Shown here: positions 1 through 44,893 of the stretch, piece after piece
How positions within the stretch are numbered: the stretch's first letter is position 1
Layout of the letters: each line of letters begins with the position of its first letter
IMG/VR virus record: IMGVR_UViG_3300008261_001827
Location: 1-44,893 of that record
Length of the DNA stretch: 44,893 nt
Reading direction: 5' to 3' (one strand)
Source: a virus
Lineage: Duplodnaviria > Heunggongvirae > Uroviricota > Caudoviricetes
The notes under the pieces: model-generated
Database searches by the model: none
What the model was told of the DNA's origin: nothing
The model's input: the letters and a program-made list of their open reading frames with translations, nothing else
Position numbers and translations under genes: made by a program

Positions 1-19
1 ATAAAGAGTTTAGAAAAAG

Positions 20-27
20 AATAAATA
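20..27 (+). promoter_or_regulatory. Possible T4-type late promoter (variant AATAAATA)
   Basis: One mismatch to TATAAATA, in non-coding DNA upstream of the RCC1 operon. Confidence 0.4.
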
Positions 28-129
28 TACACGACAGCCGAGTATCCTACGTGGACGCGAAGATGGCTTGATGATTGAATCAGTGATCGCCGCTTTGTCT
101 CCAAGTATATATTCTAGAAGGAGATGAGC

Positions 130-375
130 ATGGCAATTAAGATTCAAGGTACGACGATCATTAATGACGTCACCGCATACATAGATATAAATGGCACCAC
201 GGCAATTAAAGTACCAGCCGGTACCCTTTTACAAAGACCGACGGGTGTAACTGGCCAATTAAGATATAACACAACGGACGCAACATTCGAAGGTTTTAAC
301 GGGACTGCGTGGGGCCCGCTAGGGGGTGGTGCTGACGAACTTGCAAGAACTCTGGCAACGTTGGCGCTACCATAA
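130..375 (+). CDS. Small fibre-associated hypothetical protein
   Basis: AGGAG at 119-123 favours ATG 130 over 124; carries a GQLRYN...FEGFNG..W motif typical of T4-like phage fibre proteins; TAATG coupling to the next gene. Confidence 0.7.
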   Translation: MAIKIQGTTIINDVTAYIDINGTTAIKVPAGTLLQRPTGVTGQLRYNTTDATFEGFNGTAWGPLGGGADELARTLATLALP

Positions 376-1724
376 TGACTGTAGGAATACAACCACTCGT
401 AGATGAAGTAAATACAAATGTAGCAGGGGCGTTAACAACCCTAGAGCAGTTGCAACTCGCGAGTGTAATGCAAGATTTTGATCAAGGATTTACAAAGTGC
501 GTAGCTAACTGCGCAGCGCTTCCAGCTGCGGCTGATAACAAAGGTCGTTGGATCTTTCTTCAAGACGTTTGCAGTTATCGTTGGAGCGACGGGACAGCTT
601 GGTCAAGAGATTTTGCTAGTATTGAACAAAATATTGCTTTTTCATTTGGATGCAATGCTGATAACCAGCTGGGTGACAGAACCACAACCAACAGATCTTC
701 TCCAGTGTCAGTCTTAGGTGATGTCTTATACTGGTGTCAGGTGAGCGCTGGTAATGGATTTAATATTGGAGTTCGCAGTGATATGACTGCTTGGGGTTGG
801 GGCTGTAACGCAGGGGGCGAACTAGGTGACTGTACTAGCGTTAATAGAATCATACCTAGGCCAGTCGTTGGTGGCTTTGGTGACTGGTGTCAGGTTAGTG
901 CCGGAGCAAATCATAGTATAGGTGTTCGTCAGAATGGAACTGCTTGGGCCTGGGGGTTGGGATCATGTGGTCAGCTGGGTGATGGAACTTCAGTAAGCAA
1001 GTCTTCTCCAGTATTAGTCGTCGGCGGTTTTACGGACTGGTGTCAAGTAAGCGCCGGTCAACACTTCATACTTGGTGTTCGTCAAAATGGAACGGCCTGG
1101 GGTTGGGGTTGTGGTAGTGGAGGTCGTCTCGGTAACGAAACAACAGTCAATAAATGTTCTCCAGTATCAGTTGTTGGCGGTTTTAGTGACTGGTGTCAGG
1201 TTAGCGCTGGGACCGCTCACAGTCTAGGTGTTCGACAGAACGGGACCGCTTGGGCCTGGGGATGTAATACTTGTGGCCCACTGGGCGACGGCACTACAGT
1301 TGATAAATCTTCTCCTGTGTCAGTCGTAGGTGGCTTTACCGACTGGTGTCAGGTTAGTGCCGGAGCAAATCATAGTCTAGGTGTTCGACAGAATGGAACT
1401 GCTTGGGGTTGGGGTGCTGGCGCTGACGGACGCATTGGTAACGGAACTATAGTTAGTGTATCTTCTCCAGTGTCAGTCGTCGGCGGGTTCACGGACTGGT
1501 GTCAAGTAAGTGCCGGGCTTGGGCACAGTCTAGGCGTTCGCCAAAATGGCACCGCTTGGGCTTGGGGACAGGGTTCAACTGGTCGTCTTGGTGATGGCAC
1601 GGTCGTAAACAAATCTTCTCCAGTGTCAATCGCTGGCGGACTAACCGGTTGGAGATGCGTAAGTATATATACAAATGGTAATCATAGCTTAGCTGTTAGA
1701 TCTGATAGTACGAAGGGTTTTTAA
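375..1724 (+). CDS. RCC1-repeat 7-bladed beta-propeller protein 1
   Basis: Seven 51-aa repeats (AWxWG-x4-GxLGD...KSSPVxVVGGFTDWCQVSAGxxHSLGVRxNGT) after an ~87-aa N-terminal domain. Confidence 0.92.
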   Translation: MTVGIQPLVDEVNTNVAGALTTLEQLQLASVMQDFDQGFTKCVANCAALPAAADNKGRWIFLQDVCSYRWSDGTAWSRDFASIEQNIAFSFGCNADNQLGDRTTTNRSSPVSVLGDVLYWCQVSAGNGFNIGVRSDMTAWGWGCNAGGELGDCTSVNRIIPRPVVGGFGDWCQVSAGANHSIGVRQNGTAWAWGLGSCGQLGDGTSVSKSSPVLVVGGFTDWCQVSAGQHFILGVRQNGTAWGWGCGSGGRLGNETTVNKCSPVSVVGGFSDWCQVSAGTAHSLGVRQNGTAWAWGCNTCGPLGDGTTVDKSSPVSVVGGFTDWCQVSAGANHSLGVRQNGTAWGWGAGADGRIGNGTIVSVSSPVSVVGGFTDWCQVSAGLGHSLGVRQNGTAWAWGQGSTGRLGDGTVVNKSSPVSIAGGLTGWRCVSIYTNGNHSLAVRSDSTKGF

Positions 1725-1725
1725 T

Positions 1726-3039
1726 ATGAACGTAACGAATCTAATACTCAATCTTAAATCAAAAATCGGCGATGCTACGATTGATCAGCAGATGCTTTCA
1801 AAAGCAATAAAATTGTTAGAACTTGGTACTATTGAATCAGTTTCATCATTTTCAAGTCTTCCGAACGCTGCTACAACAGGCAGAGATAAATTATACTTGG
1901 TTGAGTTTGACGGCCTATACAAAACTAACGGAACTTATTGGGCGCCTTTTGCTCAGGATTTTTCACCAGCTTTTTCCTGGGGATGTAATACTTGTGGCCC
2001 ACTGGGCGACGGCACTACAGTTGATAAGTCTTCTCCAGTGTCAGTCGTTGGTGGCTTTACCGACTGGTGTCAGGTAGATGCAGGTCACAACCATAGTCTA
2101 GGAGTTCGTACTAACGGAACTGCTTGGGCTTGGGGTCAAGGCACAAATGGTCGCCTTGGTGACAACACAAACGTTTCAAAATCTTCGCCTGTGTTAGTCT
2201 CTGGAGGATTTAGTGACTGGTGTCAGGTAAGCGTTGGATATATGCATAGTATAGGAGTTCGACAGAACGGGACCGCTTGGGCTTGGGGTGCTGGTATTGG
2301 CGGACAACTTGGTGATAATACAATAGTTGATAAGTCTTCTCCTGTGTCAGTCGTTGGTGGATTTACAGACTGGTGTCAAGTAAGTGCTGGGGAATGCTAC
2401 AATTTAGGAGTGCGCCAAGGTGGGGGCGCTTGGGCGTGGGGATCGGCAATCAACGGGAAACTAGGCGACGGAACAACAGTCGGTAAATCTTCGCCAGTAT
2501 TAGTAGCAGGCGGTTTTAGTGACTGGTGTCAGGTAGATGCAGGTAACTACCATAGTCTAGGAGTTCGACAGAACGGGACTGCTTGGGCTTGGGGCACTGG
2601 TTGCCGTGGGCAGGTTGGTGACGGAACAACAGTTAATAAATCTTCTCCTGTGTTAGTCGTAGGTGGCTTTACCGACTGGTGTCAGGTTAGTGCCGGATTT
2701 GTTCACAGCATAGGAGTTCGTCAGAATGGAACCCTGTGGGCATGGGGGCAAGGGGTAGGAGGTCTACTAGGTGATAACACTGTAGTTGCTAAATCTTCTC
2801 CAGTGTCAGTCGTTGGAGGTTTTACAGATTGGTGCCAAGTGAGTGCTGGAGGTGTTCACAGTTTGGGTATTCGCACAAATGGAACAGCTTGGGCTTGGGG
2901 TTGCGGCACAAATGGTCGCCTTGGTGATAATACAACAGTTAATAAATCTTCGCCTGTGTTAGTCTCTGGAGGATTTAGTGACTGGTGTCAGGTAAGTACT
3001 TTTGTCACTAGCGCAGCAATTAGGAGAACGAATGTATGA
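1726..3039 (+). CDS. RCC1-repeat beta-propeller protein 2
   Basis: Seven RCC1 repeats plus N-terminal helical domain. Confidence 0.92.
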   Translation: MNVTNLILNLKSKIGDATIDQQMLSKAIKLLELGTIESVSSFSSLPNAATTGRDKLYLVEFDGLYKTNGTYWAPFAQDFSPAFSWGCNTCGPLGDGTTVDKSSPVSVVGGFTDWCQVDAGHNHSLGVRTNGTAWAWGQGTNGRLGDNTNVSKSSPVLVSGGFSDWCQVSVGYMHSIGVRQNGTAWAWGAGIGGQLGDNTIVDKSSPVSVVGGFTDWCQVSAGECYNLGVRQGGGAWAWGSAINGKLGDGTTVGKSSPVLVAGGFSDWCQVDAGNYHSLGVRQNGTAWAWGTGCRGQVGDGTTVNKSSPVLVVGGFTDWCQVSAGFVHSIGVRQNGTLWAWGQGVGGLLGDNTVVAKSSPVSVVGGFTDWCQVSAGGVHSLGIRTNGTAWAWGCGTNGRLGDNTTVNKSSPVLVSGGFSDWCQVSTFVTSAAIRRTNV

Positions 3040-4406
3040 ACTTAGCACAATTTCAAATATTACTCCAAAAAGCAATCGACAGTTCAAGTAATACACTCGA
3101 TTACCTATTTCTATCAAGAGCAGTCCAAACTCTAGCCGTAGGACAGGTAAGAGAAGTTGCCACATACGCAAACTTACCTTCAGCTGCATCTAACGAAGGA
3201 CTGTTAGTATTCGTAACGGCGGATGAAAGGATTTATTGGAGTACTGGAACTGGCTGGTATAATCTTATCGATGAAAATAAAGGAATTGCGTATGCATGGG
3301 GTGGTGGGGGCAGAGGTAAACTAGGTGATAATACAGAAGTCAATAAATCTTCTCCAGTTTCAGTCATTGGTAGCTTTACAGACTGGTGTCAAGTAAGCGC
3401 CGGTGGTAGTCACAGTATTGGCCTTCGCTCTAACGGAACTGTCTGGGCATGGGGGTGTAGTGCATATGGCCGCCTCGGTGATAACTGCACTGTTCTACCA
3501 AGTTCTTCTGGTAGATCTTCACCAGTATCAGTAGTCGGCGGTTTTACAGACTGGTGTTATGTAAGTGCCGGGGATGACCACAACTTAGGTGTTCGTACTA
3601 ATGGAACTGCATGGGGTTGGGGAAACCCGTGCCATGGGGTACTAGGTAACAACTTCAACGGTTCCATTAATGTTATTGATGGAACCGGTGGTTTCTCTTC
3701 TCCAGTGTCAGTCGTTGGTGGCTTTACAGACTGGTGCCAAGTGAGCGCTGGGGGCAGTCACAGTCTAGGTGTTCGACGGAACGGGACCGCTTGGGCTTGG
3801 GGATGCGGTAGTTACGGTCTTCTTGGCGATGGCACTACAGTATGCAAGTCTTCTCCAGTATTAGTCGTCGGCGGTTTTACGGACTGGTGTCAGGTAGATG
3901 CAGGTGGCGGTCGCAACTTAGGTGTTCGCCAAAATGGAACTGCATGGGGTTGGGGTTGCGGCTCCAATGGTCGCCTTGGTGACGGAACAACAGTTAATAA
4001 ATCTTCTCCAGTGTCAGTAGTTGGAGGCTTTACCGACTGGTGTCAGGTTAGCGCTGGGTCCGCTCACAGTCTAGGTGTTCGTACTAACGGAACCGCTTGG
4101 GCGTGGGGAGCGGCTTTCTGCGGGAAACTAGGCGACGGAACAACAGTCAATAAATCTTCGCCAGTATCAGTCGTCGGTGGGTTCTTTGACTGGTGTCAGG
4201 TTAGTGCCGGAGCAAATCATAGTCTAGGTGTTCGCCAGAATGGAACCGCTTGGGCATGGGGAATTGCTGCTTGCGGCGTTTTAGGATCTGGTGCGCCTGC
4301 CAATGCATCTTCTCCAGTATCAGTCGTCGGTGGCTTTACAGACTGGTGTCAAGTAAGCGCTAGCAATTATCACAGCTTAGCTCTAAGAAGAACAAATTTC
4401 GTATAA
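3036..4406 (+). CDS. RCC1-repeat beta-propeller protein 3
   Basis: Seven RCC1 repeats, two with loop insertions; ATGA overlap with upstream gene. Confidence 0.92.
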   Translation: MNLAQFQILLQKAIDSSSNTLDYLFLSRAVQTLAVGQVREVATYANLPSAASNEGLLVFVTADERIYWSTGTGWYNLIDENKGIAYAWGGGGRGKLGDNTEVNKSSPVSVIGSFTDWCQVSAGGSHSIGLRSNGTVWAWGCSAYGRLGDNCTVLPSSSGRSSPVSVVGGFTDWCYVSAGDDHNLGVRTNGTAWGWGNPCHGVLGNNFNGSINVIDGTGGFSSPVSVVGGFTDWCQVSAGGSHSLGVRRNGTAWAWGCGSYGLLGDGTTVCKSSPVLVVGGFTDWCQVDAGGGRNLGVRQNGTAWGWGCGSNGRLGDGTTVNKSSPVSVVGGFTDWCQVSAGSAHSLGVRTNGTAWAWGAAFCGKLGDGTTVNKSSPVSVVGGFFDWCQVSAGANHSLGVRQNGTAWAWGIAACGVLGSGAPANASSPVSVVGGFTDWCQVSASNYHSLALRRTNFV

Positions 4407-4430
4407 TGATAATTACAAAGGAGAAAATAA

Positions 4431-5072
4431 ATGTATGCAGTAGTTTATAACGATAGAGTAATTGTCGGACCAATGGATTGGAACCGCGCAATTTTTCAAG
4501 GATCTCTAGAAAAAGAAAATGTCACGGCTGGCATTCCTAGAGTAGCGCCAGAAACTCTTCCATATATTATTAATGAAGACACAAGAATTGCACTAGTAGA
4601 AGAACAGAGACCAGAAATCAATCCTATGGTAGAATACTACTATGGACCACAGTGGGATCTTTCCGGTGACAAGGCGGTCGCAGTATATGAAGTAGTAGAT
4701 ACACTAGTTGATTTCGCTCGCGATAATTTTAAAACTAAAGCGGCCGAAGCAAGATGGAAAAAAGAAACAGCTGGAACGAAAATAAATATACAAGGTACCG
4801 AAGTTAGTCTAGATACTAGCCGTGACGGAAGAAATATTTTCATACAGAAGTATTCTATTATGACGGAAGAAGAAGTTGCAAATTGGAAATTCCCAGAAGG
4901 TTGGCTCACTCTTACAAAGAGCGATCTTGGTTCTATTGTTTCTGCCGGTTCGAGTTATATTCAAAGTTGCTTTGACTGGGAGAAAACAATTAATGATGAA
5001 ATTAATGCAGCGACATCAAAAGAAGAATTGGTATCTATTGGTGAACAAATAGCGGAACAGATGGTAGAATAA
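4431..5072 (+). CDS. DUF4376-like protein (putative fibre assembly/accessory factor)
   Basis: AAGGAG RBS; C-terminal AEARWKKETAG...DTSRDGR...NWKF..GWLTLT...IQSCFDWE...INAA pattern matches DUF4376 phage proteins. Confidence 0.7.
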   Translation: MYAVVYNDRVIVGPMDWNRAIFQGSLEKENVTAGIPRVAPETLPYIINEDTRIALVEEQRPEINPMVEYYYGPQWDLSGDKAVAVYEVVDTLVDFARDNFKTKAAEARWKKETAGTKINIQGTEVSLDTSRDGRNIFIQKYSIMTEEEVANWKFPEGWLTLTKSDLGSIVSAGSSYIQSCFDWEKTINDEINAATSKEELVSIGEQIAEQMVE

Positions 5073-5073
5073 T

Positions 5074-6438
5074 ATGCCCCCAATCGATAAACCAGGTTTG
5101 GTATCAAAACTAACGACCGTAGTTAATACTGCGTATGAAACCGGGTCATATCTTGTTGAAGACGTATTAGCAACATCTTTATCTATGACTGCACTGAGTG
5201 AGATTAATATTGTCACTGTATCTGACGTACTTTCATTGCCGAATCTTAAATATTACGATTCGCCAAACGCAATGATCTATTACGTTAACGATATAGACGT
5301 ATTTGCGGTAAGTTCTAATTTTAAGTGGCTAACACTTGACGGCAGGCTTCTAAGGCAGGATACCACATACGGAAAAATTTGGTCTTGGGGAAATAACAAT
5401 CTTGGCCAACTAGGTGATAGTACAGCAGTTTCTAAATCGTCTCCGGTATCAACTGCACCATCTGGTTGGTGTCAGTTAAGCGCTGGCGAATGTCATAGTT
5501 TGGCCGTCTGTACAAATGGTACAGCATGGGCTTGGGGTTCAAACTTTTTAGGTAAACTTGGTGACAATACTGCTGTCACCAAGTCTTCTCCAGTGTCAGT
5601 AGTTGGCGGCTTCACAGACTGGTGCCAAGTTAGTGCTGGGAACTATCATAGTCTAGGTGTTCGCACTAATGGAACGGCTTGGGCTTGGGGGGCAAACACT
5701 TTTGGGCAGCTAGGTGACTGCACTACAGTCGCAAAGTCTTCACCAGTATCAGTAATTAGCGGTATTACAGGGTGGTGTCGTGTAAGCGCAGGCACACTGT
5801 TTAGTATCGGAATTAGAGCAAACGGTGAAGCGTTTGGTTGGGGCAATGCCGGGTCTGGCCGTCTTGGGGATGGTACCACAGTTTCTAAATCTTCGCCTGC
5901 TCTAATTTCTGGAGGATTTAATAACTGGTGTCAGGTTAGTGCTGGCGGAGGTCATGCACTAGGAGTGCGTACCAATTCATCCGTTTGGGCTTGGGGAGGA
6001 AACTCTTTCGGTCAACTCGGTGATAACACGGTAGTTTCTAAATCTTCTCCAGTACAAGTAGTCGGTGGTTTTAATAACTGGCGCGAGGTAAGCGCTGGTG
6101 GGTGTCACAGCCTTGGCCGCAGATCTGATGGAACTTTATATGCCTGGGGGAATGGTTGCTGCGGCAACCTCGGAGACAACTGCACAGTTTCCAGATCATC
6201 TCCAGTGTCAGTCTCTGGAGGATTTACAGACTGGTGCCAAGTAAGCGCAGGATGCTGCCATAATATAGGTGTTAGAACTAATGGCACAGTCTGGGCTTGG
6301 GGTGTCGGGACATGTGGTCGTCTAGGAGACAATGCTGTCGCTAATAGATCTTCGCCAGTATCAGTCGTTGGTGGCTTTACAAGCTGGTGCGCGGTTAGTG
6401 CAGGTAACGACCATAGTCTAGGGATAATAAGCTTATGA
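5074..6438 (+). CDS. RCC1-repeat beta-propeller protein 4
   Basis: Seven RCC1 repeats plus N-terminal domain. Confidence 0.92.
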   Translation: MPPIDKPGLVSKLTTVVNTAYETGSYLVEDVLATSLSMTALSEINIVTVSDVLSLPNLKYYDSPNAMIYYVNDIDVFAVSSNFKWLTLDGRLLRQDTTYGKIWSWGNNNLGQLGDSTAVSKSSPVSTAPSGWCQLSAGECHSLAVCTNGTAWAWGSNFLGKLGDNTAVTKSSPVSVVGGFTDWCQVSAGNYHSLGVRTNGTAWAWGANTFGQLGDCTTVAKSSPVSVISGITGWCRVSAGTLFSIGIRANGEAFGWGNAGSGRLGDGTTVSKSSPALISGGFNNWCQVSAGGGHALGVRTNSSVWAWGGNSFGQLGDNTVVSKSSPVQVVGGFNNWREVSAGGCHSLGRRSDGTLYAWGNGCCGNLGDNCTVSRSSPVSVSGGFTDWCQVSAGCCHNIGVRTNGTVWAWGVGTCGRLGDNAVANRSSPVSVVGGFTSWCAVSAGNDHSLGIISL

Positions 6439-7793
6439 TAAATTCACAAAATCTCGTAAATAAAATTTGTGCTTGCATAAGCGGGGGCGGGCTTACAGCG
6501 TTACAAACTTGCCAAACAAACGGTGCCCTAACTATTCTAAGTAATCCTGTATCTAGCGTAGCAAGTTTTGCTAACTTGCCAAACGCAGTAACATACGCAG
6601 GAAGACTGATATATGTTAATGATGAAAACCGCTATTATCACGCGGTAGACGGATATTGGTTTAATAATCTCACTAGTGAAGTTTTTAACTATCGCCCAGA
6701 CATTTATGCTTGGGGATATAATGCCACAGGTGGGCTTGGCGACGGAACCGTAGTCAACAGATCTTCTCCAGTATCAGTCGTTGGCGGCTTTACAGATTGG
6801 TGTAATGTAAGTGCCGGATACCTCCACGGTTTAGGTGTTCGTACTAATGGAACCGCTTGGGCATGGGGGAATGGGTCATGCGGGCGTCTCGGTGATAACA
6901 CATCGGTGAATAAATCTTCTCCAGTATCAGTTGTTGGCGGCTTTACAGACTGGTGTCAAGTGAGCGCTGGGAACGCTCATAGTCTAGGTGTTCGTACTAA
7001 TGGAACTGCTTGGGCATGGGGTCCTGGGACATACGGTCGCCTCGGTGACAACAGCACAGTTTCCAGATCATCTCCAGTATCAGTTGTTGGCGGCTTTACA
7101 GACTGGAGTCAAGTAAGCGCTGGGGGCAGTCACAGTCTAGGTATTCGACGAAATGGAACGACTTGGGCATGGGGGAATGGGTCATGCGGGCGTCTCGGTG
7201 ACGGAACAACAGTTGCTAAATCTTCTCCTGTGTCAGTCGTTGGTGGATTTACAGACTGGTGCCAAGTAAGCGCTGGGCGCGGCATATTGGGCACTCACAG
7301 TCTAGGTGTTCGTACTAATGGAACTGCATGGGCTTGGGGGGATGGAACATGCGGTCGCCTTGGTAATAATACAATAGTCAACAGATCTTCCCCAGTATCA
7401 GTCGTTGGCGGCTTTACCGACTGGTGTCAGGTTAGTGCCGGAGCAAATCATAGTCTAGGTGTTCGACAGAACGGGACCGCTTGGGCTTGGGGAACTGCAT
7501 TCTGCGGCGTTCTTGGCGACAACACGATAGTTTCAAAATCTTCTCCAGTGTCAGTCGTCGGCGGGTTCACGGACTGGTGTCAAGTAAGCGCAGGCGAAAC
7601 TCATAATCTAGGATTAAGAACTAATGGAACACTGTGGGCGTGGGGTTCTAACACCCAAGGTCGTCTAGGGGATAATACTATTACAGCTAAGTCTTCGCCA
7701 GTGTCAATCGTAGGTGGACTAACTGGCTGGTGTCAAATAAGCGCTAACCTTTGCTCTAGCATGGCTATTCGCCAATCACGGAAAGGATTTTAA
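6435..7793 (+). CDS. RCC1-repeat beta-propeller protein 5
   Basis: Seven RCC1 repeats; ATGA overlap; C-terminus ends KGF like protein 1. Confidence 0.92.
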   Translation: MINSQNLVNKICACISGGGLTALQTCQTNGALTILSNPVSSVASFANLPNAVTYAGRLIYVNDENRYYHAVDGYWFNNLTSEVFNYRPDIYAWGYNATGGLGDGTVVNRSSPVSVVGGFTDWCNVSAGYLHGLGVRTNGTAWAWGNGSCGRLGDNTSVNKSSPVSVVGGFTDWCQVSAGNAHSLGVRTNGTAWAWGPGTYGRLGDNSTVSRSSPVSVVGGFTDWSQVSAGGSHSLGIRRNGTTWAWGNGSCGRLGDGTTVAKSSPVSVVGGFTDWCQVSAGRGILGTHSLGVRTNGTAWAWGDGTCGRLGNNTIVNRSSPVSVVGGFTDWCQVSAGANHSLGVRQNGTAWAWGTAFCGVLGDNTIVSKSSPVSVVGGFTDWCQVSAGETHNLGLRTNGTLWAWGSNTQGRLGDNTITAKSSPVSIVGGLTGWCQISANLCSSMAIRQSRKGF

Positions 7794-9128
7794 ATGGCTA
7801 CGCAAGATGACATAAACAACTTTACTTCTAGTAATTCTGTCGGATGCTTTTTAAAGCTAGCAGCACAAACATACGTTGATACTACGAATAGAAGTATTTC
7901 TGTTGCGACCGTAGACGATCTTCCGGACTTAAGCGGTAATACTATTATACCAGGAACTATATTTTACGTTGAAAGTTTGGGTGTTCCAGTAATTGCGCAA
8001 GTCGGGTGCTGGAGCGGATTGGATAACCGTCAGTTAAGAAGCGATTTTAATACGAATTTAATTTACGCGTGGGGGTTTCCTACTTCAGGACGCCTAGGTG
8101 ATAATACTACTGTGTCTAAATCTTCTCCAGTGTTAGTCGCTGGAGGGTTTAATGACTGGCAAGCAGTAAGCGGCACTGGCTCGCATGCCTTAGGCATACG
8201 TTCTAATGGAATCGCTTGGGCTTGGGGTGCTGGTACTTCTGGAGAACTTGGTGATAATACAACAGTTGATAAATCTTCTCCAGTGTCAGTCGTTGGTGGC
8301 TTTACAGACTGGTGTCAAGTAAGCGGTGGTGGTGTTCACAGTTTGGGTATTCGTACTAATGGAACTGCATGGGGTTGGGGCGCAAACACTTTTGGCAATA
8401 TTGGTGATAACACCGGTGGTGGTAAATCTTCTCCTGTGTCAGTCGTAGGTGGCTTTACAGACTGGTGTCAAGTGAGCGCTGGGAACGCTCACAGTCTAGG
8501 TGTTCGTACTAATGGAACTGCATGGGGTTGGGGATGTAATACTGGCGGTGGACAACTTGGCGACAACACGACAGCGACTAAATCATCACCAGTATCGGTT
8601 GTTGGCGGCTTTACAGACTGGTGCCAAGTAAGTGCGTCGGTGCACAGTCTAGGTGTTCGCCAAAATGGCACCGCCTGGGCTTGGGGGGATGGAGCATGCG
8701 GGCGTCTTGGTGATTACACTACAGTTGCTAAATCTTCTCCAGTGTTAGTCGTCGGCGGGTTCACGGACTGGTGTCAAGTAAGCGCAGCAAGATGCCATAG
8801 TCTAGGTGTTCGACAGAACGGGACCGCTTGGGCTTGGGGTCTTGGAACTGACGGCCGTCTCGGTGACAACACTGTAGCTGCCAAATCTTCTCCAGTGTCA
8901 GTCGTCGGTGGCTTTACGAACTGGTGTCAGGTGGCTACAGGCTGCACCCACAGCATAGGTGTCCGACAGAACGGAACTGTCTGGTCTTGGGGTGACAACA
9001 CCTTTGGACAACTAGGTCACGGCACTTTGGTTGCTAGATCTTCTCCAGTGTCAGTTGCTGGTGGGTTAACCGGCTGGAGTCAAGTTAGCGCAGGCATAGT
9101 GTTCAGCACAGCCGTAAGAGCAGTATAG
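7794..9128 (+). CDS. RCC1-repeat beta-propeller protein 6
   Basis: Seven RCC1 repeats plus N-terminal domain. Confidence 0.92.
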   Translation: MATQDDINNFTSSNSVGCFLKLAAQTYVDTTNRSISVATVDDLPDLSGNTIIPGTIFYVESLGVPVIAQVGCWSGLDNRQLRSDFNTNLIYAWGFPTSGRLGDNTTVSKSSPVLVAGGFNDWQAVSGTGSHALGIRSNGIAWAWGAGTSGELGDNTTVDKSSPVSVVGGFTDWCQVSGGGVHSLGIRTNGTAWGWGANTFGNIGDNTGGGKSSPVSVVGGFTDWCQVSAGNAHSLGVRTNGTAWGWGCNTGGGQLGDNTTATKSSPVSVVGGFTDWCQVSASVHSLGVRQNGTAWAWGDGACGRLGDYTTVAKSSPVLVVGGFTDWCQVSAARCHSLGVRQNGTAWAWGLGTDGRLGDNTVAAKSSPVSVVGGFTNWCQVATGCTHSIGVRQNGTVWSWGDNTFGQLGHGTLVARSSPVSVAGGLTGWSQVSAGIVFSTAVRAV

Positions 9129-9144
9129 CATCATAGTTTTTTTG

Positions 9145-9152
9145 TATAAATA
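9145..9152 (+). promoter_or_regulatory. T4-type late promoter TATAAATA upstream of modification island 1
   Basis: Exact consensus in the intergenic gap 9129-9259. Confidence 0.75.
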
Positions 9153-9259
9153 GAGTAGAAGCTATTAAACTCATAGCGTCGCAAAAAGATCTTATATAAA
9201 ATTTTAGACTTTTTGAGTAATTTTAATATTACAAACTTTTAATATGAAAGGTGATTTAA

Positions 9260-9820
9260 ATGAAGATTAATCTTGGCGCTGGTGGAACGAAGCTCGATGG
9301 TTTTGTAACTCTAGATTACGACCCGCTTGAAAATCCAGACTATATCGTAGATCTGGAAAAAGACACACTGCCATTCGAAGATAGCACAGTTGAAGTTGTT
9401 ATCGCTCATCACATACTCGAACATCTTGGGCCTGGTTATTTCCATTGCCTTAAAGAAATCTATCGAGTCTGTAAGCATGGAGCGACGATAGACATTCGTG
9501 TTCCGCATCATCGGCACGACTACTTCTACGACGACCCAACACATCGTAGACCAATTACTGTTGGTGGTCTTCTTCTTTTTAGTAAGAAACATAATAAACT
9601 ATGCAGGGAACAAGGCGCTGCGTCAAGCAGACTCGGTGATTACTTTAAAGTTGACTTTGAGATCCTAGATTACAACTATATGCCATCTCAGCAATACCGA
9701 GATCAGTTTGTTGGTGAACCGAGAGATGTTGTTGAAAAGTATCTTCGCGAACACAATAACATTATTGAAGAACTCTGGGTGAATTTAGTGGTGATCAAAG
9801 ATGAACACGGCGGAAAATAA
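9260..9820 (+). CDS. Class I SAM-dependent methyltransferase (Methyltransf_11-like)
   Basis: INLGAGG motif I; LPFEDSTVEVVIAHHILEHL; EIYRVCKHG; DDPTHRR. Confidence 0.8.
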   Translation: MKINLGAGGTKLDGFVTLDYDPLENPDYIVDLEKDTLPFEDSTVEVVIAHHILEHLGPGYFHCLKEIYRVCKHGATIDIRVPHHRHDYFYDDPTHRRPITVGGLLLFSKKHNKLCREQGAASSRLGDYFKVDFEILDYNYMPSQQYRDQFVGEPRDVVEKYLREHNNIIEELWVNLVVIKDEHGGK

Positions 9821-11150
9821 ATTTAAGATAGAAGATCTAAAACCCGTTGTAATGGATCTTCTATCTCACGAAAAACGCGAAATCGTATTTGATATTCTTA
9901 ACATGTATTTTCAAAGAGCAGAGGGTATAGGGGACTTTGATGCTCTTGGATATCTGGCACTAAAAGCAGAACACCGCGATTTGTATCTGAAATGTGCAGA
10001 AGCTGCATATACGAAGGCCGAAAGTCCTCAACAACTATACATCGCCAGATCAAACCTCTATAAAGCATATAACGCAATGAATATGCCGGATGATGCTCTA
10101 TTCTATATTAATCTAAATCTGATGATCACGCCGGATGACTTTGAGACTCAGACTCAAAAAGCGTTTAATATCGCACTCAAGGGAGATAGAACGGCGTCAG
10201 AAAAGATACTGTTAGACTTACTTGAAAAACATCCAGAGAAGCGAGAGGACATGAGAAGTGCTCTGTCGGGTAAAACGCTTCGTGAAGGAAAACTTGCAGA
10301 GGGAGTCTTGTCGTTCCTTGGGACGTTTAAGCCAAAGAGTGGCAAGTTTGATGATGCTCTTAAGATGAAGCGGTGGACCGGAGCAATTCAACCAGGTAAG
10401 ACTGTCTATATAGAGGGAGAGGGAGGTATAGGTGACGAGATCATCAACATTCGCTTTTTCAAATATCTTAAAGACTTAGGAATGAGACCAATACTCTACT
10501 CGTCGTGGTCTAAGTATCGCGAAGACACCGTGAATATGTTTCGTAGAAATGGGTTTGAAGTAATAACTGAGTACTATTCAATTGATCGGACACAACTATG
10601 GGCACCGATGATGAGTCTTCCAGGGTATCTCAATCTCGACGAATCTAAATTGTGGTATGGTTCGTATCTTAAACCTTTGAATGATCCAAAGAATAAAATC
10701 AATAGCACTAAGTTTAAAATTGGTATCAAGTGTTCAGGAAATCCATACTTTTCGCAAGATGAGTATCGTAAGATACCAATCGAAAAGATGTTAGAATACT
10801 TACCAGAGAACGCAGAGATCTATTACATCGACAAGCAGCCAATAAATAATCCTAGAGTAATAGATCTATCGTCAAGAATAGAAACTTGGGAAGATACACT
10901 CGACTTTATTGAACAGATGGACTGTATCGTAAGTTCGTGCACGAGCTTGGTTCATGCCGCTGGCGCTATCGGAAAAACATCTTTTGTTGTAGTTCCAATT
11001 GCGGAGTATTACATTTGGTCTACTTCCAGTAAGACGTCAAAGTCTCCTTGGTATGGAGATAACTTTCAAGTACACAAACAGACTAAAGTTCGAAGCTGGG
11101 ACGAACCTCTGCAATGCGTAAATGAACAACTTTTGAAATTGATTGGATAA
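9801..11150 (+). CDS. TPR-containing GT-B glycosyltransferase (GT9-like C-terminus)
   Basis: Helical N-terminal repeats; EGEGGIGDEIINIRF and DCIVSSCTSLVHAAGAIGK match the EQGxGD / DLVISVDTxxxHLAGALG pattern. Confidence 0.75.
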   Translation: MNTAENKFKIEDLKPVVMDLLSHEKREIVFDILNMYFQRAEGIGDFDALGYLALKAEHRDLYLKCAEAAYTKAESPQQLYIARSNLYKAYNAMNMPDDALFYINLNLMITPDDFETQTQKAFNIALKGDRTASEKILLDLLEKHPEKREDMRSALSGKTLREGKLAEGVLSFLGTFKPKSGKFDDALKMKRWTGAIQPGKTVYIEGEGGIGDEIINIRFFKYLKDLGMRPILYSSWSKYREDTVNMFRRNGFEVITEYYSIDRTQLWAPMMSLPGYLNLDESKLWYGSYLKPLNDPKNKINSTKFKIGIKCSGNPYFSQDEYRKIPIEKMLEYLPENAEIYYIDKQPINNPRVIDLSSRIETWEDTLDFIEQMDCIVSSCTSLVHAAGAIGKTSFVVVPIAEYYIWSTSSKTSKSPWYGDNFQVHKQTKVRSWDEPLQCVNEQLLKLIG

Positions 11151-11152
11151 TT

Positions 11153-11929
11153 ATGAACAAAACATATCACTTCATAACAGGTCTGCCTCGGTCGGGTTCA
11201 ACTCTGTTATCATCTATACTTCGTCAGAACCCAAGGTTTCACGCTTCAATTACTGACCCACTGGCAAGTCTAGTTAAGGGAGTTATTGAACATAGTCAAG
11301 ACGCTCCTGGAATGAAATCTGAAGTTCCTGTTGAACGCAGAAAGAACCTTGTGCGGCATTTATTCGAAGGTTACTACGAAGACGTCGATAGGCCAGTAGT
11401 ATTCAATACAAATAGAGCATGGACATACCTAACAAATGTTACTCGTGATCTCTATCCAAAATCAAAATACATAGTTTGTGTAAGGGATTTGAATTGGGTA
11501 ATAGACAGCTTTGAGTCTGCCCATCGCAGAAATCCATTCTCCACAAACACGGTGACTGGTGGCGTAGGAAGTTCAGTGTATCAACGAGTAGATAGTCTTA
11601 TGAAGGAAGACGGGGTTGTAGGTTTTCCATACGTTGGAATTAAGCAGGCTCTTACTGGTCATGATCAGCCACTTCTGTTCTTATTAGAATACGACTTGTT
11701 GTGCAAGCAGCCAAAAGAAATGATGAAAGCTCTTTACAACTTCATAGAAGAACCTTATTTTGAACATGATTTTAATAATGTAGAAGCTTCTTGGGATGAG
11801 TACGACGCAGAGATTGGTATTAAACTTCACGACGTTCGTAAGAAAGTTGAATTCCGCGAAAGAAAGTTTATACTTCCACCAGATATCCTTAATAAGCACG
11901 CAAATATGGAATTTTGGCGACAACTATGA
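11153..11929 (+). CDS. PAPS-dependent sulfotransferase
   Basis: FITGLPRSGSTLL 5'-PSB loop; YIVCVRD..WVIDSF 3'-PB motif. Confidence 0.85.
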   Translation: MNKTYHFITGLPRSGSTLLSSILRQNPRFHASITDPLASLVKGVIEHSQDAPGMKSEVPVERRKNLVRHLFEGYYEDVDRPVVFNTNRAWTYLTNVTRDLYPKSKYIVCVRDLNWVIDSFESAHRRNPFSTNTVTGGVGSSVYQRVDSLMKEDGVVGFPYVGIKQALTGHDQPLLFLLEYDLLCKQPKEMMKALYNFIEEPYFEHDFNNVEASWDEYDAEIGIKLHDVRKKVEFRERKFILPPDILNKHANMEFWRQL

Positions 11930-12552
11930 CTATAATAAAAAGAGAAGATGGTTTATATTGGCCAGAAATCGATGTCGATTCTTGCTATACATGGACTAAT
12001 GTTGAATTATACACCGTAGATTCAATAGTAGGATCTCTTAAGAATAAGCGCACAATAATTCACGCGGGTGGAAACGTTGGAGCATACACTTTAAAATTTG
12101 CCGAAGCATTCGAGACAGTTTATGTGTTTGAACCGGATGTTACAAACTTCAAGTGTCTATGCATGAATACTGCAGATCATGAAAACGTATTTCAGTTTAG
12201 AGCAGCACTAGGTAGTAAGGCATCGCAAGTTTCTATCACTAATGACACTCCAGAAAATTGCGGTACGTTTCGTGTAAAGGAAGATGGAAACATTCCTGTA
12301 ATAACGATAGACAGTCTTGGATTGACAGACATAGATTGTATACATTTAGATGTTGAAGGTTACGAAATGAATGCATTACTCGGAGCAGAGAACACTATAA
12401 AACTGCATCGTCCATTAATTGTAGTAGAATGGCTGGATCACGGTAAAAATTATGGTTGGGATAAAAAAGATATTATGAACTTTCTGCTTGATATGGGATA
12501 TAATCAAATGAAACAAATCGGTTCTGATATGATGTTTAAAAATGAAAATTGA
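11926..12552 (+). CDS. FkbM-family methyltransferase
   Basis: IHAGGNVGAY, VFEPD..NF, IDCIHLDVEGYEMNALLGA; start moved to 11926 (ATGA overlap). Confidence 0.85.
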   Translation: MTIIKREDGLYWPEIDVDSCYTWTNVELYTVDSIVGSLKNKRTIIHAGGNVGAYTLKFAEAFETVYVFEPDVTNFKCLCMNTADHENVFQFRAALGSKASQVSITNDTPENCGTFRVKEDGNIPVITIDSLGLTDIDCIHLDVEGYEMNALLGAENTIKLHRPLIVVEWLDHGKNYGWDKKDIMNFLLDMGYNQMKQIGSDMMFKNEN

Positions 12553-13324
12553 TATATTTTTACGAACTTGCGACGTCACAAACGTTCATACTGATTGGCG
12601 AGTTAGATACCACGGAATTGAAAAATCAGATCTTATTGTAGGATGTGTATCATCTTTAGTAAACGCAATAAATAATACTAAAGGAATGGATATTAATCTG
12701 ACGGTTCTCGACGATCATTCTTCAGAAGATACGGTTCAAAGAATCAAAGAGATCATTCAGAAAGTAGAAAATTCTAAACTAATACAACTCGATCAAAGTG
12801 GATACAATCATTCTGCTCATCAGCAGTGGATCCTTTGTAGGGATAGCAATTCGGACTTAGTGTATTCTGTTGAAGACGACTATCTTCACTGCCCCTCGGC
12901 AATACAGGAAATGGTTGACTCGTTTTATATGTTTTGCGATAGATTGAAACGAGAAGACATAGTGATATATCCATTCGACGAGCCGTCTGAATACGATCCT
13001 CCTGCTAGAACAGACTTCATAGTCCATGGCTCTGCTCGTCACTGGAGAACTGGAATATTTACAACAAACGTCATGATGACTACTCCAAAAATGTTTCGTG
13101 ACAACTGGGAACTTTTCGAGGTTCTTGCTCTTAAGTATAACGGTGACTATCTTAATCCGAGAACGGAACACTACGAAGAGTCAAATACGATCTGGAAGAT
13201 ATGGCAGAGCAACAAAGCGATTAGATTCAATCCGATCCCAAGTCTTGCATTACATATGCAATTTGAGCAACAGAAAGATCCTTTTATAGAATGGCAACAA
13301 TGGTGGAAAGATTACGCAAAATGA
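12542..13324 (+). CDS. GT-A (GT2-like) glycosyltransferase
   Basis: LTVLDDHSS and VYSVEDDYLH motifs; paralog of 15877-16680. Confidence 0.7.
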   Translation: MKIDIFLRTCDVTNVHTDWRVRYHGIEKSDLIVGCVSSLVNAINNTKGMDINLTVLDDHSSEDTVQRIKEIIQKVENSKLIQLDQSGYNHSAHQQWILCRDSNSDLVYSVEDDYLHCPSAIQEMVDSFYMFCDRLKREDIVIYPFDEPSEYDPPARTDFIVHGSARHWRTGIFTTNVMMTTPKMFRDNWELFEVLALKYNGDYLNPRTEHYEESNTIWKIWQSNKAIRFNPIPSLALHMQFEQQKDPFIEWQQWWKDYAK

Positions 13325-14256
13325 ACACTACATTTATTATTAACGGCGGTGCAGGAAGAGTAATTGCAGCGATACCTGCATTAGAAAAATTTCATAGACT
13401 AAATCCAAAGAATGATTTTAGAGTAATCGTTCACGGGTGGCAAGACTTATATTGGAGCCATCCTATTCTTCAACCAAGAACGATAGGAATTCATCAAAAG
13501 AATATCTTTGAAGAGTACGTAAAGAATTATAATCTAGTGTGCCCAGAACCTTATTATATACACGACTACTACAATCAAAAGATATCACTAGCTGAAGCAT
13601 TTGACCGTCAAATAAATAATACGACGGATCATAAGGATCTCGAAAAGCCTAACCTATACATCAGCACCTATGAGCGTACATCTGTTCAGAGAATTGTTGA
13701 AGAGTTTAAGCAGATACATAAGAAGAATAAAGTAGTGGTATTTCAGCCTTATGGAAGTACTATGACGATTTCAAACAATAGACCATACGATATTTCAAAC
13801 AGAAGTTTAGATGTCGATGACTACTTAAAGATCGGAAAGTTTTTAAACGATAAAGACTGTCTAATCTTCTTCTTTGGTAACAGAGAACTCAAACATCCTG
13901 GAGATAACTTTAGCGCGGATCTAACTAACTTTAATCCTGAACTAAGAATGTACATGGCTCTAATAAGCGAGTGTGATTATTTCGTAGGATGCGATAGCGT
14001 AGGTCAACATATGGCTAGAGCTTTTGATAAACCCGGATCTGTGTTTATGGGTAGTACGTTTGAAAAGAACGTAAGTTATCCTGACCATTTTAAATTCTTT
14101 AGAAAACAGGGACAAGATCCAGTTTACAGTCCGATTCGCCTTGGTGGAGTAGAATCGGACTTCACGGACAGATTGAATGACGGAATCATGAATTTTTCTG
14201 CGAACGAAATTAACGAGTCCTGCCAAGTAATACTTAAAGACATATATGACGAATAA
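13321..14256 (+). CDS. GT9-like (heptosyltransferase-like) glycosyltransferase
   Basis: GGAGRVIAAIPAL, VVFQPYGS, CDYFVGCDSVGQHMARAFDKP; start 13321 by ATGA overlap. Confidence 0.72.
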   Translation: MNTTFIINGGAGRVIAAIPALEKFHRLNPKNDFRVIVHGWQDLYWSHPILQPRTIGIHQKNIFEEYVKNYNLVCPEPYYIHDYYNQKISLAEAFDRQINNTTDHKDLEKPNLYISTYERTSVQRIVEEFKQIHKKNKVVVFQPYGSTMTISNNRPYDISNRSLDVDDYLKIGKFLNDKDCLIFFFGNRELKHPGDNFSADLTNFNPELRMYMALISECDYFVGCDSVGQHMARAFDKPGSVFMGSTFEKNVSYPDHFKFFRKQGQDPVYSPIRLGGVESDFTDRLNDGIMNFSANEINESCQVILKDIYDE

Positions 14257-14267
14257 TTGGAGAATCT

Positions 14268-14813
14268 ATGAGTAACACAAATTTTTCTGTAAATCGTTCT
14301 GTAATTAATTATATCCACGCAAGAGACTACTTTCCGAAAGATGAAGTAGAACAACTTCGGCCTCTTGTGCAAGATGTGCATTGGGTAGATAAAAAGTTTG
14401 GTAAAGAGATGGAGCATTTCAATCTCATCTTCAACGACATCGATCTTGTAATCGGTAAGATGGTTGGCGACATAGTTGAGATAGATAGAGCAGCGTCAGG
14501 AACCCTTCGTAGAACAATACACGAAGTAATACACTTCGAAGATTTTGCAGACTTAAACGACTGGAGATTCGTCGTTTCACTCGAAGAAAATGAATTTAAG
14601 ACATATATACACAAAGATGGATATAAGAGTGTTCTTGATTTTATTAAAGATGAAGAGAGTCAAGATAAAGAACTCGACTATCTTAATAATGACGAATGGG
14701 AAGTAGAGACATCAATAAAAATGAAACCAAACGATGTCTTATTCTATCGCCCATGGATCTTTCATTCATTTCAAGACGGCATACTTCACTACTACAAATT
14801 AAAAGTATTGTAA
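14268..14813 (+). CDS. Hypothetical protein, possible DUF6445/2OG-Fe(II) oxygenase-like fold
   Basis: IHARDYFP start, VIHFED, and KPNDVLFYRPWIFHSF resemble double-stranded beta-helix oxygenases. Confidence 0.5.
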   Translation: MSNTNFSVNRSVINYIHARDYFPKDEVEQLRPLVQDVHWVDKKFGKEMEHFNLIFNDIDLVIGKMVGDIVEIDRAASGTLRRTIHEVIHFEDFADLNDWRFVVSLEENEFKTYIHKDGYKSVLDFIKDEESQDKELDYLNNDEWEVETSIKMKPNDVLFYRPWIFHSFQDGILHYYKLKVL

Positions 14814-14820
14814 GTGCATA

Positions 14821-15492
14821 ATGTCTATTAACGTTTATGTGGTTACTTCAACTATAGTTACAGGAATTGGCCACATAGATCCGCAGACTAGATTTTATGA
14901 AACTATCGAAACAATTAAGAGTATAAGAAAACAAGACAAAGATTCATATGTTATATTAATAGATAACTCTTTGTCTAAGTTGCCGGATGCTGAAGAGAAT
15001 TTAATATCGAGTATGGCTGACTATTACCTATACGTCGGAGATAGAAAGCAATGTATAGAATTCAACAAGAACGGAGTTCGTTCTGCCGGCGAAGCGTTTA
15101 TTCTTTTAGTATCCTTTGATGTTATTCGTAACGAAATTAGAAACGAAGTAAATAGAATATTCAAGGTGTCCGGAAGATACAGACTTACAGAAAGTTTTGA
15201 TCCGTTAGAGTACGACTCATTCAAAGGAAAATACTGTTTTAAGTCAAGAGAAGAAAACATGAGACACGATGAAACCGCGTGTTTCTTACATACACGCCTT
15301 TGGTCCTTTTGTTACACTTTATTAGATGACGCTAATGACTTATTAAGAAAGTCTCTTAAGACGATTTTTGAAAAAAATGTTAACATAGAAGAAGCCATGT
15401 TCGTTAACATAAATAAAAACTTGATAGCAGAAAAAGATATATTGCATTGTGAAGGTATGCTTGCTATGTGGAATGAAAAGGTATCAGAATGA
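14821..15492 (+). CDS. Hypothetical protein, possibly glycosyltransferase-related
   Basis: R..ETIETIKSIR, ILIDNS, RIFKVSGRY motifs recur in proteins of phage glycan islands; function uncertain. Confidence 0.55.
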   Translation: MSINVYVVTSTIVTGIGHIDPQTRFYETIETIKSIRKQDKDSYVILIDNSLSKLPDAEENLISSMADYYLYVGDRKQCIEFNKNGVRSAGEAFILLVSFDVIRNEIRNEVNRIFKVSGRYRLTESFDPLEYDSFKGKYCFKSREENMRHDETACFLHTRLWSFCYTLLDDANDLLRKSLKTIFEKNVNIEEAMFVNINKNLIAEKDILHCEGMLAMWNEKVSE

Positions 15493-15908
15493 AAGTATTC
15501 ATAAACGGAACTTTTGATATACTGCATCCTGGTCACATGCGGCTTATCACTTTTGCCTCAAACTACGGAGACTATCTAAAGATCGGCATAGACTCAGATA
15601 GTAGAGTTAAAAAACTAAAGGGCGCATCTCGACCAATCAATAACCAAGATACGAGAGCAACTATGCTTTTTCATGTGAAAGGCGTTGACGAAATTTCTAT
15701 CTTTGACAGTGAAGAAGAACTGATAAATATTATCAGAGAGTATGAACCGGACTATATGGTTGTCGGTTCTGACTACAGAAATAAAAAAGTGATAGGCAGC
15801 GAGTATGCAAAGAAACTGATATTCTTTGATAGAATAGAAGAATACTCTTCGACTCGAGTGATAGAAAAGATAAGAGATGAACGTACACTATGCGCTGCAA
15901 ACTTGTGA
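15489..15908 (+). CDS. rfaE2: D-glycero-beta-D-manno-heptose 1-phosphate adenylyltransferase (HldE C-terminal domain, stand-alone)
   Basis: NGTFDILHPGH, IDSDSRVKKLKGASRPIN, PDYMVVGSDY, SSTRVIEKI align with the HldE C-domain. Confidence 0.85.
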   Translation: MKVFINGTFDILHPGHMRLITFASNYGDYLKIGIDSDSRVKKLKGASRPINNQDTRATMLFHVKGVDEISIFDSEEELINIIREYEPDYMVVGSDYRNKKVIGSEYAKKLIFFDRIEEYSSTRVIEKIRDERTLCAANL

Positions 15909-16680
15909 TATCGCGTCAAACCAGGTAACCAAGAGATACTGCTGTGACACGAAACACGAGCTTATTCGAAAGTGCGTGTCTTCTTTCTTTCAATCAGTTC
16001 ACGAAGCAGCCAAAAGAGATAGATCTATTAATCATCGCATAGCAATATTCGACGATCATTCTACGCAAGAAACAGTTTACTTTATTCAAGAATGTGTTAA
16101 AATATATTCAAAAGAAAACGTTCAGGTTGAGCTGTATCATCTAGAAAACTTAGGCATAATGAATTCGATCCGCTCTTGCTACGAATGGCTATTGAGTAAT
16201 GGAACGGATTTAGTATACCAAGTTCAAGACGATTATCTTTTTGAAAAATCTGCGATAACCGAGGTCATTGATACATACTTTAGGATGCTGATTGAGACAA
16301 ACACGCAACCAATCGTAACACCCTATAATGCGCCGTATCTTTGGTCTGCCGTATATCGAAACAGTACTACTCCGAGAACGATCTTTATGGGAGAGAAGAG
16401 ATACTGGATTCAGATATACGACGTGTCTTGTTCGTTTTTAACGAGTCATCAAAATTTCATAAATAATAGTGATATACTCGAGAAGTTCTTAAATCTGGAT
16501 CCTCGAGATCCTGAACTTGAAAAGATCTCTCTCAATAAGATAATGGTAGAAAGAGGTTGTCTCGCAGTATGTCCGTTTGAAAGCATTGCTCTGCATATGC
16601 AAGGTGAATACGAGCGTGATCCGTATGTTGATTGGAAATTATTATGGGACTCTATAGATGAAGATATTATTACTAGGTGA
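15877..16680 (+). CDS. GT-A (GT2-like) glycosyltransferase
   Basis: IAIFDDHST, VYQVQDDYLF, SIALHMQ...DPYVDW; paralog of 12542-13324. Confidence 0.7.
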   Translation: MNVHYALQTCDIASNQVTKRYCCDTKHELIRKCVSSFFQSVHEAAKRDRSINHRIAIFDDHSTQETVYFIQECVKIYSKENVQVELYHLENLGIMNSIRSCYEWLLSNGTDLVYQVQDDYLFEKSAITEVIDTYFRMLIETNTQPIVTPYNAPYLWSAVYRNSTTPRTIFMGEKRYWIQIYDVSCSFLTSHQNFINNSDILEKFLNLDPRDPELEKISLNKIMVERGCLAVCPFESIALHMQGEYERDPYVDWKLLWDSIDEDIITR

Positions 16681-17401
16681 CAGCTGTTATGATTACTATC
16701 ACTACGGTGAAGTAAACCGTATTAGTCCAGAAGCTCCTATTCCGATCTTTGATCACGTATACACCAAGAAGAAACTTGGCATGATGTCAAACGTTCTTGA
16801 GAACTTTCGTTCTCTTGGAGTAAATCCTGACTATCAGACGTATTTCTTTGAGAATAAGAATCGTTATATAGATGTAAAATCAAAACAACAGTTGCTTCGT
16901 GTAGATCAAAGGATTGAAGAAGAGGGTATTGATACTATCATATATGATGGCGTTCAGTTTAATGAATACGATGCAATCGTTATCTCTGACTATGATAAGG
17001 GATTCGTTAGTTATGACGACATTAAGCGGATACGTCAAGAGTTCAAAGGTCCTGTCTTTATAGATACCAAAAAGAAGTACCTCGCAGATATAGGCAACTG
17101 CTTTGTTAAGATTAACCAATACGAACACAAGAACTTAATTTCAGAGCCAAAACCAGAAAACCTTATCGTCACTCGCGGCGATGATGGCGCGGTATGGAAT
17201 AATGTATTATACTTCTCACCAAGAGTAGAAGCACATGATGTATGCGGCGCCGGAGACACATTCCTTGCAGCCCTCGTGTTTGAATACCTTCGTAAGGACT
17301 GCGATATGGAATCGGCAATATTATTCGCAATGAAAGCAGCGGCAGTTACTGTTCAGAAGATCGGTGTATATGCGCCAACTTTAAAAGAGATAGAAGGATA
17401 A
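16658..17401 (+). CDS. rfaE1: Heptose 7-phosphate kinase (HldE N-terminal PfkB domain, stand-alone)
   Basis: GD...D.Y.YG...RISPEAPIP, QQLLRVD, VISDYDKG, DVCGAGDTF. Confidence 0.88.
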   Translation: MKILLLGDSCYDYYHYGEVNRISPEAPIPIFDHVYTKKKLGMMSNVLENFRSLGVNPDYQTYFFENKNRYIDVKSKQQLLRVDQRIEEEGIDTIIYDGVQFNEYDAIVISDYDKGFVSYDDIKRIRQEFKGPVFIDTKKKYLADIGNCFVKINQYEHKNLISEPKPENLIVTRGDDGAVWNNVLYFSPRVEAHDVCGAGDTFLAALVFEYLRKDCDMESAILFAMKAAAVTVQKIGVYAPTLKEIEG

Positions 17402-17407
17402 CATATA

Positions 17408-18046
17408 ATGCGTTATAATGTGATTAATCATTTAGCCGCGGCTTACTATGACAATAATTGTTCATATCTTGAGATTGGAGTAGAGCACCCCGAAAATTGT
17501 TTTAATCTCATAAACGCATCGAAAAAATGTTCTGTCGATCCGCAAAAGACAAGACCAGAAGTTCATATTGACTATCAAATGACTTCTGACGAATTCTTTG
17601 AGAAGTTGCGTAATAAGAAGACTGAGTTTGAACCCGATCACAAGTGGGACATCATCTTTATAGACGGCCTTCACTTAGCAGATCAAGTATATCGTGACAT
17701 ACAAAATGCGATTAATCACTGTAAAGGATTTGTAGTTTTACACGACTGTGGTCCAGAAAATTTTTATAATGCGCATTCTGACTATAAATTTTTCAAAGAA
17801 AACGGCGGAGCGTGGTGTGGAACCACATGGAAAGCTTTCTATAAGTTTAGGACTGAAACATACCTAAAGACTTATACCGTCGACATAGATTATGGAATTG
17901 GAGTCATAGAGATGAACTCTGAGGGAACACCAATAAAGCTAGATAATCCGTGGTTTGAATATGGAAAGTTTAAAAACAACATGACTCTAGACTTAGGCTT
18001 AATTACACCTATTCAATTTATAAATGATCATCCTATTAAGGAGTAG
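17408..18046 (+). CDS. Class I SAM methyltransferase (Methyltransf_24-like)
   Basis: YLEIGV, DIIFIDGLHLADQVYRDI, VVLHDC, GTTWKA. Confidence 0.8.
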   Translation: MRYNVINHLAAAYYDNNCSYLEIGVEHPENCFNLINASKKCSVDPQKTRPEVHIDYQMTSDEFFEKLRNKKTEFEPDHKWDIIFIDGLHLADQVYRDIQNAINHCKGFVVLHDCGPENFYNAHSDYKFFKENGGAWCGTTWKAFYKFRTETYLKTYTVDIDYGIGVIEMNSEGTPIKLDNPWFEYGKFKNNMTLDLGLITPIQFINDHPIKE

Positions 18047-18050
18047 TGAA

Positions 18051-18422
18051 ATGACAAGACTTAACGGATTTGTAGAAAAGGGTTGGGGCCACGAACTTAT
18101 TTGGGCCACTAACGATAAGTATTGTGGAAAGCTTCTAAACTTTAATGCTGGCGCAAAGTTTTCAATGCATTTTCACAGAGAAAAAGACGAGACTTGGTAT
18201 GTGCTATCTGGAGAATTTATAGTTCATTGGATAGATACAGAAAACGCTAAGAGACATTCTTTAGTACTTACTACCGGATCAACTTGGAGAAATACACCGC
18301 TTCAACCCCATCAGATAGAATGTCTCCAAGAAGGTACTATTATTGAAGTTTCAACGCCGGATTCTGTAGAGGATAATTACAGAATAATGCCGGGCGACAG
18401 TCAAAAGGAAGTTACATTATGA
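18051..18422 (+). CDS. Cupin-fold protein (sugar isomerase-like)
   Basis: KGWGHELIW, FSMHFHREKDETWYVLSG, PLQPHQI; AAGGAG RBS supports start 18051. Confidence 0.78.
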   Translation: MTRLNGFVEKGWGHELIWATNDKYCGKLLNFNAGAKFSMHFHREKDETWYVLSGEFIVHWIDTENAKRHSLVLTTGSTWRNTPLQPHQIECLQEGTIIEVSTPDSVEDNYRIMPGDSQKEVTL

Positions 18423-19444
18423 AAAGAATATTGATTACTGGCGGAGCCGGATTTATTGCTCACCACCTAGTATGTAAAGTGCTCAGAGAGACAGACTGGG
18501 AGATCGTTACTCTCGATAGATTGGACTACAGCGGCAATCTTAATCGCCTCCACGACTCACTACAAGAGTTCGACAGTGAAACGCGCAAGAGAGTAAGCGT
18601 GGTGTTTCACGACCTTAAAGCTGATATGAACCCGCTCGTTCGTTCAGAAGTAGGAACTGTAAACTACATCGCTCACCTCGCGGCAGGATCGCACGTGGAT
18701 CGTTCAATCGACTATCCGATGGAGTTCGTTCTCGATAACGTAGTTGGAACGTGTAATATACTCGAGTTTGCAAGATCGCAGAAGAGTAACCTTGAGAGAT
18801 TTATATACTTCAGTACGGATGAAGTCTTTGGTCCTGCGCCTGATGGAATTAAGTATGGTGAAAACGATCGCTATAACTCTACTAATCCTTATAGTGCGTC
18901 AAAAGCAGGCGGAGAAGAACTTGCCGTTGCGTATGAGAACACATACGGTCTTCCGATCTATATCACTCATACCATGAATGTCTTCGGTCAGAGACAACAT
19001 CCAGAGAAGTACATACCAATGTGCATTAAGCGAGCTCGTGATGGTGAGAAGATTACAATCCACAGCGATAGAACAAAAACGATCCCAGGATCCCGTCACT
19101 ATATTCATGCAGAAGACGTTGCTGACGCTGTTCTATTCCTTCTTAAGAACCAATTCGATTTAAAGACAGAATGGGGTGGAGCTAAGTGTCCTAAATTTAA
19201 CATCGTCGGCGCAGAAGAGATCAATAACTATGAACTCGCAAAGATCATTGCCGATGCACAGGGTAAGGAACTCAACTACGAGTTTGTTGACTTCCACTCG
19301 AGCCGCCCAGGTCACGACCTTCGTTATGCTCTAGATGGAAGCAAGATGAAGAATCTTGGATGGGAACCTGCTACATCAGTTCGTGAGAGAATTGCAGAAG
19401 TAGTGAAGTGGACTCTAGAAAATGAGAGATGGCTAAAGACATGA
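18419..19444 (+). CDS. rfbB: dTDP-glucose 4,6-dehydratase-like extended SDR
   Basis: TGGAGFIA, HLAAGSHVDRSI, STDEVFG, YSASK, RPGHDLRYALD. Confidence 0.82.
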   Translation: MKRILITGGAGFIAHHLVCKVLRETDWEIVTLDRLDYSGNLNRLHDSLQEFDSETRKRVSVVFHDLKADMNPLVRSEVGTVNYIAHLAAGSHVDRSIDYPMEFVLDNVVGTCNILEFARSQKSNLERFIYFSTDEVFGPAPDGIKYGENDRYNSTNPYSASKAGGEELAVAYENTYGLPIYITHTMNVFGQRQHPEKYIPMCIKRARDGEKITIHSDRTKTIPGSRHYIHAEDVADAVLFLLKNQFDLKTEWGGAKCPKFNIVGAEEINNYELAKIIADAQGKELNYEFVDFHSSRPGHDLRYALDGSKMKNLGWEPATSVRERIAEVVKWTLENERWLKT

Positions 19445-20229
19445 AAGTACTCGTTACAGGAACAAACGGATTTATAGGTCAGAACCTAATCAAAAAATTA
19501 CCATCTGATTGGGAGTTGGTTAAGTTTGATATTAAGGACTATCCAGACACGCGTCCAAAGTATCTAGATTTTAGCAATCTTGACTGGGTAATCCACCTCG
19601 GAGCTCTAAGCTCAACCACTGAGAAGGATGCTAGAAGAGTGATGGACCTAAACCTTGCGTGGTCCATCGAACTCGCAGAAGAATGCGAGAAACATAATGT
19701 GAATTTGCAATGGTCTTCGTCCGCATCTGTCTACGGAAACAAGTATAAGTGTCCGGTTGACGAGAGCAAAACTGTGTATCCTCTCAATCTATACGCAATG
19801 AGTAAGTATTTCTTCGAAGAGTATATGAGATCAAAAGCTCATAAATTTATATGGCAAGGATTTCGTTACTTCAATGTATACGGCCCGTGCGAAGATCATA
19901 AAGGATCTCAGGCCAGTCCGTATAATCAATTCGCGAGACAAGCTCGCGAGACTGGCGTCATTCGAGTGTTTGAAGGTTCTGAAAACTATAAGAGAGACTT
20001 CATACACGTTGATCGTGTAGTAGACGTACATCTTAAAATGATTGAGAAGAAAGAGAGTGGTATCTTTAACCTAGGCTCAGGATCTACTCGCAGCTTTCTT
20101 GACGTTGCGAGAGACGTCGCTCTTATGTACAATGCTAGTATAGAGACAATACCATTTCCTGATCATCTGAGATCTCACTATCAGGAGTATACTCATGCGG
20201 ACATGTACAAATTAAATATGCTTCTCTAA
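19441..20229 (+). CDS. hldD: ADP-L-glycero-D-manno-heptose 6-epimerase
   Basis: HLGALSSTTE, PLNLYAMSK, GFRYFNVYGP..HKGS.AS, FEGSENYKRDF, SGIFNLGSG, IPFPD closely follow HldD/RfaD. Confidence 0.9.
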   Translation: MKVLVTGTNGFIGQNLIKKLPSDWELVKFDIKDYPDTRPKYLDFSNLDWVIHLGALSSTTEKDARRVMDLNLAWSIELAEECEKHNVNLQWSSSASVYGNKYKCPVDESKTVYPLNLYAMSKYFFEEYMRSKAHKFIWQGFRYFNVYGPCEDHKGSQASPYNQFARQARETGVIRVFEGSENYKRDFIHVDRVVDVHLKMIEKKESGIFNLGSGSTRSFLDVARDVALMYNASIETIPFPDHLRSHYQEYTHADMYKLNMLL

Positions 20230-20256
20230 TTCTATTATCCTTATCCGATAAATCTC

Positions 20257-20284
20257 ATTATATCTGAATTATTGAAAATGTCAA
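20257..20284 (-). promoter_or_regulatory. Sigma70-type promoter TTGACA-N16-TATAAT, antisense to island 1
   Basis: + strand attata (20257-62), 16 nt, tgtcaa (20279-84); no ORF with RBS downstream on the minus strand. Confidence 0.7.
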
Positions 20285-20295
20285 CTAAAATAATA

Positions 20296-20339
20296 GGCAT
20301 ACACTCTTTTATAAATAGAAACAAAAAAGAGTGTATGCC
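20296..20339 (+). promoter_or_regulatory. Late promoter TATAAATA (20310-20317) at the loop of a perfect 15-bp inverted repeat
   Basis: ggcatacactctttt (20296-20310) and aaaagagtgtatgcc (20325-20339); 3' arm ends just before ATG 20342. Confidence 0.8.
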
Positions 20340-20341
20340 AA

Positions 20342-20680
20342 ATGACGACTATAGCAAACCTATACGTAGACCAAGGCGTCGATTATTCGATTGACCTATT
20401 TCTCACCACAACCGCCGGTGAAGAGTATGACGCTTCGAATAAATCATTTTACTGTAACATAAAGAAATTATATTCTTCTTCAATTTCCGCAAACGCTGAG
20501 ATCGCTAGTTTTCTTAGCGCGAATACTGGTATGATAGAATTATACATTTCACCAGAAACATCCGAAGCTCTCGATCCTGGTAAGTATACATATGATATAA
20601 TCATGATGAGTCAAGGCGGAACTCGAGTTAAAGTTTTAGAAGGTCTTATGTTTATCTTGCCAACGGTCACAAGGGTATAA
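20342..20680 (+). CDS. Small virion structural protein (T4-like phage conserved)
   Basis: MxxIANLYVDQG...GKYTYDI...KVLEG...PTVT pattern common in T4-like phage structural modules. Confidence 0.7.
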   Translation: MTTIANLYVDQGVDYSIDLFLTTTAGEEYDASNKSFYCNIKKLYSSSISANAEIASFLSANTGMIELYISPETSEALDPGKYTYDIIMMSQGGTRVKVLEGLMFILPTVTRV

Positions 20681-20683
20681 GAC

Positions 20684-20929
20684 ATGTCGGAAACGGTAAG
20701 AGTTACGGTTGGAAGTGAAAGACTAAGAGTTAATGCCGTTGTTGGCAACGAAAAACCTAGAGTTTTTACAAACCAGACAAACTTAATAGTAAGAAGACTT
20801 AGAGATCTGGCAGATGTAGATATGAATACAAATGCTGACGGTTCTATTTTGGTTTACGACTCTGCTTTACAGAAATTTATCGCAACAACAACACTCAGCG
20901 AGCAGGTCATAGATGGCGGCACCTACTGA
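20684..20929 (+). CDS. Small hypothetical fibre-associated protein
   Basis: LRDLADVD...DGSILVYD...KF and C-terminal IDGGTY motif. Confidence 0.65.
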   Translation: MSETVRVTVGSERLRVNAVVGNEKPRVFTNQTNLIVRRLRDLADVDMNTNADGSILVYDSALQKFIATTTLSEQVIDGGTY

Positions 20930-20932
20930 GTA

Positions 20933-20940
20933 AATAAATA
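20933..20940 (+). promoter_or_regulatory. Possible late promoter variant (AATAAATA)
   Basis: Intergenic taaataaata upstream of 20977. Confidence 0.35.
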
Positions 20941-20976
20941 AAGAAAACGACCACATAAAAAGAGTCGAAGAACAAC

Positions 20977-22599
20977 ATGGCCGCTATAATAAAGCATAAA
21001 AGAAGCTCTATTTCAGATAGAGTCCCAACAGTATCGGATCTTGAACTAGGTGAACTCGCCATCAACACCTATGATGGCAACATTTTCTTAAAGAGAAACC
21101 AGGATGGTGATGAAGCCATCATAACGTTTCTTGCTAGCAATCCTGTAAGAAATGTTGTTTACGTTCAAAAGAACGGTGATGATACGAACAGCGGAACATC
21201 TTGGGACGGCGCGTATGCCACAATAGAGAAGGCGCTCGAAGACGCGGCAGACAGAGAAGAAGAAGAAGTCACTCTTATTGAAATAGGCCCAGGCAGGTAT
21301 ACGACACAGGGTCATTTAGATGTGCCAGACAATGTTGTTATTCGAGCAGCTCATAGAAGCGCATTCATAAGCCCTGTCACCGGGTATGAAGAAAGAAACG
21401 TGTTCCGCCTAGGTTCTGGTTGCTTTGTTGAAGGTTTAGTATTCGACAATTGGCGTCTTGATAGTTTGGATAATCCAACAGAAGGTTTTGCGTTCTGTTT
21501 TAGACCAGGTGCAGTAATTCGTAGAGCGCCATACGTTCATAAGGTTGTAGTTAGAACAACTCCATTCTGGGATACTGTTGCGCCACCTTTGGACAGAGAT
21601 AATGCAAATCCACTTATTGGTAGGGGTGCCGGTGTTATTATAGCCGATGGGTCCGTATGTTCAGCATATAGTATCTACCCAAACATTATGGCTTGGGGCG
21701 CTACACCAGTCTCTCATAATGGTATTGGGTATGTCGCAAGGAACGGTGGACTCATTAATGCTGTTAATGCAGTTAGTATGTGGGCACACAAACATTTTCT
21801 TGCTCTTGATGGCGGGCAAATTATTTTATCTTCTTGCTCTACTCAATTCGGCGACTATACTATGGTCGCGGACGGATCAAGAAACATCGTTGTTCCTACA
21901 GAAGTAGCAGAGGGATCATTATCAATACAGACAGCTGCATCAAATGCCGTCTCTGCGGCTAGAACAACAATTATAAATGCTACTTGGAATAATCTCGTGT
22001 CTGGTGGATACACTAACGGGTGGACTGCACAGGACGAAGAATTTATCAGAAGAGAAGCTGCCGCATTTCTTCAGTCAATTGTGTGGGTTCTGCAGACTGC
22101 GAATGAAAAACCAATGCTAGATTTTGCAAAAGGTCTGTTTGATACTATCGGCGAAAAGGTGTATGCAGAGTCAAAAGAAAACGCAATTATACACTCGTTC
22201 GAGTTTATGAGAAACACTATTATTGCATTAGCAAACGTTAATTCTGCTTCAGACACGATAGTAACTAACCTGGTCTCTGCATTAATAGACACGATCGAAG
22301 ATACGAATAGAGTTTCCGAGCCTTCTACGATCACGGCGATAGGCCACACATGGACAGCACTCATGGCCGGTGTCGCGCTAACAAAAATACCACCTGCTAG
22401 AAATTTTGCGACCATCGAAGAAAGTATACTCGAGTTAAATAATGGCATAGTCATTGCGTCTGGCCAAGACGATCAAGGATCGGCTCTCTTCATTGGTGGC
22501 ATGAAGATCGATGCAGATACTGGCGAACTTACGGGTCCTCCATTTGAACAATCAGTTAATAGAATTGCAACTAGAGCAGCAATCGCAAGGAGTTTTTAA
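20977..22599 (+). CDS. Fibre/spike protein with Mtd-N-like head and probable beta-helix domain
   Basis: IKHKRSS...VPTVSDLELGELAINTYDGNIF N-terminus; VYVQKNGDDTNSG.SW..AYATIEKAL is a pectin-lyase-like entry motif. Confidence 0.65.
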   Translation: MAAIIKHKRSSISDRVPTVSDLELGELAINTYDGNIFLKRNQDGDEAIITFLASNPVRNVVYVQKNGDDTNSGTSWDGAYATIEKALEDAADREEEEVTLIEIGPGRYTTQGHLDVPDNVVIRAAHRSAFISPVTGYEERNVFRLGSGCFVEGLVFDNWRLDSLDNPTEGFAFCFRPGAVIRRAPYVHKVVVRTTPFWDTVAPPLDRDNANPLIGRGAGVIIADGSVCSAYSIYPNIMAWGATPVSHNGIGYVARNGGLINAVNAVSMWAHKHFLALDGGQIILSSCSTQFGDYTMVADGSRNIVVPTEVAEGSLSIQTAASNAVSAARTTIINATWNNLVSGGYTNGWTAQDEEFIRREAAAFLQSIVWVLQTANEKPMLDFAKGLFDTIGEKVYAESKENAIIHSFEFMRNTIIALANVNSASDTIVTNLVSALIDTIEDTNRVSEPSTITAIGHTWTALMAGVALTKIPPARNFATIEESILELNNGIVIASGQDDQGSALFIGGMKIDADTGELTGPPFEQSVNRIATRAAIARSF

Positions 22600-22601
22600 T
22601 C

Positions 22602-23066
22602 ATGGCACGTATTACATGTAGAACGCCATCAACCGGAAAACCTTTAAGAATAGCGCAGAATAGTGTAGCTAACACATTTCAAGTAATTGCAGAAGCACCT
22701 GACTTCTCTCTTCCAGACGCATCAAACAAATATTCTGAAAGAGATCCGGCCGACGCTTCACGAGCTATACGCCCTGGAGAGATCTTTTTGCTTACGCCAA
22801 TCTCTGCTAGAAATAAAGATTCTGTTGATAGGTGGATTGAAGTCGTTTTTGTAACTGAAGGTGGTACAACTATTGAAATAGGAAAGATAGAAGTTCCGGC
22901 TGGTGACACTGCGTTTATTCCTATTCAGGGCAGAAGTTTGTTTAAGAGAACGGCATCTAATGCAAATGGCGATAGACTTCAAGTTAGAGCAGAAGTGTCC
23001 GGCGTATTTGATGTTATGGTGGCCGCAGAAGAAAGACTGTCAAGCGAACATAGCGGAGTGGTGTAA
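22602..23066 (+). CDS. Hypothetical virion protein
   Basis: Tightly packed + strand ORF between fibre genes; beta-rich. Confidence 0.65.
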   Translation: MARITCRTPSTGKPLRIAQNSVANTFQVIAEAPDFSLPDASNKYSERDPADASRAIRPGEIFLLTPISARNKDSVDRWIEVVFVTEGGTTIEIGKIEVPAGDTAFIPIQGRSLFKRTASNANGDRLQVRAEVSGVFDVMVAAEERLSSEHSGVV

Positions 23067-23071
23067 GTTAG

Positions 23072-26000
23072 ATGACAGAATTTTTATCAGGAATGAATTT
23101 ATCAGGTAAAGTAAAAAAGACACCTCCTACAGAAGTGTCTCCGGATAGATACAAGTATATTAAACTTTCTGAAACAGAACCAGATCTCGGTGTTCCAGAA
23201 GCAAATAACTATGTTCTTGCGTCTGATACAGAAGGAAATCGCTTTTGGTTAGAGACGAGTGGAGTTCAAGGAACAACTGGCCTTCAAGGTGAGCAAGGTA
23301 CGCAAGGAGTTGAAGGATCTCAGGGTACACAGGGTACTCTTGGTATACAAGGCGAACAAGGTACACAGGGATCTCAAGGCACGCAAGGTCTACGGGGAGA
23401 CCAAGGTCTTCAGGGTACTCTTGGTATACAAGGTGAGCAAGGTACACAAGGATCTCAGGGTGCACAGGGTACTTTTGGTATACAAGGTACGGATGGCAAC
23501 TTTGGCGGGGCATCGTTTGATTACACCTATAGCACTTCCATTATTCAATCTGACCCAGGCACCGGAAGATTAAAGTTCAATGATGCAGACATAACGACTG
23601 CAATTAGAATGTTCATCGATGACACAGATGACAACGGTATTGATATTCAATCATTTTTAAGAACAATCGATGATTCTACTTCAACGATTAAAGGACACTT
23701 TAGAGTATCTAACAGAACTGCGTCTCAACGATTCGCTCTCTATACAATTTCATCTATATCAGAAGAAGCAGGGTTTTTCTTAGTTAACTGTGGGTATGTA
23801 TCTGGGTCAGTTAATAACTTTAATGATAACGAAGATATTATCATTACATTTGCTAGAACTGGAGATATTGGAGATATTGGACCACAGGGCGTGCAAGGTG
23901 CGCAAGGTGTTCAGGGAACTCGGGGTCTTCAAGGCGAACAAGGTCTTCAAGGAACGCAGGGCACTCAAGGTTTCCAAGGTACTACTGGGCCACAAGGCGT
24001 TCAAGGCACAACCGGAACTCAAGGAACGACTGGAACCCAAGGTACTATTGGAACACAAGGTCTTCAGGGAACACAAGGTACCCAGGGTACTACTGGTACA
24101 CAAGGTACAACTGGGACGCAGGGAAATAATGGATCGCAAGGTCTACAAGGAACACAGGGTGAACAGGGAACCCAAGGCGAACAAGGTATTCAAGGTACTC
24201 AGGGAACCCAAGGCGAACAAGGTATTCAAGGTATTACCGGGACGCAGGGTTTTCAAGGAACATCTGGATTTCAGGGAATTCAGGGAACCGCGGCCATAGA
24301 CGGAGCAGAAGGTTCTCAGGGTACGCAAGGTCTCCAGGGTACACAAGGAACTGTCGGATCTCAGGGTCTCCAAGGCGAACAGGGCACTACTGGAACACAG
24401 GGTTTTCAAGGCACGCAAGGTCTTCAAGGAGAACAGGGAACACAAGGACTCCAAGGCAATCAAGGTGAACAAGGACTTCAGGGAACTCAGGGTGAACAAG
24501 GACTCCAAGGCAATCAAGGTGAACAAGGACTTCAGGGAACTCAAGGTACCCAAGGTATCCAAGGCGAACAAGGTACTCAAGGTACTCAAGGTCTTCAAGG
24601 CGAGCAGGGTACTCAAGGTCTTCAAGGCGAACAAGGTACTCAAGGTCTTCAAGGCGAGCAGGGAACTCAGGGAACACAAGGTCTTCAAGGTACTCAAGGT
24701 GAGCAGGGCACTCAAGGAACACAAGGTCTTCAGGGAACGCAGGGAACTCAAGGCACGCAAGGTACTCAAGGTCTTCAAGGCGAACAAGGTATTCAAGGTC
24801 TCCAAGGCATCGAGCTCGTATTAAATTATATTGGATCATGGGTGCAGGCTAGCTATGTAAAAGATACTGTTGCTGTAAGCACGGTTGATGGTAACACTTA
24901 TGTATCAAAGCAAGTCATCACGTCTGTTTATCAGGACCCTGCGGTTAATACTACTGAATGGGAACTATTTGTTCTACAAGGAACTCAGGGTCTTCAAGGT
25001 GAGCAGGGAACTCAGGGTCTTCAAGGTGAGCAGGGAACTCAGGGTCTTCAAGGTGAGCAGGGAACTCAGGGTCTTCAGGGTGAGCAGGGAACTCAGGGTC
25101 TTCAGGGTGAGCAAGGTACACAAGGACTTCAGGGTGAGCAGGGAACTCAGGGTCTGCAGGGAGATCAAGGTCTTCAAGGTAATTTTGGTATACAAGGTAT
25201 ACAAGGATCTACCGCAGGAGATGCTGCAACTCTAGACGGATTGGATAGTCTTCAATTCGTAAGATCCGATGTTAGCACCACGATGACCGGTGGTTTCTTA
25301 ACTCTTGCACAAGATCCATCTGGTAATCTACAAGCCGTCACAAAACAGTATGTAGATACACTAGTATCTGCGGCTATACATTATCACGACCCAGTTAGAG
25401 TAGAGTCACCAATCTCTCTTAATGCTATTTATGATAACGGAATATCAGGAGTTGGCGCTACATTAACGAATGGCGGAACTCAGCTAGGTCTTATTATAGA
25501 TGGAATTACGCTAAGTACTGACAACCGTGTTCTTTTATATCAACAAGCTAACACGGCTCATAACGGCGTGTATACAGTCACAGATACTGGTTCTGCAAAT
25601 ACTGATTGGGTTCTTACTCGTTCAACCGATACAGATTCTTACAGCCCAAGCGATTCTGGAAGTATAGGTAGAGGCGACGCGTTTTACGTCCTAGAAGGTA
25701 ACACCGGAGCCGGCGAACTCTATGTACTGACCACAGAAGGAGTCATTACATTTGGAAGCACTGGCATAAACTTCTCACAGATAAGCTCTTCACAGATTTA
25801 CAAAGCAGGCGCTGGATTAGAACTCAATGGTGTTGAGTTTTCTATTAATCCAGATGCGAATATTATAGTAAGTGGAGTTACAATACAAAGTATAGGACCT
25901 GTAATAAACTCAAGCGGTACGTGGGTTGGAGATCCAACTAATTTACAGGGAGCTCAGGGTACAACCGGATCGCAAGGTCTTCAAGGATCTCAAGGTACGG

Positions 26001-28174
26001 CTGCTGTAGACGGATTAGACGGTGCTCAAGGTCTTCAGGGAACTCAAGGCACGACTGGATCACAAGGAACAACAGGAACTCAGGGAGTTCAAGGAACTAC
26101 TGGATCTCAAGGTCTTCAGGGATCACAAGGAACTCAGGGTGAACAAGGTATTCAAGGAACTCAAGGTACTACTGGATCTCAAGGTACTACTGGATCTCAA
26201 GGCCTCCAAGGAACTCAGGGTACTACCGGAACTCAAGGTCTTCAGGGAACTCAAGGTACAACTGGAACTCAGGGTACTACCGGAACTCAAGGTATTCAGG
26301 GAACGATTGGTACCCAAGGTACTACTGGAACACAAGGTATTCAAGGTACTACCGGAGTTCAAGGAACTACTGGATCTCAAGGTCTTCAGGGATCACAAGG
26401 AACTCAGGGTGAACAAGGTATTCAAGGAACTCAAGGTACTACTGGATCTCAAGGTACTACTGGAACTCAGGGAACTACAGGATCTCAAGGTATTCAGGGA
26501 ACGCAAGGTACAACTGGATCTCAAGGTACGACTGGATCTCAAGGAACTCAAGGACTTCAGGGTGAGCAGGGAACACAAGGTACAACTGGTATTCAAGGTA
26601 CTACCGGTGCGCAAGGTACAACTGGATCTCAAGGTCTTCAGGGAACACAGGGAACTACAGGATCTCAAGGTCTTCAGGGAACACAGGGAACTACAGGAAC
26701 ACAAGGTACGACTGGAACTCAGGGAACTACAGGAACTCAGGGAACTACAGGATCTCAAGGTCTTCAGGGAACACAGGGAACTCAGGGTCTTCAAGGTGAG
26801 CAGGGAACTCAGGGTCTTCAGGGTGAGCAGGGAACTCAGGGTCTTCAGGGAACACAGGGAACTCAGGGTCTTCAAGGTACACAAGGAACTCAGGGTCTTC
26901 AAGGTACACAAGGAACTCAGGGTCTTCAGGGTGAGCAGGGAACTCAGGGTCTTCAGGGTGAGCAGGGAACTCAGGGTCTTCAAGGTGAGCAGGGAACTCA
27001 GGGGGCAACTGGTACACAAGGTACAACTGGTACACAAGGTACAACTGGTACACAAGGAACAACCGGTACCCAAGGAACTACTGGATCGCAAGGTATTCAA
27101 GGAACTACCGGAACTCAAGGAACAATCGGTACACAAGGAACAACCGGTACCCAAGGAACTACTGGATCGCAAGGTATTCAAGGAATTACTGGAACTCAGG
27201 GTACTACCGGTACACAAGGCACGACTGGAACTCAGGGAACTACAGGAACGCAAGGAACAACCGGTACCCAAGGAACAACAGGAACGCAAGGTGCTACTGG
27301 ATCGCAAGGTCTTCAAGGTACGACTGGATCGCAAGGTATTCAAGGAACTACCGGAACTCAAGGAACGTCTGGGACTGGTGCACAAGGTATTTCAGGTGGA
27401 TCTACTAGTTGGATCTTAAGAACTACCAATTACACTGCGGTTTCTGGTGATAGAATACTCACGAACACGGCCGGCGGAACATTTACAATTACACTCCCAG
27501 CTACACCCGCCACAGGAGCGTTCGTTGTAATCGCTGACGCTAACGATTGGTCAGCTATAAATCTAACGGTCGCAAGAAACGGAAGCACTATCGAAGGCAT
27601 AGCTGATGATATTACAATGGACGTTAAAGGCTTTTCTGTAGAGTTTGCTTATGACGGTACAACTTGGGAAATATTTACTGCGATTGGTCTTCAAGGAGCG
27701 CAAGGTACAACCGGCTCACAGGGTATACAAGGTCCTACCGGCCCATCTACTACGATCAACGCGGTTGACGTATCAGATGACGATACAGTTTTCCCGGTGT
27801 TTGTAACAGCCGCTGGTTCAAATCAACTCGCAGAAGTTTCTACGACTAGACTATATTTCAATCCTTCGACCGGAGATCTGTCGGCAACTAACTTTAACTC
27901 ACTTTCAGACGTAACATTTAAAGAAAACTTTAAGTCTATCGATAACAGCTTTGATATTCTAGAACAAATAAATACGTATAGTTTCGATTGGAAAGATAAC
28001 AAGACAAAGAGCTACGGTGTGATTGCGCAAGAACTAGAAAAGATCATGCCAGAGCTTGTAAAAACAAACGGAAGTGGTTTAAAGACAGTTACATATACTC
28101 CACTTATTGCAATCTTGATTGAAGCAGTTAAGAAACTAAAAGCTGACGTAGAAAACATAAAGAGAGATAACTAA
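23072..28174 (+). CDS. Collagen-like long fibre protein with C-terminal intramolecular chaperone (peptidase S74)
   Basis: Gly-X-Y blocks at ~23261-23510, 23861-24810, 24980-25210, 25949-27400; SD..FKEN...FDWK...GVIAQELE.IMPELV...LIEAVK tail. Confidence 0.9.
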   Translation: MTEFLSGMNLSGKVKKTPPTEVSPDRYKYIKLSETEPDLGVPEANNYVLASDTEGNRFWLETSGVQGTTGLQGEQGTQGVEGSQGTQGTLGIQGEQGTQGSQGTQGLRGDQGLQGTLGIQGEQGTQGSQGAQGTFGIQGTDGNFGGASFDYTYSTSIIQSDPGTGRLKFNDADITTAIRMFIDDTDDNGIDIQSFLRTIDDSTSTIKGHFRVSNRTASQRFALYTISSISEEAGFFLVNCGYVSGSVNNFNDNEDIIITFARTGDIGDIGPQGVQGAQGVQGTRGLQGEQGLQGTQGTQGFQGTTGPQGVQGTTGTQGTTGTQGTIGTQGLQGTQGTQGTTGTQGTTGTQGNNGSQGLQGTQGEQGTQGEQGIQGTQGTQGEQGIQGITGTQGFQGTSGFQGIQGTAAIDGAEGSQGTQGLQGTQGTVGSQGLQGEQGTTGTQGFQGTQGLQGEQGTQGLQGNQGEQGLQGTQGEQGLQGNQGEQGLQGTQGTQGIQGEQGTQGTQGLQGEQGTQGLQGEQGTQGLQGEQGTQGTQGLQGTQGEQGTQGTQGLQGTQGTQGTQGTQGLQGEQGIQGLQGIELVLNYIGSWVQASYVKDTVAVSTVDGNTYVSKQVITSVYQDPAVNTTEWELFVLQGTQGLQGEQGTQGLQGEQGTQGLQGEQGTQGLQGEQGTQGLQGEQGTQGLQGEQGTQGLQGDQGLQGNFGIQGIQGSTAGDAATLDGLDSLQFVRSDVSTTMTGGFLTLAQDPSGNLQAVTKQYVDTLVSAAIHYHDPVRVESPISLNAIYDNGISGVGATLTNGGTQLGLIIDGITLSTDNRVLLYQQANTAHNGVYTVTDTGSANTDWVLTRSTDTDSYSPSDSGSIGRGDAFYVLEGNTGAGELYVLTTEGVITFGSTGINFSQISSSQIYKAGAGLELNGVEFSINPDANIIVSGVTIQSIGPVINSSGTWVGDPTNLQGAQGTTGSQGLQGSQGTAAVDGLDGAQGLQGTQGTTGSQGTTGTQGVQGTTGSQGLQGSQGTQGEQGIQGTQGTTGSQGTTGSQGLQGTQGTTGTQGLQGTQGTTGTQGTTGTQGIQGTIGTQGTTGTQGIQGTTGVQGTTGSQGLQGSQGTQGEQGIQGTQGTTGSQGTTGTQGTTGSQGIQGTQGTTGSQGTTGSQGTQGLQGEQGTQGTTGIQGTTGAQGTTGSQGLQGTQGTTGSQGLQGTQGTTGTQGTTGTQGTTGTQGTTGSQGLQGTQGTQGLQGEQGTQGLQGEQGTQGLQGTQGTQGLQGTQGTQGLQGTQGTQGLQGEQGTQGLQGEQGTQGLQGEQGTQGATGTQGTTGTQGTTGTQGTTGTQGTTGSQGIQGTTGTQGTIGTQGTTGTQGTTGSQGIQGITGTQGTTGTQGTTGTQGTTGTQGTTGTQGTTGTQGATGSQGLQGTTGSQGIQGTTGTQGTSGTGAQGISGGSTSWILRTTNYTAVSGDRILTNTAGGTFTITLPATPATGAFVVIADANDWSAINLTVARNGSTIEGIADDITMDVKGFSVEFAYDGTTWEIFTAIGLQGAQGTTGSQGIQGPTGPSTTINAVDVSDDDTVFPVFVTAAGSNQLAEVSTTRLYFNPSTGDLSATNFNSLSDVTFKENFKSIDNSFDILEQINTYSFDWKDNKTKSYGVIAQELEKIMPELVKTNGSGLKTVTYTPLIAILIEAVKKLKADVENIKRDN
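24980..25168 (+). repeat. Seven tandem 27-nt units (GTQGLQGEQ) in the collagen gene
   Basis: ggaactcagggtcttcaaggtgagcag, first three copies identical; same unit recurs at 26777-26803. Confidence 0.9.
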
Positions 28175-28560
28175 TGCCAATATCACTAAAAAATGCTATT
28201 TCTCCTAACGTTGGTGTTGTTAAATCCTGGGTAAAAATAACAAGTAACTACACGGCGCTGAATGGTGATAAACTCATTGCTGATACGTCGGCCGGGTCCT
28301 TTACGGTGACTATGCCATTTTCACCTTCTCCTGGGCATGCCGTGCAGATTACCGACGGTGGAAGTTGGCTAATAAATAACTTGCTAGTTAACTTTAACGG
28401 CGCGACTATCGAAGGCATAAATGATACACTGTCTGTTAACATACCACAAACAACCGTAGAGTTTGTTTATGACGGCACTACATGGCAATTTATTTCAAAT
28501 ATTGGTGCGAGAGGCTCTAGCGATGAAGCTGCAGCTTTCGCTATAGCATTAGGATTCTAA
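28174..28560 (+). CDS. Small fibre-associated protein, paralog of a domain in the collagen fibre
   Basis: NYTA..GD....DTSAGSFTVT.P..P..G...DGTTW matches the domain at 27410-27676. Confidence 0.75.
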   Translation: MPISLKNAISPNVGVVKSWVKITSNYTALNGDKLIADTSAGSFTVTMPFSPSPGHAVQITDGGSWLINNLLVNFNGATIEGINDTLSVNIPQTTVEFVYDGTTWQFISNIGARGSSDEAAAFAIALGF

Positions 28561-28570
28561 AGGAAAAATT

Positions 28571-31480
28571 ATGGGTAAGAAGATTATAAGAGATTACGTT
28601 TTTTCTCCTGGCGGTGCTAACGTTGGCACAATAAAAATACCTGGAAGATATACTTTAGATCAGCTTCTGCTAATTACTAACGTTACAGATAATATTATCC
28701 TGTACACATTTGGTAACTCTACATACGGTGGTACTACAGCAACGTTTACTGCCGCAAACGACGCAACTAACTTTCCTACTATCACACAGCGAGAAGATGG
28801 GTTCACAACGATAACATTGGGAGTAAGCACTACTGGTCAGAGTGCTAGTGATTCTCTTCAAATTTTTGTTTACGGTAACGAAAACGCTGCCTCTACTATA
28901 AGACCTTGGAGTTTTGGTACTGATGCTATCGAAAGAATGCGCGTATCAAATCCCGAATCACTCATCGATGCTGACTTTGAATATGGTCTACAGCCGACAA
29001 AATGGGCAGGTTATGGAACTGTTCGCGGCTATCCATCCGCTTATGAATTACCGGGTGTTGACTTAGTTGTAACTGCTATTACTACAGATGGTGCTTCAAC
29101 AAATAGTTTAATTACAGTCACTACGTCTGTCGCGCACGGTATCGCTGCGGGACAAGCGATTAATATTTCAGCTCTAAACTCTGGAATTGCAGGATTTAGT
29201 AGAGCTGACGGAACATTTATTGTTAACACAGTGGGTGTACCTAACACTAGCACGCTAACATATTTTGCAAGGGGTGTAGTTGGAACCAATGGACAATCAT
29301 TACTAACAGATGCTACCACACTAAAGCGTGGAGCAATCTATTCAGGCGCTTCGATACCAGTAGCATCAGCAACGAGCAATGGTGCTAACCCGTCAGTAAT
29401 TACTTTAAACTTTACCAACCCACACGGATTAATTCCTGGTACTGCTATCCACTCTATCGTTGCATCTGGTACTCAGGCTGCGCTTGCTTCTGGGCCGTTT
29501 GTTGTTACGAGTGTTCCTAGTTTAACATCATTAACATATACTGCACGAGGTGGCGCTGTTGTTGTGTCTCCAGCGACCGTTACTTTATATGCGTTTACAA
29601 ATTCTACGATTGTTCACAGACCACAGGACGGCGGAGTTATTCTTTCAACTAAAACTCCAACATATGGCGCAACAGTTGCTCGTCAGAGTAAAAGATATTT
29701 TCGTTATCAATCAGGTAAAGGTTTTCTTTGGTCGACTGGAACGTTATTTAGACCAAACTATGATATTCGGAGTATAACTGCTTCCGGAACCACCGTCGGT
29801 TCTACGATTACTGTTACAACTGATGACATTGATCATGGTTTACAGATCGGCGCAGTTATAGAAATAGCAGGATCGACAACTTCTGGGTATAATGGCACAT
29901 ATACAGTAGCATCTATCGTAAGCGACTATCAGTTTACAGTATTAGCGACCAGTGTACTCGGTGCAACTACTGCAGTGTTAAATATCACGCCAAAGGTGTA
30001 TGTAATAACATGGGATGGCGCAGCTGTAAGAGCTGGGTTGTTTGACGAACAAAATGGATTATTCTGGGAATATGATGGTAGTATTTTATCTGTAGTAAAA
30101 AGAAATTCTACTGCACAATTAAGTGGAACTCTATCTGTTACGCAAAACTCAAATGCGGTGACTGGCGTAAATACAAGATTTACTCAGCAATTAAAAGCAG
30201 GCGATAGAATCGTTATCCGCGGTATGACTCACCATGTTATACAAGTAGTGAGTGATACTTCTATATTTGTGTCTCCTGATTATAGAGGTATCAATGCTTC
30301 TGGTGTAAAGGGTAACTTAATTCAAGAAACAAGAATTAGGCAGTCGCAGTTCAACATTGATACAATTGACGGAACCGGGCCAAGCGGGTTTAATATTAAC
30401 CTAAGTAAGATGCACATGGTCGGTCTACAGTATTCGTGGTACGGCGCTGGCTTTGTTGATTTTATGGTTCGTGGTAGTGATGGTAACTGGGTTTTCGTGC
30501 ATCGTATCAAAAATAACAACGTGAATGATGAAGCTTATATGAGATCTGGTAACCTCCCGGTTCGCTATTCTATCGAAAACGATACTCCAGTAACATCTCT
30601 AACTTCTACGATCGACAGCTCAGTTACAACAATTCCAGTTGCAGCACTGGAACACTTTCCAACAGCAGGAACATTGTACATAGATAACGAAATTATCAGT
30701 TACACAGGTAAGTCAGCGGCAAGTGGAGCTGGTAACTTTACCGGTGCGACTCGTGCAGCAACACTCACTCAGTGGCAAGCAGGTACTTCGACTGGATTTA
30801 CTGCTGCGGCTGCTGCAAGCCATACGGCCGGCACTGGTGTAATTCTAATAAGTAATACGTGTTCTCCAACTCTAAGTCACTGGGGTTCTGCGTTAATCAT
30901 GGACGGTGGATTTACTAAGGACCGTGGATACATCTTTAACTATCAGAGAGTCGGTTTGAGTCTTACAACCGCGAACCAAACAGCGTTCCTCATTCGTCTT
31001 GCTCCATCCGTTTCAAACAGTCAGGTTGGTGGTCTTGGAGTAAGAGATCTATTGAATCGTTCTCAGCTTCTTCTACAAGCAGTCGGTGTATCTGTTTCAG
31101 GTGGTACAAACCCTGGTGCTTGTATTGTTGAAGGCGTGTTGAATCCTAAGAATTTCTCTTCAGCGACGTGGCTTCCATTAAACGTAGAATCTGCGGGTGG
31201 CCAGCCAAGTCTCGCGCAGGTTGCGACTTCTGTGACTTATAGTGCGGGCACCGTTGCGGTACCAGGTGAACAGGTGTTTGCGTTTGCTGCTCCTTCTACC
31301 GCATCTGGCGCAGTGAACGATAGACTAGAACTTACGGAACTGAAGGAATTGACTGGTGCTCCACTAGGAGGAGATTTCCAATATCCAGACGGCTCTGACA
31401 TTCTTGCGATTAATATTCGTTTAACCGCTGGTACTGGCACGGGTCACGTTCTTCTTCGTTGGTCAGAAGCTCAAGCATAA
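28571..31480 (+). CDS. Large virion structural protein
   Basis: LLITNVTDNIILY and RVSNPESLIDADFEYGLQPTKW motifs; three ITVT...HG.. beta-repeats. Confidence 0.75.
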   Translation: MGKKIIRDYVFSPGGANVGTIKIPGRYTLDQLLLITNVTDNIILYTFGNSTYGGTTATFTAANDATNFPTITQREDGFTTITLGVSTTGQSASDSLQIFVYGNENAASTIRPWSFGTDAIERMRVSNPESLIDADFEYGLQPTKWAGYGTVRGYPSAYELPGVDLVVTAITTDGASTNSLITVTTSVAHGIAAGQAINISALNSGIAGFSRADGTFIVNTVGVPNTSTLTYFARGVVGTNGQSLLTDATTLKRGAIYSGASIPVASATSNGANPSVITLNFTNPHGLIPGTAIHSIVASGTQAALASGPFVVTSVPSLTSLTYTARGGAVVVSPATVTLYAFTNSTIVHRPQDGGVILSTKTPTYGATVARQSKRYFRYQSGKGFLWSTGTLFRPNYDIRSITASGTTVGSTITVTTDDIDHGLQIGAVIEIAGSTTSGYNGTYTVASIVSDYQFTVLATSVLGATTAVLNITPKVYVITWDGAAVRAGLFDEQNGLFWEYDGSILSVVKRNSTAQLSGTLSVTQNSNAVTGVNTRFTQQLKAGDRIVIRGMTHHVIQVVSDTSIFVSPDYRGINASGVKGNLIQETRIRQSQFNIDTIDGTGPSGFNINLSKMHMVGLQYSWYGAGFVDFMVRGSDGNWVFVHRIKNNNVNDEAYMRSGNLPVRYSIENDTPVTSLTSTIDSSVTTIPVAALEHFPTAGTLYIDNEIISYTGKSAASGAGNFTGATRAATLTQWQAGTSTGFTAAAAASHTAGTGVILISNTCSPTLSHWGSALIMDGGFTKDRGYIFNYQRVGLSLTTANQTAFLIRLAPSVSNSQVGGLGVRDLLNRSQLLLQAVGVSVSGGTNPGACIVEGVLNPKNFSSATWLPLNVESAGGQPSLAQVATSVTYSAGTVAVPGEQVFAFAAPSTASGAVNDRLELTELKELTGAPLGGDFQYPDGSDILAINIRLTAGTGTGHVLLRWSEAQA

Positions 31481-31491
31481 GGGATTAAAAT

Positions 31492-31857
31492 ATGGTAGTC
31501 TTAGCAACAGATTTGATTTCAGCTTATTTGCCGCCGGGTCCGGCGGTAGAAGTAGAGACTGGAAACAACGCTAATGGTTTTTACGTGCGTCTTGCTGGCG
31601 GAACTCAGATGTGCTGGCATACCTTTTCAATAACTCCGTCCGCGTCAAACACACCGACACTAGGGGCATGGACTTTTCCGATAGCATTTGCTGCAGCACC
31701 ATATGTTCATGTTTCTGTTAACTCTACTGTTCCAGGAACCACAGTTACTGGTTGGTCTTCATCTGGTGCTACTACAACGGCCGTAAACGTGTATATTTCT
31801 CGCGCGAACACTACTGCTACGAGCGTGATTGTATTTGCTATCGGTAGTTGGATTTAA
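31492..31857 (+). CDS. Fibre-tip-like protein (gp53-like C-terminal domain)
   Basis: GNNANGFYVRLAGGTQMCW...WTFPIAFAAAP...FAIGSW. Confidence 0.65.
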   Translation: MVVLATDLISAYLPPGPAVEVETGNNANGFYVRLAGGTQMCWHTFSITPSASNTPTLGAWTFPIAFAAAPYVHVSVNSTVPGTTVTGWSSSGATTTAVNVYISRANTTATSVIVFAIGSWI

Positions 31858-31873
31858 TAGTACCGATTTCATT

Positions 31874-31881
31874 GATAAATA
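31874..31881 (+). promoter_or_regulatory. Possible late promoter variant (GATAAATA) upstream of island 2
   Basis: One mismatch to TATAAATA in the intergenic gap 31858-31931. Confidence 0.45.
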
Positions 31882-31931
31882 AATGTAGTTGACAGAACTT
31901 ACATTCATATTATGAGGAATTTGATTACATC

Positions 31932-32996
31932 ATGTCATTTTTTGAACACGTCAAAGACGCGCATCAAGTAGAACAAACGTATAGATACGAAACTTCTACA
32001 ACTCTAGCACAACAAGCGTTAACAGATGGTGGAAGTATTCATCCACTGATCGTTCCATCAAAGCTCACCGGCGGCACCGGGCTTATGAACCCGTCAATTC
32101 TTGTTCATAAAGGAAAACTAATAGTTAATGTAAGATGCACTAACTATTTCTTTTATCATTCTGAGAAAAAGAAGTTTATCCATCCATGGGGACCTCTTAC
32201 ATATCTTCACCCAGAAGATGATATGAAGTTGCGCACAGAGAATTTTTATTGTGAGTTGGATGGAAATTATAACATCACTCGAGTAAACCACGTAGACACT
32301 TCAAAACTTGATAAAGAACCGATATGGGAATTCGTTGGTCTTGAGGATGCAAGACTTGTTGAATGGAACGAAAAACTCTACATGACTGGAGTTCGTAGGG
32401 ATACGAATACGACAGGCCAAGGAAGAATGGAATTATCAGAGATAGAGGTTCTCGATAATGAAGTAATAGAAGTATCTCGCACGCGTATCGGTGCTCCTGG
32501 CGAAGATACATCTTATTGTGAAAAGAACTGGATGCCGGTTCTAGATCAAGATTATACGTACATTAAGTGGTGTAACCCGACAGAAGTAGTTCTTGCTGAT
32601 ATAGAAAAAGCCAAGGCAGAAACCGTGTTTTTAGGCGACACTCGAATGTTTAATAGAAATCCAAAGGGATTGACTGAACCTAGAGGCGGTTCACAAGTCA
32701 TTTCTTTTGGTGATTACTATATTGCGTTAACTCACGAGGTTGATCTTTTTAAGGGAGAAAAGAAGGTAAAGGACGGAGTGTATCGCCATCGCTTTATCGT
32801 ATGGGATAAGAATTGGAACATTGTGAAGTTCTCTGACGACTTTACTATCATGGGTGGTCATACCGAATTTACATGCGGAATGTGCCATTATAAAGGACGA
32901 ATACTTATTACGTTTGGGTTTCAAGATAACGCCGCTTATCTACTCGAAGTGCCGTATGCGACTATTGAAAAATTTGTAAATAATGCGAAGGTTTGA
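31932..32996 (+). CDS. Five-bladed beta-propeller, GH130/DUF377-like glycoside-processing protein
   Basis: MNPS, GLEDARL, CEKNWMP, RGGSQ, THE motifs. Confidence 0.65.
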   Translation: MSFFEHVKDAHQVEQTYRYETSTTLAQQALTDGGSIHPLIVPSKLTGGTGLMNPSILVHKGKLIVNVRCTNYFFYHSEKKKFIHPWGPLTYLHPEDDMKLRTENFYCELDGNYNITRVNHVDTSKLDKEPIWEFVGLEDARLVEWNEKLYMTGVRRDTNTTGQGRMELSEIEVLDNEVIEVSRTRIGAPGEDTSYCEKNWMPVLDQDYTYIKWCNPTEVVLADIEKAKAETVFLGDTRMFNRNPKGLTEPRGGSQVISFGDYYIALTHEVDLFKGEKKVKDGVYRHRFIVWDKNWNIVKFSDDFTIMGGHTEFTCGMCHYKGRILITFGFQDNAAYLLEVPYATIEKFVNNAKV

Positions 32997-32997
32997 T

Positions 32998-34599
32998 ATG
33001 ACGGAAGAAATAAAACAGTTGATCACGATGTTCGCTCTTAATCCTAGTGACCCAGAAGTTAGTTTTATGATCGGTTCGTACTATGAGGATTTAGGTCAGT
33101 ACTCATCGGCAGGGTCTTATTACTTACGCTCGGCAGAAAGATTCGATGATAGAAATAAATCTTATGAGAGTCTAATAAGATTAGCAACATGCATGCAATC
33201 TTTGGGAAGACGGAAATATTCAACAAAGGGCCTTCTAAACTTTGCGATATCTCATATGCCAACGCGTCCAGAAGCATATTTAATTCTAAGCAAGTTCATT
33301 GAGAGCAGCGAAACGAATGACGAGAGGTGGTTTACTGCCTATTCACTCGTGTCTACCGCGCTAAGCATTCCAGACTTAGATAGTTTAAAATCGTTGAGAA
33401 GAAAAACCACATATGATGGAAAGTATTCTCTCTTACTTCAGAAAGCTCATGCTGGTTTTCATAGCGGGTTCATAGAGGAATCTAGAGAGATACTTCTTTC
33501 TATTATAAACAGCAGTGATGCCCCTAGACATCATCAGAAAGCTGCTATGAAAAATCTAATGATGATCAAAAAAGAAAATCATAGGTCTCAATACTATCAT
33601 AACGAAACTCCGTTAAAAGATGTTTACCAATCTAGTCTAGCAAAGTACGCATTAGCAAATGGCGGATCGATCCATCCTATTGTTGTACCTCACTCTGTAT
33701 CAAAAGGAATGGCGACAACAAACGCGTCTGTATTTGTTGACAGTCAAGAAAGAGTCTTTGTAAATCTCAGAGAAACTAACTATACTCTTTATTATAGTAA
33801 TAAGTTTCCAGATAAAGATGGGCCTTTAAAATATCTTTATCCTGATAGTGATATTAACATCAGGTCCGAAAACGTTGTATGTAGACTTGACGATCGTCTT
33901 AATGTTATATCTGCGGACAGAATTGATATGAAACTTAATGAGGATCCTAACTGGTTCTACATTGGGTTGGAAGATGGAAGACTCATAGAATGGGAAGGTA
34001 AAAAGTATCTCTGCGGAGTAAGAAGGGATCATATACTCGAAGGTAAGGGTAGGATGGATCTTTCACAGATTGAGATAACCAAGAACGGCGTGGTTGAGGT
34101 AGAACGGTTTTCAATTCCAGCGCCGGGAAACGACGACACCTACTGTGAAAAGAACTGGATGCCTATTCTAGACAAGCCGTTCCAATGGGTGAAGTGGACC
34201 AACCCAACTCAGATAGTTTCATTCGATACTAAAACTCTAAAGACTAACACCGTACATCTTGAGGAGTCTAAAAAGTATCGGTTCCCTCGTGATCTAAGAG
34301 GTGGTTCGCATATCATACCTTGGAACGAAGACTACTACATTGGCATTACTCACGAATGCATGTATAATAACAACGATAGCGGAAGAAGATACTTTCAGAG
34401 AATTATAGTTTGGGACAGAGACTGGAATATAGTATGTTCCACTCGTGACTTTACAATGATGAGTGGATCTATTGAGTTTGTTTCAGGTATTGCTTATCAT
34501 AAGAACGATGTGCTTATATCGTATGGGTACGAGGATAACACATCATATATACTAAGAATACCAAAAAATGTATTTGACGATTTTGTTTTGAGAGGTTGA
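32998..34599 (+). CDS. TPR domain fused to GH130/DUF377-like propeller
   Basis: N-terminal TPR-like helices; C-terminal paralog of 31932 (GLEDGRL, CEKNWMP, RGGSH, THE); AAGGT RBS supports start 32998. Confidence 0.68.
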   Translation: MTEEIKQLITMFALNPSDPEVSFMIGSYYEDLGQYSSAGSYYLRSAERFDDRNKSYESLIRLATCMQSLGRRKYSTKGLLNFAISHMPTRPEAYLILSKFIESSETNDERWFTAYSLVSTALSIPDLDSLKSLRRKTTYDGKYSLLLQKAHAGFHSGFIEESREILLSIINSSDAPRHHQKAAMKNLMMIKKENHRSQYYHNETPLKDVYQSSLAKYALANGGSIHPIVVPHSVSKGMATTNASVFVDSQERVFVNLRETNYTLYYSNKFPDKDGPLKYLYPDSDINIRSENVVCRLDDRLNVISADRIDMKLNEDPNWFYIGLEDGRLIEWEGKKYLCGVRRDHILEGKGRMDLSQIEITKNGVVEVERFSIPAPGNDDTYCEKNWMPILDKPFQWVKWTNPTQIVSFDTKTLKTNTVHLEESKKYRFPRDLRGGSHIIPWNEDYYIGITHECMYNNNDSGRRYFQRIIVWDRDWNIVCSTRDFTMMSGSIEFVSGIAYHKNDVLISYGYEDNTSYILRIPKNVFDDFVLRG

Positions 34600-34600
34600 T

Positions 34601-35620
34601 ATGCTTGTAGAAAAGATTAAATCTTATGTAAGTGATCCAGAAAACGCGCAGTTCAACTACGATCTTGGAAAGGAGTATGAAGTACTTAAACAGTACTCTG
34701 CCGCCTGCGGATACTTTTTAAGAGCTGCGGATAGAACTGACGACAACGAGTTGGTCTATAATTCTTTAGTGTCAGCCGCAAAGTCTCTAATAGAGCACGG
34801 TGACAGCTTCGCAATCGTAGATAAGATTTTAAAGCATGCTATGTCAATAGATACGTCAAGAATAGACGCGTTTTATCTTATGCTGCTAACTTATAAATAT
34901 ATTGGAGAAGATCAAGCATTTGAGGAAATGCACCCAGTCTTTCTTCGACTAAAAGAAGAAACCACTAAGAGCGAGATATATGATATGATAAATTTGAACG
35001 ATATAATGAAGAAGTACATTCCTTCGATTGGTACTATTAGATACTCCGAAGACCAACCACAAAAAGATTTCAAACACATGATAGAGAAAGAGTTTGCAGC
35101 GGCTGCTACGACTCCTAGTGACATTCATGAACACTTGCCGGTTCTATACGAACTCGCCAAAGAATGCAATCATATAACAGAGATGGGTGTAAGGTTTGGA
35201 GTTAGTACTAGGGCATTCTTGAGAGCTAACGCAAAACTAATTTCTTATGACATCGTTACAGATCAAAAAGTAGTTGAACTCATGAATAATGCTAGTTCCG
35301 CTGGAAAAGACACAAAGTTCATTGAAGCGGATGTTCTTAATGTCGAGATTGAGGAGACAGATCTTTTGTTTATAGACACATGGCACGAATATGAACAACT
35401 AAAGAAAGAACTATCTCTTCATGCTAACAAAGTAAGAAAGTACATCGCATTTCATGATACGAACACATATGGTCTAAAAAATGAAGGTGGAGACAACAAA
35501 CAACTTACACAAGGGCTCCTTCCTGCGATTATAGAGTTTCTTATTGAAAATCAAAATTGGAGATTTAAGATGTTTCTTACAAACAACAATGGTCTCACAG
35601 TGCTAGAAAGAATTTCGTAA
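34601..35620 (+). CDS. TPR domain fused to class I methyltransferase (Methyltransf_24-like)
   Basis: TPR paralogous to that of 32998; SDIHEHL..L, EMGVRFGVST, DLLFIDTWH, YIAFHDT. Confidence 0.75.
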   Translation: MLVEKIKSYVSDPENAQFNYDLGKEYEVLKQYSAACGYFLRAADRTDDNELVYNSLVSAAKSLIEHGDSFAIVDKILKHAMSIDTSRIDAFYLMLLTYKYIGEDQAFEEMHPVFLRLKEETTKSEIYDMINLNDIMKKYIPSIGTIRYSEDQPQKDFKHMIEKEFAAAATTPSDIHEHLPVLYELAKECNHITEMGVRFGVSTRAFLRANAKLISYDIVTDQKVVELMNNASSAGKDTKFIEADVLNVEIEETDLLFIDTWHEYEQLKKELSLHANKVRKYIAFHDTNTYGLKNEGGDNKQLTQGLLPAIIEFLIENQNWRFKMFLTNNNGLTVLERIS

Positions 35621-36336
35621 TGAATAGTCTAAATGACAACATATCATTTGATGGTATAGATTCTATAGAAACTGTAGCAACGCTATATCACGAATTCTTT
35701 ATAAGAAATGATTACGATTGGTGGTATAAAGTTCAACCAAACGACATCGTAGTGGACATAGGTGCATGTAACGGAATGTTCACATGTCATGCTCTGGACA
35801 ACGGCGCCAAAAAGGTGTATTCTATCGAGGGAAATTCTAAACTCATAAAAACAGTAATACACAATGCGTCACCACATATCATAAATAAAAAAGAATCTCC
35901 ATTGGTTCCTATTAACTGCGTTATAGGGAATGACCCAATGTATACTAGAAATGTTTTTGGCGAAGGATATGATAAGGCCGTTCCTATTCGTTCGTTTAAA
36001 GATATCATAAAGGAATATGATATCACGCATATAGACTATCTTAAGATAGATGCCGAAGGAGCCGAATATGATATCTTGTCAGAAGAAAATCTTGAATTCA
36101 TAAAAAATAATGTTAAACACATTGCGGTCGAAGTGCATCTTGATTGCTTTGAAGATGCGCCAGTTTTATTCAAAAAATTTAGAGACAACTTCTTATCAAA
36201 ATTTGATGCAAGTAAGATAAAATATCTTCAGGAAGATTCACAACAGAAAATGTATGACGATGCATATTTGAATTCAAAGTGGCCTCTCGGTTGGGGAAGC
36301 TGTTGGATGATCTACATCTGCAACAAGTCATTATAA
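35620..36336 (+). CDS. FkbM-family methyltransferase
   Basis: VVDIGACNG, YSIEG, IDYLKIDAEGAEYDI. Confidence 0.85.
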   Translation: MNSLNDNISFDGIDSIETVATLYHEFFIRNDYDWWYKVQPNDIVVDIGACNGMFTCHALDNGAKKVYSIEGNSKLIKTVIHNASPHIINKKESPLVPINCVIGNDPMYTRNVFGEGYDKAVPIRSFKDIIKEYDITHIDYLKIDAEGAEYDILSEENLEFIKNNVKHIAVEVHLDCFEDAPVLFKKFRDNFLSKFDASKIKYLQEDSQQKMYDDAYLNSKWPLGWGSCWMIYICNKSL

Positions 36337-36358
36337 TAATTTGAGAGGTACAAATAAT

Positions 36359-37942
36359 ATGATAGTCGATTTCTTTCCTTTCTTTGCTCCATACGGAGAA
36401 GAAACACTTAAGCTGAGATATGAAGTACTTAAGGATCATGTAGATTATTTTGTTATATCAGAGTCAAATAAAACTCACGCTGGTCATAAAGTTGAAAGAC
36501 AGTTTCCTGAGATCGCAGGCAGACTTGAGATGGATCCAAATAAGATCATCTATATAGCACACGATATACCGGACGACGACAAGTTGGAGATCCTTCCTAT
36601 TGATATTCAAAACACGTATGGAAATCGTGATAAGATTGAATCGCAAAGAGCAAGAGCTCGTGAGCGCCTTCAGAAAGACGCGCTCCTAAAAGTCCTCGAC
36701 ACGTTTGATGATGATACTGTCTTTATTCACGGCGATGCTGATGAAATCATTCGGCCGGATGGAATTCCGTATCTATCACGTGTCTGCCGAGAAAACCAAG
36801 AGATAATCATTAAGGTTCCACTCGTTTATCTCGAAGGAAGAGCAGATCTTCGTCTTTATCACAGAGATAGTAACACACCGGTTCAATGGTCCGGCGCAAT
36901 GTTTCTTGCTACGAAAGCTCAACTTAAAAGGGCTACACCAGCGCAGATACGTTCAAATGTAAATAACCCGTTTCCAATTCATTATATTACGGAAAACGGT
37001 GCTGCTATTCAGGATCTTGGATGGCACTTCTCTTGGATGGGTGGGCCTGAAAAGCGAGCCCTGAAGTCTCAAGTATGGGCCCATTATAACGACTCATTCG
37101 AGTGGTTAGGAGGAAATGAAACAGACAGCATTAAAGAGATAAAGTCATACCGTGACGAGACATACGTGACATTCTTAACAGAGAACGAAATGAAAGAAGG
37201 ATCTACTCCGCCTTCTGGAAATAAAAATCACGTCTTAAAGAAGTACTCTATTAGTGGGCTACCAAAAGAAATTCTTGAGAGCGAGTACTTAAAGAACTAC
37301 TTTCTGCCAGATGTCAAAGAAGATAGTTTAGATGTATTTGAAAGGGCTGTTATAAATCCTTCTTCTCTAATAAGCCCGTATAAAAAGAGAGTATGGATCG
37401 TAGACGATTTCTATCATAACCCAGATGAAGTAAGACAGTATGCTCTAACTCGTGAATTCGATAAGGGTGGCTTCGGAAAAGGATATATGGGAAATAGAAC
37501 TTTTAAACAGTTTCTATTCCCAGGCCTGAAGGAAGAATTTGAAAAGATCATGGGAATGAAGATTACAAAATGGGAACAACATGGTATGAATGGCAGGTTC
37601 CAGACATGTTATGCAGGAGATGCTCTTGTTTATCACTGCGACGATCAGAAATATGCTGGTATGTTATTCCTAACACCCGACGCGCCATTCGAGACTGGTA
37701 CTTCAATGTACGCGCATAAGGCAACACGTATTCGTCACAATTCTCATCCAGAGATCATGAGCACCTTCTCTGGGCACACTACTCTCGATAAAACTCCATA
37801 TGAACCGGTCGACGTAGTTGGAAATGTCTATAACAGACTCGTCATATTTGACGCAGGTATGATTCACGCAGCATCCGGATACTTCGGATATAACAACGAG
37901 AATTCTCGCTTGTGGCAAATGTTCTTTTTTGACGCGGAGTAA
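36359..37942 (+). CDS. GT17-like glycosyltransferase fused to DUF6445-like 2OG-Fe(II) oxygenase
   Basis: LRYEVLKDHVDYFVISESNKTHAG, HGDADEI, GWHFSWMGG (GT17-like); VWIVDDFY, YHCD, NVYNRLVIFD..IHA..RLWQMFFFD (oxygenase); GAGGT RBS supports ATG 36359. Confidence 0.75.
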   Translation: MIVDFFPFFAPYGEETLKLRYEVLKDHVDYFVISESNKTHAGHKVERQFPEIAGRLEMDPNKIIYIAHDIPDDDKLEILPIDIQNTYGNRDKIESQRARARERLQKDALLKVLDTFDDDTVFIHGDADEIIRPDGIPYLSRVCRENQEIIIKVPLVYLEGRADLRLYHRDSNTPVQWSGAMFLATKAQLKRATPAQIRSNVNNPFPIHYITENGAAIQDLGWHFSWMGGPEKRALKSQVWAHYNDSFEWLGGNETDSIKEIKSYRDETYVTFLTENEMKEGSTPPSGNKNHVLKKYSISGLPKEILESEYLKNYFLPDVKEDSLDVFERAVINPSSLISPYKKRVWIVDDFYHNPDEVRQYALTREFDKGGFGKGYMGNRTFKQFLFPGLKEEFEKIMGMKITKWEQHGMNGRFQTCYAGDALVYHCDDQKYAGMLFLTPDAPFETGTSMYAHKATRIRHNSHPEIMSTFSGHTTLDKTPYEPVDVVGNVYNRLVIFDAGMIHAASGYFGYNNENSRLWQMFFFDAE

Positions 37943-37944
37943 AG

Positions 37945-38676
37945 ATGAATTACGAAAACTTTGATTGGGGTCCAACAGATAAAGAATATGCAAACTTATT
38001 TACTAAAGAAAATTTTATCGATAGAACATACGAACTATTATATAAGATAAAAGAAATCGATGTCGTTGTAGATATTGGTGCAAACGTTGGTTCTTTCATA
38101 TATTCTCTAAAGGATATTAAACCTAAACACGCATTTTGTTTAGAACCATCAAACATTGTATTCAAAACGCTGGAAAAAAATCTAGAAATATTTTCGTGTA
38201 CACTGATAAATAAAGGTATATCTGGAGTAGATACCGACTACAACATAATCAAACCGGGGTCAGATTATATCTATCATCACGCCGGCAGTATGTTTTCAAC
38301 TATTCGGTTCGATACGTTAATAAAAGATTATAACATAGAGACGATAGATTTCTTAAAATTTGATTGCGAAGGCGGGGAAGCTTTTATCTTCACTAAAGAA
38401 AATTCTTCTATGATCAAAAAAATAGTTAAGAACATAGCTGGTGAATATCACATAGTCGGAGTTCCAAATTCTATAGAGAACTTTATAGAATTTAGAGATA
38501 ACTACCTGTTAGATTTAAGAGGAACAGAACATCTGCGTGTATATGAAAGAGATGGAAAAGACGTAACAGAACAAATTTTCGATAACAACTTTTTGCGTGC
38601 CTATGAAGAGTGGTGGAGAATTAATAACCCATATAAGGGTCAGTTTATGGTATATGCAAATTTGAAAGGAATGTAG
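37945..38676 (+). CDS. FkbM-family methyltransferase
   Basis: VVDIGANVG, CLEPS, IDFLKFDCEGGE; paralog of 35620. Confidence 0.85.
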   Translation: MNYENFDWGPTDKEYANLFTKENFIDRTYELLYKIKEIDVVVDIGANVGSFIYSLKDIKPKHAFCLEPSNIVFKTLEKNLEIFSCTLINKGISGVDTDYNIIKPGSDYIYHHAGSMFSTIRFDTLIKDYNIETIDFLKFDCEGGEAFIFTKENSSMIKKIVKNIAGEYHIVGVPNSIENFIEFRDNYLLDLRGTEHLRVYERDGKDVTEQIFDNNFLRAYEEWWRINNPYKGQFMVYANLKGM

Positions 38677-38677
38677 A

Positions 38678-39424
38678 ATGAAGATAGTACTTGTAACTGG
38701 TGGTTTCGATCCCCTTCATAGCGGTCATATTGCATACTTTAATGAAGCAAAAGAACTCGGAGATATTCTAATAGTTGGAGTAAATAGTGACGAATGGCTG
38801 ACTCGTAAAAAGGGTCAGCCATTCATGAGTCTATCAGAAAGAGTTGCGATCGTTGAGAGCCTTCATATGGTCGATAGTGTCATGATATTTGACGATAGTG
38901 ACGGCGGGGCGTCCGAAGCGATTAAGCTGTGTCTAGGAAAGTATCCACACGATGAAATCATTTTTGCGAACGGTGGTGATAGAACCGATAGCAATATTCC
39001 GGAAATGAGTATCGTAGACAGCCGACTATCGTTTGTGTTTGGAGTCGGTGGAACTCATAAGATGAATTCTAGCAGTAAGATCCTTACTGAGTGGAAGACA
39101 CCTAAGACGGAAAGAAAGTGGGGATACTATCGAGTCCTACACTCGGACGGTCCTTCTACAAAAGTAAAAGAACTCATAGTCGAGCCAGGAAAGTCTCTCA
39201 GTCTTCAGAGACATAGTTTTAGAAACGAACTATGGTACGTTACAAATGGTACCGGTGCTATCAAACTAAACGGAGTGTTGTCGCCTTTAAAGAAAGGCGA
39301 CTTTGTAAACATATATGTTTCTGACTGGCACCAACTCATTAACGATTCTTCTGAAGAACTAAAGATTGTTGAGATCCAGTATGGACAGAACTGCTACGAA
39401 GAAGATATCGAGCGCATCGAGTAA
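38678..39424 (+). CDS. Cytidylyltransferase-like domain fused to MannoseP_isomer-type cupin
   Basis: TGGFDPLHSGH, GVNSDEWL.RKKG, FANGGDR; RKWGYYRVL...KVKEL.VEPGKSLSLQRH. Confidence 0.82.
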   Translation: MKIVLVTGGFDPLHSGHIAYFNEAKELGDILIVGVNSDEWLTRKKGQPFMSLSERVAIVESLHMVDSVMIFDDSDGGASEAIKLCLGKYPHDEIIFANGGDRTDSNIPEMSIVDSRLSFVFGVGGTHKMNSSSKILTEWKTPKTERKWGYYRVLHSDGPSTKVKELIVEPGKSLSLQRHSFRNELWYVTNGTGAIKLNGVLSPLKKGDFVNIYVSDWHQLINDSSEELKIVEIQYGQNCYEEDIERIE

Positions 39425-39458
39425 GTATATACTACCGGCTTGATAGATGTTAAATCTA

Positions 39459-39486
39459 ATTATATCAGATATTTCACATATGTCAA
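39459..39486 (-). promoter_or_regulatory. Sigma70-type promoter TTGACA-N16-TATAAT, antisense to island 2
   Basis: + strand attata (39459-64), 16 nt, tgtcaa (39481-86); same layout as 20257-20284. Confidence 0.7.
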
Positions 39487-39500
39487 CCAAAAAATGTGGT

Positions 39501-39537
39501 TCATCTTCTTTTATAAATAGATCAAAAAGTAGGGTGA
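39501..39537 (+). promoter_or_regulatory. Late promoter TATAAATA (39512-39519) inside an imperfect hairpin covering the gp13 RBS
   Basis: tcatcttctttt pairs with aaaagtagggtga (two G-U pairs, one bulge); ATG at 39544. Confidence 0.7.
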
Positions 39538-39543
39538 TCAAAC

Positions 39544-40287
39544 ATGGCACGTCCTTCAACAAGAAGCGAATTCAAAGATTATGTTCTTAGAAAGATCGGT
39601 GCGCCAGTCATTCAGATCAACGTTTCTGATGAACAGATAGAAGATCGTATTGACGAGGCAATAGCATTCTGGAGAGACTACCACTATGATGGTAGCCAGA
39701 TGATATATCTTAAGCATGCTCTAACACAACAAGAGATAGATCAGGGATATATCGAAGTACCACAAAACATTCTCGGTATCACTCGTATCTTTGATCTTAG
39801 CTCTTCTATCTCGACCGGTACCGGCTTCTTCAACGTTCAATACCAATTCGTTTTGAACAACCTAGAAGACATTACTGGGTACAACATTCAGCATTACTAC
39901 ATGGCTCTATCTCACCTACAGTTCCTGCAAGAAATACTTGTAGGCCGCCCTCTCATAAGATACAATCGCCATGTAAACCGTTTATATGTAGATGTAAATA
40001 AGGCCATATTGAATCCTGGGTCGTTTATCATTATAGAGGGATATGACATTATTGATGGCAACACATACTCCGACGTATGGAGCGATCGCTTTCTTCAGAA
40101 CTATGCGTCTATCTTAATACGCGAGCAGTGGGGTGTAAACCTAACTAAGTTTACAAACATGCAACTTATCGGAGGTGTTCAGTTCAACGGCGAACAGATC
40201 CTATCGGAAGCAAAAGCAGACCGCAAAGAGATGGAAGAAAATGCGAAGACTTCACTTCAACCACTCGTTTACAATTTCGTTGGATGA
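39544..40287 (+). CDS. gp13: Neck protein gp13
   Basis: MARPSTR.EFKDYVLRKIGAPVIQINV..EQIEDRIDEA...YHYDG; EQWG.NL.KF..MQL.GGV.FNG. Confidence 0.92.
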   Translation: MARPSTRSEFKDYVLRKIGAPVIQINVSDEQIEDRIDEAIAFWRDYHYDGSQMIYLKHALTQQEIDQGYIEVPQNILGITRIFDLSSSISTGTGFFNVQYQFVLNNLEDITGYNIQHYYMALSHLQFLQEILVGRPLIRYNRHVNRLYVDVNKAILNPGSFIIIEGYDIIDGNTYSDVWSDRFLQNYASILIREQWGVNLTKFTNMQLIGGVQFNGEQILSEAKADRKEMEENAKTSLQPLVYNFVG

Positions 40288-40290
40288 TAA

Positions 40291-41037
40291 ATGGCGACTA
40301 ACGTCTTTTTTCAAAACTATGGATACTTCAATGAGCAGCAACTCATTGACGACTTAGTCATTGAAGCAATACAGATCTACGGTGTTGATACTTACTATGT
40401 TACTCGAAAGTTAGAAGCGACCGACCAGATACTCAATGAAGACGATCTTTCAATCTTTAATGCGGCTTACTTAATGGAAGTATACGTAAAGAGCGTGGAC
40501 GGTTTTCAGGGAGATGGTGACTTTCTTAGTAAGTTTGGTCTTCAGATTCGTGACCAAGTTACTTTTACTGTTGCGGTGAGAACTTTTGAAAGATACGCAA
40601 CTAGATTGAATACTACTCTCATAAGACCGAAGGAAGGCGACCTTATATATCTTCCTCTCAATAATAAATTCTTTGAGATCTCTCATGTTGAGCACGAAAG
40701 CGTTTTCTATCAGAGCGGAGCTCTTCAAGTATTTGATCTTAAGTGTGAACTGTTTGAATACTCGAACGAAAGATTCGACACCGGAATTGAAGATATAGAT
40801 ACACACTTCGATGTTTTAAACACTGAAGATCTTGAAGTTAACAATCTTAATAAACTACTAGAAAAAGATCCAATCGCAAAGAACGTATTCTTTGAAGAAG
40901 AAGGCGATGATATTATTGACTTCACTGAGATAGATCCGTTTAGTGAGATTATCACAAGACCAACTAATTATGCTGTAACCGCCGATAGTAACGAAATCAC
41001 TGCTGACTCTACCGTTGTAACAGCAGATACCATATAA
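40291..41037 (+). CDS. gp14: Neck protein gp14 (with C-terminal TADS extension)
   Basis: EQQLIDDLVIEAIQIYG, GDFLSKFGLQIRD, RPKEGDLIYLP, FEISHVEHE, CELFEYSNE. Confidence 0.92.
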   Translation: MATNVFFQNYGYFNEQQLIDDLVIEAIQIYGVDTYYVTRKLEATDQILNEDDLSIFNAAYLMEVYVKSVDGFQGDGDFLSKFGLQIRDQVTFTVAVRTFERYATRLNTTLIRPKEGDLIYLPLNNKFFEISHVEHESVFYQSGALQVFDLKCELFEYSNERFDTGIEDIDTHFDVLNTEDLEVNNLNKLLEKDPIAKNVFFEEEGDDIIDFTEIDPFSEIITRPTNYAVTADSNEITADSTVVTADTI

Positions 41038-41046
41038 GAGGAAGAC

Positions 41047-42570
41047 ATGGCAAAGCAAACCATCAATATCGGTACCGTCGCAAATGATAGATCCGGCGAT
41101 CCCCTAAGAACAGCTTTTACTAAAGTTAACGCGAACTTTACTGAGTTGTATAACAGAGGTTCTTCAAGTTTTTCTGGGAGCTATAACGATCTTACGAATA
41201 AACCAAACATACCAGATGATATAGCTGATCTTGCGGATTCGTCATCGTTGTTGGCAGATATCGGAGACGTTGTTTTCACAGACAACGCCATTTCAGCACA
41301 AGATGGCGTTGACTTGCTTATTCACACTCACGACAACGGCGATAAAGAAAGAGTGTCAGTAAATTTAATACCTAATGATGGTGCATTTATTGCAACTGCT
41401 TTGAGTGACATGCAAGATCAGCCGTTTTTATCAAACCAATGGGCTTCAGCTCAGTGGGTAACAATAAGCGAACTTGGCTATCTCGTTGTTACAAATTCAC
41501 CTGCTATAATCAGTTTTATTAATAGCGCGCAATTTGATTACGCTACTGATATTAGCTTTCGTATTAATGGTGGTGATCCAATAGTACTAGGCAACTATAC
41601 TATAAACGGTAACAATATAACTTTTAATACACTGCAGCGAGTTCCAGTGGAAAGCCCTGTTGTTGTAAATGAAATTAATTTTGACATGTACTTTTCTTCG
41701 AACATAGCAATAGATTATGATCAAGGAGAAATTAGATTAAATGCGGTTGAACTGGATATTAACATATCTACGACTGAGAATATAGGAATAAGCTCAAAAT
41801 TTGTTGATGTTACTGGCGATGGGACTTTTAGTATAAAGAACAAAAGCGCTTCTGATTCTATTGACGTTGTTACAAACTCTGATGCGAGTGCCGAAACGTG
41901 GAGCTTTGGCGCTGACGGAACATTAACATTCCCTGACAATACCATACAGACTACAGCATGGACTGGAGTATATGCTATAACCCCAGCAGACTTGGTAGAT
42001 CTCGAAGATCTCATTCCAGCCGAAGACTCTGAGTTTAACTTAGGATCTACTACAAACGCGTGGAATAACTTGTACATAGGATCAGGAATAAATTCTGTTA
42101 CGGACTCTTCAATACTATTTGTTGCAAACAGCTCAGGTGATGGGCTTGGTTATTCTACAATCGAGCTACGCCCGGACTCGTCTGCTTCTGTGGATCAGTA
42201 CATAATTATTGATCCAACTTCTCCAAACCATATTCACATACGAGCAGGTGGCACTCAAGACAATAGTCAAGCAGATCTATTTCTTGGCGGAGAGAACAGC
42301 TACTTTGGAGTTGTTTCCGGTTTGAATCCGAGCACTATTGTGGCAGCGAATAGCTTTATTTGGGAGTTTGGGTCTGATGGTGTTTTAACCTTCCCAGATG
42401 GGGGTGATATTCGCGTTGGGCAGGTTCCTGGCACGAGTAAAGGTGTGGCGGGTGATAAAGCAGGAACTCTCGCGTTTAACTCTTCGTACATATATTACTG
42501 CACTGCCAATTATACTAATGGATCGCCTGACATCTGGAAGAGAGTATCTTGGAGCAATGATACTTGGTAA
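41047..42570 (+). CDS. Fibre/appendage-like protein with gp9/gp10-type N-terminal motif
   Basis: MAKQTINIGTVANDRSGDPLRTAFTKVNANFTELY; C-terminal SKGVAGDKAG...YIYYC...IWKR. Confidence 0.6.
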   Translation: MAKQTINIGTVANDRSGDPLRTAFTKVNANFTELYNRGSSSFSGSYNDLTNKPNIPDDIADLADSSSLLADIGDVVFTDNAISAQDGVDLLIHTHDNGDKERVSVNLIPNDGAFIATALSDMQDQPFLSNQWASAQWVTISELGYLVVTNSPAIISFINSAQFDYATDISFRINGGDPIVLGNYTINGNNITFNTLQRVPVESPVVVNEINFDMYFSSNIAIDYDQGEIRLNAVELDINISTTENIGISSKFVDVTGDGTFSIKNKSASDSIDVVTNSDASAETWSFGADGTLTFPDNTIQTTAWTGVYAITPADLVDLEDLIPAEDSEFNLGSTTNAWNNLYIGSGINSVTDSSILFVANSSGDGLGYSTIELRPDSSASVDQYIIIDPTSPNHIHIRAGGTQDNSQADLFLGGENSYFGVVSGLNPSTIVAANSFIWEFGSDGVLTFPDGGDIRVGQVPGTSKGVAGDKAGTLAFNSSYIYYCTANYTNGSPDIWKRVSWSNDTW

Positions 42571-42584
42571 CTAAAGGAAAGTAG

Positions 42585-43397
42585 ATGGCATTTGTAAATC
42601 ACTTCTATAATGCAACGACAAGAAAATACGTTGCGCTATTTGGTACCCTATTCAATAAGATCTCTATCACCAGAGACGATCTACAGGGTGCAGAAGCGCA
42701 ACGTATGATTGTACCTATTGCATACGGACCATTCCAAAAGTTCCTTGCTAGAATTACTCAGGATGCAAGTCTAAATCGTAAAACTTCCATCTCTCTACCT
42801 CGTATGTCTTTCGAGATTACAAATATGACGTATGATGGGCAGAGAAAGATACCTTCAAAGCAAAGGATCCAAAAGAACCTTGGAGAGACTGATAGTCAAA
42901 AATCATATGTGTGGACTGCCACACCATACAACTTAGATTTTTCTCTATACATAATGACTAAGTATTCTGAAGACGCGACTAAGATCGTCGAACAGATCAT
43001 TCCGTTCTTTAAACCAGAATGGACTGCTACCGTGAAGTTAATTGATAACCTAGATCCAATTGACATTCCTATCGTATTAAATGGCATCACTAACGAAGAC
43101 TTATACGAAGGTAGTTTTGAAGAAAGAAGATCTGTTCTGTGGACTCTAAACTTTACTCTTAAAGGTTGGTACTTTGGACCAGAAAGAGAAAAGAAGATCA
43201 TCAAGTTTGTTGATACGGACATATGGGCAACATTAGACTCGTCAAAAGATCCAGTAGAAGGCGTAAATGTTTATCCAGGCCTTACTGCAAACGGCGCTCC
43301 GACTACGGATCCAGATCTATCCATTTCATACGAAGAAATTGAATATGATGACGACTGGGGCGTCATTAGAATTATAACGAGCAGCCCGGAAGATTAA
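42585..43397 (+). CDS. gp15: Tail sheath stabiliser/completion protein gp15
   Basis: HFYN...RKYVALFGTLFN, VPIAYGP..KFLAR, LPRMSFEI, QIVEQI-type IVEQIIPFFKPE. Confidence 0.92.
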   Translation: MAFVNHFYNATTRKYVALFGTLFNKISITRDDLQGAEAQRMIVPIAYGPFQKFLARITQDASLNRKTSISLPRMSFEITNMTYDGQRKIPSKQRIQKNLGETDSQKSYVWTATPYNLDFSLYIMTKYSEDATKIVEQIIPFFKPEWTATVKLIDNLDPIDIPIVLNGITNEDLYEGSFEERRSVLWTLNFTLKGWYFGPEREKKIIKFVDTDIWATLDSSKDPVEGVNVYPGLTANGAPTTDPDLSISYEEIEYDDDWGVIRIITSSPED

Positions 43398-43398
43398 A

Positions 43399-43836
43399 AT
43401 GAGTAATGATAAGATATCTGAAGTTCTAGGCCTTAGACCAATCGAAGAAGCAAAACGTGATGAACTTCCTGCGGTTATTGAAGCTAAAGAAATAATTCCA
43501 GTCGTCTATGATAATAACATCGAAGACGACGAAACTATAAAGGACATAGAGCAAGCAAGAGGCAATATCAAGAACATCATAGAGCAGGGAGACGATGCTC
43601 TTAAGGAAATGATATCTCTTGCAAAACAGTCTGAGTCTCCTCGTGCATTTGAAGTTGCATCCACTCTTATGAAGACTCTGCTCGATGCAAACAAAGACTT
43701 CGTAGAAATGTCTACGAAAAAGAAGTATGCTAAAGAAGAAAAGATGGGTCCTAAAGAAGCCGCCCAGACTAACGTCACGAACAATAATCTGATACTCTCG
43801 ACTGCTGATCTTCTTAAAATGTTAAAGGGTGACTAA
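43399..43836 (+). CDS. gp16: Terminase small subunit gp16
   Basis: AKQSESPRAFEVASTLMK, TNVTNNNLILSTADLLKML; position before gp17. Confidence 0.88.
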   Translation: MSNDKISEVLGLRPIEEAKRDELPAVIEAKEIIPVVYDNNIEDDETIKDIEQARGNIKNIIEQGDDALKEMISLAKQSESPRAFEVASTLMKTLLDANKDFVEMSTKKKYAKEEKMGPKEAAQTNVTNNNLILSTADLLKMLKGD

Positions 43837-44893
43837 TGAGTGACGGCTATCTTGGTAATATACACTTAAAGAAAACTGGCGAACCTATTGAGTGGACCGC
43901 AGATCTCATTAAGGAATATATGAAATGCGCAGAGGATCCAGTTTATTTCGCAAAGAAGTATATTAAGATCGTTCACGTCGATAGAGGTCTCATACCTCTT
44001 GAGATGTACGAGTATCAGAAAGAGATTGTTGAGAAGATAACGAACAACCGTCGACTCGCTGTTCTAACCGCTCGCCAGTCTGGTAAAACGACAACTGCTG
44101 TGGCTGTGATCCTTCACTATATTCTCTTTAACGAGTTTAAGACTGTTGCAATTCTCGCAAATAAAGGTGACGCCGCGAGAGAAGTTCTTGCACGTATTAA
44201 ACTTGCATATGAAGCTCTACCTAAGTGGCTTCAACAAGGTATCGAAGAATGGAACAAAGGTAACATCGCTCTAGAGAACGGATGTAACGTTCTTGCTGGC
44301 ACTACATCTTCGTCTGCTATTCGTGGTAAGTCTGTGAACTTCCTCTATCTAGACGAAGTCGCGTTCATTGAAGGATACGACGAGTTCTTCGCGTCGGTCT
44401 ATCCTACTATCTCGTCAGGCGAGTCTACAAAGCTTCTAATGACGTCTACGCCAAATGGATTAAACCACTTCTGGAAAACTTGTAAGGGAGCCGAGGAAGG
44501 AACTAACGGTTACGAATATGTTAAAGTTATGTGGTATGACGTTCCTGGCAGAGACGAAAAGTGGAGACAAGAAACTATCGAGTCGTTGGATCACGACGAA
44601 GAGAAGTTCAATCAAGAATATTGCTGTCAGTTCCTCGGTTCTTCGGGTACTCTTATATCTGGTGCAAAACTAAAGGATCTTGCATACTCAATACCACTAT
44701 ATGCAAACGAAGGTCTTTATCAATACGAAAAACCGATTGGAAATCACATATACATAATGACGGTCGACGTATCGCGTGGTAAGGGTCTTGACTACTCAAC
44801 GTTTAACGTGATAGACGTAACATCCATGCCTTATAAACAGGTGTGCACCTTTAGAGACAACTATGTCTCTCCGGTTGACTTTGCTGCCGTCAT
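43836..44893 (+). CDS. gp17: Terminase large subunit gp17 (truncated at window end; absent from the ORF track)
   Basis: Manual translation MSDGYLGNIHLKK...; Walker A ARQSGKT, Walker B LYLDEVAF, TSTPNG, nuclease-domain TVDVSRGKGLDYS. Confidence 0.95.
   Translation, partial: MSDGYLGNIHLKKTGEPIEWTADLIKEYMKCAEDPVYFAKKYIKIVHVDRGLIPLEMYEYQKEIVEKITNNRRLAVLTARQSGKTTTAVAVILHYILFNEFKTVAILANKGDAAREVLARIKLAYEALPKWLQQGIEEWNKGNIALENGCNVLAGTTSSSAIRGKSVNFLYLDEVAFIEGYDEFFASVYPTISSGESTKLLMTSTPNGLNHFWKTCKGAEEGTNGYEYVKVMWYDVPGRDEKWRQETIESLDHDEEKFNQEYCCQFLGSSGTLISGAKLKDLAYSIPLYANEGLYQYEKPIGNHIYIMTVDVSRGKGLDYSTFNVIDVTSMPYKQVCTFRDNYVSPVDFAAV

Follow-up and report, generated by a model that had tools for sequence, protein, structure and literature searches.

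The DGR target Mtd of Bordetella phage BPP-1 has a C-type-lectin fold and is diversified through adenine-specific mutagenesis with the help of a reverse transcriptase and a template repeat, while lamprey VLR, chicken immunoglobulin pseudo-V, Borrelia vlsE and Neisseria pilE/pilS act in somatic or clonal lineages, at high programmed rates, and move silent donors into one expression site. In the gp38 adhesins of T-even phages (Straboviridae), conserved glycine-rich motifs act as recombination sites and flank the hypervariable segments (Trojet et al. 2011, PMC3157838; Tetart et al. 1996, 1998, cited there). Some RCC1 proteins of jumbo phages have been found in virions by mass spectrometry (PMC5259590, PMC11370258): three tandem RCC1 proteins were detected in virions of phage W70 (PMC11370258), and GAP_001 of phage GAP32 is a structural protein with multi-copy homologues in 121Q and PBECO4 (PMC5259590), all of these being distant RCC1 proteins of enterobacterial phages. 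The locus described here probably encodes fibre-associated binding heads whose diversity comes from recombination at conserved motifs, a gp38-like logic on an RCC1 scaffold.

The window, i.e. the whole 44,893-nucleotide stretch that was analysed (IMG/VR record IMGVR_UViG_3300008261_001827), derives from an uncultured freshwater T4-like phage, and the region of interest is a conserved cassette of late-structural type. It contains six co-directional genes on the + strand (375-9128; Table 1), each encoding a distinct N-terminal domain of about 85-100 amino acids and a seven-blade RCC1 propeller, for a total of 42 blades of 51 amino acids each. All six genes are complete, all six orfs exceed the Pfam gathering scores for RCC1, RCC1_2 and WD40_RLD, and each protein carries seven W-x-W-G anchors at a 51-residue period, with a few loop insertions. 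A six-frame scan of the entire 111-kb contig (53% complete according to CheckV) identified exactly 42 RCC1 repeats, 41 of them above the cut-off and all within 639-9116, in agreement with the blade alignment and with the six paralogs of seven blades reported in the initial annotation. The orf that precedes the array, ORF83, is similar to short segments of PHROG families for virion structural and baseplate-wedge proteins and is found in the same place in L021-L024 and L026. The DUF4376 protein encoded inside the array belongs to a tail-fibre-associated family and is possibly a fibre-assembly helper; its gene occupies the same array position in L009, L010, L012-L014, L017 and L026.

Table 1. Genes of the RCC1 array and loop variants among strains (window coordinates).
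Feature	Coordinates	Strand	Remarks
ORF83 (83 aa)	124..375	+	Adjoins the array upstream; stop overlaps R1 start
R1 (449 aa)	375..1724	+	N-terminal domain 375-638; seven-blade RCC1 propeller 639-1721
R2 (437 aa)	1726..3039	+	N-terminal domain 1726-1971; seven-blade propeller 1972-3036
R2 blade 2 patch	2143..2178	+	12 nt differ, TN..N.N.S to SD..G.A.N; in L023 and contigs from two other studies
R3 (456 aa)	3036..4406	+	N-terminal domain, then seven-blade propeller 3291-4403; loop insertions in blades 2 and 3
R3 blade 1 loop codon	3309..3311	+	GGC to TTT (G to F), entire codon; no donor in the array
R3 blade 3 dipeptide after AG	3753..3757	+	GS versus NA; variant matches R6 blade 3 (8469-8506) exactly over 38 nt
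R3 blade 5 patch	4082..4091	+	Variant matches R1 (1213-1255) exactly over 43 nt
DUF4376 protein (213 aa)	4431..5072	+	Between R3 and R4, inside the array
R4 (454 aa)	5074..6438	+	Longest N-terminal domain; propeller 5380-6435
R5 (452 aa)	6435..7793	+	N-terminal domain; propeller 6705-7790
R5 blade 2 loop codon	6868..6871	+	Window allele unique among the five strains; matches 7162-7201 exactly over 40 nt
R5 blade 4 mosaic tract	7176..7293	+	24 nt differences plus indels in the inserted A-B loop; part of the variant matches R6 blade 3 (8423-8483) exactly over 61 nt
R5 blade 7 loop	7646..7658	+	SNTQ versus QGST, 12 of 13 nt differ; variant matches R1 blade 7 (1563-1588) exactly over 26 nt
R6 (444 aa)	7794..9128	+	N-terminal domain; propeller 8064-9125

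When the 42 blades were aligned, 16 columns had the same residue in at least 38 of them, and entropy exceeded 2.5 bits only after WG (columns 5, 7, 9 and 11) and after AG (columns 60 and 61), with columns 15, 26, 33 and 68 intermediate. Mean pairwise identity between blades is 64% overall, 76% in the framework, 28% in the intermediate columns and 17% in the hypervariable ones; the four residues after WG form 39 different strings, and the two after AG form 30 different dipeptides. The nearly invariant framework with two hypervariable segments that had been noted initially is thus confirmed by the alignment and the per-column entropy, and all of the loop strings quoted at that time are present. 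The same register pattern recurs in 404 canonical blades from 89 family members in many phages, and is therefore a property of the family and not a product of chance. Between blades, the third positions of framework codons have a diversity of 0.5-0.75; synonymous sites are near saturation, which marks the scaffold as old and maintained by purifying selection.

The AlphaFold2 model of R5 (pLDDT 92.6) consists of seven four-stranded blades, and its best PDB matches are UVR8 and the RLDs of HERC1/2 (TM 0.85-0.90 by target). According to DSSP of the model and the blade alignment, the hypervariable columns correspond to the loop that follows the WAWG strand and to the G-x-x turn that leads into the HSLGV strand, and in a beta-meander these two loops share one side. 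The variable positions also coincide, in an HMMER alignment, with W94 and D96 of UVR8 and with the W and R of its GWRHT motif, which are dimer-interface residues (PMC4501546). Both results place the variable sites on one face of the propeller, as the initial annotation had anticipated.

The N-terminal domains are 48% identical at the same position in different phages versus 21% identical between positions, whereas the identity of the propellers is 63%, 65% and 63% whatever the relation. Judged by these identities, divergent phages have positional orthologues of the six N-terminal domains but not of the propellers. The N-terminal domain did not significantly match known anchor or trimerisation domains, and Foldseek gave E-values of 0.01-0.15 at best. 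The decoupling of N-terminal domain from propeller can be followed in the relative L026: flanking genes have dS of 0.04-0.2 and dN of at most 0.012, RCC1 N-terminal domains have dS of 0.19 and dN of 0.044, but the propeller framework has dS of 0.89 and the loop codons dN of 0.75. The positional orthologue is the best match for only 17 of 41 blades, orthology having been lost in the other 24.

Four near-identical strain assemblies (L021-L024, k=141) were compared with the window, making five strains. They differ from it by 8-45 nt within the 9.2-kb array versus 0-7 nt in 3-8.5 kb downstream, and nearly all differences in the array are clustered multi-nucleotide patches at loop codons, every variant being in frame. 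Loop codons have 21 nonsynonymous and 2 synonymous changes versus 7 and 24 in framework and N-terminal codons (Fisher p = 4e-7, although the events are not independent), and the DUF4376 gene and ORF83 have zero changes. The loops are thus the fastest-changing sites both in strains and between relatives, as would suit parts that bind the host. R5 is the most polymorphic paralogue; R4 and R6 have no variation among the five strains, so not every propeller is currently diversifying. About half of the patches have an exact donor of 26-61 nt in another blade (Table 1), and for the other half no donor was found in the available sequence. Substitutions are of all types, with no adenine specificity; there are only two or three discrete alleles per site, and the same few alleles recur in Logan contigs from other studies and different years. 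Exact runs of at least 30 nt are common to 28 blade pairs (expectation 1.07, maximum 8 in column-composition shuffles), a Sawyer-type permutation of site order gives 23 observed versus 0.31 expected with a maximum of 2, and exact repeats between blades reach at most 62 nt. The diversification proceeds on an evolutionary scale, through homologous recombination or gene conversion.

The variation might be a by-product of this recombination without diversifying selection, the loops being unconstrained, the hot spot being due to 42 similar repeats that invite ectopic gene conversion and recombination between phages, and the variation being of no adaptive value for host recognition, irrespective of what the proteins do. 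The nonsynonymous excess at strain loops does not decide the matter, because gene conversion between diverged blades would bring in such an excess without any selection; moreover, synonymous saturation between blades makes loop divergence compatible with neutrality, and framework dS in comparison with L026 is raised as well (0.89 versus about 0.1 in the flanks), indicating replacement of DNA and not selection of residues. R4, the paralogue most divergent in DNA, lacks strain variation, as a homology-dependent mechanism predicts. However, very strong purifying selection acts on the scaffold of every blade while recombinant loops are tolerated on one face only, some single-codon triple substitutions have neither flanking synonymous changes nor a donor (e.g., 3309-3311), alternative alleles persist in samples from several studies and years, and receptor-binding proteins typically combine a conserved anchor with a distal domain that changes fast (PMC3157838). 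A by-product is therefore unlikely, though it deserves serious consideration, and selection beyond the mechanics of recombination may maintain the variation.

The location of the array suggests a function in the virion. Upstream, in the strain contigs, are an S74-chaperone long-tail-fibre-like gene, a gene for a 1074-aa fibre-like protein and a collagen-like fibre gene; downstream are a sugar-modification island, then a 1700-aa collagen/S74 fibre and other fibre genes, and thus the array does lie among fibre genes, as first described. The cultured Synechococcus phage S-SRM01 has, in series, a baseplate wedge gene, a long tail fibre gene, an RCC1 gene, a hypothetical gene and another RCC1 gene. 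A 2192-aa homologue fuses RCC1 propellers to a C-terminal Peptidase_S74 chaperone, BFVD matches include RCC1 propellers in proteins named for the T7 tail-fibre N-terminal domain or as tail fiber protein, and R1 matches phrog_4219 (E 4e-16), as do the W70 proteins. On the basis of synteny, domain fusions and the mass spectrometry precedents in other phages, the six proteins are predicted to be virion components. Alternatively, they could be intracellular or secreted effectors that bind host proteins and, in an arms race with the targets or defences of the host, evolve rapidly. Protein-protein interaction is a generic role of RCC1 propellers, and eukaryotic RCC1-like domains and some bacterial RCC1-like effectors bind host proteins. 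The virion location is itself a prediction, and no T4-type late promoter (TATAAATA) was found in the window inside or immediately before the array. Such effectors are distinctly improbable, however, given synteny with fibre genes and the fibre-associated DUF4376 gene that is kept across divergent phages, the fusions to fibre domains, the detection of phage RCC1 proteins in virions (PMC11370258, PMC5259590), and a cysteine content of up to 10-18% at exposed loop positions of the 404 canonical blades (89 family members), which suits an extracellular better than a cytoplasmic protein.

A programmed diversity generator that rewrites the loops in each infection cycle, by DGR-like retrohoming or by VLR- or antibody-like cassette assembly, would account for multi-nucleotide changes restricted to loops in otherwise identical genomes, and for identical donor-like tracts elsewhere in the array. 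This possibility is largely refuted and has very little probability: an RVT_1 search of the 111-kb contig (53% complete by CheckV) returned zero matches, extending the earlier observation that the window has no reverse transcriptase; the substitutions are not adenine-specific; the six genes are intact, and neither an incomplete germline gene nor a separate store of silent cassettes is present; and two or three alleles per site that recur across samples and years are unlike the outcome of mutagenesis in every generation. Of the antibody/VLR-style repertoire proposed in the initial annotation, rapid diversification of loops on a constant framework stands, but neither interchangeable units nor programmed assembly does, the array being six complete genes with their own position-conserved N-terminal domains and recurrent alleles. 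Finally, it is hardly credible that the patches are metagenome assembly artefacts of a repetitive region, even though Logan k=31 contigs break within the array and have spurious joints, because the longest repeat, of 62 nt, falls far short of the k=141 used for the strain assemblies, a mis-join would shift the register or delete blades instead of swapping 3-13 nt and then resuming the original sequence, samples and studies that are independent of each other contain identical variants, and the reading frame is always kept.

If the array encodes diversifying fibre-associated binding heads, each slow-evolving, paralogue-specific N-terminal domain would anchor its protein at a fixed site of the tail fibre or baseplate, and the 'top' face of the propeller, which the C-D and A-B loops of its seven blades make up, may be the ligand-binding surface, with host cell-surface structures as its targets. 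Purifying selection holds the scaffold residues almost identical across 42 blades, and such uniformity offers many short stretches of DNA homology for exchange. Loop-bearing segments and whole blades would then be exchanged, by homologous recombination or short-tract gene conversion, between blades within one array and between the arrays of related co-infecting phages, so that the binding face would be re-tiled much faster than by point mutation while anchors and neighbouring genes stay constant.

The closest solved folds are UVR8 and the RCC1-like domains of HERC1 and HERC2 (PDB 4dnw, 4d9s, 7q40, 4o2w; 24-30% identity, TM at most 0.90), and the protein-protein interface of UVR8 is built from exactly those loop positions (W94, D96, and W and R in GWRHT) that are homologous to the variable ones here, but these are eukaryotic signalling proteins without a paralogue array or phage context, and their blades are far less alike than the 64% mean of the array. 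Lamprey VLR, chicken immunoglobulin pseudo-V, Borrelia vlsE and Neisseria pilE/pilS resemble the array in having repeat-protein or cassette donors and templated short-tract conversion between conserved flanks; unlike in those systems, the units of the array are all expressed genes, and exchange is seen only on evolutionary or population time scales. Mtd is, like the predicted propeller heads, a tail-fibre-associated binding protein of a phage; its scaffold is rigid too, and its variation is likewise concentrated on a binding face exposed to solvent, but the contig of the array has none of the reverse transcriptase, template repeat, adenine-specific mutagenesis and C-type-lectin fold.

Among jumbo enterobacterial phages, the RCC1-like 'DNA condensation protein' arrays (GAP32 GAP_001, 121Q_234-248, PBECO4; PMC5259590), as well as the three RCC1 virion proteins of W70 (PMC11370258), likewise come from tandem multi-copy RCC1-propeller genes of large myoviruses. 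Sequence similarity to them is only distant; in the present array the six N-terminal domains differ and are each specific to a position, and the bodies are close to consensus and vary only in the loops. In contrast to gp38, which is one small protein with four segments and an unrelated polyglycine sandwich fold, the array comprises six paralogous genes with 42 repeat units of a seven-blade RCC1 propeller, and blade-to-blade conversion within a genome is possible; receptor binding is demonstrated for gp38 and predicted for the propellers. Nevertheless, both are carried by T4-like phages, and in both a conserved N-terminal attachment part precedes a variable C-terminal specificity part, short hypervariable loops alternate with highly conserved glycine-rich structural motifs, and recombination in or near the conserved motifs shuffles loops between the genes of a large phage gene pool.

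The RCC1 array of the window (375-9128) consists of six co-directional propeller genes, R1 to R6, whose stops and starts overlap or abut. Each encodes an N-terminal part of 82-102 amino acids followed by seven 51-amino-acid units with a W-x-W-G anchor and a few loop insertions, and all six are complete ORFs, not one incomplete expression gene accompanied by silent cassettes. All score well above the Pfam gathering thresholds for RCC1 (PF00415), RCC1_2 (PF13540) and WD40_RLD (PF25390). The window makes up the first 44.9 kb of a 111-kb IMG/VR contig from a T4-like phage, a 53% complete genome according to CheckV, and a six-frame scan of that entire contig identified 42 RCC1 repeats, all within the array and 41 of them above the cut-off. 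A DNA search of the phage collection for near-identical sequences gave zero matches, and a protein search of the collection found only relatives of 23-43% identity, e.g., in S-SRM01 and BUCT-ZZ01. The function of RCC1 proper is guanine-nucleotide exchange on a Ran-type GTPase, a partner that to our knowledge is not expected in a phage or bacterial setting; the membership of R1-R6 is in the RCC1-like fold family only.

Genes of the RCC1 array and sites of difference between strains
Feature	Coordinates	Description
83-aa ORF (ORF83)	124-375	just 5′ of the array, translationally coupled to R1
R1	375-1724	RCC1 propeller gene
R2	1726-3039	RCC1 propeller gene
R3	3036-4406	RCC1 propeller gene
DUF4376 gene	4431-5072	213 aa, between R3 and R4
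R4	5074-6438	RCC1 propeller gene
R5	6435-7793	RCC1 propeller gene
R6	7794-9128	RCC1 propeller gene
36-nt patch	2143-2178	strain comparison
Loop-codon patch, GGC to TTT	3309-3311	strain comparison
Patch GGCAG to AACGC	3753-3757	strain comparison, R3 blade 3
118-nt tract	7176-7293	strain comparison, R5 blade 4
Patch SNTQ to QGST	7646-7658	strain comparison, R5 blade 7, 12 of 13 nt differ

When the 42 blades are aligned, 16 columns are at least 90% identical. The only columns with an entropy above 2.5 bits are four that follow WG and two that follow AG, and four more are intermediate. Mean pairwise identity is 76% in the framework, 17% at the hypervariable positions and 64% overall, and there are 39 distinct strings after WG and 30 distinct dipeptides after AG. 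The constant framework and hypervariable loops described in the initial annotation are thus borne out over all 42 blades by the alignment and per-site entropy. The same register pattern recurs in 404 canonical blades, taken from 89 homologues on many phage contigs. It is a property of a large family: of the candidates scored, more than 6,700 proteins reached E ≤ 1e-10, and many of these are encoded on contigs of 100-300 kb.

The scaffold is old rather than recently copied. Third-position diversity between blades at framework codons is 0.5-0.75 (the invariant glycine after WAW, for example, is encoded by GGA in 14 blades, GGT in 14, GGG in 10 and GGC in 4), so that the constancy of the scaffold reflects purifying selection on the protein sequence; mean nucleotide identity between blades is 65%. 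Recent duplication as the source of scaffold identity is ruled out by synonymous sites that are near saturation between blades. The between-blade dN/dS comparison suggested alongside the initial annotation proved uninformative because synonymous sites and loop codons are both saturated. At framework codon columns 35, 39, 44, 46 and 48 (K-S-S-P-V-S-V, F-T-D-W-C), third-position diversity is low (0.05-0.4 versus about 0.7): TCA encodes 30 of 31 serines in one column, and TCT 36 of 40 in a second. Either a codon-level constraint or a preferred microhomology for recombination may be the cause.

An AlphaFold2 model of R5 (89-sequence alignment, mean pLDDT 92.6) has seven four-stranded blades. Its best PDB matches are UVR8 and the RCC1-like domains of HERC1 and HERC2 (E about 1e-35, TM by target 0.85-0.90), and it superposes on UVR8, HERC1/2, RPGR and RCC1 with E of 1e-30 to 1e-36 and TM by target of 0.80-0.90. 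The strands assigned by DSSP are AWAWG, KSSPVS, WCQVSA and SLGVR, so that the hypervariable positions fall within the long loop that follows AWAWG and the G-x-x turn preceding SLGV; by the alternation of a beta-meander these lie on the same face, and the conserved VGGFTD and RxNG turns lie on the opposite face. In the HMMER alignment the loop columns coincide with UVR8 W94 and D96, and the dipeptide with W and R in its GWRHT motifs; it is through these residues that UVR8 dimerises (PMC4501546). The expectation that the variable sites would share one face accordingly holds on UVR8 homology and DSSP topology, which are the basis of the face assignment, as distinct from computed solvent exposure. 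Cysteine is enriched at exposed hypervariable register positions 5, 8 and 40 (18%, 14% and 10% of 404 family blades), and the cysteine of the WCQV strand is 74% conserved in the family. Cys 8 and Cys 40 co-occur within one unit with an odds ratio of 4.1 (p = 1.6e-5, uncorrected for relatedness). The loop cysteines suggest that disulfides staple the loops or that metal is bound, as would suit an extracellular protein. R5 blade 4 is the only blade to have four extra residues in the A-B turn (RGIL, 7278-7293), and these are indel-polymorphic among strains (GGRAAGA in strain contig L021), so that variation extends to loop length. The nine residues inserted into the C-D loop of R3 blade 3 (3659-3687) are encoded by an inverted repeat with a 13-bp stem that was flagged as terminator-like and may reflect the origin of the insertion.

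Blades have been shuffled within the array. Identical runs of at least 30 nt occur in 28 pairs of blades and of at least 40 nt in 12 pairs, compared with 1.07 and 0.025 pairs expected under column shuffles that preserve codon composition. A Sawyer-type permutation of the order of polymorphic sites, which keeps pairwise distances, set 23 observed pairs against an expectation of 0.31; the highest value reached in 200 permutations was 2. The overall identity of the pairs that share long runs is only 64-85%, and the identical tracts are therefore local, as gene conversion predicts.

Recombination is also seen between strains. Four near-identical strain contigs (L021-L024) have the same gene order as the window and differ from it 3′ of the array by 0-7 nt in 3.4-8.5 kb, and inside the 9.2-kb array by 8-45 nt, nearly all of them clustered in patches; ORF83 and the DUF4376 gene have zero differences. 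About half of the patch alleles match another blade of the array exactly over 26-61 nt: the R5 blade 7 variant is identical to R1 blade 7 (1563-1588), the R3 blade 3 variant to R6 blade 3 (8469-8506), the R3 blade 5 variant to R1 (1213-1255), and part of the R5 blade 4 variant to R6 blade 3 (8423-8483), while the window's own unique R5 blade 2 allele is identical to 7162-7201. Variants of at least 90% identity were found in public assemblies for R1, R2, R3, R5 and R6 and not for R4, the paralogue least similar at the DNA level, which is invariant among the strains; this invariance fits a homology-dependent mechanism. As evidence that gene conversion operates in a natural phage population, on scales from the codon to the blade, these comparisons are unusually direct.

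The strain differences are 21 nonsynonymous to 2 synonymous in loop codons and 7 to 24 in the framework and N-terminal parts (p = 4e-7, with events that are not independent). Part of the nonsynonymous excess in the loops is due to import by conversion between diverged blades, so the excess alone does not prove selection. The main rival explanation is that loop turnover is simply a neutral by-product of repeat recombination, which we consider unlikely. The alleles of the 36-nt patch and of the GGC to TTT loop-codon patch were also found in contigs from runs of other studies (2019, 2025), as read from Logan contigs, which fragment inside the array. The variants are therefore real, discrete and persistent, and their recurrence argues against assembly artefacts and against hypermutation in each generation.

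Other mechanisms of diversification were rejected. A diversity-generating retroelement (DGR) is opposed by the strain differences, which are of all substitution types and not adenine-specific, and by donor tracts that are exact copies; the absence of a reverse transcriptase reported initially was confirmed for the 111-kb contig (about 53% of the genome), which has no RVT_1 match at E ≤ 1. The proposed likeness to an antibody or VLR repertoire fails, as somatic assembly is contradicted by genes that are all complete and by a few stable, discrete alleles that are common to samples and years.

Contig L026, from a relative that is moderately diverged, shares the layout of the window and extends the exchange beyond the array. 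Between the two, the flanking genes (those for DUF4376, methyltransferases, the 449-aa protein, sulfotransferase and others) have dS of 0.04-0.20 and dN of at most 0.012, and the RCC1 N-terminal domains have dS of 0.19 and dN of 0.044. In the propellers, dS is 0.89 and dN 0.095 for the framework, with dN rising to 0.52 at intermediate columns and 0.75 at loop columns. Selection on residues cannot yield this five- to eight-fold excess of synonymous divergence, and hence the propeller DNA has been replaced. The replacement is blade-wise: the positional counterpart is the best match of 17 of the 41 L026 blades (82-93% identity), and for the other 24 it is no nearer than a random blade (58-78%). 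In R1, blades 1, 5 and 7 are kept, the counterpart of blade 2 is marginally the closest (0.75 versus 0.73), and blades 3, 4 and 6 do not have their counterparts as best matches; R2 is wholly replaced and R4 mostly kept. The donors of the L026-type blades are absent from the window's array, which implies exchange with a wider pool of related phages.

The N-terminal domains behave differently from the propellers. In four lineages with the layout of three RCC1 genes, DUF4376 and three RCC1 genes, N-terminal identity is 48% for the same position across phages versus 21% between positions within a phage, and the best match of each window paralogue's domain is its positional counterpart, whereas propeller identity is 63%, 65% and 63% regardless of relation. 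Hence the six-gene layout is ancient and the N-terminal identity of each paralogue is separately conserved, a pattern that contradicts the notion of interchangeable members of a repertoire and, judging from the sequences, fits six fixed attachment sites with exchangeable heads. An invariant N-terminal peptide of 12-15 residues common to R1-R6 was not found; they share only M1, V, L and W, at 14-31% identity. Scans of the N-terminal domains against PHROG gave only matches to tail proteins at E of 0.01-0.1, and an Atlas feature search gave scores below 0.85. An AlphaFold2 model (pLDDT 77) had no significant PDB match; the best, the trimerisation domain of collagen XV/XVIII (E = 0.15) and CBA120 TSP3, and AFDB matches at E of 0.01-0.2 that include proteins with Gp9/Gp10 N-terminal domains and a head fibre protein, are leads only. 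Prediction of a homotrimer of the R5 domain scored 0.00, which counts neither for nor against a trimer. ORF83 resembles short stretches, either internal or N-terminal, of many PHROG families, among them a virion structural protein (E = 4e-14) and a baseplate wedge subunit. The strains do not differ in ORF83, which is 90% identical in L026 and may be a small adaptor.

The location of the array suggests a function in the virion. On its 5′ side, in the strain contigs, which reach beyond the start of the window, are genes for a 427-aa protein resembling the distal part of the long tail fibre, with a Peptidase_S74 chaperone, and a 1074-aa fibre-like protein, followed nearer the array by a 604-aa collagen-like fibre protein and an ORF of 81-83 aa. 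On the 3′ side is an 11-kb island of methyl-, sulfo- and glycosyltransferases and further fibre genes, including one for a 1700-aa collagen/S74 protein. In cultured Synechococcus phage S-SRM01, the order is baseplate wedge, long tail fibre, RCC1, hypothetical, RCC1, TPR, further genes, RCC1, sulfotransferase. A cassette of RCC1 genes, DUF4376, RCC1 genes, methyltransferase, a gene of 433-452 aa and sulfotransferase recurs in divergent IMG/VR contigs with varying RCC1 copy numbers, and some contigs carry fused genes of 12 and 14 blades. A 2192-aa protein joins related propellers to an S74 chaperone at its C-terminus, and BFVD has such propellers in proteins that are called tail fiber protein or whose description includes a T7 tail-fibre N-terminal domain. 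Three tandem RCC1 proteins were detected by mass spectrometry in W70 virions (PMC11370258), and GAP_001 of phage GAP32 is a structural protein with multi-copy homologues in 121Q and PBECO4 (PMC5259590). On the indirect evidence of the fibre-gene context, the fusions and the mass spectrometric precedents in other phages, a virion, fibre-associated location of R1-R6 is most likely.

Several other features of the neighbourhood were noted. The array of one 202-kb IMG/VR contig spans both of its ends, which is consistent with a circularly permuted complete genome; alongside single propellers it contains fused genes, one of 1288 aa with 14 anchors and one of 816 aa with 12, so that the numbers of propellers per gene and of genes per array are plastic. 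Just 3′ of the window's array (9260-14256), genes for a methyltransferase, the 433-452-aa protein, a sulfotransferase, an FkbM methyltransferase and GT2/GT9-like proteins are syntenic across divergent phages (L009-L020, L026 and the S-SRM01 locus). The 433-452-aa protein has no Pfam match; in S-SRM01 the gene at the equivalent position carries a TPR-protein annotation. An N-G-T sequon and a K-S-S-P motif are retained by all blades at or close to the invariant face, and from these motifs the propellers might be substrates of the adjacent modification island. The T4 late promoter TATAAATA does not occur in 1-9128, the nearest being at 9145, 3′ of the array, and sigma-70-like and terminator-like matches are at chance level. 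Among the public runs listed as containing the sequence, none is an RNA run. The 154-aa ORFs 3′ of the large fibre genes in the window and in strain contig L023 are unrelated to each other. Multi-propeller relatives in Chryseobacterium (P0236 and P0261, about 40% identity) have T9SS C-terminal sorting and fibronectin type III domains and are secreted or on the cell surface; the phage family and such bacterial surface adhesins may have a common ancestry.

The reading that we favour is that R1-R6 would be virion-borne host-binding proteins with conserved N-terminal anchors and rigid, consensus-like propellers, the top-face loops of which would be re-tiled through homologous recombination that starts in the uniform DNA of the scaffold, with loop exchange both inside the array and with related phages. 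Its anatomical and evolutionary parts are held with high confidence; host binding by R1-R6 on the virion, argued from context and precedent, is fairly probable, and the statement as a whole is put forward with moderate confidence. A bolder extension, doubtful at present, is that the extreme uniformity of the scaffold in the 42 blades may be due in part to selection at the level of DNA and architecture, making the array a self-contained, reverse-transcriptase-independent diversity generator in which each blade would serve as expressed unit and donor cassette alike. Short-patch gene conversion would then move ready-made loops among the 42 positions of six differently anchored heads and from one co-infecting phage to another; the lineage could re-tile its host-binding surfaces combinatorially within the population, as a germline, phage-encoded analogue of the gene-conversion repertoires of chicken Ig, vlsE and pilS.

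The phage RCC1 family is very abundant in freshwater viral metagenomes, with thousands of homologues, and its cassette of six or more genes, adjoining tail-fibre and sugar- or sulfate-transfer genes, is conserved. Even so, its members carry no annotation beyond "regulator of chromosome condensation". Literature searches that combined RCC1 with cyanophage or with receptor-binding protein returned nothing relevant ("RCC" matched the names of culture-collection strains), the S-SRM01 paper does not mention its RCC1 genes, and no discussion of the family was found in the searchable literature. If they are host-binding heads, proteins of the R1-R6 type are probably a main host-range determinant of a large group of uncultured T4-like phages and a natural consensus-repeat scaffold with a binding face diversified by recombination; host specificity would then be testable by tracking loop alleles and by binding assays with single propellers. 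The stable seven-fold scaffold with defined variable positions could be used in protein engineering.

Two known systems invite comparison. Tandem RCC1-like paralogues in a large myovirus are characteristic of the RCC1 arrays of jumbo phages (Rak2-like phages, Asteriusvirus) and of the R1-R6 array alike; the fold is the same and the organisation is different. The closest known logic is that of gp38 of T-even phages, which has an N-terminal attachment domain and hypervariable segments between conserved glycine-rich motifs; recombination takes place within these motifs or close to them, with the whole superfamily serving as the library (PMC3157838). Like gp38, R1-R6 combine a conserved N-terminal domain with a fast-evolving C-terminal part, the propeller (48% versus 21% identity, and the dN and dS values relative to L026), and their hypervariable segments are shuffled by recombination at conserved motifs, as the long tracts, donor patches and blade replacement attest. 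R1-R6 have the RCC1 fold and no homology to gp38 in sequence or fold, and so are not assigned to the gp38 family; unlike gp38, the array is multiplied six-fold into 42 mutually templating units.

Follow-up and report, generated by a model that had tools for sequence, protein, structure and literature searches.

The window analysed here, i.e. the whole stretch of 44,893 nt of the record IMGVR_UViG_3300008261_001827, belongs to an uncultured lake cyanophage and harbours six neighbouring genes for RCC1 seven-bladed propellers with 42 blades. All six frames are open, contain seven blades each and are co-oriented on the plus strand in one operon-like block: g1 at 375..1724 (Pfam and blade map), g2 at 1726..3039 and g3 at 3036..4406 (Pfam and blade map; blades 2 and 3 of g3 carry insertions), g4 at 5074..6438, g5 at 6435..7793 (with a structure modelled by AlphaFold2) and g6 at 7794..9128 (all three by Pfam). 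A single-copy DUF4376 gene on the same strand (4431..5072; PF14301, 5.7e-09; phrog_10508 ‘tail fiber protein’, 3.8e-15), which we used as an orthology anchor, divides the array 3+3. Tail-fibre and baseplate genes follow downstream of the array.

The six genes share one design, i.e. a gene-specific N-terminal domain of around 85-100 residues (~87 aa in g1) followed by the propeller, the blade unit of which measures 153 nt (51 aa), with a mutual identity of ~65% across the 42 units. All six proteins score 140-170 bits against PF00415 (gathering cut-off 21.7) and 194-258 bits against PF25390 (cut-off 150), with values of 3e-49 and 3.4e-61, respectively, for g1. The 42 blade matches in the contig all lie inside 639-9116, and 41 of them exceed the Pfam cut-off. 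The g5 model (pLDDT 89.5) shows seven four-stranded blades and, in a Foldseek comparison with the PDB, resembles UVR8, the HERC1/2 RLD, RPGR and RCC1 (TM 0.81-0.89, E to 2e-37; TM 0.85-0.88 for UVR8 and the HERC2 RLD). By sequence in all six cases, and for g5 also by its modelled fold, the products are RCC1-like seven-bladed beta-propellers.

A sequence-only reading of this DNA had listed four blocks shared between blades, and these proved exact at their positions (52/52, 62/62, 70/71 and 40/40), with no further matching base on either side of any. Alignment of the tracts also bore out that they span variable-loop codons and synonymous sites. Their number, on the other hand, had been set too low, as positions 1-12000 contain 39 exact repeats of at least 28 nt. 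All of them keep the register of the 153-nt blade period, and the N-terminal parts are free of them. The 52-nt tract in blade 5 of g1 (1255..1306), which covers variable loop 1, recurs in blade 1 of g2 (1976..2027), and the likeness extends over ~100 nt if three mismatches are allowed. The same blade of g1 shares 62 nt (1332..1393) with blade 5 of g5 (7410..7471), and of this tract a 47-nt core recurs in blade 6 of g3 (4188-4234) and 36 nt in blade 2 of g1 (882-917). Blade 5 of g1 is hence a chimera, its left part resembling g2 blade 1 and its right part g5 blade 5. The other two blocks join blade 2 of g5 with blade 3 of g6 (6939..7009 and 8451..8521, 70/71) and, over loop 1, with blade 4 of g5 itself (6856..6895 and 7162..7201, 40 nt). 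Absent from the earlier list were tracts of 53 nt in blades 2 and 7 of g2 (2179..2231 and 2944-2996), 51 nt in blade 6 of both g1 and g5 (1460..1510 and 7538-7588) and 49 nt in g1 blade 3 and g3 blade 4 (997..1045 and 3844-3892). A 44-nt tract even crosses the blade 5/6 boundary in g5 (7449..7492) and g6 (8796-8839). The gene g4 stands nearly outside the exchange, being involved in only 1 of the 39 repeats. Tract coverage is maximal over the conserved GGFTDWCQ framework, which fits an exchange seeded in the framework. No donor-to-acceptor directionality was seen among the six intact-looking genes.

The amount of identity is far above chance. When codons were shuffled within alignment columns among the 42 blades, thereby keeping the codon usage of each column, 1.08 runs of at least 30 nt and 0.06 runs of at least 40 nt were expected, compared with 30 and 14 observed, and the longest run of 62 nt exceeds the 95th percentile of the null maximum (40 nt). 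A 3SEQ-type triplet test, which is conditioned on informative sites and robust to site-rate differences, gave 68 Bonferroni-significant triples and 10 mosaic blades with statistically supported breakpoints, including g1 blade 5; blade 3 of g6 is a mosaic child with P = 1.4e-9. Together with the genome-wise clustering of blades and the lineage-specific blocks described below, these mosaics support the proposed recombinational exchange of blades between paralogs.

The same six-gene array is present in the related contigs L001, L002, L006-L008 and L015, and in part in L014, i.e. seven related contigs representing four further distinct sequences, and L003 harbours nine genes with seven blades each. 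The blade number is exactly seven per gene in the seven six-gene arrays (L001, L002, L006-L008, L015 and this phage); open frames with 8, 14 and 19 blades occur only in L005 and L009 and are possible fusions. As had been noted from the sequence, the N-terminal domains of the six paralogs are barely alignable (mean column identity 29%), with three invariant residues in the domain (L48, P49 and W75). Across this phage, L002, L001 and L007 they cluster by gene position, with 6/6 changes of the genome label, and each pairs one-to-one with the gene at the same position in the four genomes. Because of this grouping by position the paralogs must be old, as had been proposed.

The blades tell a different story. 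In the blade tree the genome label of this phage changes 4 times versus 37.4 times in shuffles (0/500 as low), the gene label changes 113 times versus 109 in shuffles, i.e. without clustering by gene, and there is no clustering by blade index either. The nearest neighbour lies within the own array for 40/42 blades, and still for 38/42 once the closest relative, L015, is added. Blade-level and gene-level phylogenies, the comparison of which had been suggested as a check, are thus discordant, the blades grouping by genome and the N-termini by gene position. Synonymous-codon identity between this phage and L015, measured at conserved residues, is 0.593 for the N-termini, 0.685 for DUF4376 (83% nt identity) and 0.661 for the methyltransferase. 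Blades at the same position reach only 0.408, which is the background level (0.397 for any other blade pair), compared with 0.474-0.476 for paralogous blades of one genome. Saturation does not account for the low value, since the g1 blades of L014 and L015 keep positional orthology in 7/7 blades at a synonymous identity of 0.59. Blades are thus more alike within than between genomes and are flanked by orthologous sequence, as concerted evolution would have it. Homogenisation is nevertheless weak and patchy, because mean blade identity is only slightly higher within (0.650) than between genomes (0.63). The genomes also differ in GC3 (0.26-0.36), which could add to the genome-wise clustering, although the clustering persists with codon positions 1+2 alone.

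In all five other distinct arrays tested (L001, L002, L003, L007 and L015), identical tracts are likewise in excess, each array having a set of its own. With L002, L001, L007 or L015 this phage has no tract of at least 30 nt in common, the longest shared run being 23-28 nt (1764 blade pairs each), and two common runs of 30-35 nt were found with L003. The tracts have accordingly arisen independently in separate lineages.

Taken together, the identical blocks very probably reflect concerted evolution by short-tract intragenomic gene conversion among old tandem paralogs. Ectopic homologous recombination in the phage genome would find sufficient homology in the 42 blade units, above all along the conserved SSPVSVVGGFTDWCQVSAG framework, and would copy short non-reciprocal tracts (28-62 nt if exact, up to ~100 nt with few mismatches) from blade to blade, keeping the blade register whatever the gene or the blade index. 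In the long run, such copying would tie together the evolution of all blades of a genome and wipe out blade orthology between related phages, and the N-terminal domains, lacking such homology, would diverge vertically. Where a tract takes the variable loop along, loops might move between genes. The likely engine is recombination-dependent replication of the T4 type, through strand invasion and template switching. A search of half of the genome yielded no recombinase gene.

Since the source is a metagenome contig, it could be argued that an assembler collapsed or homogenised the repeats, and the Logan contigs used for comparison do break in the repeats, many fitting two places. Still, the array is matched by contigs that another assembler built from four runs, each of a different study (2017-2025), and the independent assemblies of a 2019 lake and a 2024 freshwater sample reproduce it with 0 and 1 differences, respectively (runs X1 and X4; 8.9 kb, all 30 bins covered). 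The 52-nt block in g2 is bridged by an independent 2024 contig (1481-2058) reaching 31 nt beyond its far side, and the blocks, at no more than 71 nt, should be shorter than typical reads. The six open frames of seven blades each and the like excess between other blade pairs in five other distinct arrays also speak against an artefact. Assembly error is therefore unlikely, because the array recurs in the 2019 and 2024 assemblies, and we give this or a polishing artefact very little weight. Even less probable is that the stretches stay identical through convergence or through selection at the nucleotide level, e.g. for codon preference or RNA structure: the framework peptide is very conserved and the preference for some codons strong, e.g. 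TCT for Ser and CCA for Pro, but the column-shuffle null retains codon usage and yet predicts around one run of at least 30 nt where 30 are found. The same peptides in related phages share no run of at least 30 nt with this phage except the two with L003, and different tracts are shared by different blade pairs. A programmed device that writes the blades, e.g. a diversity-generating retroelement or a system of dedicated cassettes, would target just such a constant framework with variable loops, but we consider it equally far-fetched, as the tracts are exact copies without adenine-specific mutation, donors and acceptors all look like expressed full genes, and silent cassettes are absent. A retroelement target in particular was rejected, no match to a reverse transcriptase (RVT_1) being found in the 111 kb searched (the contig is ~53% complete).

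Two further alternatives concern the route by which the blocks spread. Recent duplication of whole blades or genes followed by divergence (birth and death), without conversion, is suggested by the likeness of entire blades, g5 blade 2 and blade 4 as well as g1 blade 5 and g2 blade 1 being 86% identical each. However, the blade count is seven in the seven six-gene arrays and in the nine genes of L003, the N-termini are one-to-one orthologues, and single blades are chimeric for two different partners with sharp breakpoints; moreover, replacing a blade at an unchanged count is conversion by definition. We thus regard birth and death as very improbable. Co-infecting relatives might instead have traded propeller segments by homologous recombination and so scrambled blade orthology, leaving the identical blocks as by-products. 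Indeed, L014 equals L015 over 3.3 kb (the g3 propeller, DUF4376 and g4), while identity falls to 71-88% in the g1 blades and to 56-73% in the g2 blades, with synonymous and non-synonymous changes, and resident paralogs are not the source of the divergent blades (longest run 29 nt); both are, however, metagenome contigs and could be strain chimeras. Imported DNA would neither raise the identity of paralogous blades above that of orthologues (0.474 versus 0.408), nor yield nearest neighbours within the genome for 38-40 of the 42 blades, nor place an exact copy of a 47-62-nt tract in each of three or four blades of one genome. As the main driver this process is therefore rather unlikely; inter-phage recombination is best seen as a second process at the same locus, which may account for part of the lost blade orthology.

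The idea of old paralogs whose blades are exchanged, thereby generating combinatorial diversity, is supported as to age and exchange; the measurable outcome of the exchange is homogenisation. Only a few tracts carry loop 1, and 40 of the 42 loop-1 peptides are still distinct. The exchange might plausibly give rise to useful diversity; pN/pS is 0.83-0.95 at eight hypervariable columns versus 0.20-0.28 in the framework, both being near saturation. Calling the exchange ‘ongoing’ draws on tracts of zero divergence and on patchy differences, few in number, that other samples show in contigs of low depth. In run X18 (contigs of depth 4-6), TGG replaces GAA at 6869-6871 in the g5 blade 2 tract copy, which is the reading of g3 blade 1, and the g1/g2 tract grows through A>G at 1307. 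X20 has a cluster of 12 changes at 2143-2178, of which 10 agree with g3 blade 6 (a single contig, depth 4-6). Such variants could also stem from errors or from different strains.

In Pseudomonas phages, tail-fibre N-termini occur fused to RCC1 propellers. The chances are roughly even that the propellers studied here are virion-borne host-binding modules whose variable face is reshuffled. If they bind the host, the locus would show a large phage keeping and reshuffling 42 interchangeable binding units, with a bearing on the host-range evolution of freshwater cyanophages. It is tempting to speculate, although we think it improbable, that the array is a self-renewing binding repertoire, in which blade exchange within few infection cycles would give many mosaic propellers per lake population, selected by changing Synechococcus surfaces. 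In phages, such a repertoire would correspond to antigenic variation from cassettes or to the fungal HNWD genes, with no dedicated enzyme necessary beyond T4-type recombination machinery.

Gene conversion between repeats is textbook biology. In our literature search, though, concerted evolution of sub-domain repeats was not described for any gene family of a phage structural region. The signal is uncommonly clear here, N-termini and blades of the same six genes having opposite histories (by position and by genome, respectively) independently in several related lake phages. In practice, comparing such genes between phages by orthology is misleading, and short-read assemblies of such arrays require phasing.

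Segmental gene conversion also drives antigenic variation in Neisseria pilE/pilS, Borrelia vlsE and Anaplasma msp2, where short non-reciprocal tracts between paralogs produce mosaic surface proteins, much as in the propeller array. In those systems a single expression site is combined with silent donor cassettes and dedicated cis elements, whereas the array consists of six intact-looking, co-oriented genes without visible directionality. Among T4-type phages, to which the cyanophage also belongs, the gp38 adhesins and distal tail-fibre genes likewise interleave conserved, glycine-rich motifs with flanked hypervariable segments in a host-recognition context, and the motifs have been proposed as recombination sites that reshuffle the variable segments (Trojet et al. 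2011, PMC3157838), much as for the propeller blades here. There, however, the alleles of a single-copy gene from different phages are involved, in contrast to 42 repeats in six paralogs of one genome evolving in concert, and receptor binding is proven for gp38 but presumed for the propellers.

Tandem RCC1-like propeller paralogs are also found in large coliphages, which are likewise myoviruses but belong to other families and infect other hosts: W70_237-239 are RCC1-like proteins of the W70 virion proteome (PMC11370258), GAP_001 of GAP32 is RCC1-like, and arrays occur in 121Q and PBECO4 (PMC5259590). Mass spectrometry places members of these arrays in the W70 and GAP32 virions (PMC11370258; PMC5259590), and g1 matches phrog_4219, which also includes coliphage RCC1-like virion proteins; for the cyanophage propellers, a location in the virion is suggested by context. 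Neither of the two array papers mentions concerted evolution (PMC11370258; PMC5259590).

The closest analogue of the phage array is the HNWD family of WD-repeat genes (het-d, het-e and het-r) of the fungus Podospora anserina, the repeats of which evolve in concert (Paoletti, Saupe & Clave 2007, PMC1805685; Chevanne et al. 2010, PMC2873952). HNWD genes differ in residing in a eukaryotic genome and in being built from WD40 repeats of 42 aa instead of RCC1 repeats of 51 aa. Their repeats are ~85-100% identical, compared with ~65% for the phage blades, where the tracts are sub-blade, and repeat number varies between alleles, in contrast to the fixed seven of the six-gene arrays and L003. Positive selection acts at four positions of the fungal repeats, to which RIP adds mutations, as against a pN/pS of 0.83-0.95 in the phage. 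Nevertheless, both are families of paralogous beta-propeller genes that exchange units within and between paralogs, both set a few hypervariable positions of each repeat, on one propeller face, within a constant framework, and in both the non-repeat N-terminal parts evolve separately.

The window spans 44.9 kb from the start of an IMG/VR viral contig of 111 kb (~53 % complete), whose structural genes are of the T4-type cyanomyovirus kind, i.e. baseplate-wedge, collagen-like tail-fibre and virion proteins, with the closest protein matches in the Synechococcus phages S-CAM1 and S-CAM3 (~46 % identity). Near-identical DNA was found in lake and freshwater metagenomes of 14 studies, with the phage present in samples from 2017 to 2025; a megablast search of positions 1-12000 against the phage collection gave no match. 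Six genes (g1-g6), same orientation, abutting or overlapping, occupy 375-9128, each encoding an N-terminal domain of ~81-101 residues followed by seven 51-residue RCC1 repeats. This array, which holds all 42 RCC1 repeats (blades) of the whole contig, is split 3+3 by a DUF4376 gene that matches a tail-fibre PHROG. An 83-residue ORF (124-375, + strand), its stop overlapping the g1 start, carries the motif PAGT..QRP, GQLRYN and FEGFNG..W, which we take to be one from the N-terminal ends of phage tail-fibre proteins; in L015, the closest related contig, its place is taken by a 664-residue frame matching over the last 40 nt only. A T4-late-promoter-like TATAAATA lies just past g6, ahead of a methyltransferase gene (9145-9152, + strand). 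Since no such sequence occurs inside 375-9128, transcription of the six genes probably starts upstream of the window, or uses another promoter type.

Modelling of g5 gave, with confidence (pLDDT 89.5), a propeller of seven blades that superposes on UVR8, the RLD domains of HERC1/2 and RCC1 with TM scores of 0.81-0.89. The blade framework is nearly constant (SSPVSVVGGFTDWCQVSAG..HSLGVR.NGTAWAWG), with eight hypervariable positions per blade, four of them in WG-xxxx-G and the others in GxLG, DxTxVxK and SAG-xx-H. Judging from the strand order, both variable loops would exit the sheet on one face and both conserved loops on the opposite one. At the hypervariable blade columns 6 and 9 (636-9125), cysteine is the commonest residue (WG-C..C-G; 24 % and 29 % of the blades, respectively), in addition to the conserved DWC cysteine; these cysteines may be involved in disulfide bonds or metal binding on the variable face. 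For the N-terminal domain, modelled alone (pLDDT 70), the top structural matches, one to a tailspike fragment and others to collagen trimerisation domains, reached Z 4.5 at most and were discarded as sub-threshold; a PHROG search with the N-terminal parts gave no match.

The four blocks shared between blades in the sequence-only reading (1255-1306/1976-2027, 1332-1393/7410-7471, 6939-7009/8451-8521 and 6856-6895/7162-7201) all proved to be as stated, the third with 70 of 71 nt identical, and extension by even one base fails. As a list they were incomplete, i.e. positions 1-12000 contain 39 exact repeats of at least 28 nt, which all keep the 153-nt register, stay clear of the N-terminal parts and connect blades of differing index at the frequency predicted by chance. 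A tract core of ~47 nt is common to g1 blade 5, g3 blade 6 and g5 blade 5, with 36 nt also found in g1 blade 2. The mean identity between blades is 65 %. Under a null in which codons were permuted among blades within each alignment column, keeping column residues and codon usage, 1.08 runs of at least 30 nt and 0.06 of at least 40 nt were predicted; 30 and 14 were observed. As this null ignores blade kinship, a 3SEQ-type triplet test was added, which considers only sites differing between two putative parents and is insensitive to site-rate differences. Here, 68 triples were significant after Bonferroni correction (68,628 tests), naming ten mosaic blades. The clearest is g1 blade 5, the left 100 nt of which resemble g2 blade 1 with three mismatches, while the right 62 nt equal g5 blade 5 exactly, to which the left part is only ~55 % identical. 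Gene g4 (5074-6438, + strand) is present in one of the 39 exact repeats and thus stands nearly outside the exchange network; in its blades, the framework deviates most (GGFNNW, SGITGW), as would be expected if lower homology blocks conversion.

The 3 + DUF4376 + 3 array is common to seven related metagenome contigs with four distinct sequences (L001, L002, L006-L008 and L015, and partly L014, in which the first four array genes are present). As L006, L007 and L008 are mutually identical in the array except for two differences in the g4 N-terminus, their comparison was ruled out as a source of fresh events. Other related contigs harbour larger arrays, such as the nine RCC1 genes of L003 (L003:2815-15645), whose N-terminal domains fall into three types in the order A-B-C, three times over, which suggests a triplicated three-gene unit; this array also shows the highest within-genome blade identity (0.73). 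In a 202-kb viral contig, normal seven-blade genes are accompanied by open frames of 19, 14 and 8 RCC1 blades (L005:4292-8158, L005:11298-13799 and L009:2-1210), which may represent fusions of two or three propellers, or stop-codon read-through.

Comparing blade-level with gene-level phylogeny, a check proposed in the sequence-only reading, bore out the exchange. For the N-terminal domains, orthologues match one-to-one according to gene position, with no clustering by genome. In contrast, the 168 blades of four genomes group by genome (four changes for the window vs 37.4 in shuffles), and neither by gene nor by blade index, and 40 of the 42 window blades have their nearest neighbour within the window. 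The grouping is unchanged with codon positions 1 and 2 alone, which argues against third-position composition as its cause. Each related genome shows its own excess of exact tracts, at differing blade pairs, and no run of at least 30 nt is shared between the window and L002, L001, L007 or L015. Therefore, the tracts postdate the split of the lineages.

The sharpest test, on synonymous codons of the window and L015, agrees with this. While DNA identity between the two is 74-78 % in the N-termini, 83 % in the DUF4376 gene and 86 % downstream, the share of identical codons at conserved residues was 0.593 for the N-termini, 0.685 for DUF4376 and 0.661 for the methyltransferase, vs 0.408 for same-position blades, 0.397 for any other window-L015 blade pair and 0.474-0.476 for paralogous blades within either genome. 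Saturation was ruled out as the reason for the low same-position value, since the g1 blades of L014 and L015, at an equal synonymous identity (0.59), still pair by position in seven of seven cases.

Misassembly of the repeats, the artefact against which the sequence-only reading had cautioned, is highly improbable as the source of the identical blocks. Logan contigs, made by another assembler from two samples (lake, 2019, and freshwater, 2024; runs X1 and X4), reproduce the array with zero and one difference, respectively, over 8.9 kb; they leave no bin of the array uncovered, and the 52-nt block in g2 is bridged by one of them. Moreover, the six frames are intact with seven blades each, the same phenomenon is present in independent contigs and the block lengths should lie below the read length. 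Two further runs contain variants, which count as hints only, being single contigs of depth 4-6; array parts uncovered in these runs are no evidence of absence. In X18, the 40-nt block as present in g5 blade 2 has TGG for GAA at 6869-6871, the sequence of g3 blade 1, and a G at 1307, as in g2, makes the g1/g2 tract longer. In X20, the g2 blade 2 loop has 12 changes within 36 nt (2143-2178), ten of which match g3 blade 6. The contig joints 706>2359 (X20) and 3842>9030 (X1) were rejected as deletion variants, as their sides span only 21-24 nt, in repeats; the X1 joint leaves out 5187 nt between g3 blade 4 and g6 blade 7 (shorter side 21 nt) and could, unreliably, represent an unequal-crossover deletion.

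Taken together, short-tract, non-reciprocal ectopic recombination, i.e. gene conversion, among the 42 blades is the best reading, and a very probable one. Tract coverage is highest over the conserved framework, and exchange would start there, resulting in concerted evolution that is weak yet continual. In T4-type phages, replication proceeds through recombination, which occurs at very high rates with short homology, and such recombination-dependent replication would be the engine. Searches of the ~53 % complete contig for RecA-family proteins and reverse transcriptase (RVT_1) gave no match, a result that does not bear on the missing half of the genome. A second process at the locus is indicated by L014:1-6549 and L015:1776-8330, which are 100 % identical over ~3.3 kb (g3 propeller, DUF4376 and g4), with a divergence, in contrast, of 12-29 % for the g1 blades and 27-44 % for the g2 blades, and of only ~3 % for the g1 N-terminus. 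Resident paralogs are not the source of the divergent blades, and the pattern points to strain-to-strain allelic exchange of propellers, or to chimeric contigs.

The identical-block feature is thus real and well supported. Of the proposal that blade exchange generates diversity, the exchange stands, given the mosaics, but that it yields diversity is plausible rather than established: tracts lie mostly over the framework and loop 2, few include loop 1, and 40 of the 42 loop-1 peptides are distinct. The pN/pS ratios, although saturated, are 0.83-0.95 in hypervariable columns vs 0.20-0.28 in the framework, consistent with relaxed constraint and short of proving positive selection. As for function, tail-fibre and baseplate genes follow downstream of the array, the DUF4376 gene inside it is of the tail-fibre type, and phage S-SRM01 has a like neighbourhood of a long-tail-fibre gene, RCC1 genes and a sulfotransferase, its RCC1 genes being left undiscussed in the S-SRM01 paper. 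In Pseudomonas phages, RCC1 propellers are fused to tail-fibre N-termini, and purified virions of the coliphages W70 (PMC11370258) and GAP32 (PMC5259590) contain RCC1 paralogs. From this context, we consider the chances about even that the propellers are virion-borne host-binding modules.

The mechanism is of a known kind, while the setting is new and the signature unusually clear. The nearest idea within phages is gp38 (PMC3157838), with recombination at conserved motifs flanking hypervariable segments; however, that exchange takes place between phages, and the one described here between paralogs. The closest analogue is the HNWD WD-repeat family of Podospora, whose paralogs exchange propeller repeats internally and with each other, with the hypervariable residues on the binding face (PMC1805685), whereas the phage array has another fold, a much lower repeat identity, a fixed repeat number and unproven positive selection.

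Follow-up and report, generated by a model that had tools for sequence, protein, structure and literature searches.

Gene clusters homologous to the one described here, in P-SSM2 and in other cyano- and pelagimyophages, have been published as LPS genes (PMC1079782, PMC2984593, PMC7029224, PMC12801897), a label for such phage clusters that dates from 2005. Glycosylation of phage proteins also has a precedent, as mycobacteriophages are reported to bear glycans on subunits of the capsid and the tail tube (Freeman 2023, as cited in PMC12619734). Among cytoplasmic protein glycosyltransferases, FlmG has a TPR domain that binds flagellins, which the enzyme O-glycosylates in the cytoplasm (PMC7591256).

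The window analysed is a 44,893-nucleotide stretch of a 111-kb, 53%-complete contig from an uncultured lake-water T4-like phage. A plus-strand run of 15 ORFs spans 9260–20229, with gaps of at most 11 nt or overlaps; the close packing stated in the original prediction was thus confirmed, while its count of 16 genes was one too many. The island encodes a split HldE, an HldD-like epimerase, a cupin, an RmlB-like dehydratase, five glycosyltransferases, three methyltransferases and a sulfotransferase, as follows (all on the plus strand).

9260–9820, plus: SAM-dependent methyltransferase (Methyltransf_11; Pfam PF08241, 28.1 bits against a cut-off of 21.2)
9801–11150, plus: TPR + GT-B glycosyltransferase of FlmG/OGT architecture (structure prediction, structural matches)
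11153–11929, plus: sulfotransferase (Pfam Sulfotransfer_3, E 6.8e-13, 49.8 bits against a cut-off of 27)
11914–12552, plus: FkbM-family methyltransferase (TIGR01444, 72.6 bits against a cut-off of 37.7; Pfam PF05050)
12542–13324, plus: GT2-like (GT-A) glycosyltransferase (Pfam PF00535, E 7.8e-5, 23.1 bits against a cut-off of 23.3)
13291–14256, plus: GT9-fold glycosyltransferase of a virus-restricted family, putative heptosyltransferase (phrog_8954, E 2e-81)
14268–14813, plus: uncharacterised 181-aa protein (homologues in 11 loci)
14821–15492, plus: GT-A fold glycosyltransferase (Atlas model, TM 0.65–0.72 to GT2, GT8 and GT6 clusters)
15489–15908, plus: heptose-1-phosphate adenylyltransferase (HldE domain II/HldC type; TIGR02199, E 5.6e-31)
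15877–16680, plus: GT2-like glycosyltransferase (language-model features only; PF00535 in 13–49% of members of the top clusters)
16658–17401, plus: heptose-7-phosphate kinase (HldE domain I/HldA type), short 247-aa phage form (TIGR02198, E 1e-33)
17408–18046, plus: methyltransferase (Methyltransf_24-like; Pfam PF13578, E 2.8e-5, 25.4 bits against a cut-off of 26.3)
18024–18422, plus: metal-binding cupin (Pfam Cupin_2, above cut-off)
18419–19444, plus: NDP-hexose 4,6-dehydratase, RmlB type (TIGR01181, E 1.5e-76)
19429–20229, plus: ADP-glycero-manno-heptose 6-epimerase (HldD type), short 266-aa phage form (TIGR02197, E 5.8e-68)

Of the two GT2-like enzymes named beforehand, the one at 12542 is backed by its Pfam GT2 match (E 8e-5) and the one at 15877 by language-model features only. 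The GT-A fold protein at 14821–15492 is a third, beyond the two claimed. The RmlB-like dehydratase (18419), the cupin (18024), the sulfotransferase (11153) and the methyltransferases (9260, 11914 and 17408) had also been left out of the original list.

The HldE kinase, HldE adenylyltransferase and HldD assignments were borne out by the matches to TIGR02198, TIGR02199 and TIGR02197. All three proteins are shortened phage-type versions that score below the NCBIfam curated cut-offs. The kinase reached 116.7 bits (cut-off 345), with HldA (4e84, E 6e-14) as its best PDB relative and the GD..D.Y..G.V.RISPEAP and GAGDT motifs aligned. For the adenylyltransferase, the score was 107 bits (cut-off 181.5), accompanied by a Pfam CTP_transf_like match (E 9e-19) and 40–43% identity to homologues in P-SSM2, Sf-FS3 and S-SSM7. 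The HldD-type protein scored 229 bits (cut-off 274.6) and is 42% identical to E. coli HldD, from which it differs by lacking a loop of ~15 aa, as do the cyanophage homologues; the Tyr and Lys of its PLNxYxxSK segment are invariant in five aligned sequences. Profile searches found neither GmhA nor GmhB on the 53%-complete contig, so the predicted ADP-heptose pathway stands for the HldA-, HldC- and HldD-type genes and is incomplete on this contig.

The most strongly conserved protein of the heptose module is the cupin, with 69–73% identity in most related module-bearing loci, compared with 31–57% for the kinase and epimerase. Its HxH..E..H motif and weak matches to mannose-6-P isomerase and WbuC suggest that it is possibly a sugar(-phosphate) isomerase or epimerase. 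The dehydratase matched PDB dTDP-glucose 4,6-dehydratases with E 1e-52 to 1e-37, against E 7e-21 for GDP-heptose 4,6-dehydratase (7us5); as judged from sequence, it is the enzyme of a second sugar branch (6-deoxyhexose), not an HldD.

The 449-aa product of 9801–11150 carries TPRs in approximately residues 1–190 and was modelled by AF2 with a pLDDT of 88.5. Its best match among Swiss-Prot models was Caulobacter FlbA (P21296; E 9.5e-16, TM 0.66, residues 15–446), followed by the protein O-glycosyltransferases SPINDLY and OGT; the top PDB matches were SPINDLY, XcOGT, TtOGT and human OGT, and the Atlas neighbours were TPR plus GT9 proteins. FlbA and FlmG come from the same organism and have the same length (596 aa). 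A GIGD motif is invariant in the phage TPR glycosyltransferase, and the Asp matching WaaC D261 is missing. Structurally, the protein is of the FlmG/OGT type of cytoplasmic protein glycosyltransferase and is predicted to start glycosylation on a protein. Because it lacks that Asp and resembles an enzyme with a CMP-nonulosonate donor, the presence of two heptosyltransferases in the island is unlikely. The two GT9-like enzymes of the original prediction therefore reduce to one with a true GT9 fold, at 13291, and one TPR + GT-B protein, at 9801, whose GT domain resembles GT9.

The AF2 model of the 13291 protein (pLDDT 88.4) gave VIA Z scores of 23.8 to 3tov, 22.1 to WaaF, 20.9 to TibC and 19.5 to WaaC, against no more than 11.8 for the next unrelated enzyme family, the UDP-GlcNAc 2-epimerases. 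Identity to WaaC and WaaF was only ~12–15%. An hhalign alignment to WaaC, with a probability of only 51%, paired R23 with D13, R171 with K192, D235 with D261 and H240 with H266, and set the catalytic Asp of WaaC against an Arg that is invariant in the family. With Arg at this position, the chemistry may differ from heptosyl transfer to a hydroxyl. The proposed analogy to TibC/AAH did not hold beyond the level of the fold, since the model lies equally near WaaF and WaaC, the BAHT model gave no match and Arg replaces the WaaC Asp.

The GT9-fold family was found in at least 583 IMG/VR stretches and in only 12 contigs of a cellular set of 185,579 species (one genome each). All 12 belong to MAGs; fibre or heptose-module homologues are found on seven of them, and a clear cellular context on none. 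The family is essentially confined to viruses, which is not how a host LPS gene of recent capture would be distributed. It occurs in phages whose hosts (Prochlorococcus, Synechococcus, Vibrio and Aeromonas) differ widely in their envelopes. Across the 80 IMG/VR loci examined, the gene lies in a fibre or hypervariable region, followed in ~30 by the neck genes gp13–gp15. It has an equivalent place in P-SSM2, Sf-FS3 and S-SSM7, and in the unrelated Vibrio phage D505 (78 kb) it is flanked by the gene for a 2109-aa protein and that for a 1756-aa tail protein. Cultured cyanophage records that contain the GT9-fold gene all have an HldD-type gene within a few kb; of the Vibrio phage records, 31 have the GT9-fold gene, and none of these was among the HldD matches. 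Vibrio hosts make ADP-heptose, whereas the LPS of the cyanophages' hosts has no heptose. Of 50 related loci with sufficient flanks, only 20 had heptose genes.

The island lies, as predicted, between an RCC1 array and Ser/Thr-rich fibre genes.

375–9128, plus: six RCC1 seven-blade propeller paralogues of ~450 aa each (Pfam RCC1/WD40_RLD, E 7.5e-75; PHROG matches)
4431–5072, plus: 213-aa tail-fibre-like gene inside the RCC1 array (PHROG matches)
20310–31857, plus: next late operon with fibre genes, headed by TATAAATA at 20310 and including a 969-aa structural protein

The six upstream paralogues align with 50–60% identity to one another. Downstream, the fibre genes encode 14–25% Ser+Thr, exceeding 20% in most of the larger ones; the 1700-aa fibre (23072–28174) contains 972 residues of Gly-X-Y triplets (GTQ, GTT, GSQ, GLQ, GEQ) and 23% Ser+Thr. 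Only 5 of 96 loci combine collagen-type repeats with the GT9-fold gene, so these repeats are not its conserved partner. The RCC1 array and the TPR glycosyltransferase were both present in 13 of 13 loci and both absent from 32 of 32, the 13 being a single clade. This linkage was kept while the transferase diverged to 27% identity, and the genes are interleaved in some loci. The TPR glycosyltransferase may have the RCC1 proteins as acceptors or partners; the downstream fibres are candidate acceptors.

Two kinds of promoter sequence flank the island.

9145–9152, plus: T4-type late promoter motif TATAAATA, heading the island
20257–20284, minus: perfect sigma70 consensus TTGACA-N16-TATAAT (12 of 12 matches), antisense into the 3' end of the island

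The window contains four copies of TATAAATA compared with ~3 expected by chance. Its only intergenic gaps longer than 100 nt (9129–9259, 20230–20341 and 39425–39543) hold one copy each, those beyond the island being at 20310, ahead of the fibre operon, and 39512, before gp13. Over the 111-kb contig, 9 of 16 copies are intergenic, where intergenic DNA makes up 4.4%, and most of the nine precede structural genes by no more than ~50 nt, those for the sheath and the major capsid protein (53905) among them. It is this placement, rather than the count alone, that identifies TATAAATA as the late promoter of the phage, and the exact late promoter claimed at 9145 was upheld on the same grounds. The copy at 9145 is 108 nt from the first gene, a longer leader than at most other intergenic copies. 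Late timing, as originally argued, applies here and in three cyanophages that also use a late promoter; the nearest relatives have a sense sigma70-type promoter at the same junction, so the timing argument is not a conserved one and does not consistently tie the island to virion assembly. The antisense sigma70 consensus has a twin at 39459–39486.

On balance, the evidence tips towards fibre or RCC1 proteins of the phage itself being glycosylated, a reading we favour over remodelling of the host surface. The original preference for virion-protein decoration is supported in part, and indirectly, by the FlmG/OGT-type protein, the virus-restricted GT9 family within fibre modules and the lack of membrane segments and export genes. 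The island would be a wholly cytoplasmic protein-glycosylation kit whose likely targets are the upstream RCC1 propellers, the downstream Thr/Ser-rich fibres, or both. Going by their assigned families, the HldA-type kinase, HldC-type adenylyltransferase and HldD-type epimerase would supply ADP-heptose, with the cupin perhaps serving as an isomerase and the isomerase and phosphatase steps presumably provided by the host or by genes off the contig; the RmlB-type dehydratase would feed the 6-deoxyhexose branch. The FlmG-class TPR domain would bind a folded or nascent structural protein and the enzyme place the first sugar on Ser/Thr. Heptose could then be added by the GT9-fold enzyme and further sugars by the three GT-A enzymes, and the three methyltransferases and the sulfotransferase would finish the glycan. 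The late promoter in this phage would have enzymes and structural targets made simultaneously. The glycan could act as a shield, a fibre stabiliser or a part of host recognition.

According to the published reading of the homologous P-SSM2, cyanophage and pelagimyophage clusters, the enzymes would instead act on host lipid-linked LPS, O-antigen or capsule intermediates at the cytoplasmic face, with export by the host, so that the infected cell or its debris escapes recognition by the same or competing phages, or by grazers. LPS and O-antigen loci are where GT9, HldE/HldD, RmlB, GT2, FkbM methyltransferases and sulfotransferases are typically found, and since LPS cores, too, are assembled by soluble GT9, GT2 and GT-A enzymes on the inner membrane face, solubility is compatible with a lipid-linked acceptor and host export. 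The sense sigma70-type promoter of the nearest relatives would permit the early expression needed for exclusion, and even with late expression the receptors on debris could be masked. We nevertheless consider this reading rather unlikely. The island lacks a flippase, polymerase, ligase, chain-length regulator and lipid-carrier-priming transferase, and none of its 15 products has a membrane segment (maximum 19-residue Kyte–Doolittle mean below 1.6). The best resolved of its transferases is most like enzymes that glycosylate proteins, not those with lipid acceptors, and the GT9-fold family, virus-restricted and so distant from WaaC/WaaF, is yet conserved across very different host envelopes. Marine Synechococcus LPS, with neither heptose nor Kdo (PMC4515613), offers no core for a WaaC-type reaction. 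Here the island head has no promoter other than the late one, and the early-type promoter faces in antisense.

If proteins are the acceptors, they could also belong to the host, a modified flagellin, pilin or S-layer receptor blocking superinfection or altering host behaviour. The closest characterised relative of the 9801 protein does glycosylate flagellins, and a Synechococcus elongatus TPR glycosyltransferase is reported in a preprint to be needed for pilin glycosylation (bioRxiv 10.1101/2021.07.06.449578). This seems improbable given the persistent linkage, in places interleaving, of the TPR glycosyltransferase gene with phage RCC1 genes and the position of the island among late structural genes. 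Glycosylation of modified phage bases against restriction, as performed by the T4 GT-B and GT-A glucosyltransferases, has been proposed for cyanophage glycosyltransferases (PMC12801897; Pyle 2024, as described by a citing paper), and phage glycosyltransferases are often DNA-modifying. Here it is highly improbable: the island has no base-hydroxymethylating or base-hydroxylating nucleotide enzyme and lies on the late structural strand, distant from the replication genes in the minus-strand half of the contig, the TPR domain suggests a protein partner, and five transferases with sulfation and three methylations far exceed the needs of any known DNA glycan.

The 181-aa protein encoded at 14268–14813 had no match in Pfam, NCBIfam or PHROG; its gene often adjoins the GT9-fold gene in relatives, and HxE/D...H-like motifs may be discerned in its sequence. 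A second glycan island lies beyond the fibre operon.

31932–39424, plus: second glycan island, ending just before TATAAATA at 39512, which is followed by gp13

It comprises a weakly GH130-like gene (31932), a gene for an uncharacterised 538-aa protein (32983), methyltransferases, and two fusions, GT17-like/2OG-oxygenase-like and cytidylyltransferase-like/cupin.

The window makes up the first 44.9 kb of a viral IMG/VR contig of 111 kb, judged ~53% complete, from a sample described as lake water. The major capsid protein was 65-66% identical to those of the Sinorhizobium phiM12-type and Methylophilales Melnitz phages, with cyanomyophage capsids at 61%, and no psbA gene was present on the contig. 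Taken together, the capsid identities, the sample and the lack of psbA point to a T4-like aquatic myophage. A megablast search of GenBank phages with the island gave no match, and the query words were nearly absent from three small lake-water metatranscriptomes of the same sample or study. With genes named by their start coordinate in the window, the region was arranged as follows:

375-9128, + strand: six RCC1 propeller paralogues
9145-9152, + strand: TATAAATA, the T4-type late promoter motif, exact match
9260-20229, + strand: glycan island 1
20310, + strand: TATAAATA
20342-31857, + strand: fibre genes
31932-39424, + strand: glycan island 2
39512, + strand: TATAAATA, followed by gp13, gp14, a gp9/10-like gene, gp15, gp16 and gp17

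With one glycan island before the fibre genes and one after them, sugar genes flank the fibres on both sides. Within island 2, 31932 was weakly GH130-like and 32983 encodes an uncharacterised 538-aa protein. A Methyltransf_24 protein and two FkbM methyltransferases were also encoded, together with fusions of a GT17-like part to a DUF6445/2OG-oxygenase-like part and of a cytidylyltransferase-like part to a mannose-6-P-isomerase-type cupin.

The ORFs of island 1 overlap or are spaced by no more than 11 nt. The tight packing of the original prediction was thus borne out, although 15 ORFs were counted in 9260-20229 and not 16. The enzymes assigned were:

9260, 11914 and 17408, + strand: three methyltransferases (tailoring)
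9801, 12542, 13291, 14821 and 15877, + strand: five transferases
11153, + strand: sulfotransferase (tailoring)
15489, + strand: HldC-type adenylyltransferase (TIGR02199, E 6e-31)
16658, + strand: HldA-type heptose-7-phosphate kinase (TIGR02198, E 1e-33)
18024-18422, + strand: metal-binding cupin with an HxH..E..H metal site
18419, + strand: RmlB-type NDP-hexose 4,6-dehydratase, closest to dTDP-glucose dehydratases
19429, + strand: HldD-like epimerase (TIGR02197, E 6e-68)

The HldE kinase, HldE adenylyltransferase and HldD originally predicted were recovered, TIGR02198, TIGR02199 and TIGR02197 being the best hits of the respective proteins; all three are short phage versions that score under the NCBIfam equivalog cut-offs. 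For kinase 16658, the best PDB relative was HldA (4e84); the RISPEAP and GAGDT motifs of the two line up. The epimerase 19429 was 42% identical to E. coli HldD and kept the conserved Tyr and Lys, but not a loop of ~15 residues that is absent from the cyanophage homologues too. A role for 18419 as a heptose 4,6-dehydratase was considered and rejected, RmlB being a much nearer match than the GDP-heptose dehydratase of known structure. Within the heptose module, conservation was highest for the cupin, at 69-73% identity in most related loci carrying it (homologues compared: L010, L039, L042, L053, L058 and L064), where the kinase, adenylyltransferase and epimerase were at 31-57%.

For the isomerase GmhA, no SIS_2 match was obtained across the 111-kb contig and no SIS hit among the island proteins with Pfam and NCBIfam; the same scans gave no HAD hit for GmhB among the island 1 proteins, and 14268 has no DxDGT start. 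Since the contig is only ~53% complete, GmhA and GmhB may be encoded outside it or come from the host. Cupin 18024 might replace the missing GmhA. Cyanophage clusters differ from the island in having a small gene (~110 aa, no homologue on this contig) annotated as 'phosphoheptose isomerase', as at three of the related loci:

L001:14312-14656, annotated 'phosphoheptose isomerase'
L002:19812-20138, annotated 'phosphoheptose isomerase'
L003:22720-23055, annotated 'phosphoheptose isomerase'

These cyanophage genes gave no Pfam hit (E <=0.01), and thus none to the SIS domain, and the annotation looks unsupported. With regard to export, no product of 9260-20229 or 31932-39424 had a 19-residue hydrophobic window of >=1.6 that would indicate a membrane span, and Pfam and NCBIfam scans of both islands found no priming transferase, flippase or ABC transporter, polymerase or ligase. 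The island does not appear, from its predicted genes, to be an exported polysaccharide or O-antigen pathway of the Wzx/Wzy or ABC type.

Two GT9-like proteins had been proposed for island 1. One of these, 13291, has the GT9 fold, whereas 9801 proved to be a different thing, a TPR plus GT-B protein. When the AF2 model of 13291 (321 aa, pLDDT 88) was searched with Foldseek, the top 30 matches were all GT9 (E 1e-9 to 2e-6). The VIA Z values were 23.8 for a Veillonella GT9 (3tov), 22.1 for WaaF, 20.9 for TibC and 19.5 for WaaC, followed by 18-19 for GT9-like chloroplast NDH subunits and at most 11.8 for the next unrelated enzyme family; 13291 is structurally no nearer to TibC than to WaaF. Identity to GT9 enzymes was 12-16%. 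Against PF01075, 13291 scored 17.7 bits (cut-off 22; E 2e-3) over its C-terminal part only, while a Vibrio phage homologue passed with 24.5 bits, and the profile of the GT9-fold family retrieved WaaF from the PDB only at E 0.92.

The fold and the counterparts of donor-side residues are shared with WaaC and WaaF (PDB 2gt1, 1psw) and with the BAHT enzymes TibC/AAH (PDB 4rap, 4rb4). In the C-terminal domain, the invariant R171, D235 and H240 align with the donor-side K192, D261 and H266 of WaaC. With hhalign, GAGRVIAAIPAL aligned with SMGDVLHTLPAL, at a probability of only 51% but in a clear motif register, so that an invariant Arg (R23) stands opposite D13, the catalytic Asp of WaaC after strand 1. 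The BAHT protein heptosyltransferases carry a conserved Cys cluster for an iron finger. A 23-sequence alignment of the GT9-fold family contained no invariant Cys, with only C234 nearly so; BAHT model TIGR04414 gave no hit for 13291, and the NCBIfam scan (E <=0.01) returned only TIGR04372 and RfaQ. The GT9 fold, the sub-threshold PF01075 score, the Arg in place of Asp13 and the lack of BAHT features argue for a virus-specific sister family rather than membership of GT9/BAHT.

For the TPR-GT 9801 (9801-11150; 449 aa, pLDDT 88.5), the AF2 model showed helical repeats at residues 10-186 followed by a Rossmann-type domain pair. Among solved structures, SPINDLY and OGT led the matches, GT9 enzymes matching the transferase half only. 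By hhalign the probability was 0.4% against WaaC/WaaF and 6% against the GT9-fold family, too low to compare single residues outside a shared C-terminal motif. Among models of reviewed proteins, the outstanding match was Caulobacter FlbA (P21296; E 9.5e-16, TM 0.66, near full length). FlbA and FlmG are identical in organism and length (596 aa), and the flbA-flaG work appears in the FlmG paper as prior work on the flmG gene (PMC7591256). In Caulobacter crescentus, the TPR domain of FlmG binds flagellins, which are O-glycosylated in the cytoplasm, and FlmG is the founding member of this class of cytoplasmic flagellin O-glycosyltransferases (PMC7591256). The modelled architecture of 9801, soluble with an N-terminal TPR and a C-terminal GT-B part, is that of the FlmG class. 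Like FlmG, it is encoded beside a sugar-supply pathway and adjoins multi-paralogue structural proteins, six flagellins for FlmG and six RCC1 paralogues in the phage. Unlike FlmG, the phage protein has 449 aa against 596, is only 15% identical and would have a phage protein as its candidate acceptor. Furthermore, FlmG transfers pseudaminic acid, whereas no nonulosonate pathway was seen in the phage islands, Pfam and NCBIfam scans of islands 1 and 2 giving no NeuB- or PseI-type gene.

Relatives of the GT9-fold family numbered more than 1,600 among metagenomic proteins, with at least 583 confirmed IMG/VR stretches, compared to only 12 hits among cellular genomes (185,579 species, one genome each). 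All 12 of these 'cellular' hits (L089-L100) were on MAG contigs, from bins with labels that include Methanobacteriota archaeon, Neomarinimicrobiota and Chitinophagales; seven carried fibre or heptose-module homologues, and none of the 12 contigs had a clear cellular context. The likely explanation is that phage contigs were binned together with cells. In this the family, essentially restricted to viruses, differs from GT9 and BAHT. Its gene was located in the fibre or hypervariable region in 80 IMG/VR loci, with gp13-gp15 downstream in ~30.

Cultured relatives with the module were P-SSM2, S-SSM7, Sf-FS3, S-CAM1 and Vibrio phage D505. The core module of P-SSM2, Sf-FS3 and S-SSM7, at 35-45% identity, is sited between the fibre genes and gp13. 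Like the cyanomyophage clusters of P-SSM2, S-SSM7, S-CAM1/3 and Sf-FS3, the island combines the GT9-fold gene with an adenylyltransferase, kinase, cupin and epimerase; in place of their carbamoyltransferases and 2OG oxygenases, it has a sulfotransferase, methyltransferases, extra GTs, an RmlB-type dehydratase and the FlmG-class enzyme. Vibrio phage D505 (78 kb) is unrelated; there the GT9-fold gene has a giant structural protein on either side, and its vicinity contains no heptose genes.

Heptose genes were present in 20 of the 50 related loci with adequate flanks. All cultured cyanophage records with a GT9-fold gene also had an HldD-type gene a few kb away, and none of the 31 Vibrio phage records with the GT9-fold gene was among the HldD hits. 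The LPS of marine Synechococcus is without heptose and Kdo (PMC4515613). The pattern fits a phage that brings the donor when its host cannot supply heptose, and together with the heptose-free Synechococcus LPS it argues that the donor of the GT9-fold enzyme is ADP-heptose and that the acceptor is not the canonical LPS core.

With respect to candidate acceptors, the TPR-GT and an RCC1 array occurred together in 13 of 13 loci, and neither was present in the other 32 of 32. The linkage, sometimes with the genes interleaved, persisted even where TPR-GT identity falls to 27%; the 13 loci form a single clade and so represent few independent events. Complex prediction for the TPR-GT with one RCC1 paralogue gave scores of 0.03 and 0.00, which speak neither for nor against a pairing. 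Asn-Gly-Thr was found at the hairpin turn in 30 of the 42 RCC1 blades (375-9128). It was rejected as an N-glycosylation sequon: more distant RCC1 arrays, still accompanied by a TPR-GT, read DGT or DGS at that turn, and N-G-T is therefore probably a structural turn.

The collagen-like fibre may be an acceptor in this phage. As a conserved partner of the GT9-fold enzyme, collagen repeats were discarded, an ORF with at least eight consecutive Gly-X-Y triplets being present in only 5 of 96 loci. BLAST matches to the 1700-aa fibre (23072-28174) were nearly all confined to its C-terminal part, which is not collagen-like, and mostly to the final 130 residues. These last ~130 residues were 35-52% identical to otherwise unrelated fibres in more than 12 related loci, and presumably resemble a fibre-folding (chaperone-type) domain.

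The best-supported reading and, on balance, a probable one is that the phage glycosylates its own fibre or propeller proteins in the cytoplasm, because of the FlmG-class architecture, the virus-restricted and fibre-embedded GT9-fold family, the lack of any export or lipid-carrier component and the donor-supply pattern. Acceptor, glycan and purpose are in each case inferred. Remodelling of the host surface is the published view of such clusters, namely the 'LPS' or 'cell-wall synthesis and modification' clusters of cyanomyophages and the 'host recognition cluster' of pelagimyophages (PMC1079782, PMC7029224, PMC12801897). The genes have been called phage 'LPS genes' since 2005 and the reading as host LPS change was made without experiments. 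Soluble enzymes of the GT9 and GT2 types likewise work on lipid-linked acceptors, which leaves this explanation a place, albeit as a rather unlikely one. Modification of a host appendage protein would agree with the FlmG analogy but disagrees with the linkage to the RCC1 genes, and its chances appear slim. DNA glycosylation is at odds with both the location of the island and its enzyme set and is very improbable.

Extending own-protein glycosylation to the 'LPS gene' clusters of aquatic T4-like phages at large is a tentative step, and one held with some doubt. The clusters would then be misnamed as LPS genes. In such virion-glycosylation systems, an FlmG-class enzyme and the virus-specific GT9-fold heptosyltransferase would build an O-glycan in the cytoplasm, directly on RCC1-propeller and fibre proteins; the glycan would be methylated, sulfated and heptose-containing, with ADP-heptose supplied by the phage whenever the host lacks that sugar, and would take part in host recognition or fibre protection by abundant aquatic phages.

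There is precedent for virus-encoded glycosylation of virions. Chlorovirus and mimivirus virions are glycosylated, and glycans on the capsid and tail tube have been described for mycobacteriophages (Freeman 2023, as cited in PMC12619734). As for the island, cytoplasmic transferases encoded by the virus are proposed to build glycans directly on structural proteins, and the giant-virus glycans likewise contain methylated and unusual sugars. The mycobacteriophage and giant-virus glycans were shown by mass spectrometry, whereas that of the island is predicted from its genes. The island also differs from those viruses in its enzymes, sugars (heptose, sulfate) and proposed targets, T4-like fibres or propellers. 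In abundant cyano- and pelagimyophages, homologous clusters are part of the host-recognition region, where the LPS-change reading is twenty years old. If these clusters instead glycosylate the phages' own fibres, widespread aquatic T4-like phages would join mycobacteriophages and giant viruses as carriers of glycosylated virions, heptosylation and sulfation of proteins would be added to the known virus-made modifications, and host-range models with bare protein fibres would need revisiting.

The timing of island 1 was assessed from its promoters. The exact late promoter originally predicted at 9145 was confirmed at 9145-9152. The number of TATAAATA copies in the window, four against three expected, was not significant; the window has three gaps of more than 100 nt, with one copy in each. 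Across the contig, 9 of 16 copies were intergenic, where intergenic DNA makes up 4.4%, and most of the nine preceded structural genes, the major capsid gene among them, by no more than ~50 nt. Island 1, with TATAAATA upstream in common with bona fide late structural genes, is predicted to be a T4-type late transcription unit. The homologous runs of P-SSM2, Sf-FS3 and S-SSM7 were also headed by an exact TATAAATA. A BLAST search of the incomplete contig for gp33 found none. In the nearest relatives, L025 and L007 (GT9-fold protein 72% identical), the junction between RCC1 genes and island had a sense sigma70-type promoter and no TATAAATA. These promoters, and two further ones in the window, were:

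Within L025:5109-5311, the gap that separates the RCC1 genes from the island, sense: perfect sigma70-type promoter TTGACA-N17-TATAAT
Within L007:5692-5894, the corresponding gap, sense: near-perfect sigma70-type promoter TTGATT-N17-TATAAT
20257-20284, - strand: perfect sigma70 consensus TTGACA-N16-TATAAT, antisense into the 3' end of island 1
39459-39486, - strand: perfect sigma70 consensus TTGACA-N16-TATAAT, antisense into the 3' end of island 2

The replacement of TATAAATA by a sigma70-type promoter in the nearest relatives suggests that island timing may differ among close relatives. The late timing originally proposed therefore holds as a property of this phage, where the late promoter is real, and not as a conserved argument. 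Early 'anti-late' RNA is known for T4, and by analogy the antisense sigma70 promoters may give such RNA. Each antisense consensus shares its short gap with the late promoter of the next operon. The TATAAATA copy at 20310 stands between the arms of a perfect 14-bp inverted repeat (GGCATACACTCTTT / AAAGAGTGTATGCC; 20297-20341), whose 3' arm stops exactly at the start codon of gene 20342.

Follow-up and report, generated by a model that had tools for sequence, protein, structure and literature searches.

What is a perfect bacterial promoter doing directly behind a viral gene, pointing back into it? Timed gene expression has its textbook example in the T4-type phages. In one of them, the question is raised by two intergenic gaps of the window, i.e., the whole 44,893-nt stretch analysed here, which makes up the opening 44.9 kb of an IMG/VR record of 111 kb that is about 53% complete. 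The record comes from an uncultured T4-like myovirus, with gp13/gp14 neck proteins, baseplate and fibre genes, and T4-type late promoters that read TATAAATAG. Its coding strand is the plus strand across 1-55 kb and the minus strand for most of 55-111 kb. DNA nearly identical to the record was found in freshwater and lake metagenomes of many studies, and a nucleotide search of GenBank phages with the window gave no match.

Two sigma70-type sites at the ends of sugar-enzyme islands

Island 1 is made up of the genes from 9260 to 20229 (~11 kb) and island 2 of those from 31932 to 39424 (~7.5 kb). Sugar-modifying enzymes are found in both, as the initial annotation had assumed in calling them glycan enzymes: the islands encode methyl-, sulfo- and glycosyltransferases, an HldE-like kinase and adenylyltransferase, a dTDP-glucose-dehydratase-like enzyme and an HldD-like epimerase. 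The epimerase gene at the end of island 1 (TAA stop at 20227-20229) matches TIGR02197 with an E value of 6e-68, which is under the curated cut-off, and is called HldD-like. Late-type promoters head both islands. The late sense promoter that had been proposed at 9145 does read TATAAATAG, and GATAAATAAATG stands ahead of 31932; this late-like sequence (31870-31895) is conserved in G004, the closest complete relative (218 kb). The start of island 2 also has a plus-strand TTGACA, at 31889, but it was rejected as an early sense promoter, as it is kept neither in G004 nor in G001. In the 1700-aa gene at 23072-28174, the metagenome contigs are joined in many alternative ways, skip segments and have a high summed depth across 23700-27700. 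This region consists of Gly-X-Y-like (collagen-like) repeats, and the array is either variable or difficult to assemble.

The window holds two perfect matches to TTGACA-N16-TATAAT, both on the minus strand (20284..20257 and 39486..39459). Shuffling gave a mean of 0.04 perfect matches, and two or more were reached in 0 of 100 shuffles; a chance origin of the two sites is excluded. Each agrees in 12 of 12 bases with a sigma70-type promoter (TTGACA and TATAAT, 16-18 nt apart) and has a 16-nt spacer. The initial annotation had described the first site, just past the HldD-like stop, as a perfect promoter followed by no minus-strand open reading frame with a ribosome-binding site, and both observations are upheld. 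After either copy, the minus strand offers just unled frames of 39 to 48 aa within the opposing genes. The annotation had also taken the second site for the same element with the same spacer. The element and the spacer length do recur, but the spacer sequences are identical at only 8 of 16 positions. Outside the hexamers, the two copies have only GATATAAT-N-AGATTTA and a T-tract on the upstream side of the -35 in common.

Both sites have the same surroundings (Table 1). Each sits in a gap of 112-119 nt that separates two plus-strand genes. From left to right, the gap contains the stop codon, a leader with a dyad, the -10, the spacer, the -35 and an A/T tract, then a hairpin with the plus-strand late promoter TATAAATA in its loop, and finally the start of a structural gene. 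The -10 lies 27 nt beyond the stop of 19429-20229 in copy 1 and 34 nt beyond the stop of 38678-39424 in copy 2. The dyad of copy 1 (TTATC-g-GATAA, 20251..20241) is the weakest of the family described below, and the tract at 20285..20295, read on the minus strand, doubles as the U-rich tail of a hairpin. The assembly was checked with contigs of four DNA runs over 19700-39699, and contigs from two independent studies confirmed it, carrying both sites with zero differences. In Rfam, no match reached the gathering score, and sub-threshold hairpin look-alikes alone appeared at 20286-20343.

Table 1 Features of the two junctions, with positions in the window
Feature	Position	Strand	Remarks
HldD-like sugar epimerase gene	19429..20229	+	Last gene of island 1; antisense copy 1 points into it
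Initial transcribed region, copy 1 (predicted)	20230..20256	-	From the -10 to the HldD-like stop; AGATTTA and small dyad
Cassette copy 1	20257..20284	-	-35 at 20284..20279, 16-nt spacer, -10 at 20262..20257, both perfect; predicted start near 20250
A/T tract	20285..20295	-	Abuts the -35 of copy 1 upstream; UP-element-like
Perfect 15-bp hairpin	20296..20339	+	Late promoter TATAAATA in the loop (20310-20317); 3' arm abuts the start of gene 20342
First structural-module gene past island 1	20342..20680	+	phrog_1084, tail-fibre-assembly-like; late promoter at 20310
Adenylyltransferase (HldE-domain-II-like) plus cupin gene	38678..39424	+	Last of island 2; faced by antisense copy 2
Dyad TAGAT-ttaac-ATCTA	39444..39458	-	Begins with the first base past the -10 of copy 2; spans the predicted start
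Cassette copy 2	39459..39486	-	-35 at 39486..39481, 16-nt spacer, perfect TG-extended -10 at 39464..39459; predicted start near 39452
T-tract CACATTTTTTGG (minus-strand reading)	39487..39499	-	Upstream of the -35 of copy 2
RNA hairpin	39501..39537	+	Late promoter TATAAATA in the loop (39512-39519); gp13 ribosome-binding site in the 3' arm
gp13-like neck protein gene	39544..40287	+	Late promoter at 39512

The whole 111-kb record has three perfect matches, and the third is likewise antisense to a gene. It lies outside the window, at 95868-95895 (+) of G000 C1 (L003:1501-1528), within a late unit, inside a conserved gene of 184 aa. Its hexamers and their spacing are kept in G004 and G001 despite differing residues of the protein (YYTGLEEDVN vs HYNTLSKDVN). 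It has a T-tract, and a dyad followed by an A-run, in common with the cassettes of two related loci, L046 and L047.

Conservation and anatomy of the cassette family

Conservation at the island-2 end was surveyed without a motif filter, in the DNA ahead of gp13 of 80 related loci from IMG/VR. Perfect hexamers with an unrelated spacer of 16 or 17 nt were found in L009, L010 (and six near-copies of it), L017, L022, L024-L035, L037-L040 and L048. The gp13 of these phages is 68-94% identical to that of the window. In G004, the orthologous copy (L085) follows the same cupin gene, and a 1718-aa gene is inserted before gp13; L042 also has the cassette past its cupin gene. Beside the same cupin gene, the cassette is absent from L011, L018-21 and L023 of the unfiltered survey. 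At the unfiltered orthologous junctions inspected, it was either perfect or absent, with no decayed copies. The end of island 1 gives the same picture. In L089, whose epimerase is 79% identical, a perfect TTGACA-N16-TATAAT with a different spacer is followed by a late promoter and a homologue of gene 20342. G004 is without island 1 at that junction, where it has a plain terminator and a late promoter and no cassette; a strong terminator stands in place of the cassette at both G004 junctions without it that were examined. The motif search at the island ends of relatives was therefore positive for both islands. Perfect hexamers combined with diverged spacers at the island ends argue for a selected promoter. 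Judged from the sequences, the conservation pattern is that of a working promoter, and decay is excluded.

The breakpoint of the 1718-aa gene indel in G004 (39500-39545 compared with L085:6040-6080 and L005:2900-3003) coincides with the late-promoter motif TTTTATAAATAGA. This suggests that late promoters also serve as exchange points.

A curated family of 29 cassettes was assembled from related IMG/VR phages and covers five kinds of site. No base of either hexamer varies (2.0 bits). The cassette list was built partly by motif search, so that the case for invariance rests mainly on the unfiltered junction survey. The spacer measures 16 nt in 27 of the 29 cassettes, and these 27 spacers have an average pairwise identity of 0.40. 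Three bases upstream of the -35, a CATTTTT-like T-tract reaches 1.1-1.4 bits across the cassettes with a 16-nt spacer, and AGA(A/T)TTA comes after the -10. The cassette can thus be described as a unit of about 45-70 bp: a CATTTTT-like tract, 3 nt, TTGACA, a variable 16-nt spacer, TATAAT, and AGA(A/T)TTA with a dyad.

The dyad is a perfect inverted repeat from the first base past the -10 in 19 of 21 distinct copies, with a mean stem length of 5.0 where shuffles give 1.6 +/- 0.4. The family contains at least eight different dyad sequences, which amounts to compensatory change. As the predicted start lies within the dyad, the repeat could not fold fully in an antisense RNA, and it is left unexplained by an antisense-promoter model. 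A function as a terminator on the sense strand was rejected: the AU-rich hairpins reach -1 to -3.8 kcal/mol, no better than shuffles. The operator of one repressor is also unlikely, as the copies within G004 differ (TAGAT/ATCTA, CAGAAT/ATTCTG and AGCA/TGCT).

Certain cassette types are common to several loci. The uvsW cassette of G001 and its gp13 copy b are 77% identical over 83 nt, and so are the G004 uvsW cassette and the L010 gp13-site cassette. Four relatives (L017, L022, L025 and L027) have tandem cassettes about 94-104 bp apart upstream of gp13. The segment between the copies of L025 and L027 can be folded as a hairpin followed by a T-run, with which the first copy could give a transcript of about 60 nt; conservation of this segment does not extend to L017 or L022. 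A small protein or peptide encoded after the promoters was rejected as well, the 15-aa frame between the tandem copies of L025 being missing in L027, L017 and L022.

Orientation, neighbouring genes and known systems

All IMG/VR contigs were scanned with two extended patterns, and each distinct match was classified by its neighbouring ORFs. The matches with both T-tract and dyad face the 3' end of a convergent gene in 13 of 13 distinct cases. In the stop-proximal copies with a dyad, the stop codon lies 29-31 nt beyond the -10, and the AGATTTA-type members at the cupin and uvsW ends have the same orientation, with the stop 24-35 nt away. Each dyad-bearing copy stands back-to-back with the promoter of the next gene. 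Of 70 generic matches without a dyad, no more than 13 fall into the class 'antisense only', the majority being ordinary sense promoters followed by a ribosome-binding site and ATG. Most matches to TTGACA-N16-TATAATAGAATTA in IMG/VR were rejected as ordinary sense promoters of unrelated phages, and family membership was restricted to those with T-tract and dyad.

The cassette family is not specific to glycan islands. In L046 and L047, a cassette is located between gp13 and gp14, and in G001, G002, G004 and L128 it directly follows uvsW, back-to-back with the sense sigma70-like promoter of the next gene. The uvsY-uvsW pair upstream of it is headed in G001 by a sigma70-like promoter rather than a late one. 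At the uvsW 3' ends of L086, L087, L103 and L128, the cassette is directed into the end of uvsW. In T4, uvsW is the gene of the R-loop helicase and is expressed only late; a brake by antisense transcription that acts on uvsW alone would be biologically sensible.

The neighbourhood of uvsY and the R-loop helicase gene also recalls a function in DNA events. The promoters could prime an R-loop replication origin, as T4 ori(uvsY) and ori(34) do, or mark a sliding-clamp loading point that activates the adjacent late promoter. Such a function would suit orphan promoters that serve no gene, as well as the fact that the island-end cassettes always adjoin a late promoter. However, T4 origins use MotA-type middle promoters, with a Mot box near -30 and an unwinding element. 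The -35 region here is TTGACA and not the TGCTT Mot box, and no clear AT-rich unwinding element was seen by eye past the first 20-60 nt. At least three origins, all abutting stop codons, would moreover be unexpected. Priming of DNA events is thus considered highly improbable.

The early region at 55-111 kb contains at least 10 sense promoters of another class. They consist of a T-run, cta, TT(G/T)ACA, a nearly invariant 17-nt spacer (ttcgtttagaatcagtR) and a weak -10, TATTCT or TAGATT. Examples are found in the gaps 59716-59776, 73244-73314, 74118-74384 and 85928-85995 (G000 C1, outside the window). The conserved spacer suggests that it is read by a factor. A search for AsiA (PF09010) in G000, G001, G002 and G004 gave no match, the control genomes being equally silent. 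The antisense cassettes have the front end of T-run, cta and TTGACA in common with this class, but differ by their free spacer and perfect -10. The sense-oriented perfect promoters of the relatives also start with ctaTTGACA; most of them have 17-nt spacers, and they are without the CATTTTT tract. In the 74118-74384 gap, a GC-rich terminator hairpin ahead of the early promoter makes up a classical PeSL.

T4-type phages carry cassettes known as promoter-early stem-loops or PeSLs (Arbiol et al. 2010, PMC2839356; Comeau et al. 2014, PMC4122927), for which Arbiol et al. showed cassette-to-cassette deletion circles (PMC2839356). Like them, the cassettes described here are small composites in which a near-perfect sigma70 promoter is combined with an A/T-rich tract and a stem-loop or T-run. 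They too exist in several diverged copies per genome, border on variable gene blocks (relatives differ in whether they have the islands) and include cassette types common to several loci. On the minus strand, the upstream stem-loop of copy 1 reaches -23.2 kcal/mol and has a U-rich tail; copy 2 has a T-run only (z -0.9). In contrast, a PeSL points towards the gene under its control, whose Shine-Dalgarno sequence and start codon form its last part. The antisense cassettes serve no ORF, always face the 3' end of a convergent gene inside late/structural regions, and have a variable 16-nt spacer and a start-site dyad.

These likenesses invite the idea that the cassette is chiefly a PeSL-type DNA module, mobile or prone to recombination, which marks sites of modular gene exchange, its promoter activity being incidental or the relic of a lost backward-facing accessory gene. 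The 77% identical cassette pairs and the tandem duplicates mentioned above agree with it. Relatives, furthermore, retain a GGGAG-N2-ATG/GTG vestige that resembles the ribosome site and start codon of the PeSL layout (PMC4122927), and G004, which is without island 1, is also without the cassette there. However, conservation is limited to the hexamers, the T-tract and a few flanking bases, and invariant hexamers with free spacers are the signature of a promoter, not of a recombination site. Copies 1 and 2 are 51% alike over 83 nt and therefore too dissimilar for homologous exchange, and the indel between G000 and G004 at gp13 breaks at the late promoter, not at the sigma70 cassette. A DNA module with incidental promoter activity appears unlikely on balance.

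Transcription opposite late genes has a classical precedent in the 'anti-late RNA' of T4, for which, to our knowledge, neither defined promoters nor a function have been described. Antisense transcription of T4 gene 32 and of CfrI in cyanophage S-PM2 is cited in PMC3014915 and PMC2984593, and early antisense RNAs over the structural genes of PAK_P3 were read as damping untimely expression (PMC4933390). All are cases of non-coding transcription opposite late genes by the host polymerase, as is predicted here, with damping of untimely expression as the proposed role. They were discovered at the RNA level, and most of their promoters are undefined; the cassettes, in contrast, are known from DNA, with a promoter that is defined, conserved and at a fixed distance from the stop.

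The explanation offered in the initial annotation is of this kind. Antisense RNA or convergent transcription was to keep the entire glycan island silent early on, up to the takeover by the late sense promoter, which makes each island a temporally gated cassette. The same idea was put forward for PAK_P3 (PMC4933390), and it is in keeping with the conservation of the cassette at both island ends and with the late-type promoters that head the islands; this part of the proposal stands. The gating itself is weakened by family members behind uvsW, between gp13 and gp14 and within a gene, and by relatives that carry the same cupin gene without the cassette. There is also nothing obvious to silence early, because no conserved early sense promoter heads the islands. 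Finally, a very long antisense RNA would be required for silencing to extend from the 3' end across 11 kb or 7.5 kb. An early gate on the whole islands is therefore judged distinctly improbable.

Possible role of the cassettes

The cassette belongs to a clade of uncultured freshwater T4-like myoviruses, in which it lies inverted, directly after the last stop of a transcription unit. The sequences establish how it is built, that it is conserved, that it exists as a family of copies, and that its geometry is constant. With a confidence slightly above even, we regard the cassettes as selected host-sigma70 promoters that launch non-coding antisense transcription at the boundaries of transcription units. 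Recognition by sigma70 is inferred from the promoter sequence.

The RNA polymerase of the host, with its sigma70, would start near 20250 and 39452, and the putative non-coding transcript would enter the 3' end of the upstream unit in antisense. Its most likely role would be boundary control. Polymerase collision, RNA pairing or both would counteract sense transcription and mRNA that arrive from the unit upstream, and the sugar-enzyme island would thereby be uncoupled from the structural gene that follows. The cassette would then act as a PeSL, i.e., a terminator/promoter cassette, turned backwards, or as a source of T4-type 'anti-late' RNA.

The plus-strand hairpins at both junctions fit with a boundary role. 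The hairpin at 20296..20339 reaches -22.1 kcal/mol on the plus strand (z -9.3) and is about as stable on the minus strand (-23.2 kcal/mol, z -8.2). The one at 39501..39537 has -10.8 kcal/mol on the plus strand (z -2.1) and z -0.9 on the minus strand; it folds on the plus strand only, because G-U pairs are needed. For T4 genes e, soc and 49, it is known that translation of read-through RNA is blocked, the late promoter lying inside a hairpin that sequesters the ribosome-binding site (PMC3014915). As in T4 e, soc, 49 and I-TevI (PMC3014915), both junctions have the late promoter in the loop and the ribosome-binding site or start in the 3' arm, an arrangement in which the site is exposed solely in transcripts begun at the late promoter. 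The junctions would thus hide the ribosome site of the structural gene in read-through RNA, as those of T4 e, soc and 49 do. Unlike the antisense promoter, this hairpin is a partner element on the plus strand and is moderately conserved in relatives.

Some observations speak against the antisense model. The islands appear to be driven by late-type promoters alone, which makes the need for an early block doubtful, and some relatives are without the cassette at the same junction. Furthermore, a promoter of perfect consensus may be poor in escape, so that it may be mainly a roadblock of bound polymerase instead of a source of RNA. In a more far-reaching proposal, the cassettes would be a dedicated family of mobile 'orphan' consensus promoters, placed about 30 nt past stop codons and always backwards, where the bound or firing host polymerase insulates the unit and replaces a terminator. 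Supercoiling between divergent promoters or an R-loop might help to fire the adjacent late promoter, and the dyad would be a later off-switch. This version is seen as a minor possibility, improbable as it stands.

The analysis defines a promoter family that is conserved, always antisense and fixed beside stop codons across many uncultured lake phages. As a concrete object of about 120 bp, the junction lends itself to synthesis and to assays of antisense or insulator activity that need no phage culture. If the cassettes prove to be boundary elements, they would offer a compact part for synthetic biology. For the phages themselves, they would represent a terminator-independent way to separate acquired accessory blocks, e.g., virion-glycosylation genes, from essential structural operons.

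Follow-up and report, generated by a model that had tools for sequence, protein, structure and literature searches.

In cells infected with phage T4, early transcription includes the strand complementary to the late messages, giving the anti-late RNA known from the hybridisation work of the 1970s, and Belin et al. (1987; cited in PMC3014915 and PMC2988021) reportedly described both sense and antisense transcription of T4 gene 32. We know of no dedicated, conserved promoters that have been defined for anti-late RNA in T4. The promoter-early stem-loop (PeSL) cassettes of T4-type phages drive a downstream, often ORFan gene in the sense orientation. These cassettes (Arbiol et al. 2010, PMC2839356; Comeau et al. 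2014, PMC4122927) are composed of a terminator stem-loop and a promoter and are associated with nearby ORFs of hyperplastic regions (PMC4122927). The early promoters of T4 have been described as "uber" promoters with UP, −35, TGn and −10 elements, which are used immediately by the host polymerase (PMC2988021). Another type of control relies on T4 hairpins that contain a late promoter and block translation of the read-through e, soc, 49 and I-TevI transcripts (Uzan and Miller 2010, PMC3014915; McPheeters et al. 1986 cited there). Because the Shine-Dalgarno sequence or the start region is paired in these hairpins, long transcripts would be untranslatable, whereas the late transcripts start past the 5′ arm. 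The T4 origins oriF(uvsY) and oriG(34) consist of a promoter and an A+T-rich downstream element (DUE), ~100 bp; there are several per genome, they are described as coinciding with recombination hot spots, and their promoters are MotA-dependent middle promoters with little sequence shared between them (Kreuzer and Brister 2010, PMC3016281).

The locus that we compare here with these systems belongs to an uncultured T4-like lake phage whose sequence is present in lake and freshwater metagenomes. The stretch of DNA analysed (44,893 nt, hereafter the window) makes up the first 44.9 kb of a viral contig of 111,208 bp (G000; 42% GC, estimated completeness 53%). Plus-strand genes extend to ~55 kb and comprise virion genes and two glycan-enzyme islands; beyond ~55 kb the genes are mostly on the minus strand, with early genes and a late block at ~94-104 kb. 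Island 1 encodes a sulfotransferase, FkbM, GT2 and epimerases, and island 2 (31932-39424) encodes FkbM methyltransferases, a glycosyltransferase-like protein and, in its last gene (38678-39424), a protein with cytidylyltransferase and mannose-6-P-isomerase cupin parts. According to the ORF map with Pfam and PHROG matches, 119 bp of intergenic DNA (39425-39543) separate this gene from gp13 (39544-40287), the neck or head-tail adaptor gene; the neck proteins gp13 and gp14 were identified via PHROGs. Judged by gp13, the closest cultured phage is Stenotrophomonas DLP6 (52%), followed by Sinorhizobium phiM12/phiN3 and Caulobacter Cr30. DLP6 and phiM12 have no cassette of the type described below, their gp13 being preceded by just 34 and 13 nt, respectively, and 50,697 phage records gave zero near-identity DNA matches to either of the two intergenic regions considered here. 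Ahead of island 1, seven ORFs of ~440-456 aa are arrayed at 375-9128, interrupted by a DUF4376 gene (4431-5072); the one ORF checked encodes an RCC1-repeat propeller.

On the minus strand of the 119-bp region lies a sigma70-type promoter with the −35 hexamer TTGACA at 39481-39486, the −10 hexamer TATAAT at 39459-39464, a 16-nt spacer (39465-39480) with a TGn extended −10 at 39466-39467, and an AT-rich UP-like tract, cattttttgg, at 39487-39496 just upstream of the −35 (cassette consensus.ATTTTT...). The plus strand carries TATAAATA at 39512-39519, a T4-type late promoter for gp13 with a predicted start at ~39525 and a 19-nt leader. This assignment agrees with its placement before a structural gene and with the gp55 homologue found in close relatives, the contig of the window itself being only 53% complete. 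A sister site has the same arrangement: a perfect TTGACA-N16-TATAAT on the minus strand (20257-20284) points towards the 3′ end of an epimerase gene (19429-20229), and TATAAATA stands at 20310-20317 on the plus strand, ahead of the ATG at 20342. Both backward promoters have 12/12 consensus hexamer positions, TATAAATA lies 24 nt before the ATG and 25 bp away from the −35 hexamer at both sites, and the region of 39425-39543 and the intergenic DNA of the 20257 site form a gap-free alignment of ~70 columns. The original prediction that the 39459 site repeats the backward promoter of the 20257 site, with a late promoter next to it, was thus correct for both promoters. The 5′ border of island 2 (31858-31931) has neither TATAAATA nor a cassette, and its only promoter-like feature is a plus-strand TTGACA with no well-spaced −10; island 2 therefore probably shares a transcript with the tail-fibre genes upstream of it, starting at the 20310 late promoter.

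Perfect sites of this type are rare. A motif scan of the whole contig, which had been proposed together with the original prediction, found only three perfect TTGACA-N16-TATAAT sites, all of which oppose the local genes, when a first-order Markov simulation predicted a mean of 0.14 and reached three in 0/300 simulations. Sites with 12/12 matches were ~20-fold above expectation, whereas sites with 9/12 matches were as frequent as in shuffled sequence, showing that promoter-like sites are not enriched overall. As for TATAAATA, half of its copies in the contig (8/16) fall in the 4.1% of the DNA that is intergenic, and the copy before gp13 is kept in more than 40 related loci, distant relatives included.

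The backward promoter at 39459 is part of a larger cassette, and the full cassette match (model R1; 56 bits, E 2.9e-16) covers 39419-39498 on the minus strand, where the promoter is followed by a dyad and by a conserved transcribed block ending in ..GGTAGTAT. The 20257 site reached 25.7 bits through its promoter part only, about the score of an ordinary sense early promoter (24.7 bits), and was rejected as a full member of the family; its likeness to the cassette is limited to the promoter part and a degenerate AGAT dyad. L115, which was outside the model training, has the same promoter pair at its orthologue of the 20257 site, next to an epimerase gene that is 79% identical, with a different spacer.

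Among 80 loci picked by gp13 homology and not by motif, ATTATA-N16/17-TGTCAA was found ahead of TATAAATA in 27 gp13 leaders, with gp13 identities of 68-94%. Both hexamers are 12/12 in 22 distinct cassette copies from related metagenomic phages; this invariance is partly built in, since most cassettes in the alignment (A2) were chosen by a perfect-hexamer regular expression, but the bias is offset by the sampling by gp13 homology (27/80), by L115 and by the absence of degenerate copies, none of which was detected by the cassette model among 85 loci. The spacers of the same cassettes have diverged to a mean identity of 43% (minimum 12%), with a length of 16 nt kept in 21/22. The cassette number is 2-3 per genome, besides tandem double cassettes, which occur in L014, L019, L022 and L024.

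The orientation of the cassettes is as constant as their hexamers. At every full cassette, every flanking ORF of at least 80 codons is on the opposite strand, and in five genomes the full-length model matches are confined to sites with such flanking ORFs. The genes upstream of cassette-bearing gp13 leaders are always on the gp13 strand, including unrelated glycan enzymes (L037) and a tail-fibre-like gene (L045). A minus-strand gene in the relatives as the target of the minus-strand promoter was also considered and rejected, because the main upstream coding ORFs of L029, L037 and L045 are on the gp13 strand. The cassette therefore behaves as the reusable element that had been proposed, always directed at the 3′ end of the gene beside it, back-to-back with the promoter of the next unit. 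What is reused is the backward promoter, found at two types of site in the relatives; the three-part unit of backward promoter, late promoter and hairpin, which had been thought to be conserved as a whole, is not. Nor is the element tied solely to the boundaries of glycan islands, as had been suggested: it also follows the tail-fibre-like gene in L045, and an IMG/VR pattern scan found its AGAATT subfamily at two site types only, one preceding gp13 and the other separating a UvsW-like helicase gene from gene 55.

The second site type has the gene order uvsY, UvsW-like helicase gene, cassette, gene 55 (late sigma), gp47 and gp46 (L114:3079-3230, corresponding to 79078-79230 of the relative G001; also L103, L111 and L123-L135). 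There the back-to-back partner of the cassette is a sense promoter for gene 55 that is sigma70-like, TTGACA-N18-TATTAT. In T4, UvsW unwinds origin R-loops late in infection, and antisense transcription into uvsW would be notable for that reason.

A joint between two late-promoter regions was mapped by comparison with G001, a 218-kb relative. In G001 a cassette and TATAAATA end the same cupin gene (92% identical) at site A, where a 1718-aa virion structural gene follows, and gp13, which has its own hairpin leader (site B), lies 5.2 kb past site A. In alignment A3 the window corresponds to site A, the island end, up to the shared TTTTATAAATAGA (39509-39521, plus strand) and to site B, the gp13 leader, after it; the late-promoter core is thus the crossover point. 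The original prediction that the boundary marks a point of exchange is right to this extent. An exchange of the island through the antisense element, as also proposed, does not fit the alignment, because the crossover, in the sole joint mapped, lies in the late-promoter core TTTTATAAATAGA outside the sigma70 part, and the piece that differs is the virion structural gene and not the island. The presence or absence of this gene, which has a late promoter at either border, is a module difference of the host-range type. The joint shows that late-promoter cores, besides early PeSL cassettes, act as crossover points for virion and glycan modules, which is relevant to the transfer of host-range modules from phage to phage. 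The 1718-aa protein is fibre-like; its gene (L113:4076-9232) lies between island 2 and gp13 in G001 and is missing from the window, where its best match is a 969-aa protein (28571-31480; 44% over 330 aa).

Several of these features recall the PeSL cassettes. Both are small, multi-copy elements at module borders with near-perfect sigma70 promoters (TTGACA..TATAAT in RB49/phi1), and the promoter here, with its 12/12 hexamers, 16-nt spacer, TGn and AT-rich upstream tract, has the strong sigma70-like form of PeSL promoters (near TTGACA-N17-TATAAT). Recombination between conserved regulatory sequences creates indels at PeSLs, and the 5.2-kb difference here, bounded by two late promoters, parallels such shuffling (PMC2839356, PMC4122927) at a different element, the one mapped crossover lying in a late-promoter core. 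The terminator stem-loop of PeSLs is missing at the 39459 site, where a 5-bp AT-rich dyad abuts the −10 instead, and so is the sense orientation with a downstream gene, as the flanking ORFs of at least 80 codons are opposite and no conserved ORF follows. Unlike PeSLs, this cassette sits in late operons against both neighbours, with a late or other promoter as its partner. We rate it as a variant of the PeSL-type cassettes.

From the features, their conservation and orientation, and the joint, all read from sequence, we infer promoter activity, its timing and a silencing or insulating effect. The reading that we favour, and hold to be somewhat better than an even bet, is that the site is a divergent promoter module that produces early, non-coding "anti-late" transcription at the border of two late-strand transcription units. 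The plus-strand TATAAATA at 39512-39519, of the gp55-dependent type, would provide gp13, and the genes after it, with a leader that is short and unstructured. The minus-strand promoter, maximal in its consensus for host sigma70 (UP-like tract, −35, TGn and −10), would be used on entry of the DNA into the cell, and its backward transcription would enter the genes before it, in this case the glycan island, from their 3′ end, yielding a non-coding product. The effect would most likely be in cis: during the sigma70 phase, backward transcription would collide and its product would pair with rightward transcripts, so that the late-strand genes are kept silent and the next unit is shielded until late transcription takes over. 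The promoter pairing is conserved in relatives, and it probably keeps late genes quiet early in infection. The composite in the window was assembled through recombination of two late promoters.

Compared with the anti-late RNA of T4, the source would here be dedicated consensus promoters at operon ends. Temporal control of the T4 type is usually credited to sigma-factor replacement, RBS hairpins and mRNA decay, and conserved, maximal-strength host promoters directed against late operons would add antisense or collision control at the promoter level. In a broader version, head-on consensus promoters would make up an anti-late insulator system, dedicated and exchangeable, within a clade of T4-like phages, with the start-site dyad as an off-switch. 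Host polymerase would fire backwards at each cassette, where a late or separately timed unit starts, in the first minutes of infection, and the anti-late RNA of T-even phages, which has long lacked an explanation, would gain a defined genetic source and a function. This version is a tentative proposal that we regard as possible but rather less likely.

Some observations count against the favoured reading. No early or strong plus-strand sigma70 promoter whose output would have to be blocked was found upstream within the 55-kb late block, which makes the need for insulation hypothetical. A scan found no terminator for the antisense transcript, and no GC-rich stem with a T-run lies next to the 39459 promoter. 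Anti-late transcription also leaves unexplained the dyad that abuts the −10 and the conserved transcribed block after it. Three lake metatranscriptome runs, from a study whose DNA contains the sequence, had almost none of the sequence words of the window.

Among the alternatives, an R-loop replication origin or primer promoter similar to T4 oriF and oriG, in which the hybridised transcript primes the leading strand, survives best, and we consider it unlikely. The orientation against the genes would then be incidental, and origins would double as recombination hot spots, which agrees with the coincidence of the element with the recombination joint. The few copies per genome, the lack of either an ORF or a terminator downstream, the AT-rich dyad right after the −10, followed in many copies by a G-cluster (GGGAG..GTGG), and the cassette site that adjoins uvsY and the UvsW-like helicase gene all point in the same direction. 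As at oriF and oriG, a promoter is followed by an AT-rich element, here the dyad. The AT content downstream is unremarkable. The G-cluster is missing in the cassettes of L034-L037 and L045 and is weak in the window copy. The T4 origins share little sequence, whereas the cassettes here are sequence-conserved, early-type and strictly head-on to the flanking genes. An origin also leaves unexplained that every copy faces a 3′ end, that another promoter abuts it, and that a hairpin takes its place in some relatives.

The hairpin bears on a second alternative, the fixed three-part switch of the original prediction, in which the antisense promoter, the late promoter and an RBS hairpin act jointly and the hairpin gates translation of gp13 from read-through transcripts. 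In the window, a plus-strand hairpin (39501-39537, arms 39501-39512 and 39525-39537) does enclose TATAAATA and pair the Shine-Dalgarno sequence AGGGTGA (39531-39537), which as AGGGUGA meets 39501-39507 in the predicted fold, and the predicted late start at ~39525 is the first base of its 3′ arm. The pairing that had been predicted around TATAAATA and the gp13 RBS is thus part of the computed fold, but this fold is marginal: at −10.8 kcal/mol (z −1.5), with 14/200 shuffles as good, it is not distinguishable from chance. The sister site has a strong 15-bp hairpin (20296-20339, plus strand) that encloses TATAAATA and ends 2 nt short of the ATG, with a fold of −22.1 kcal/mol (z −10) that 0/200 shuffles equalled. 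As the hairpin is weak at 39501 and strong at 20296, the third part of the predicted design is shared by the two regions nominally only, whereas the two promoters are convincing in both. The minus strand past the 20296-20339 hairpin reads tattatttta and might terminate transcription there.

Strong hairpins of this kind are found in gp13 leaders that lack the cassette. Hairpins that sequester the Shine-Dalgarno sequence around TATAAATA have −19.9 kcal/mol (z −5.3) in L001 and −22.3 kcal/mol (z −6.8) in L002, and further cassette-less leaders with a hairpin are L008 (−23.6 kcal/mol, z −6.7) and L020 (z −2.1). None of nine cassette-bearing gp13 variants has a significant fold (z about −1.5 to +1.2; −1.1 in the orthologue L006). 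Strong hairpins thus occur in 3/6 cassette-less and 0/9 cassette-bearing leaders (a modest difference, Fisher p ~0.04, for ~15 related lineages and uncorrected for phylogeny), so that the hairpin and the head-on promoter look like alternative devices. At sites of the 20257 type, L081 has a terminator-like hairpin (z −3.0) and no cassette, L115 has both promoters and no hairpin, and the window has both devices, which counts against such alternation. Our best reading is that the RBS-hiding hairpin serves the same end as the backward promoter but is a device of its own, strong at 20296-20339 and vestigial at 39501-39537. In the broader, insulator version of the anti-late reading, the cassettes would do the job of the RBS-hiding hairpins or terminators found at the same positions in relatives; conserved host promoters against late operons would also mean that antisense control is swappable for RNA-structure devices in evolution. 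In L001-L005, ~60 nt before gp13 (e.g. L004:2935-2985), CCTTACTTTTT can form either of two mutually exclusive structures around the late promoter, a terminator-like hairpin with a T-run together with the upstream AAAGTAAGG or a pairing with the downstream AAAAAGTAAGG, which includes the Shine-Dalgarno sequence.

The T4 precedent (PMC3014915) supports a gating hairpin. In the design of e, soc, 49 and I-TevI, the Shine-Dalgarno sequence or the start region is paired in a helix, and TATAAATA is part of the 5′ strand of this helix or adjoins it. The 20296-20339 hairpin and the gp13 leaders of L001-L005 and L008 reproduce this design in full. At 39512-39519, TATAAATA likewise lies shortly upstream with its start beyond the 5′ arm, and one-sided changes in L006 preserve pairs (U to C, A to G), but the helix at 39501-39537 is marginal, and folds are non-significant in all cassette-bearing relatives as well. 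The 5′ arm was recombined in from another locus and resembles a decayed strong arm of the L002 type (GCCTTACTTTTT to GCCTTCTTT to GTCTTCTTT to ATCTTCTTT). In addition, L115 retains both promoters without the hairpin, and the T4 design includes no backward sigma70 promoter. We therefore find a fixed three-part switch improbable, slightly more so than an origin.

Immediately after the −10 of the backward promoter, beginning at its first following base, lies the dyad TAGAT-TTAAC-ATCTA (39444-39458, minus strand), and the predicted minus-strand start at ~39452 is inside it. The dyad stands at offset 0 after TATAAT in 20/21 cassettes, the exception being the degenerate 20257 copy. Its arms are 5-7 bp long, and lineages differ by changes on both sides (TAGAT, AGAATT, TGGAT, TGAAT). 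In most cassettes a conserved block, GGGAG..GTGGTAT, follows, and many have GGGAG, 2 nt and A/GTG. We asked whether this reads as a coding start and rejected it: the A/GTG is only 2 nt past GGGAG, which is too close for a Shine-Dalgarno sequence, the window reads GTA at this position, and the frames end, unconserved, after 11 to ~80 codons. They stop after 13 codons in L006 and after 11 in L101, and no conserved ORF lies downstream of the cassette.

These features could instead belong to an operator-controlled promoter of a trans-acting or structured RNA, where a phage or host repressor binds the start-site dyad and limits transcription to a brief burst, and the conserved 5′ block is the functional part of an sRNA or of a ribosome or RNase decoy. 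The exact position of the dyad, the two-sided changes of its arms and the conservation of ~30 nt of the transcribed block, GGGAG included, would suit such a promoter. However, the block varies by subfamily, the two G001 cassettes bear different dyads, no terminator was found by the scan, and no Rfam family reached its gathering score in the window, where the sole nearby match (E 0.6) is a chance snoRNA match. With the predicted start inside the dyad, the RNA would lack the 5′ arm, so that a 5′ hairpin of the antisense RNA is a less likely role for the dyad than that of an operator or a sense-strand structure. The dyad may be an operator or a sense-strand 3′ stem-loop; a dedicated regulatory RNA is, in our view, quite doubtful. 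Finally, AT-rich intergenic DNA yields many partial promoter matches, as the 9/12 counts illustrate, but a chance resemblance or a neutral relic devoid of promoter function, already disfavoured by the excess of 12/12 sites, is very improbable given hexamers that are invariant across divergent spacers in many lineages, a fixed spacer length and orientation, and tandem duplications that have been kept.

Outside the window, the contig also carries a different, sense early-promoter cassette, TT(G/T)ACAttcgtttagaatcagt(g/a)TAttCT, in at least nine copies in the early region at 57-88 kb (e.g. 74311-74384, 59716-59776 and 85928-85995). At 74311-74384 a GC-rich hairpin and a T-run precede the promoter, which is a true PeSL-like architecture.

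The third perfect TTGACA-N16-TATAAT of the contig (95868-95895, plus strand; L121:1369-1396) also lies outside the window, antisense within a minus-strand gene of 184 aa with no assigned function, where it covers codons 120-129. It has the same cattttt tract and lies ~170 nt before an overlapping endolysin gene, in a probable late operon; its opposition to this operon fits an anti-late or insulating role. Two relatives retain the promoter at these codons, G001 (L085, 84% aa identity) and, with a different spacer, G002 (L092, 72%), which suggests selection at the nucleotide level inside the coding sequence.
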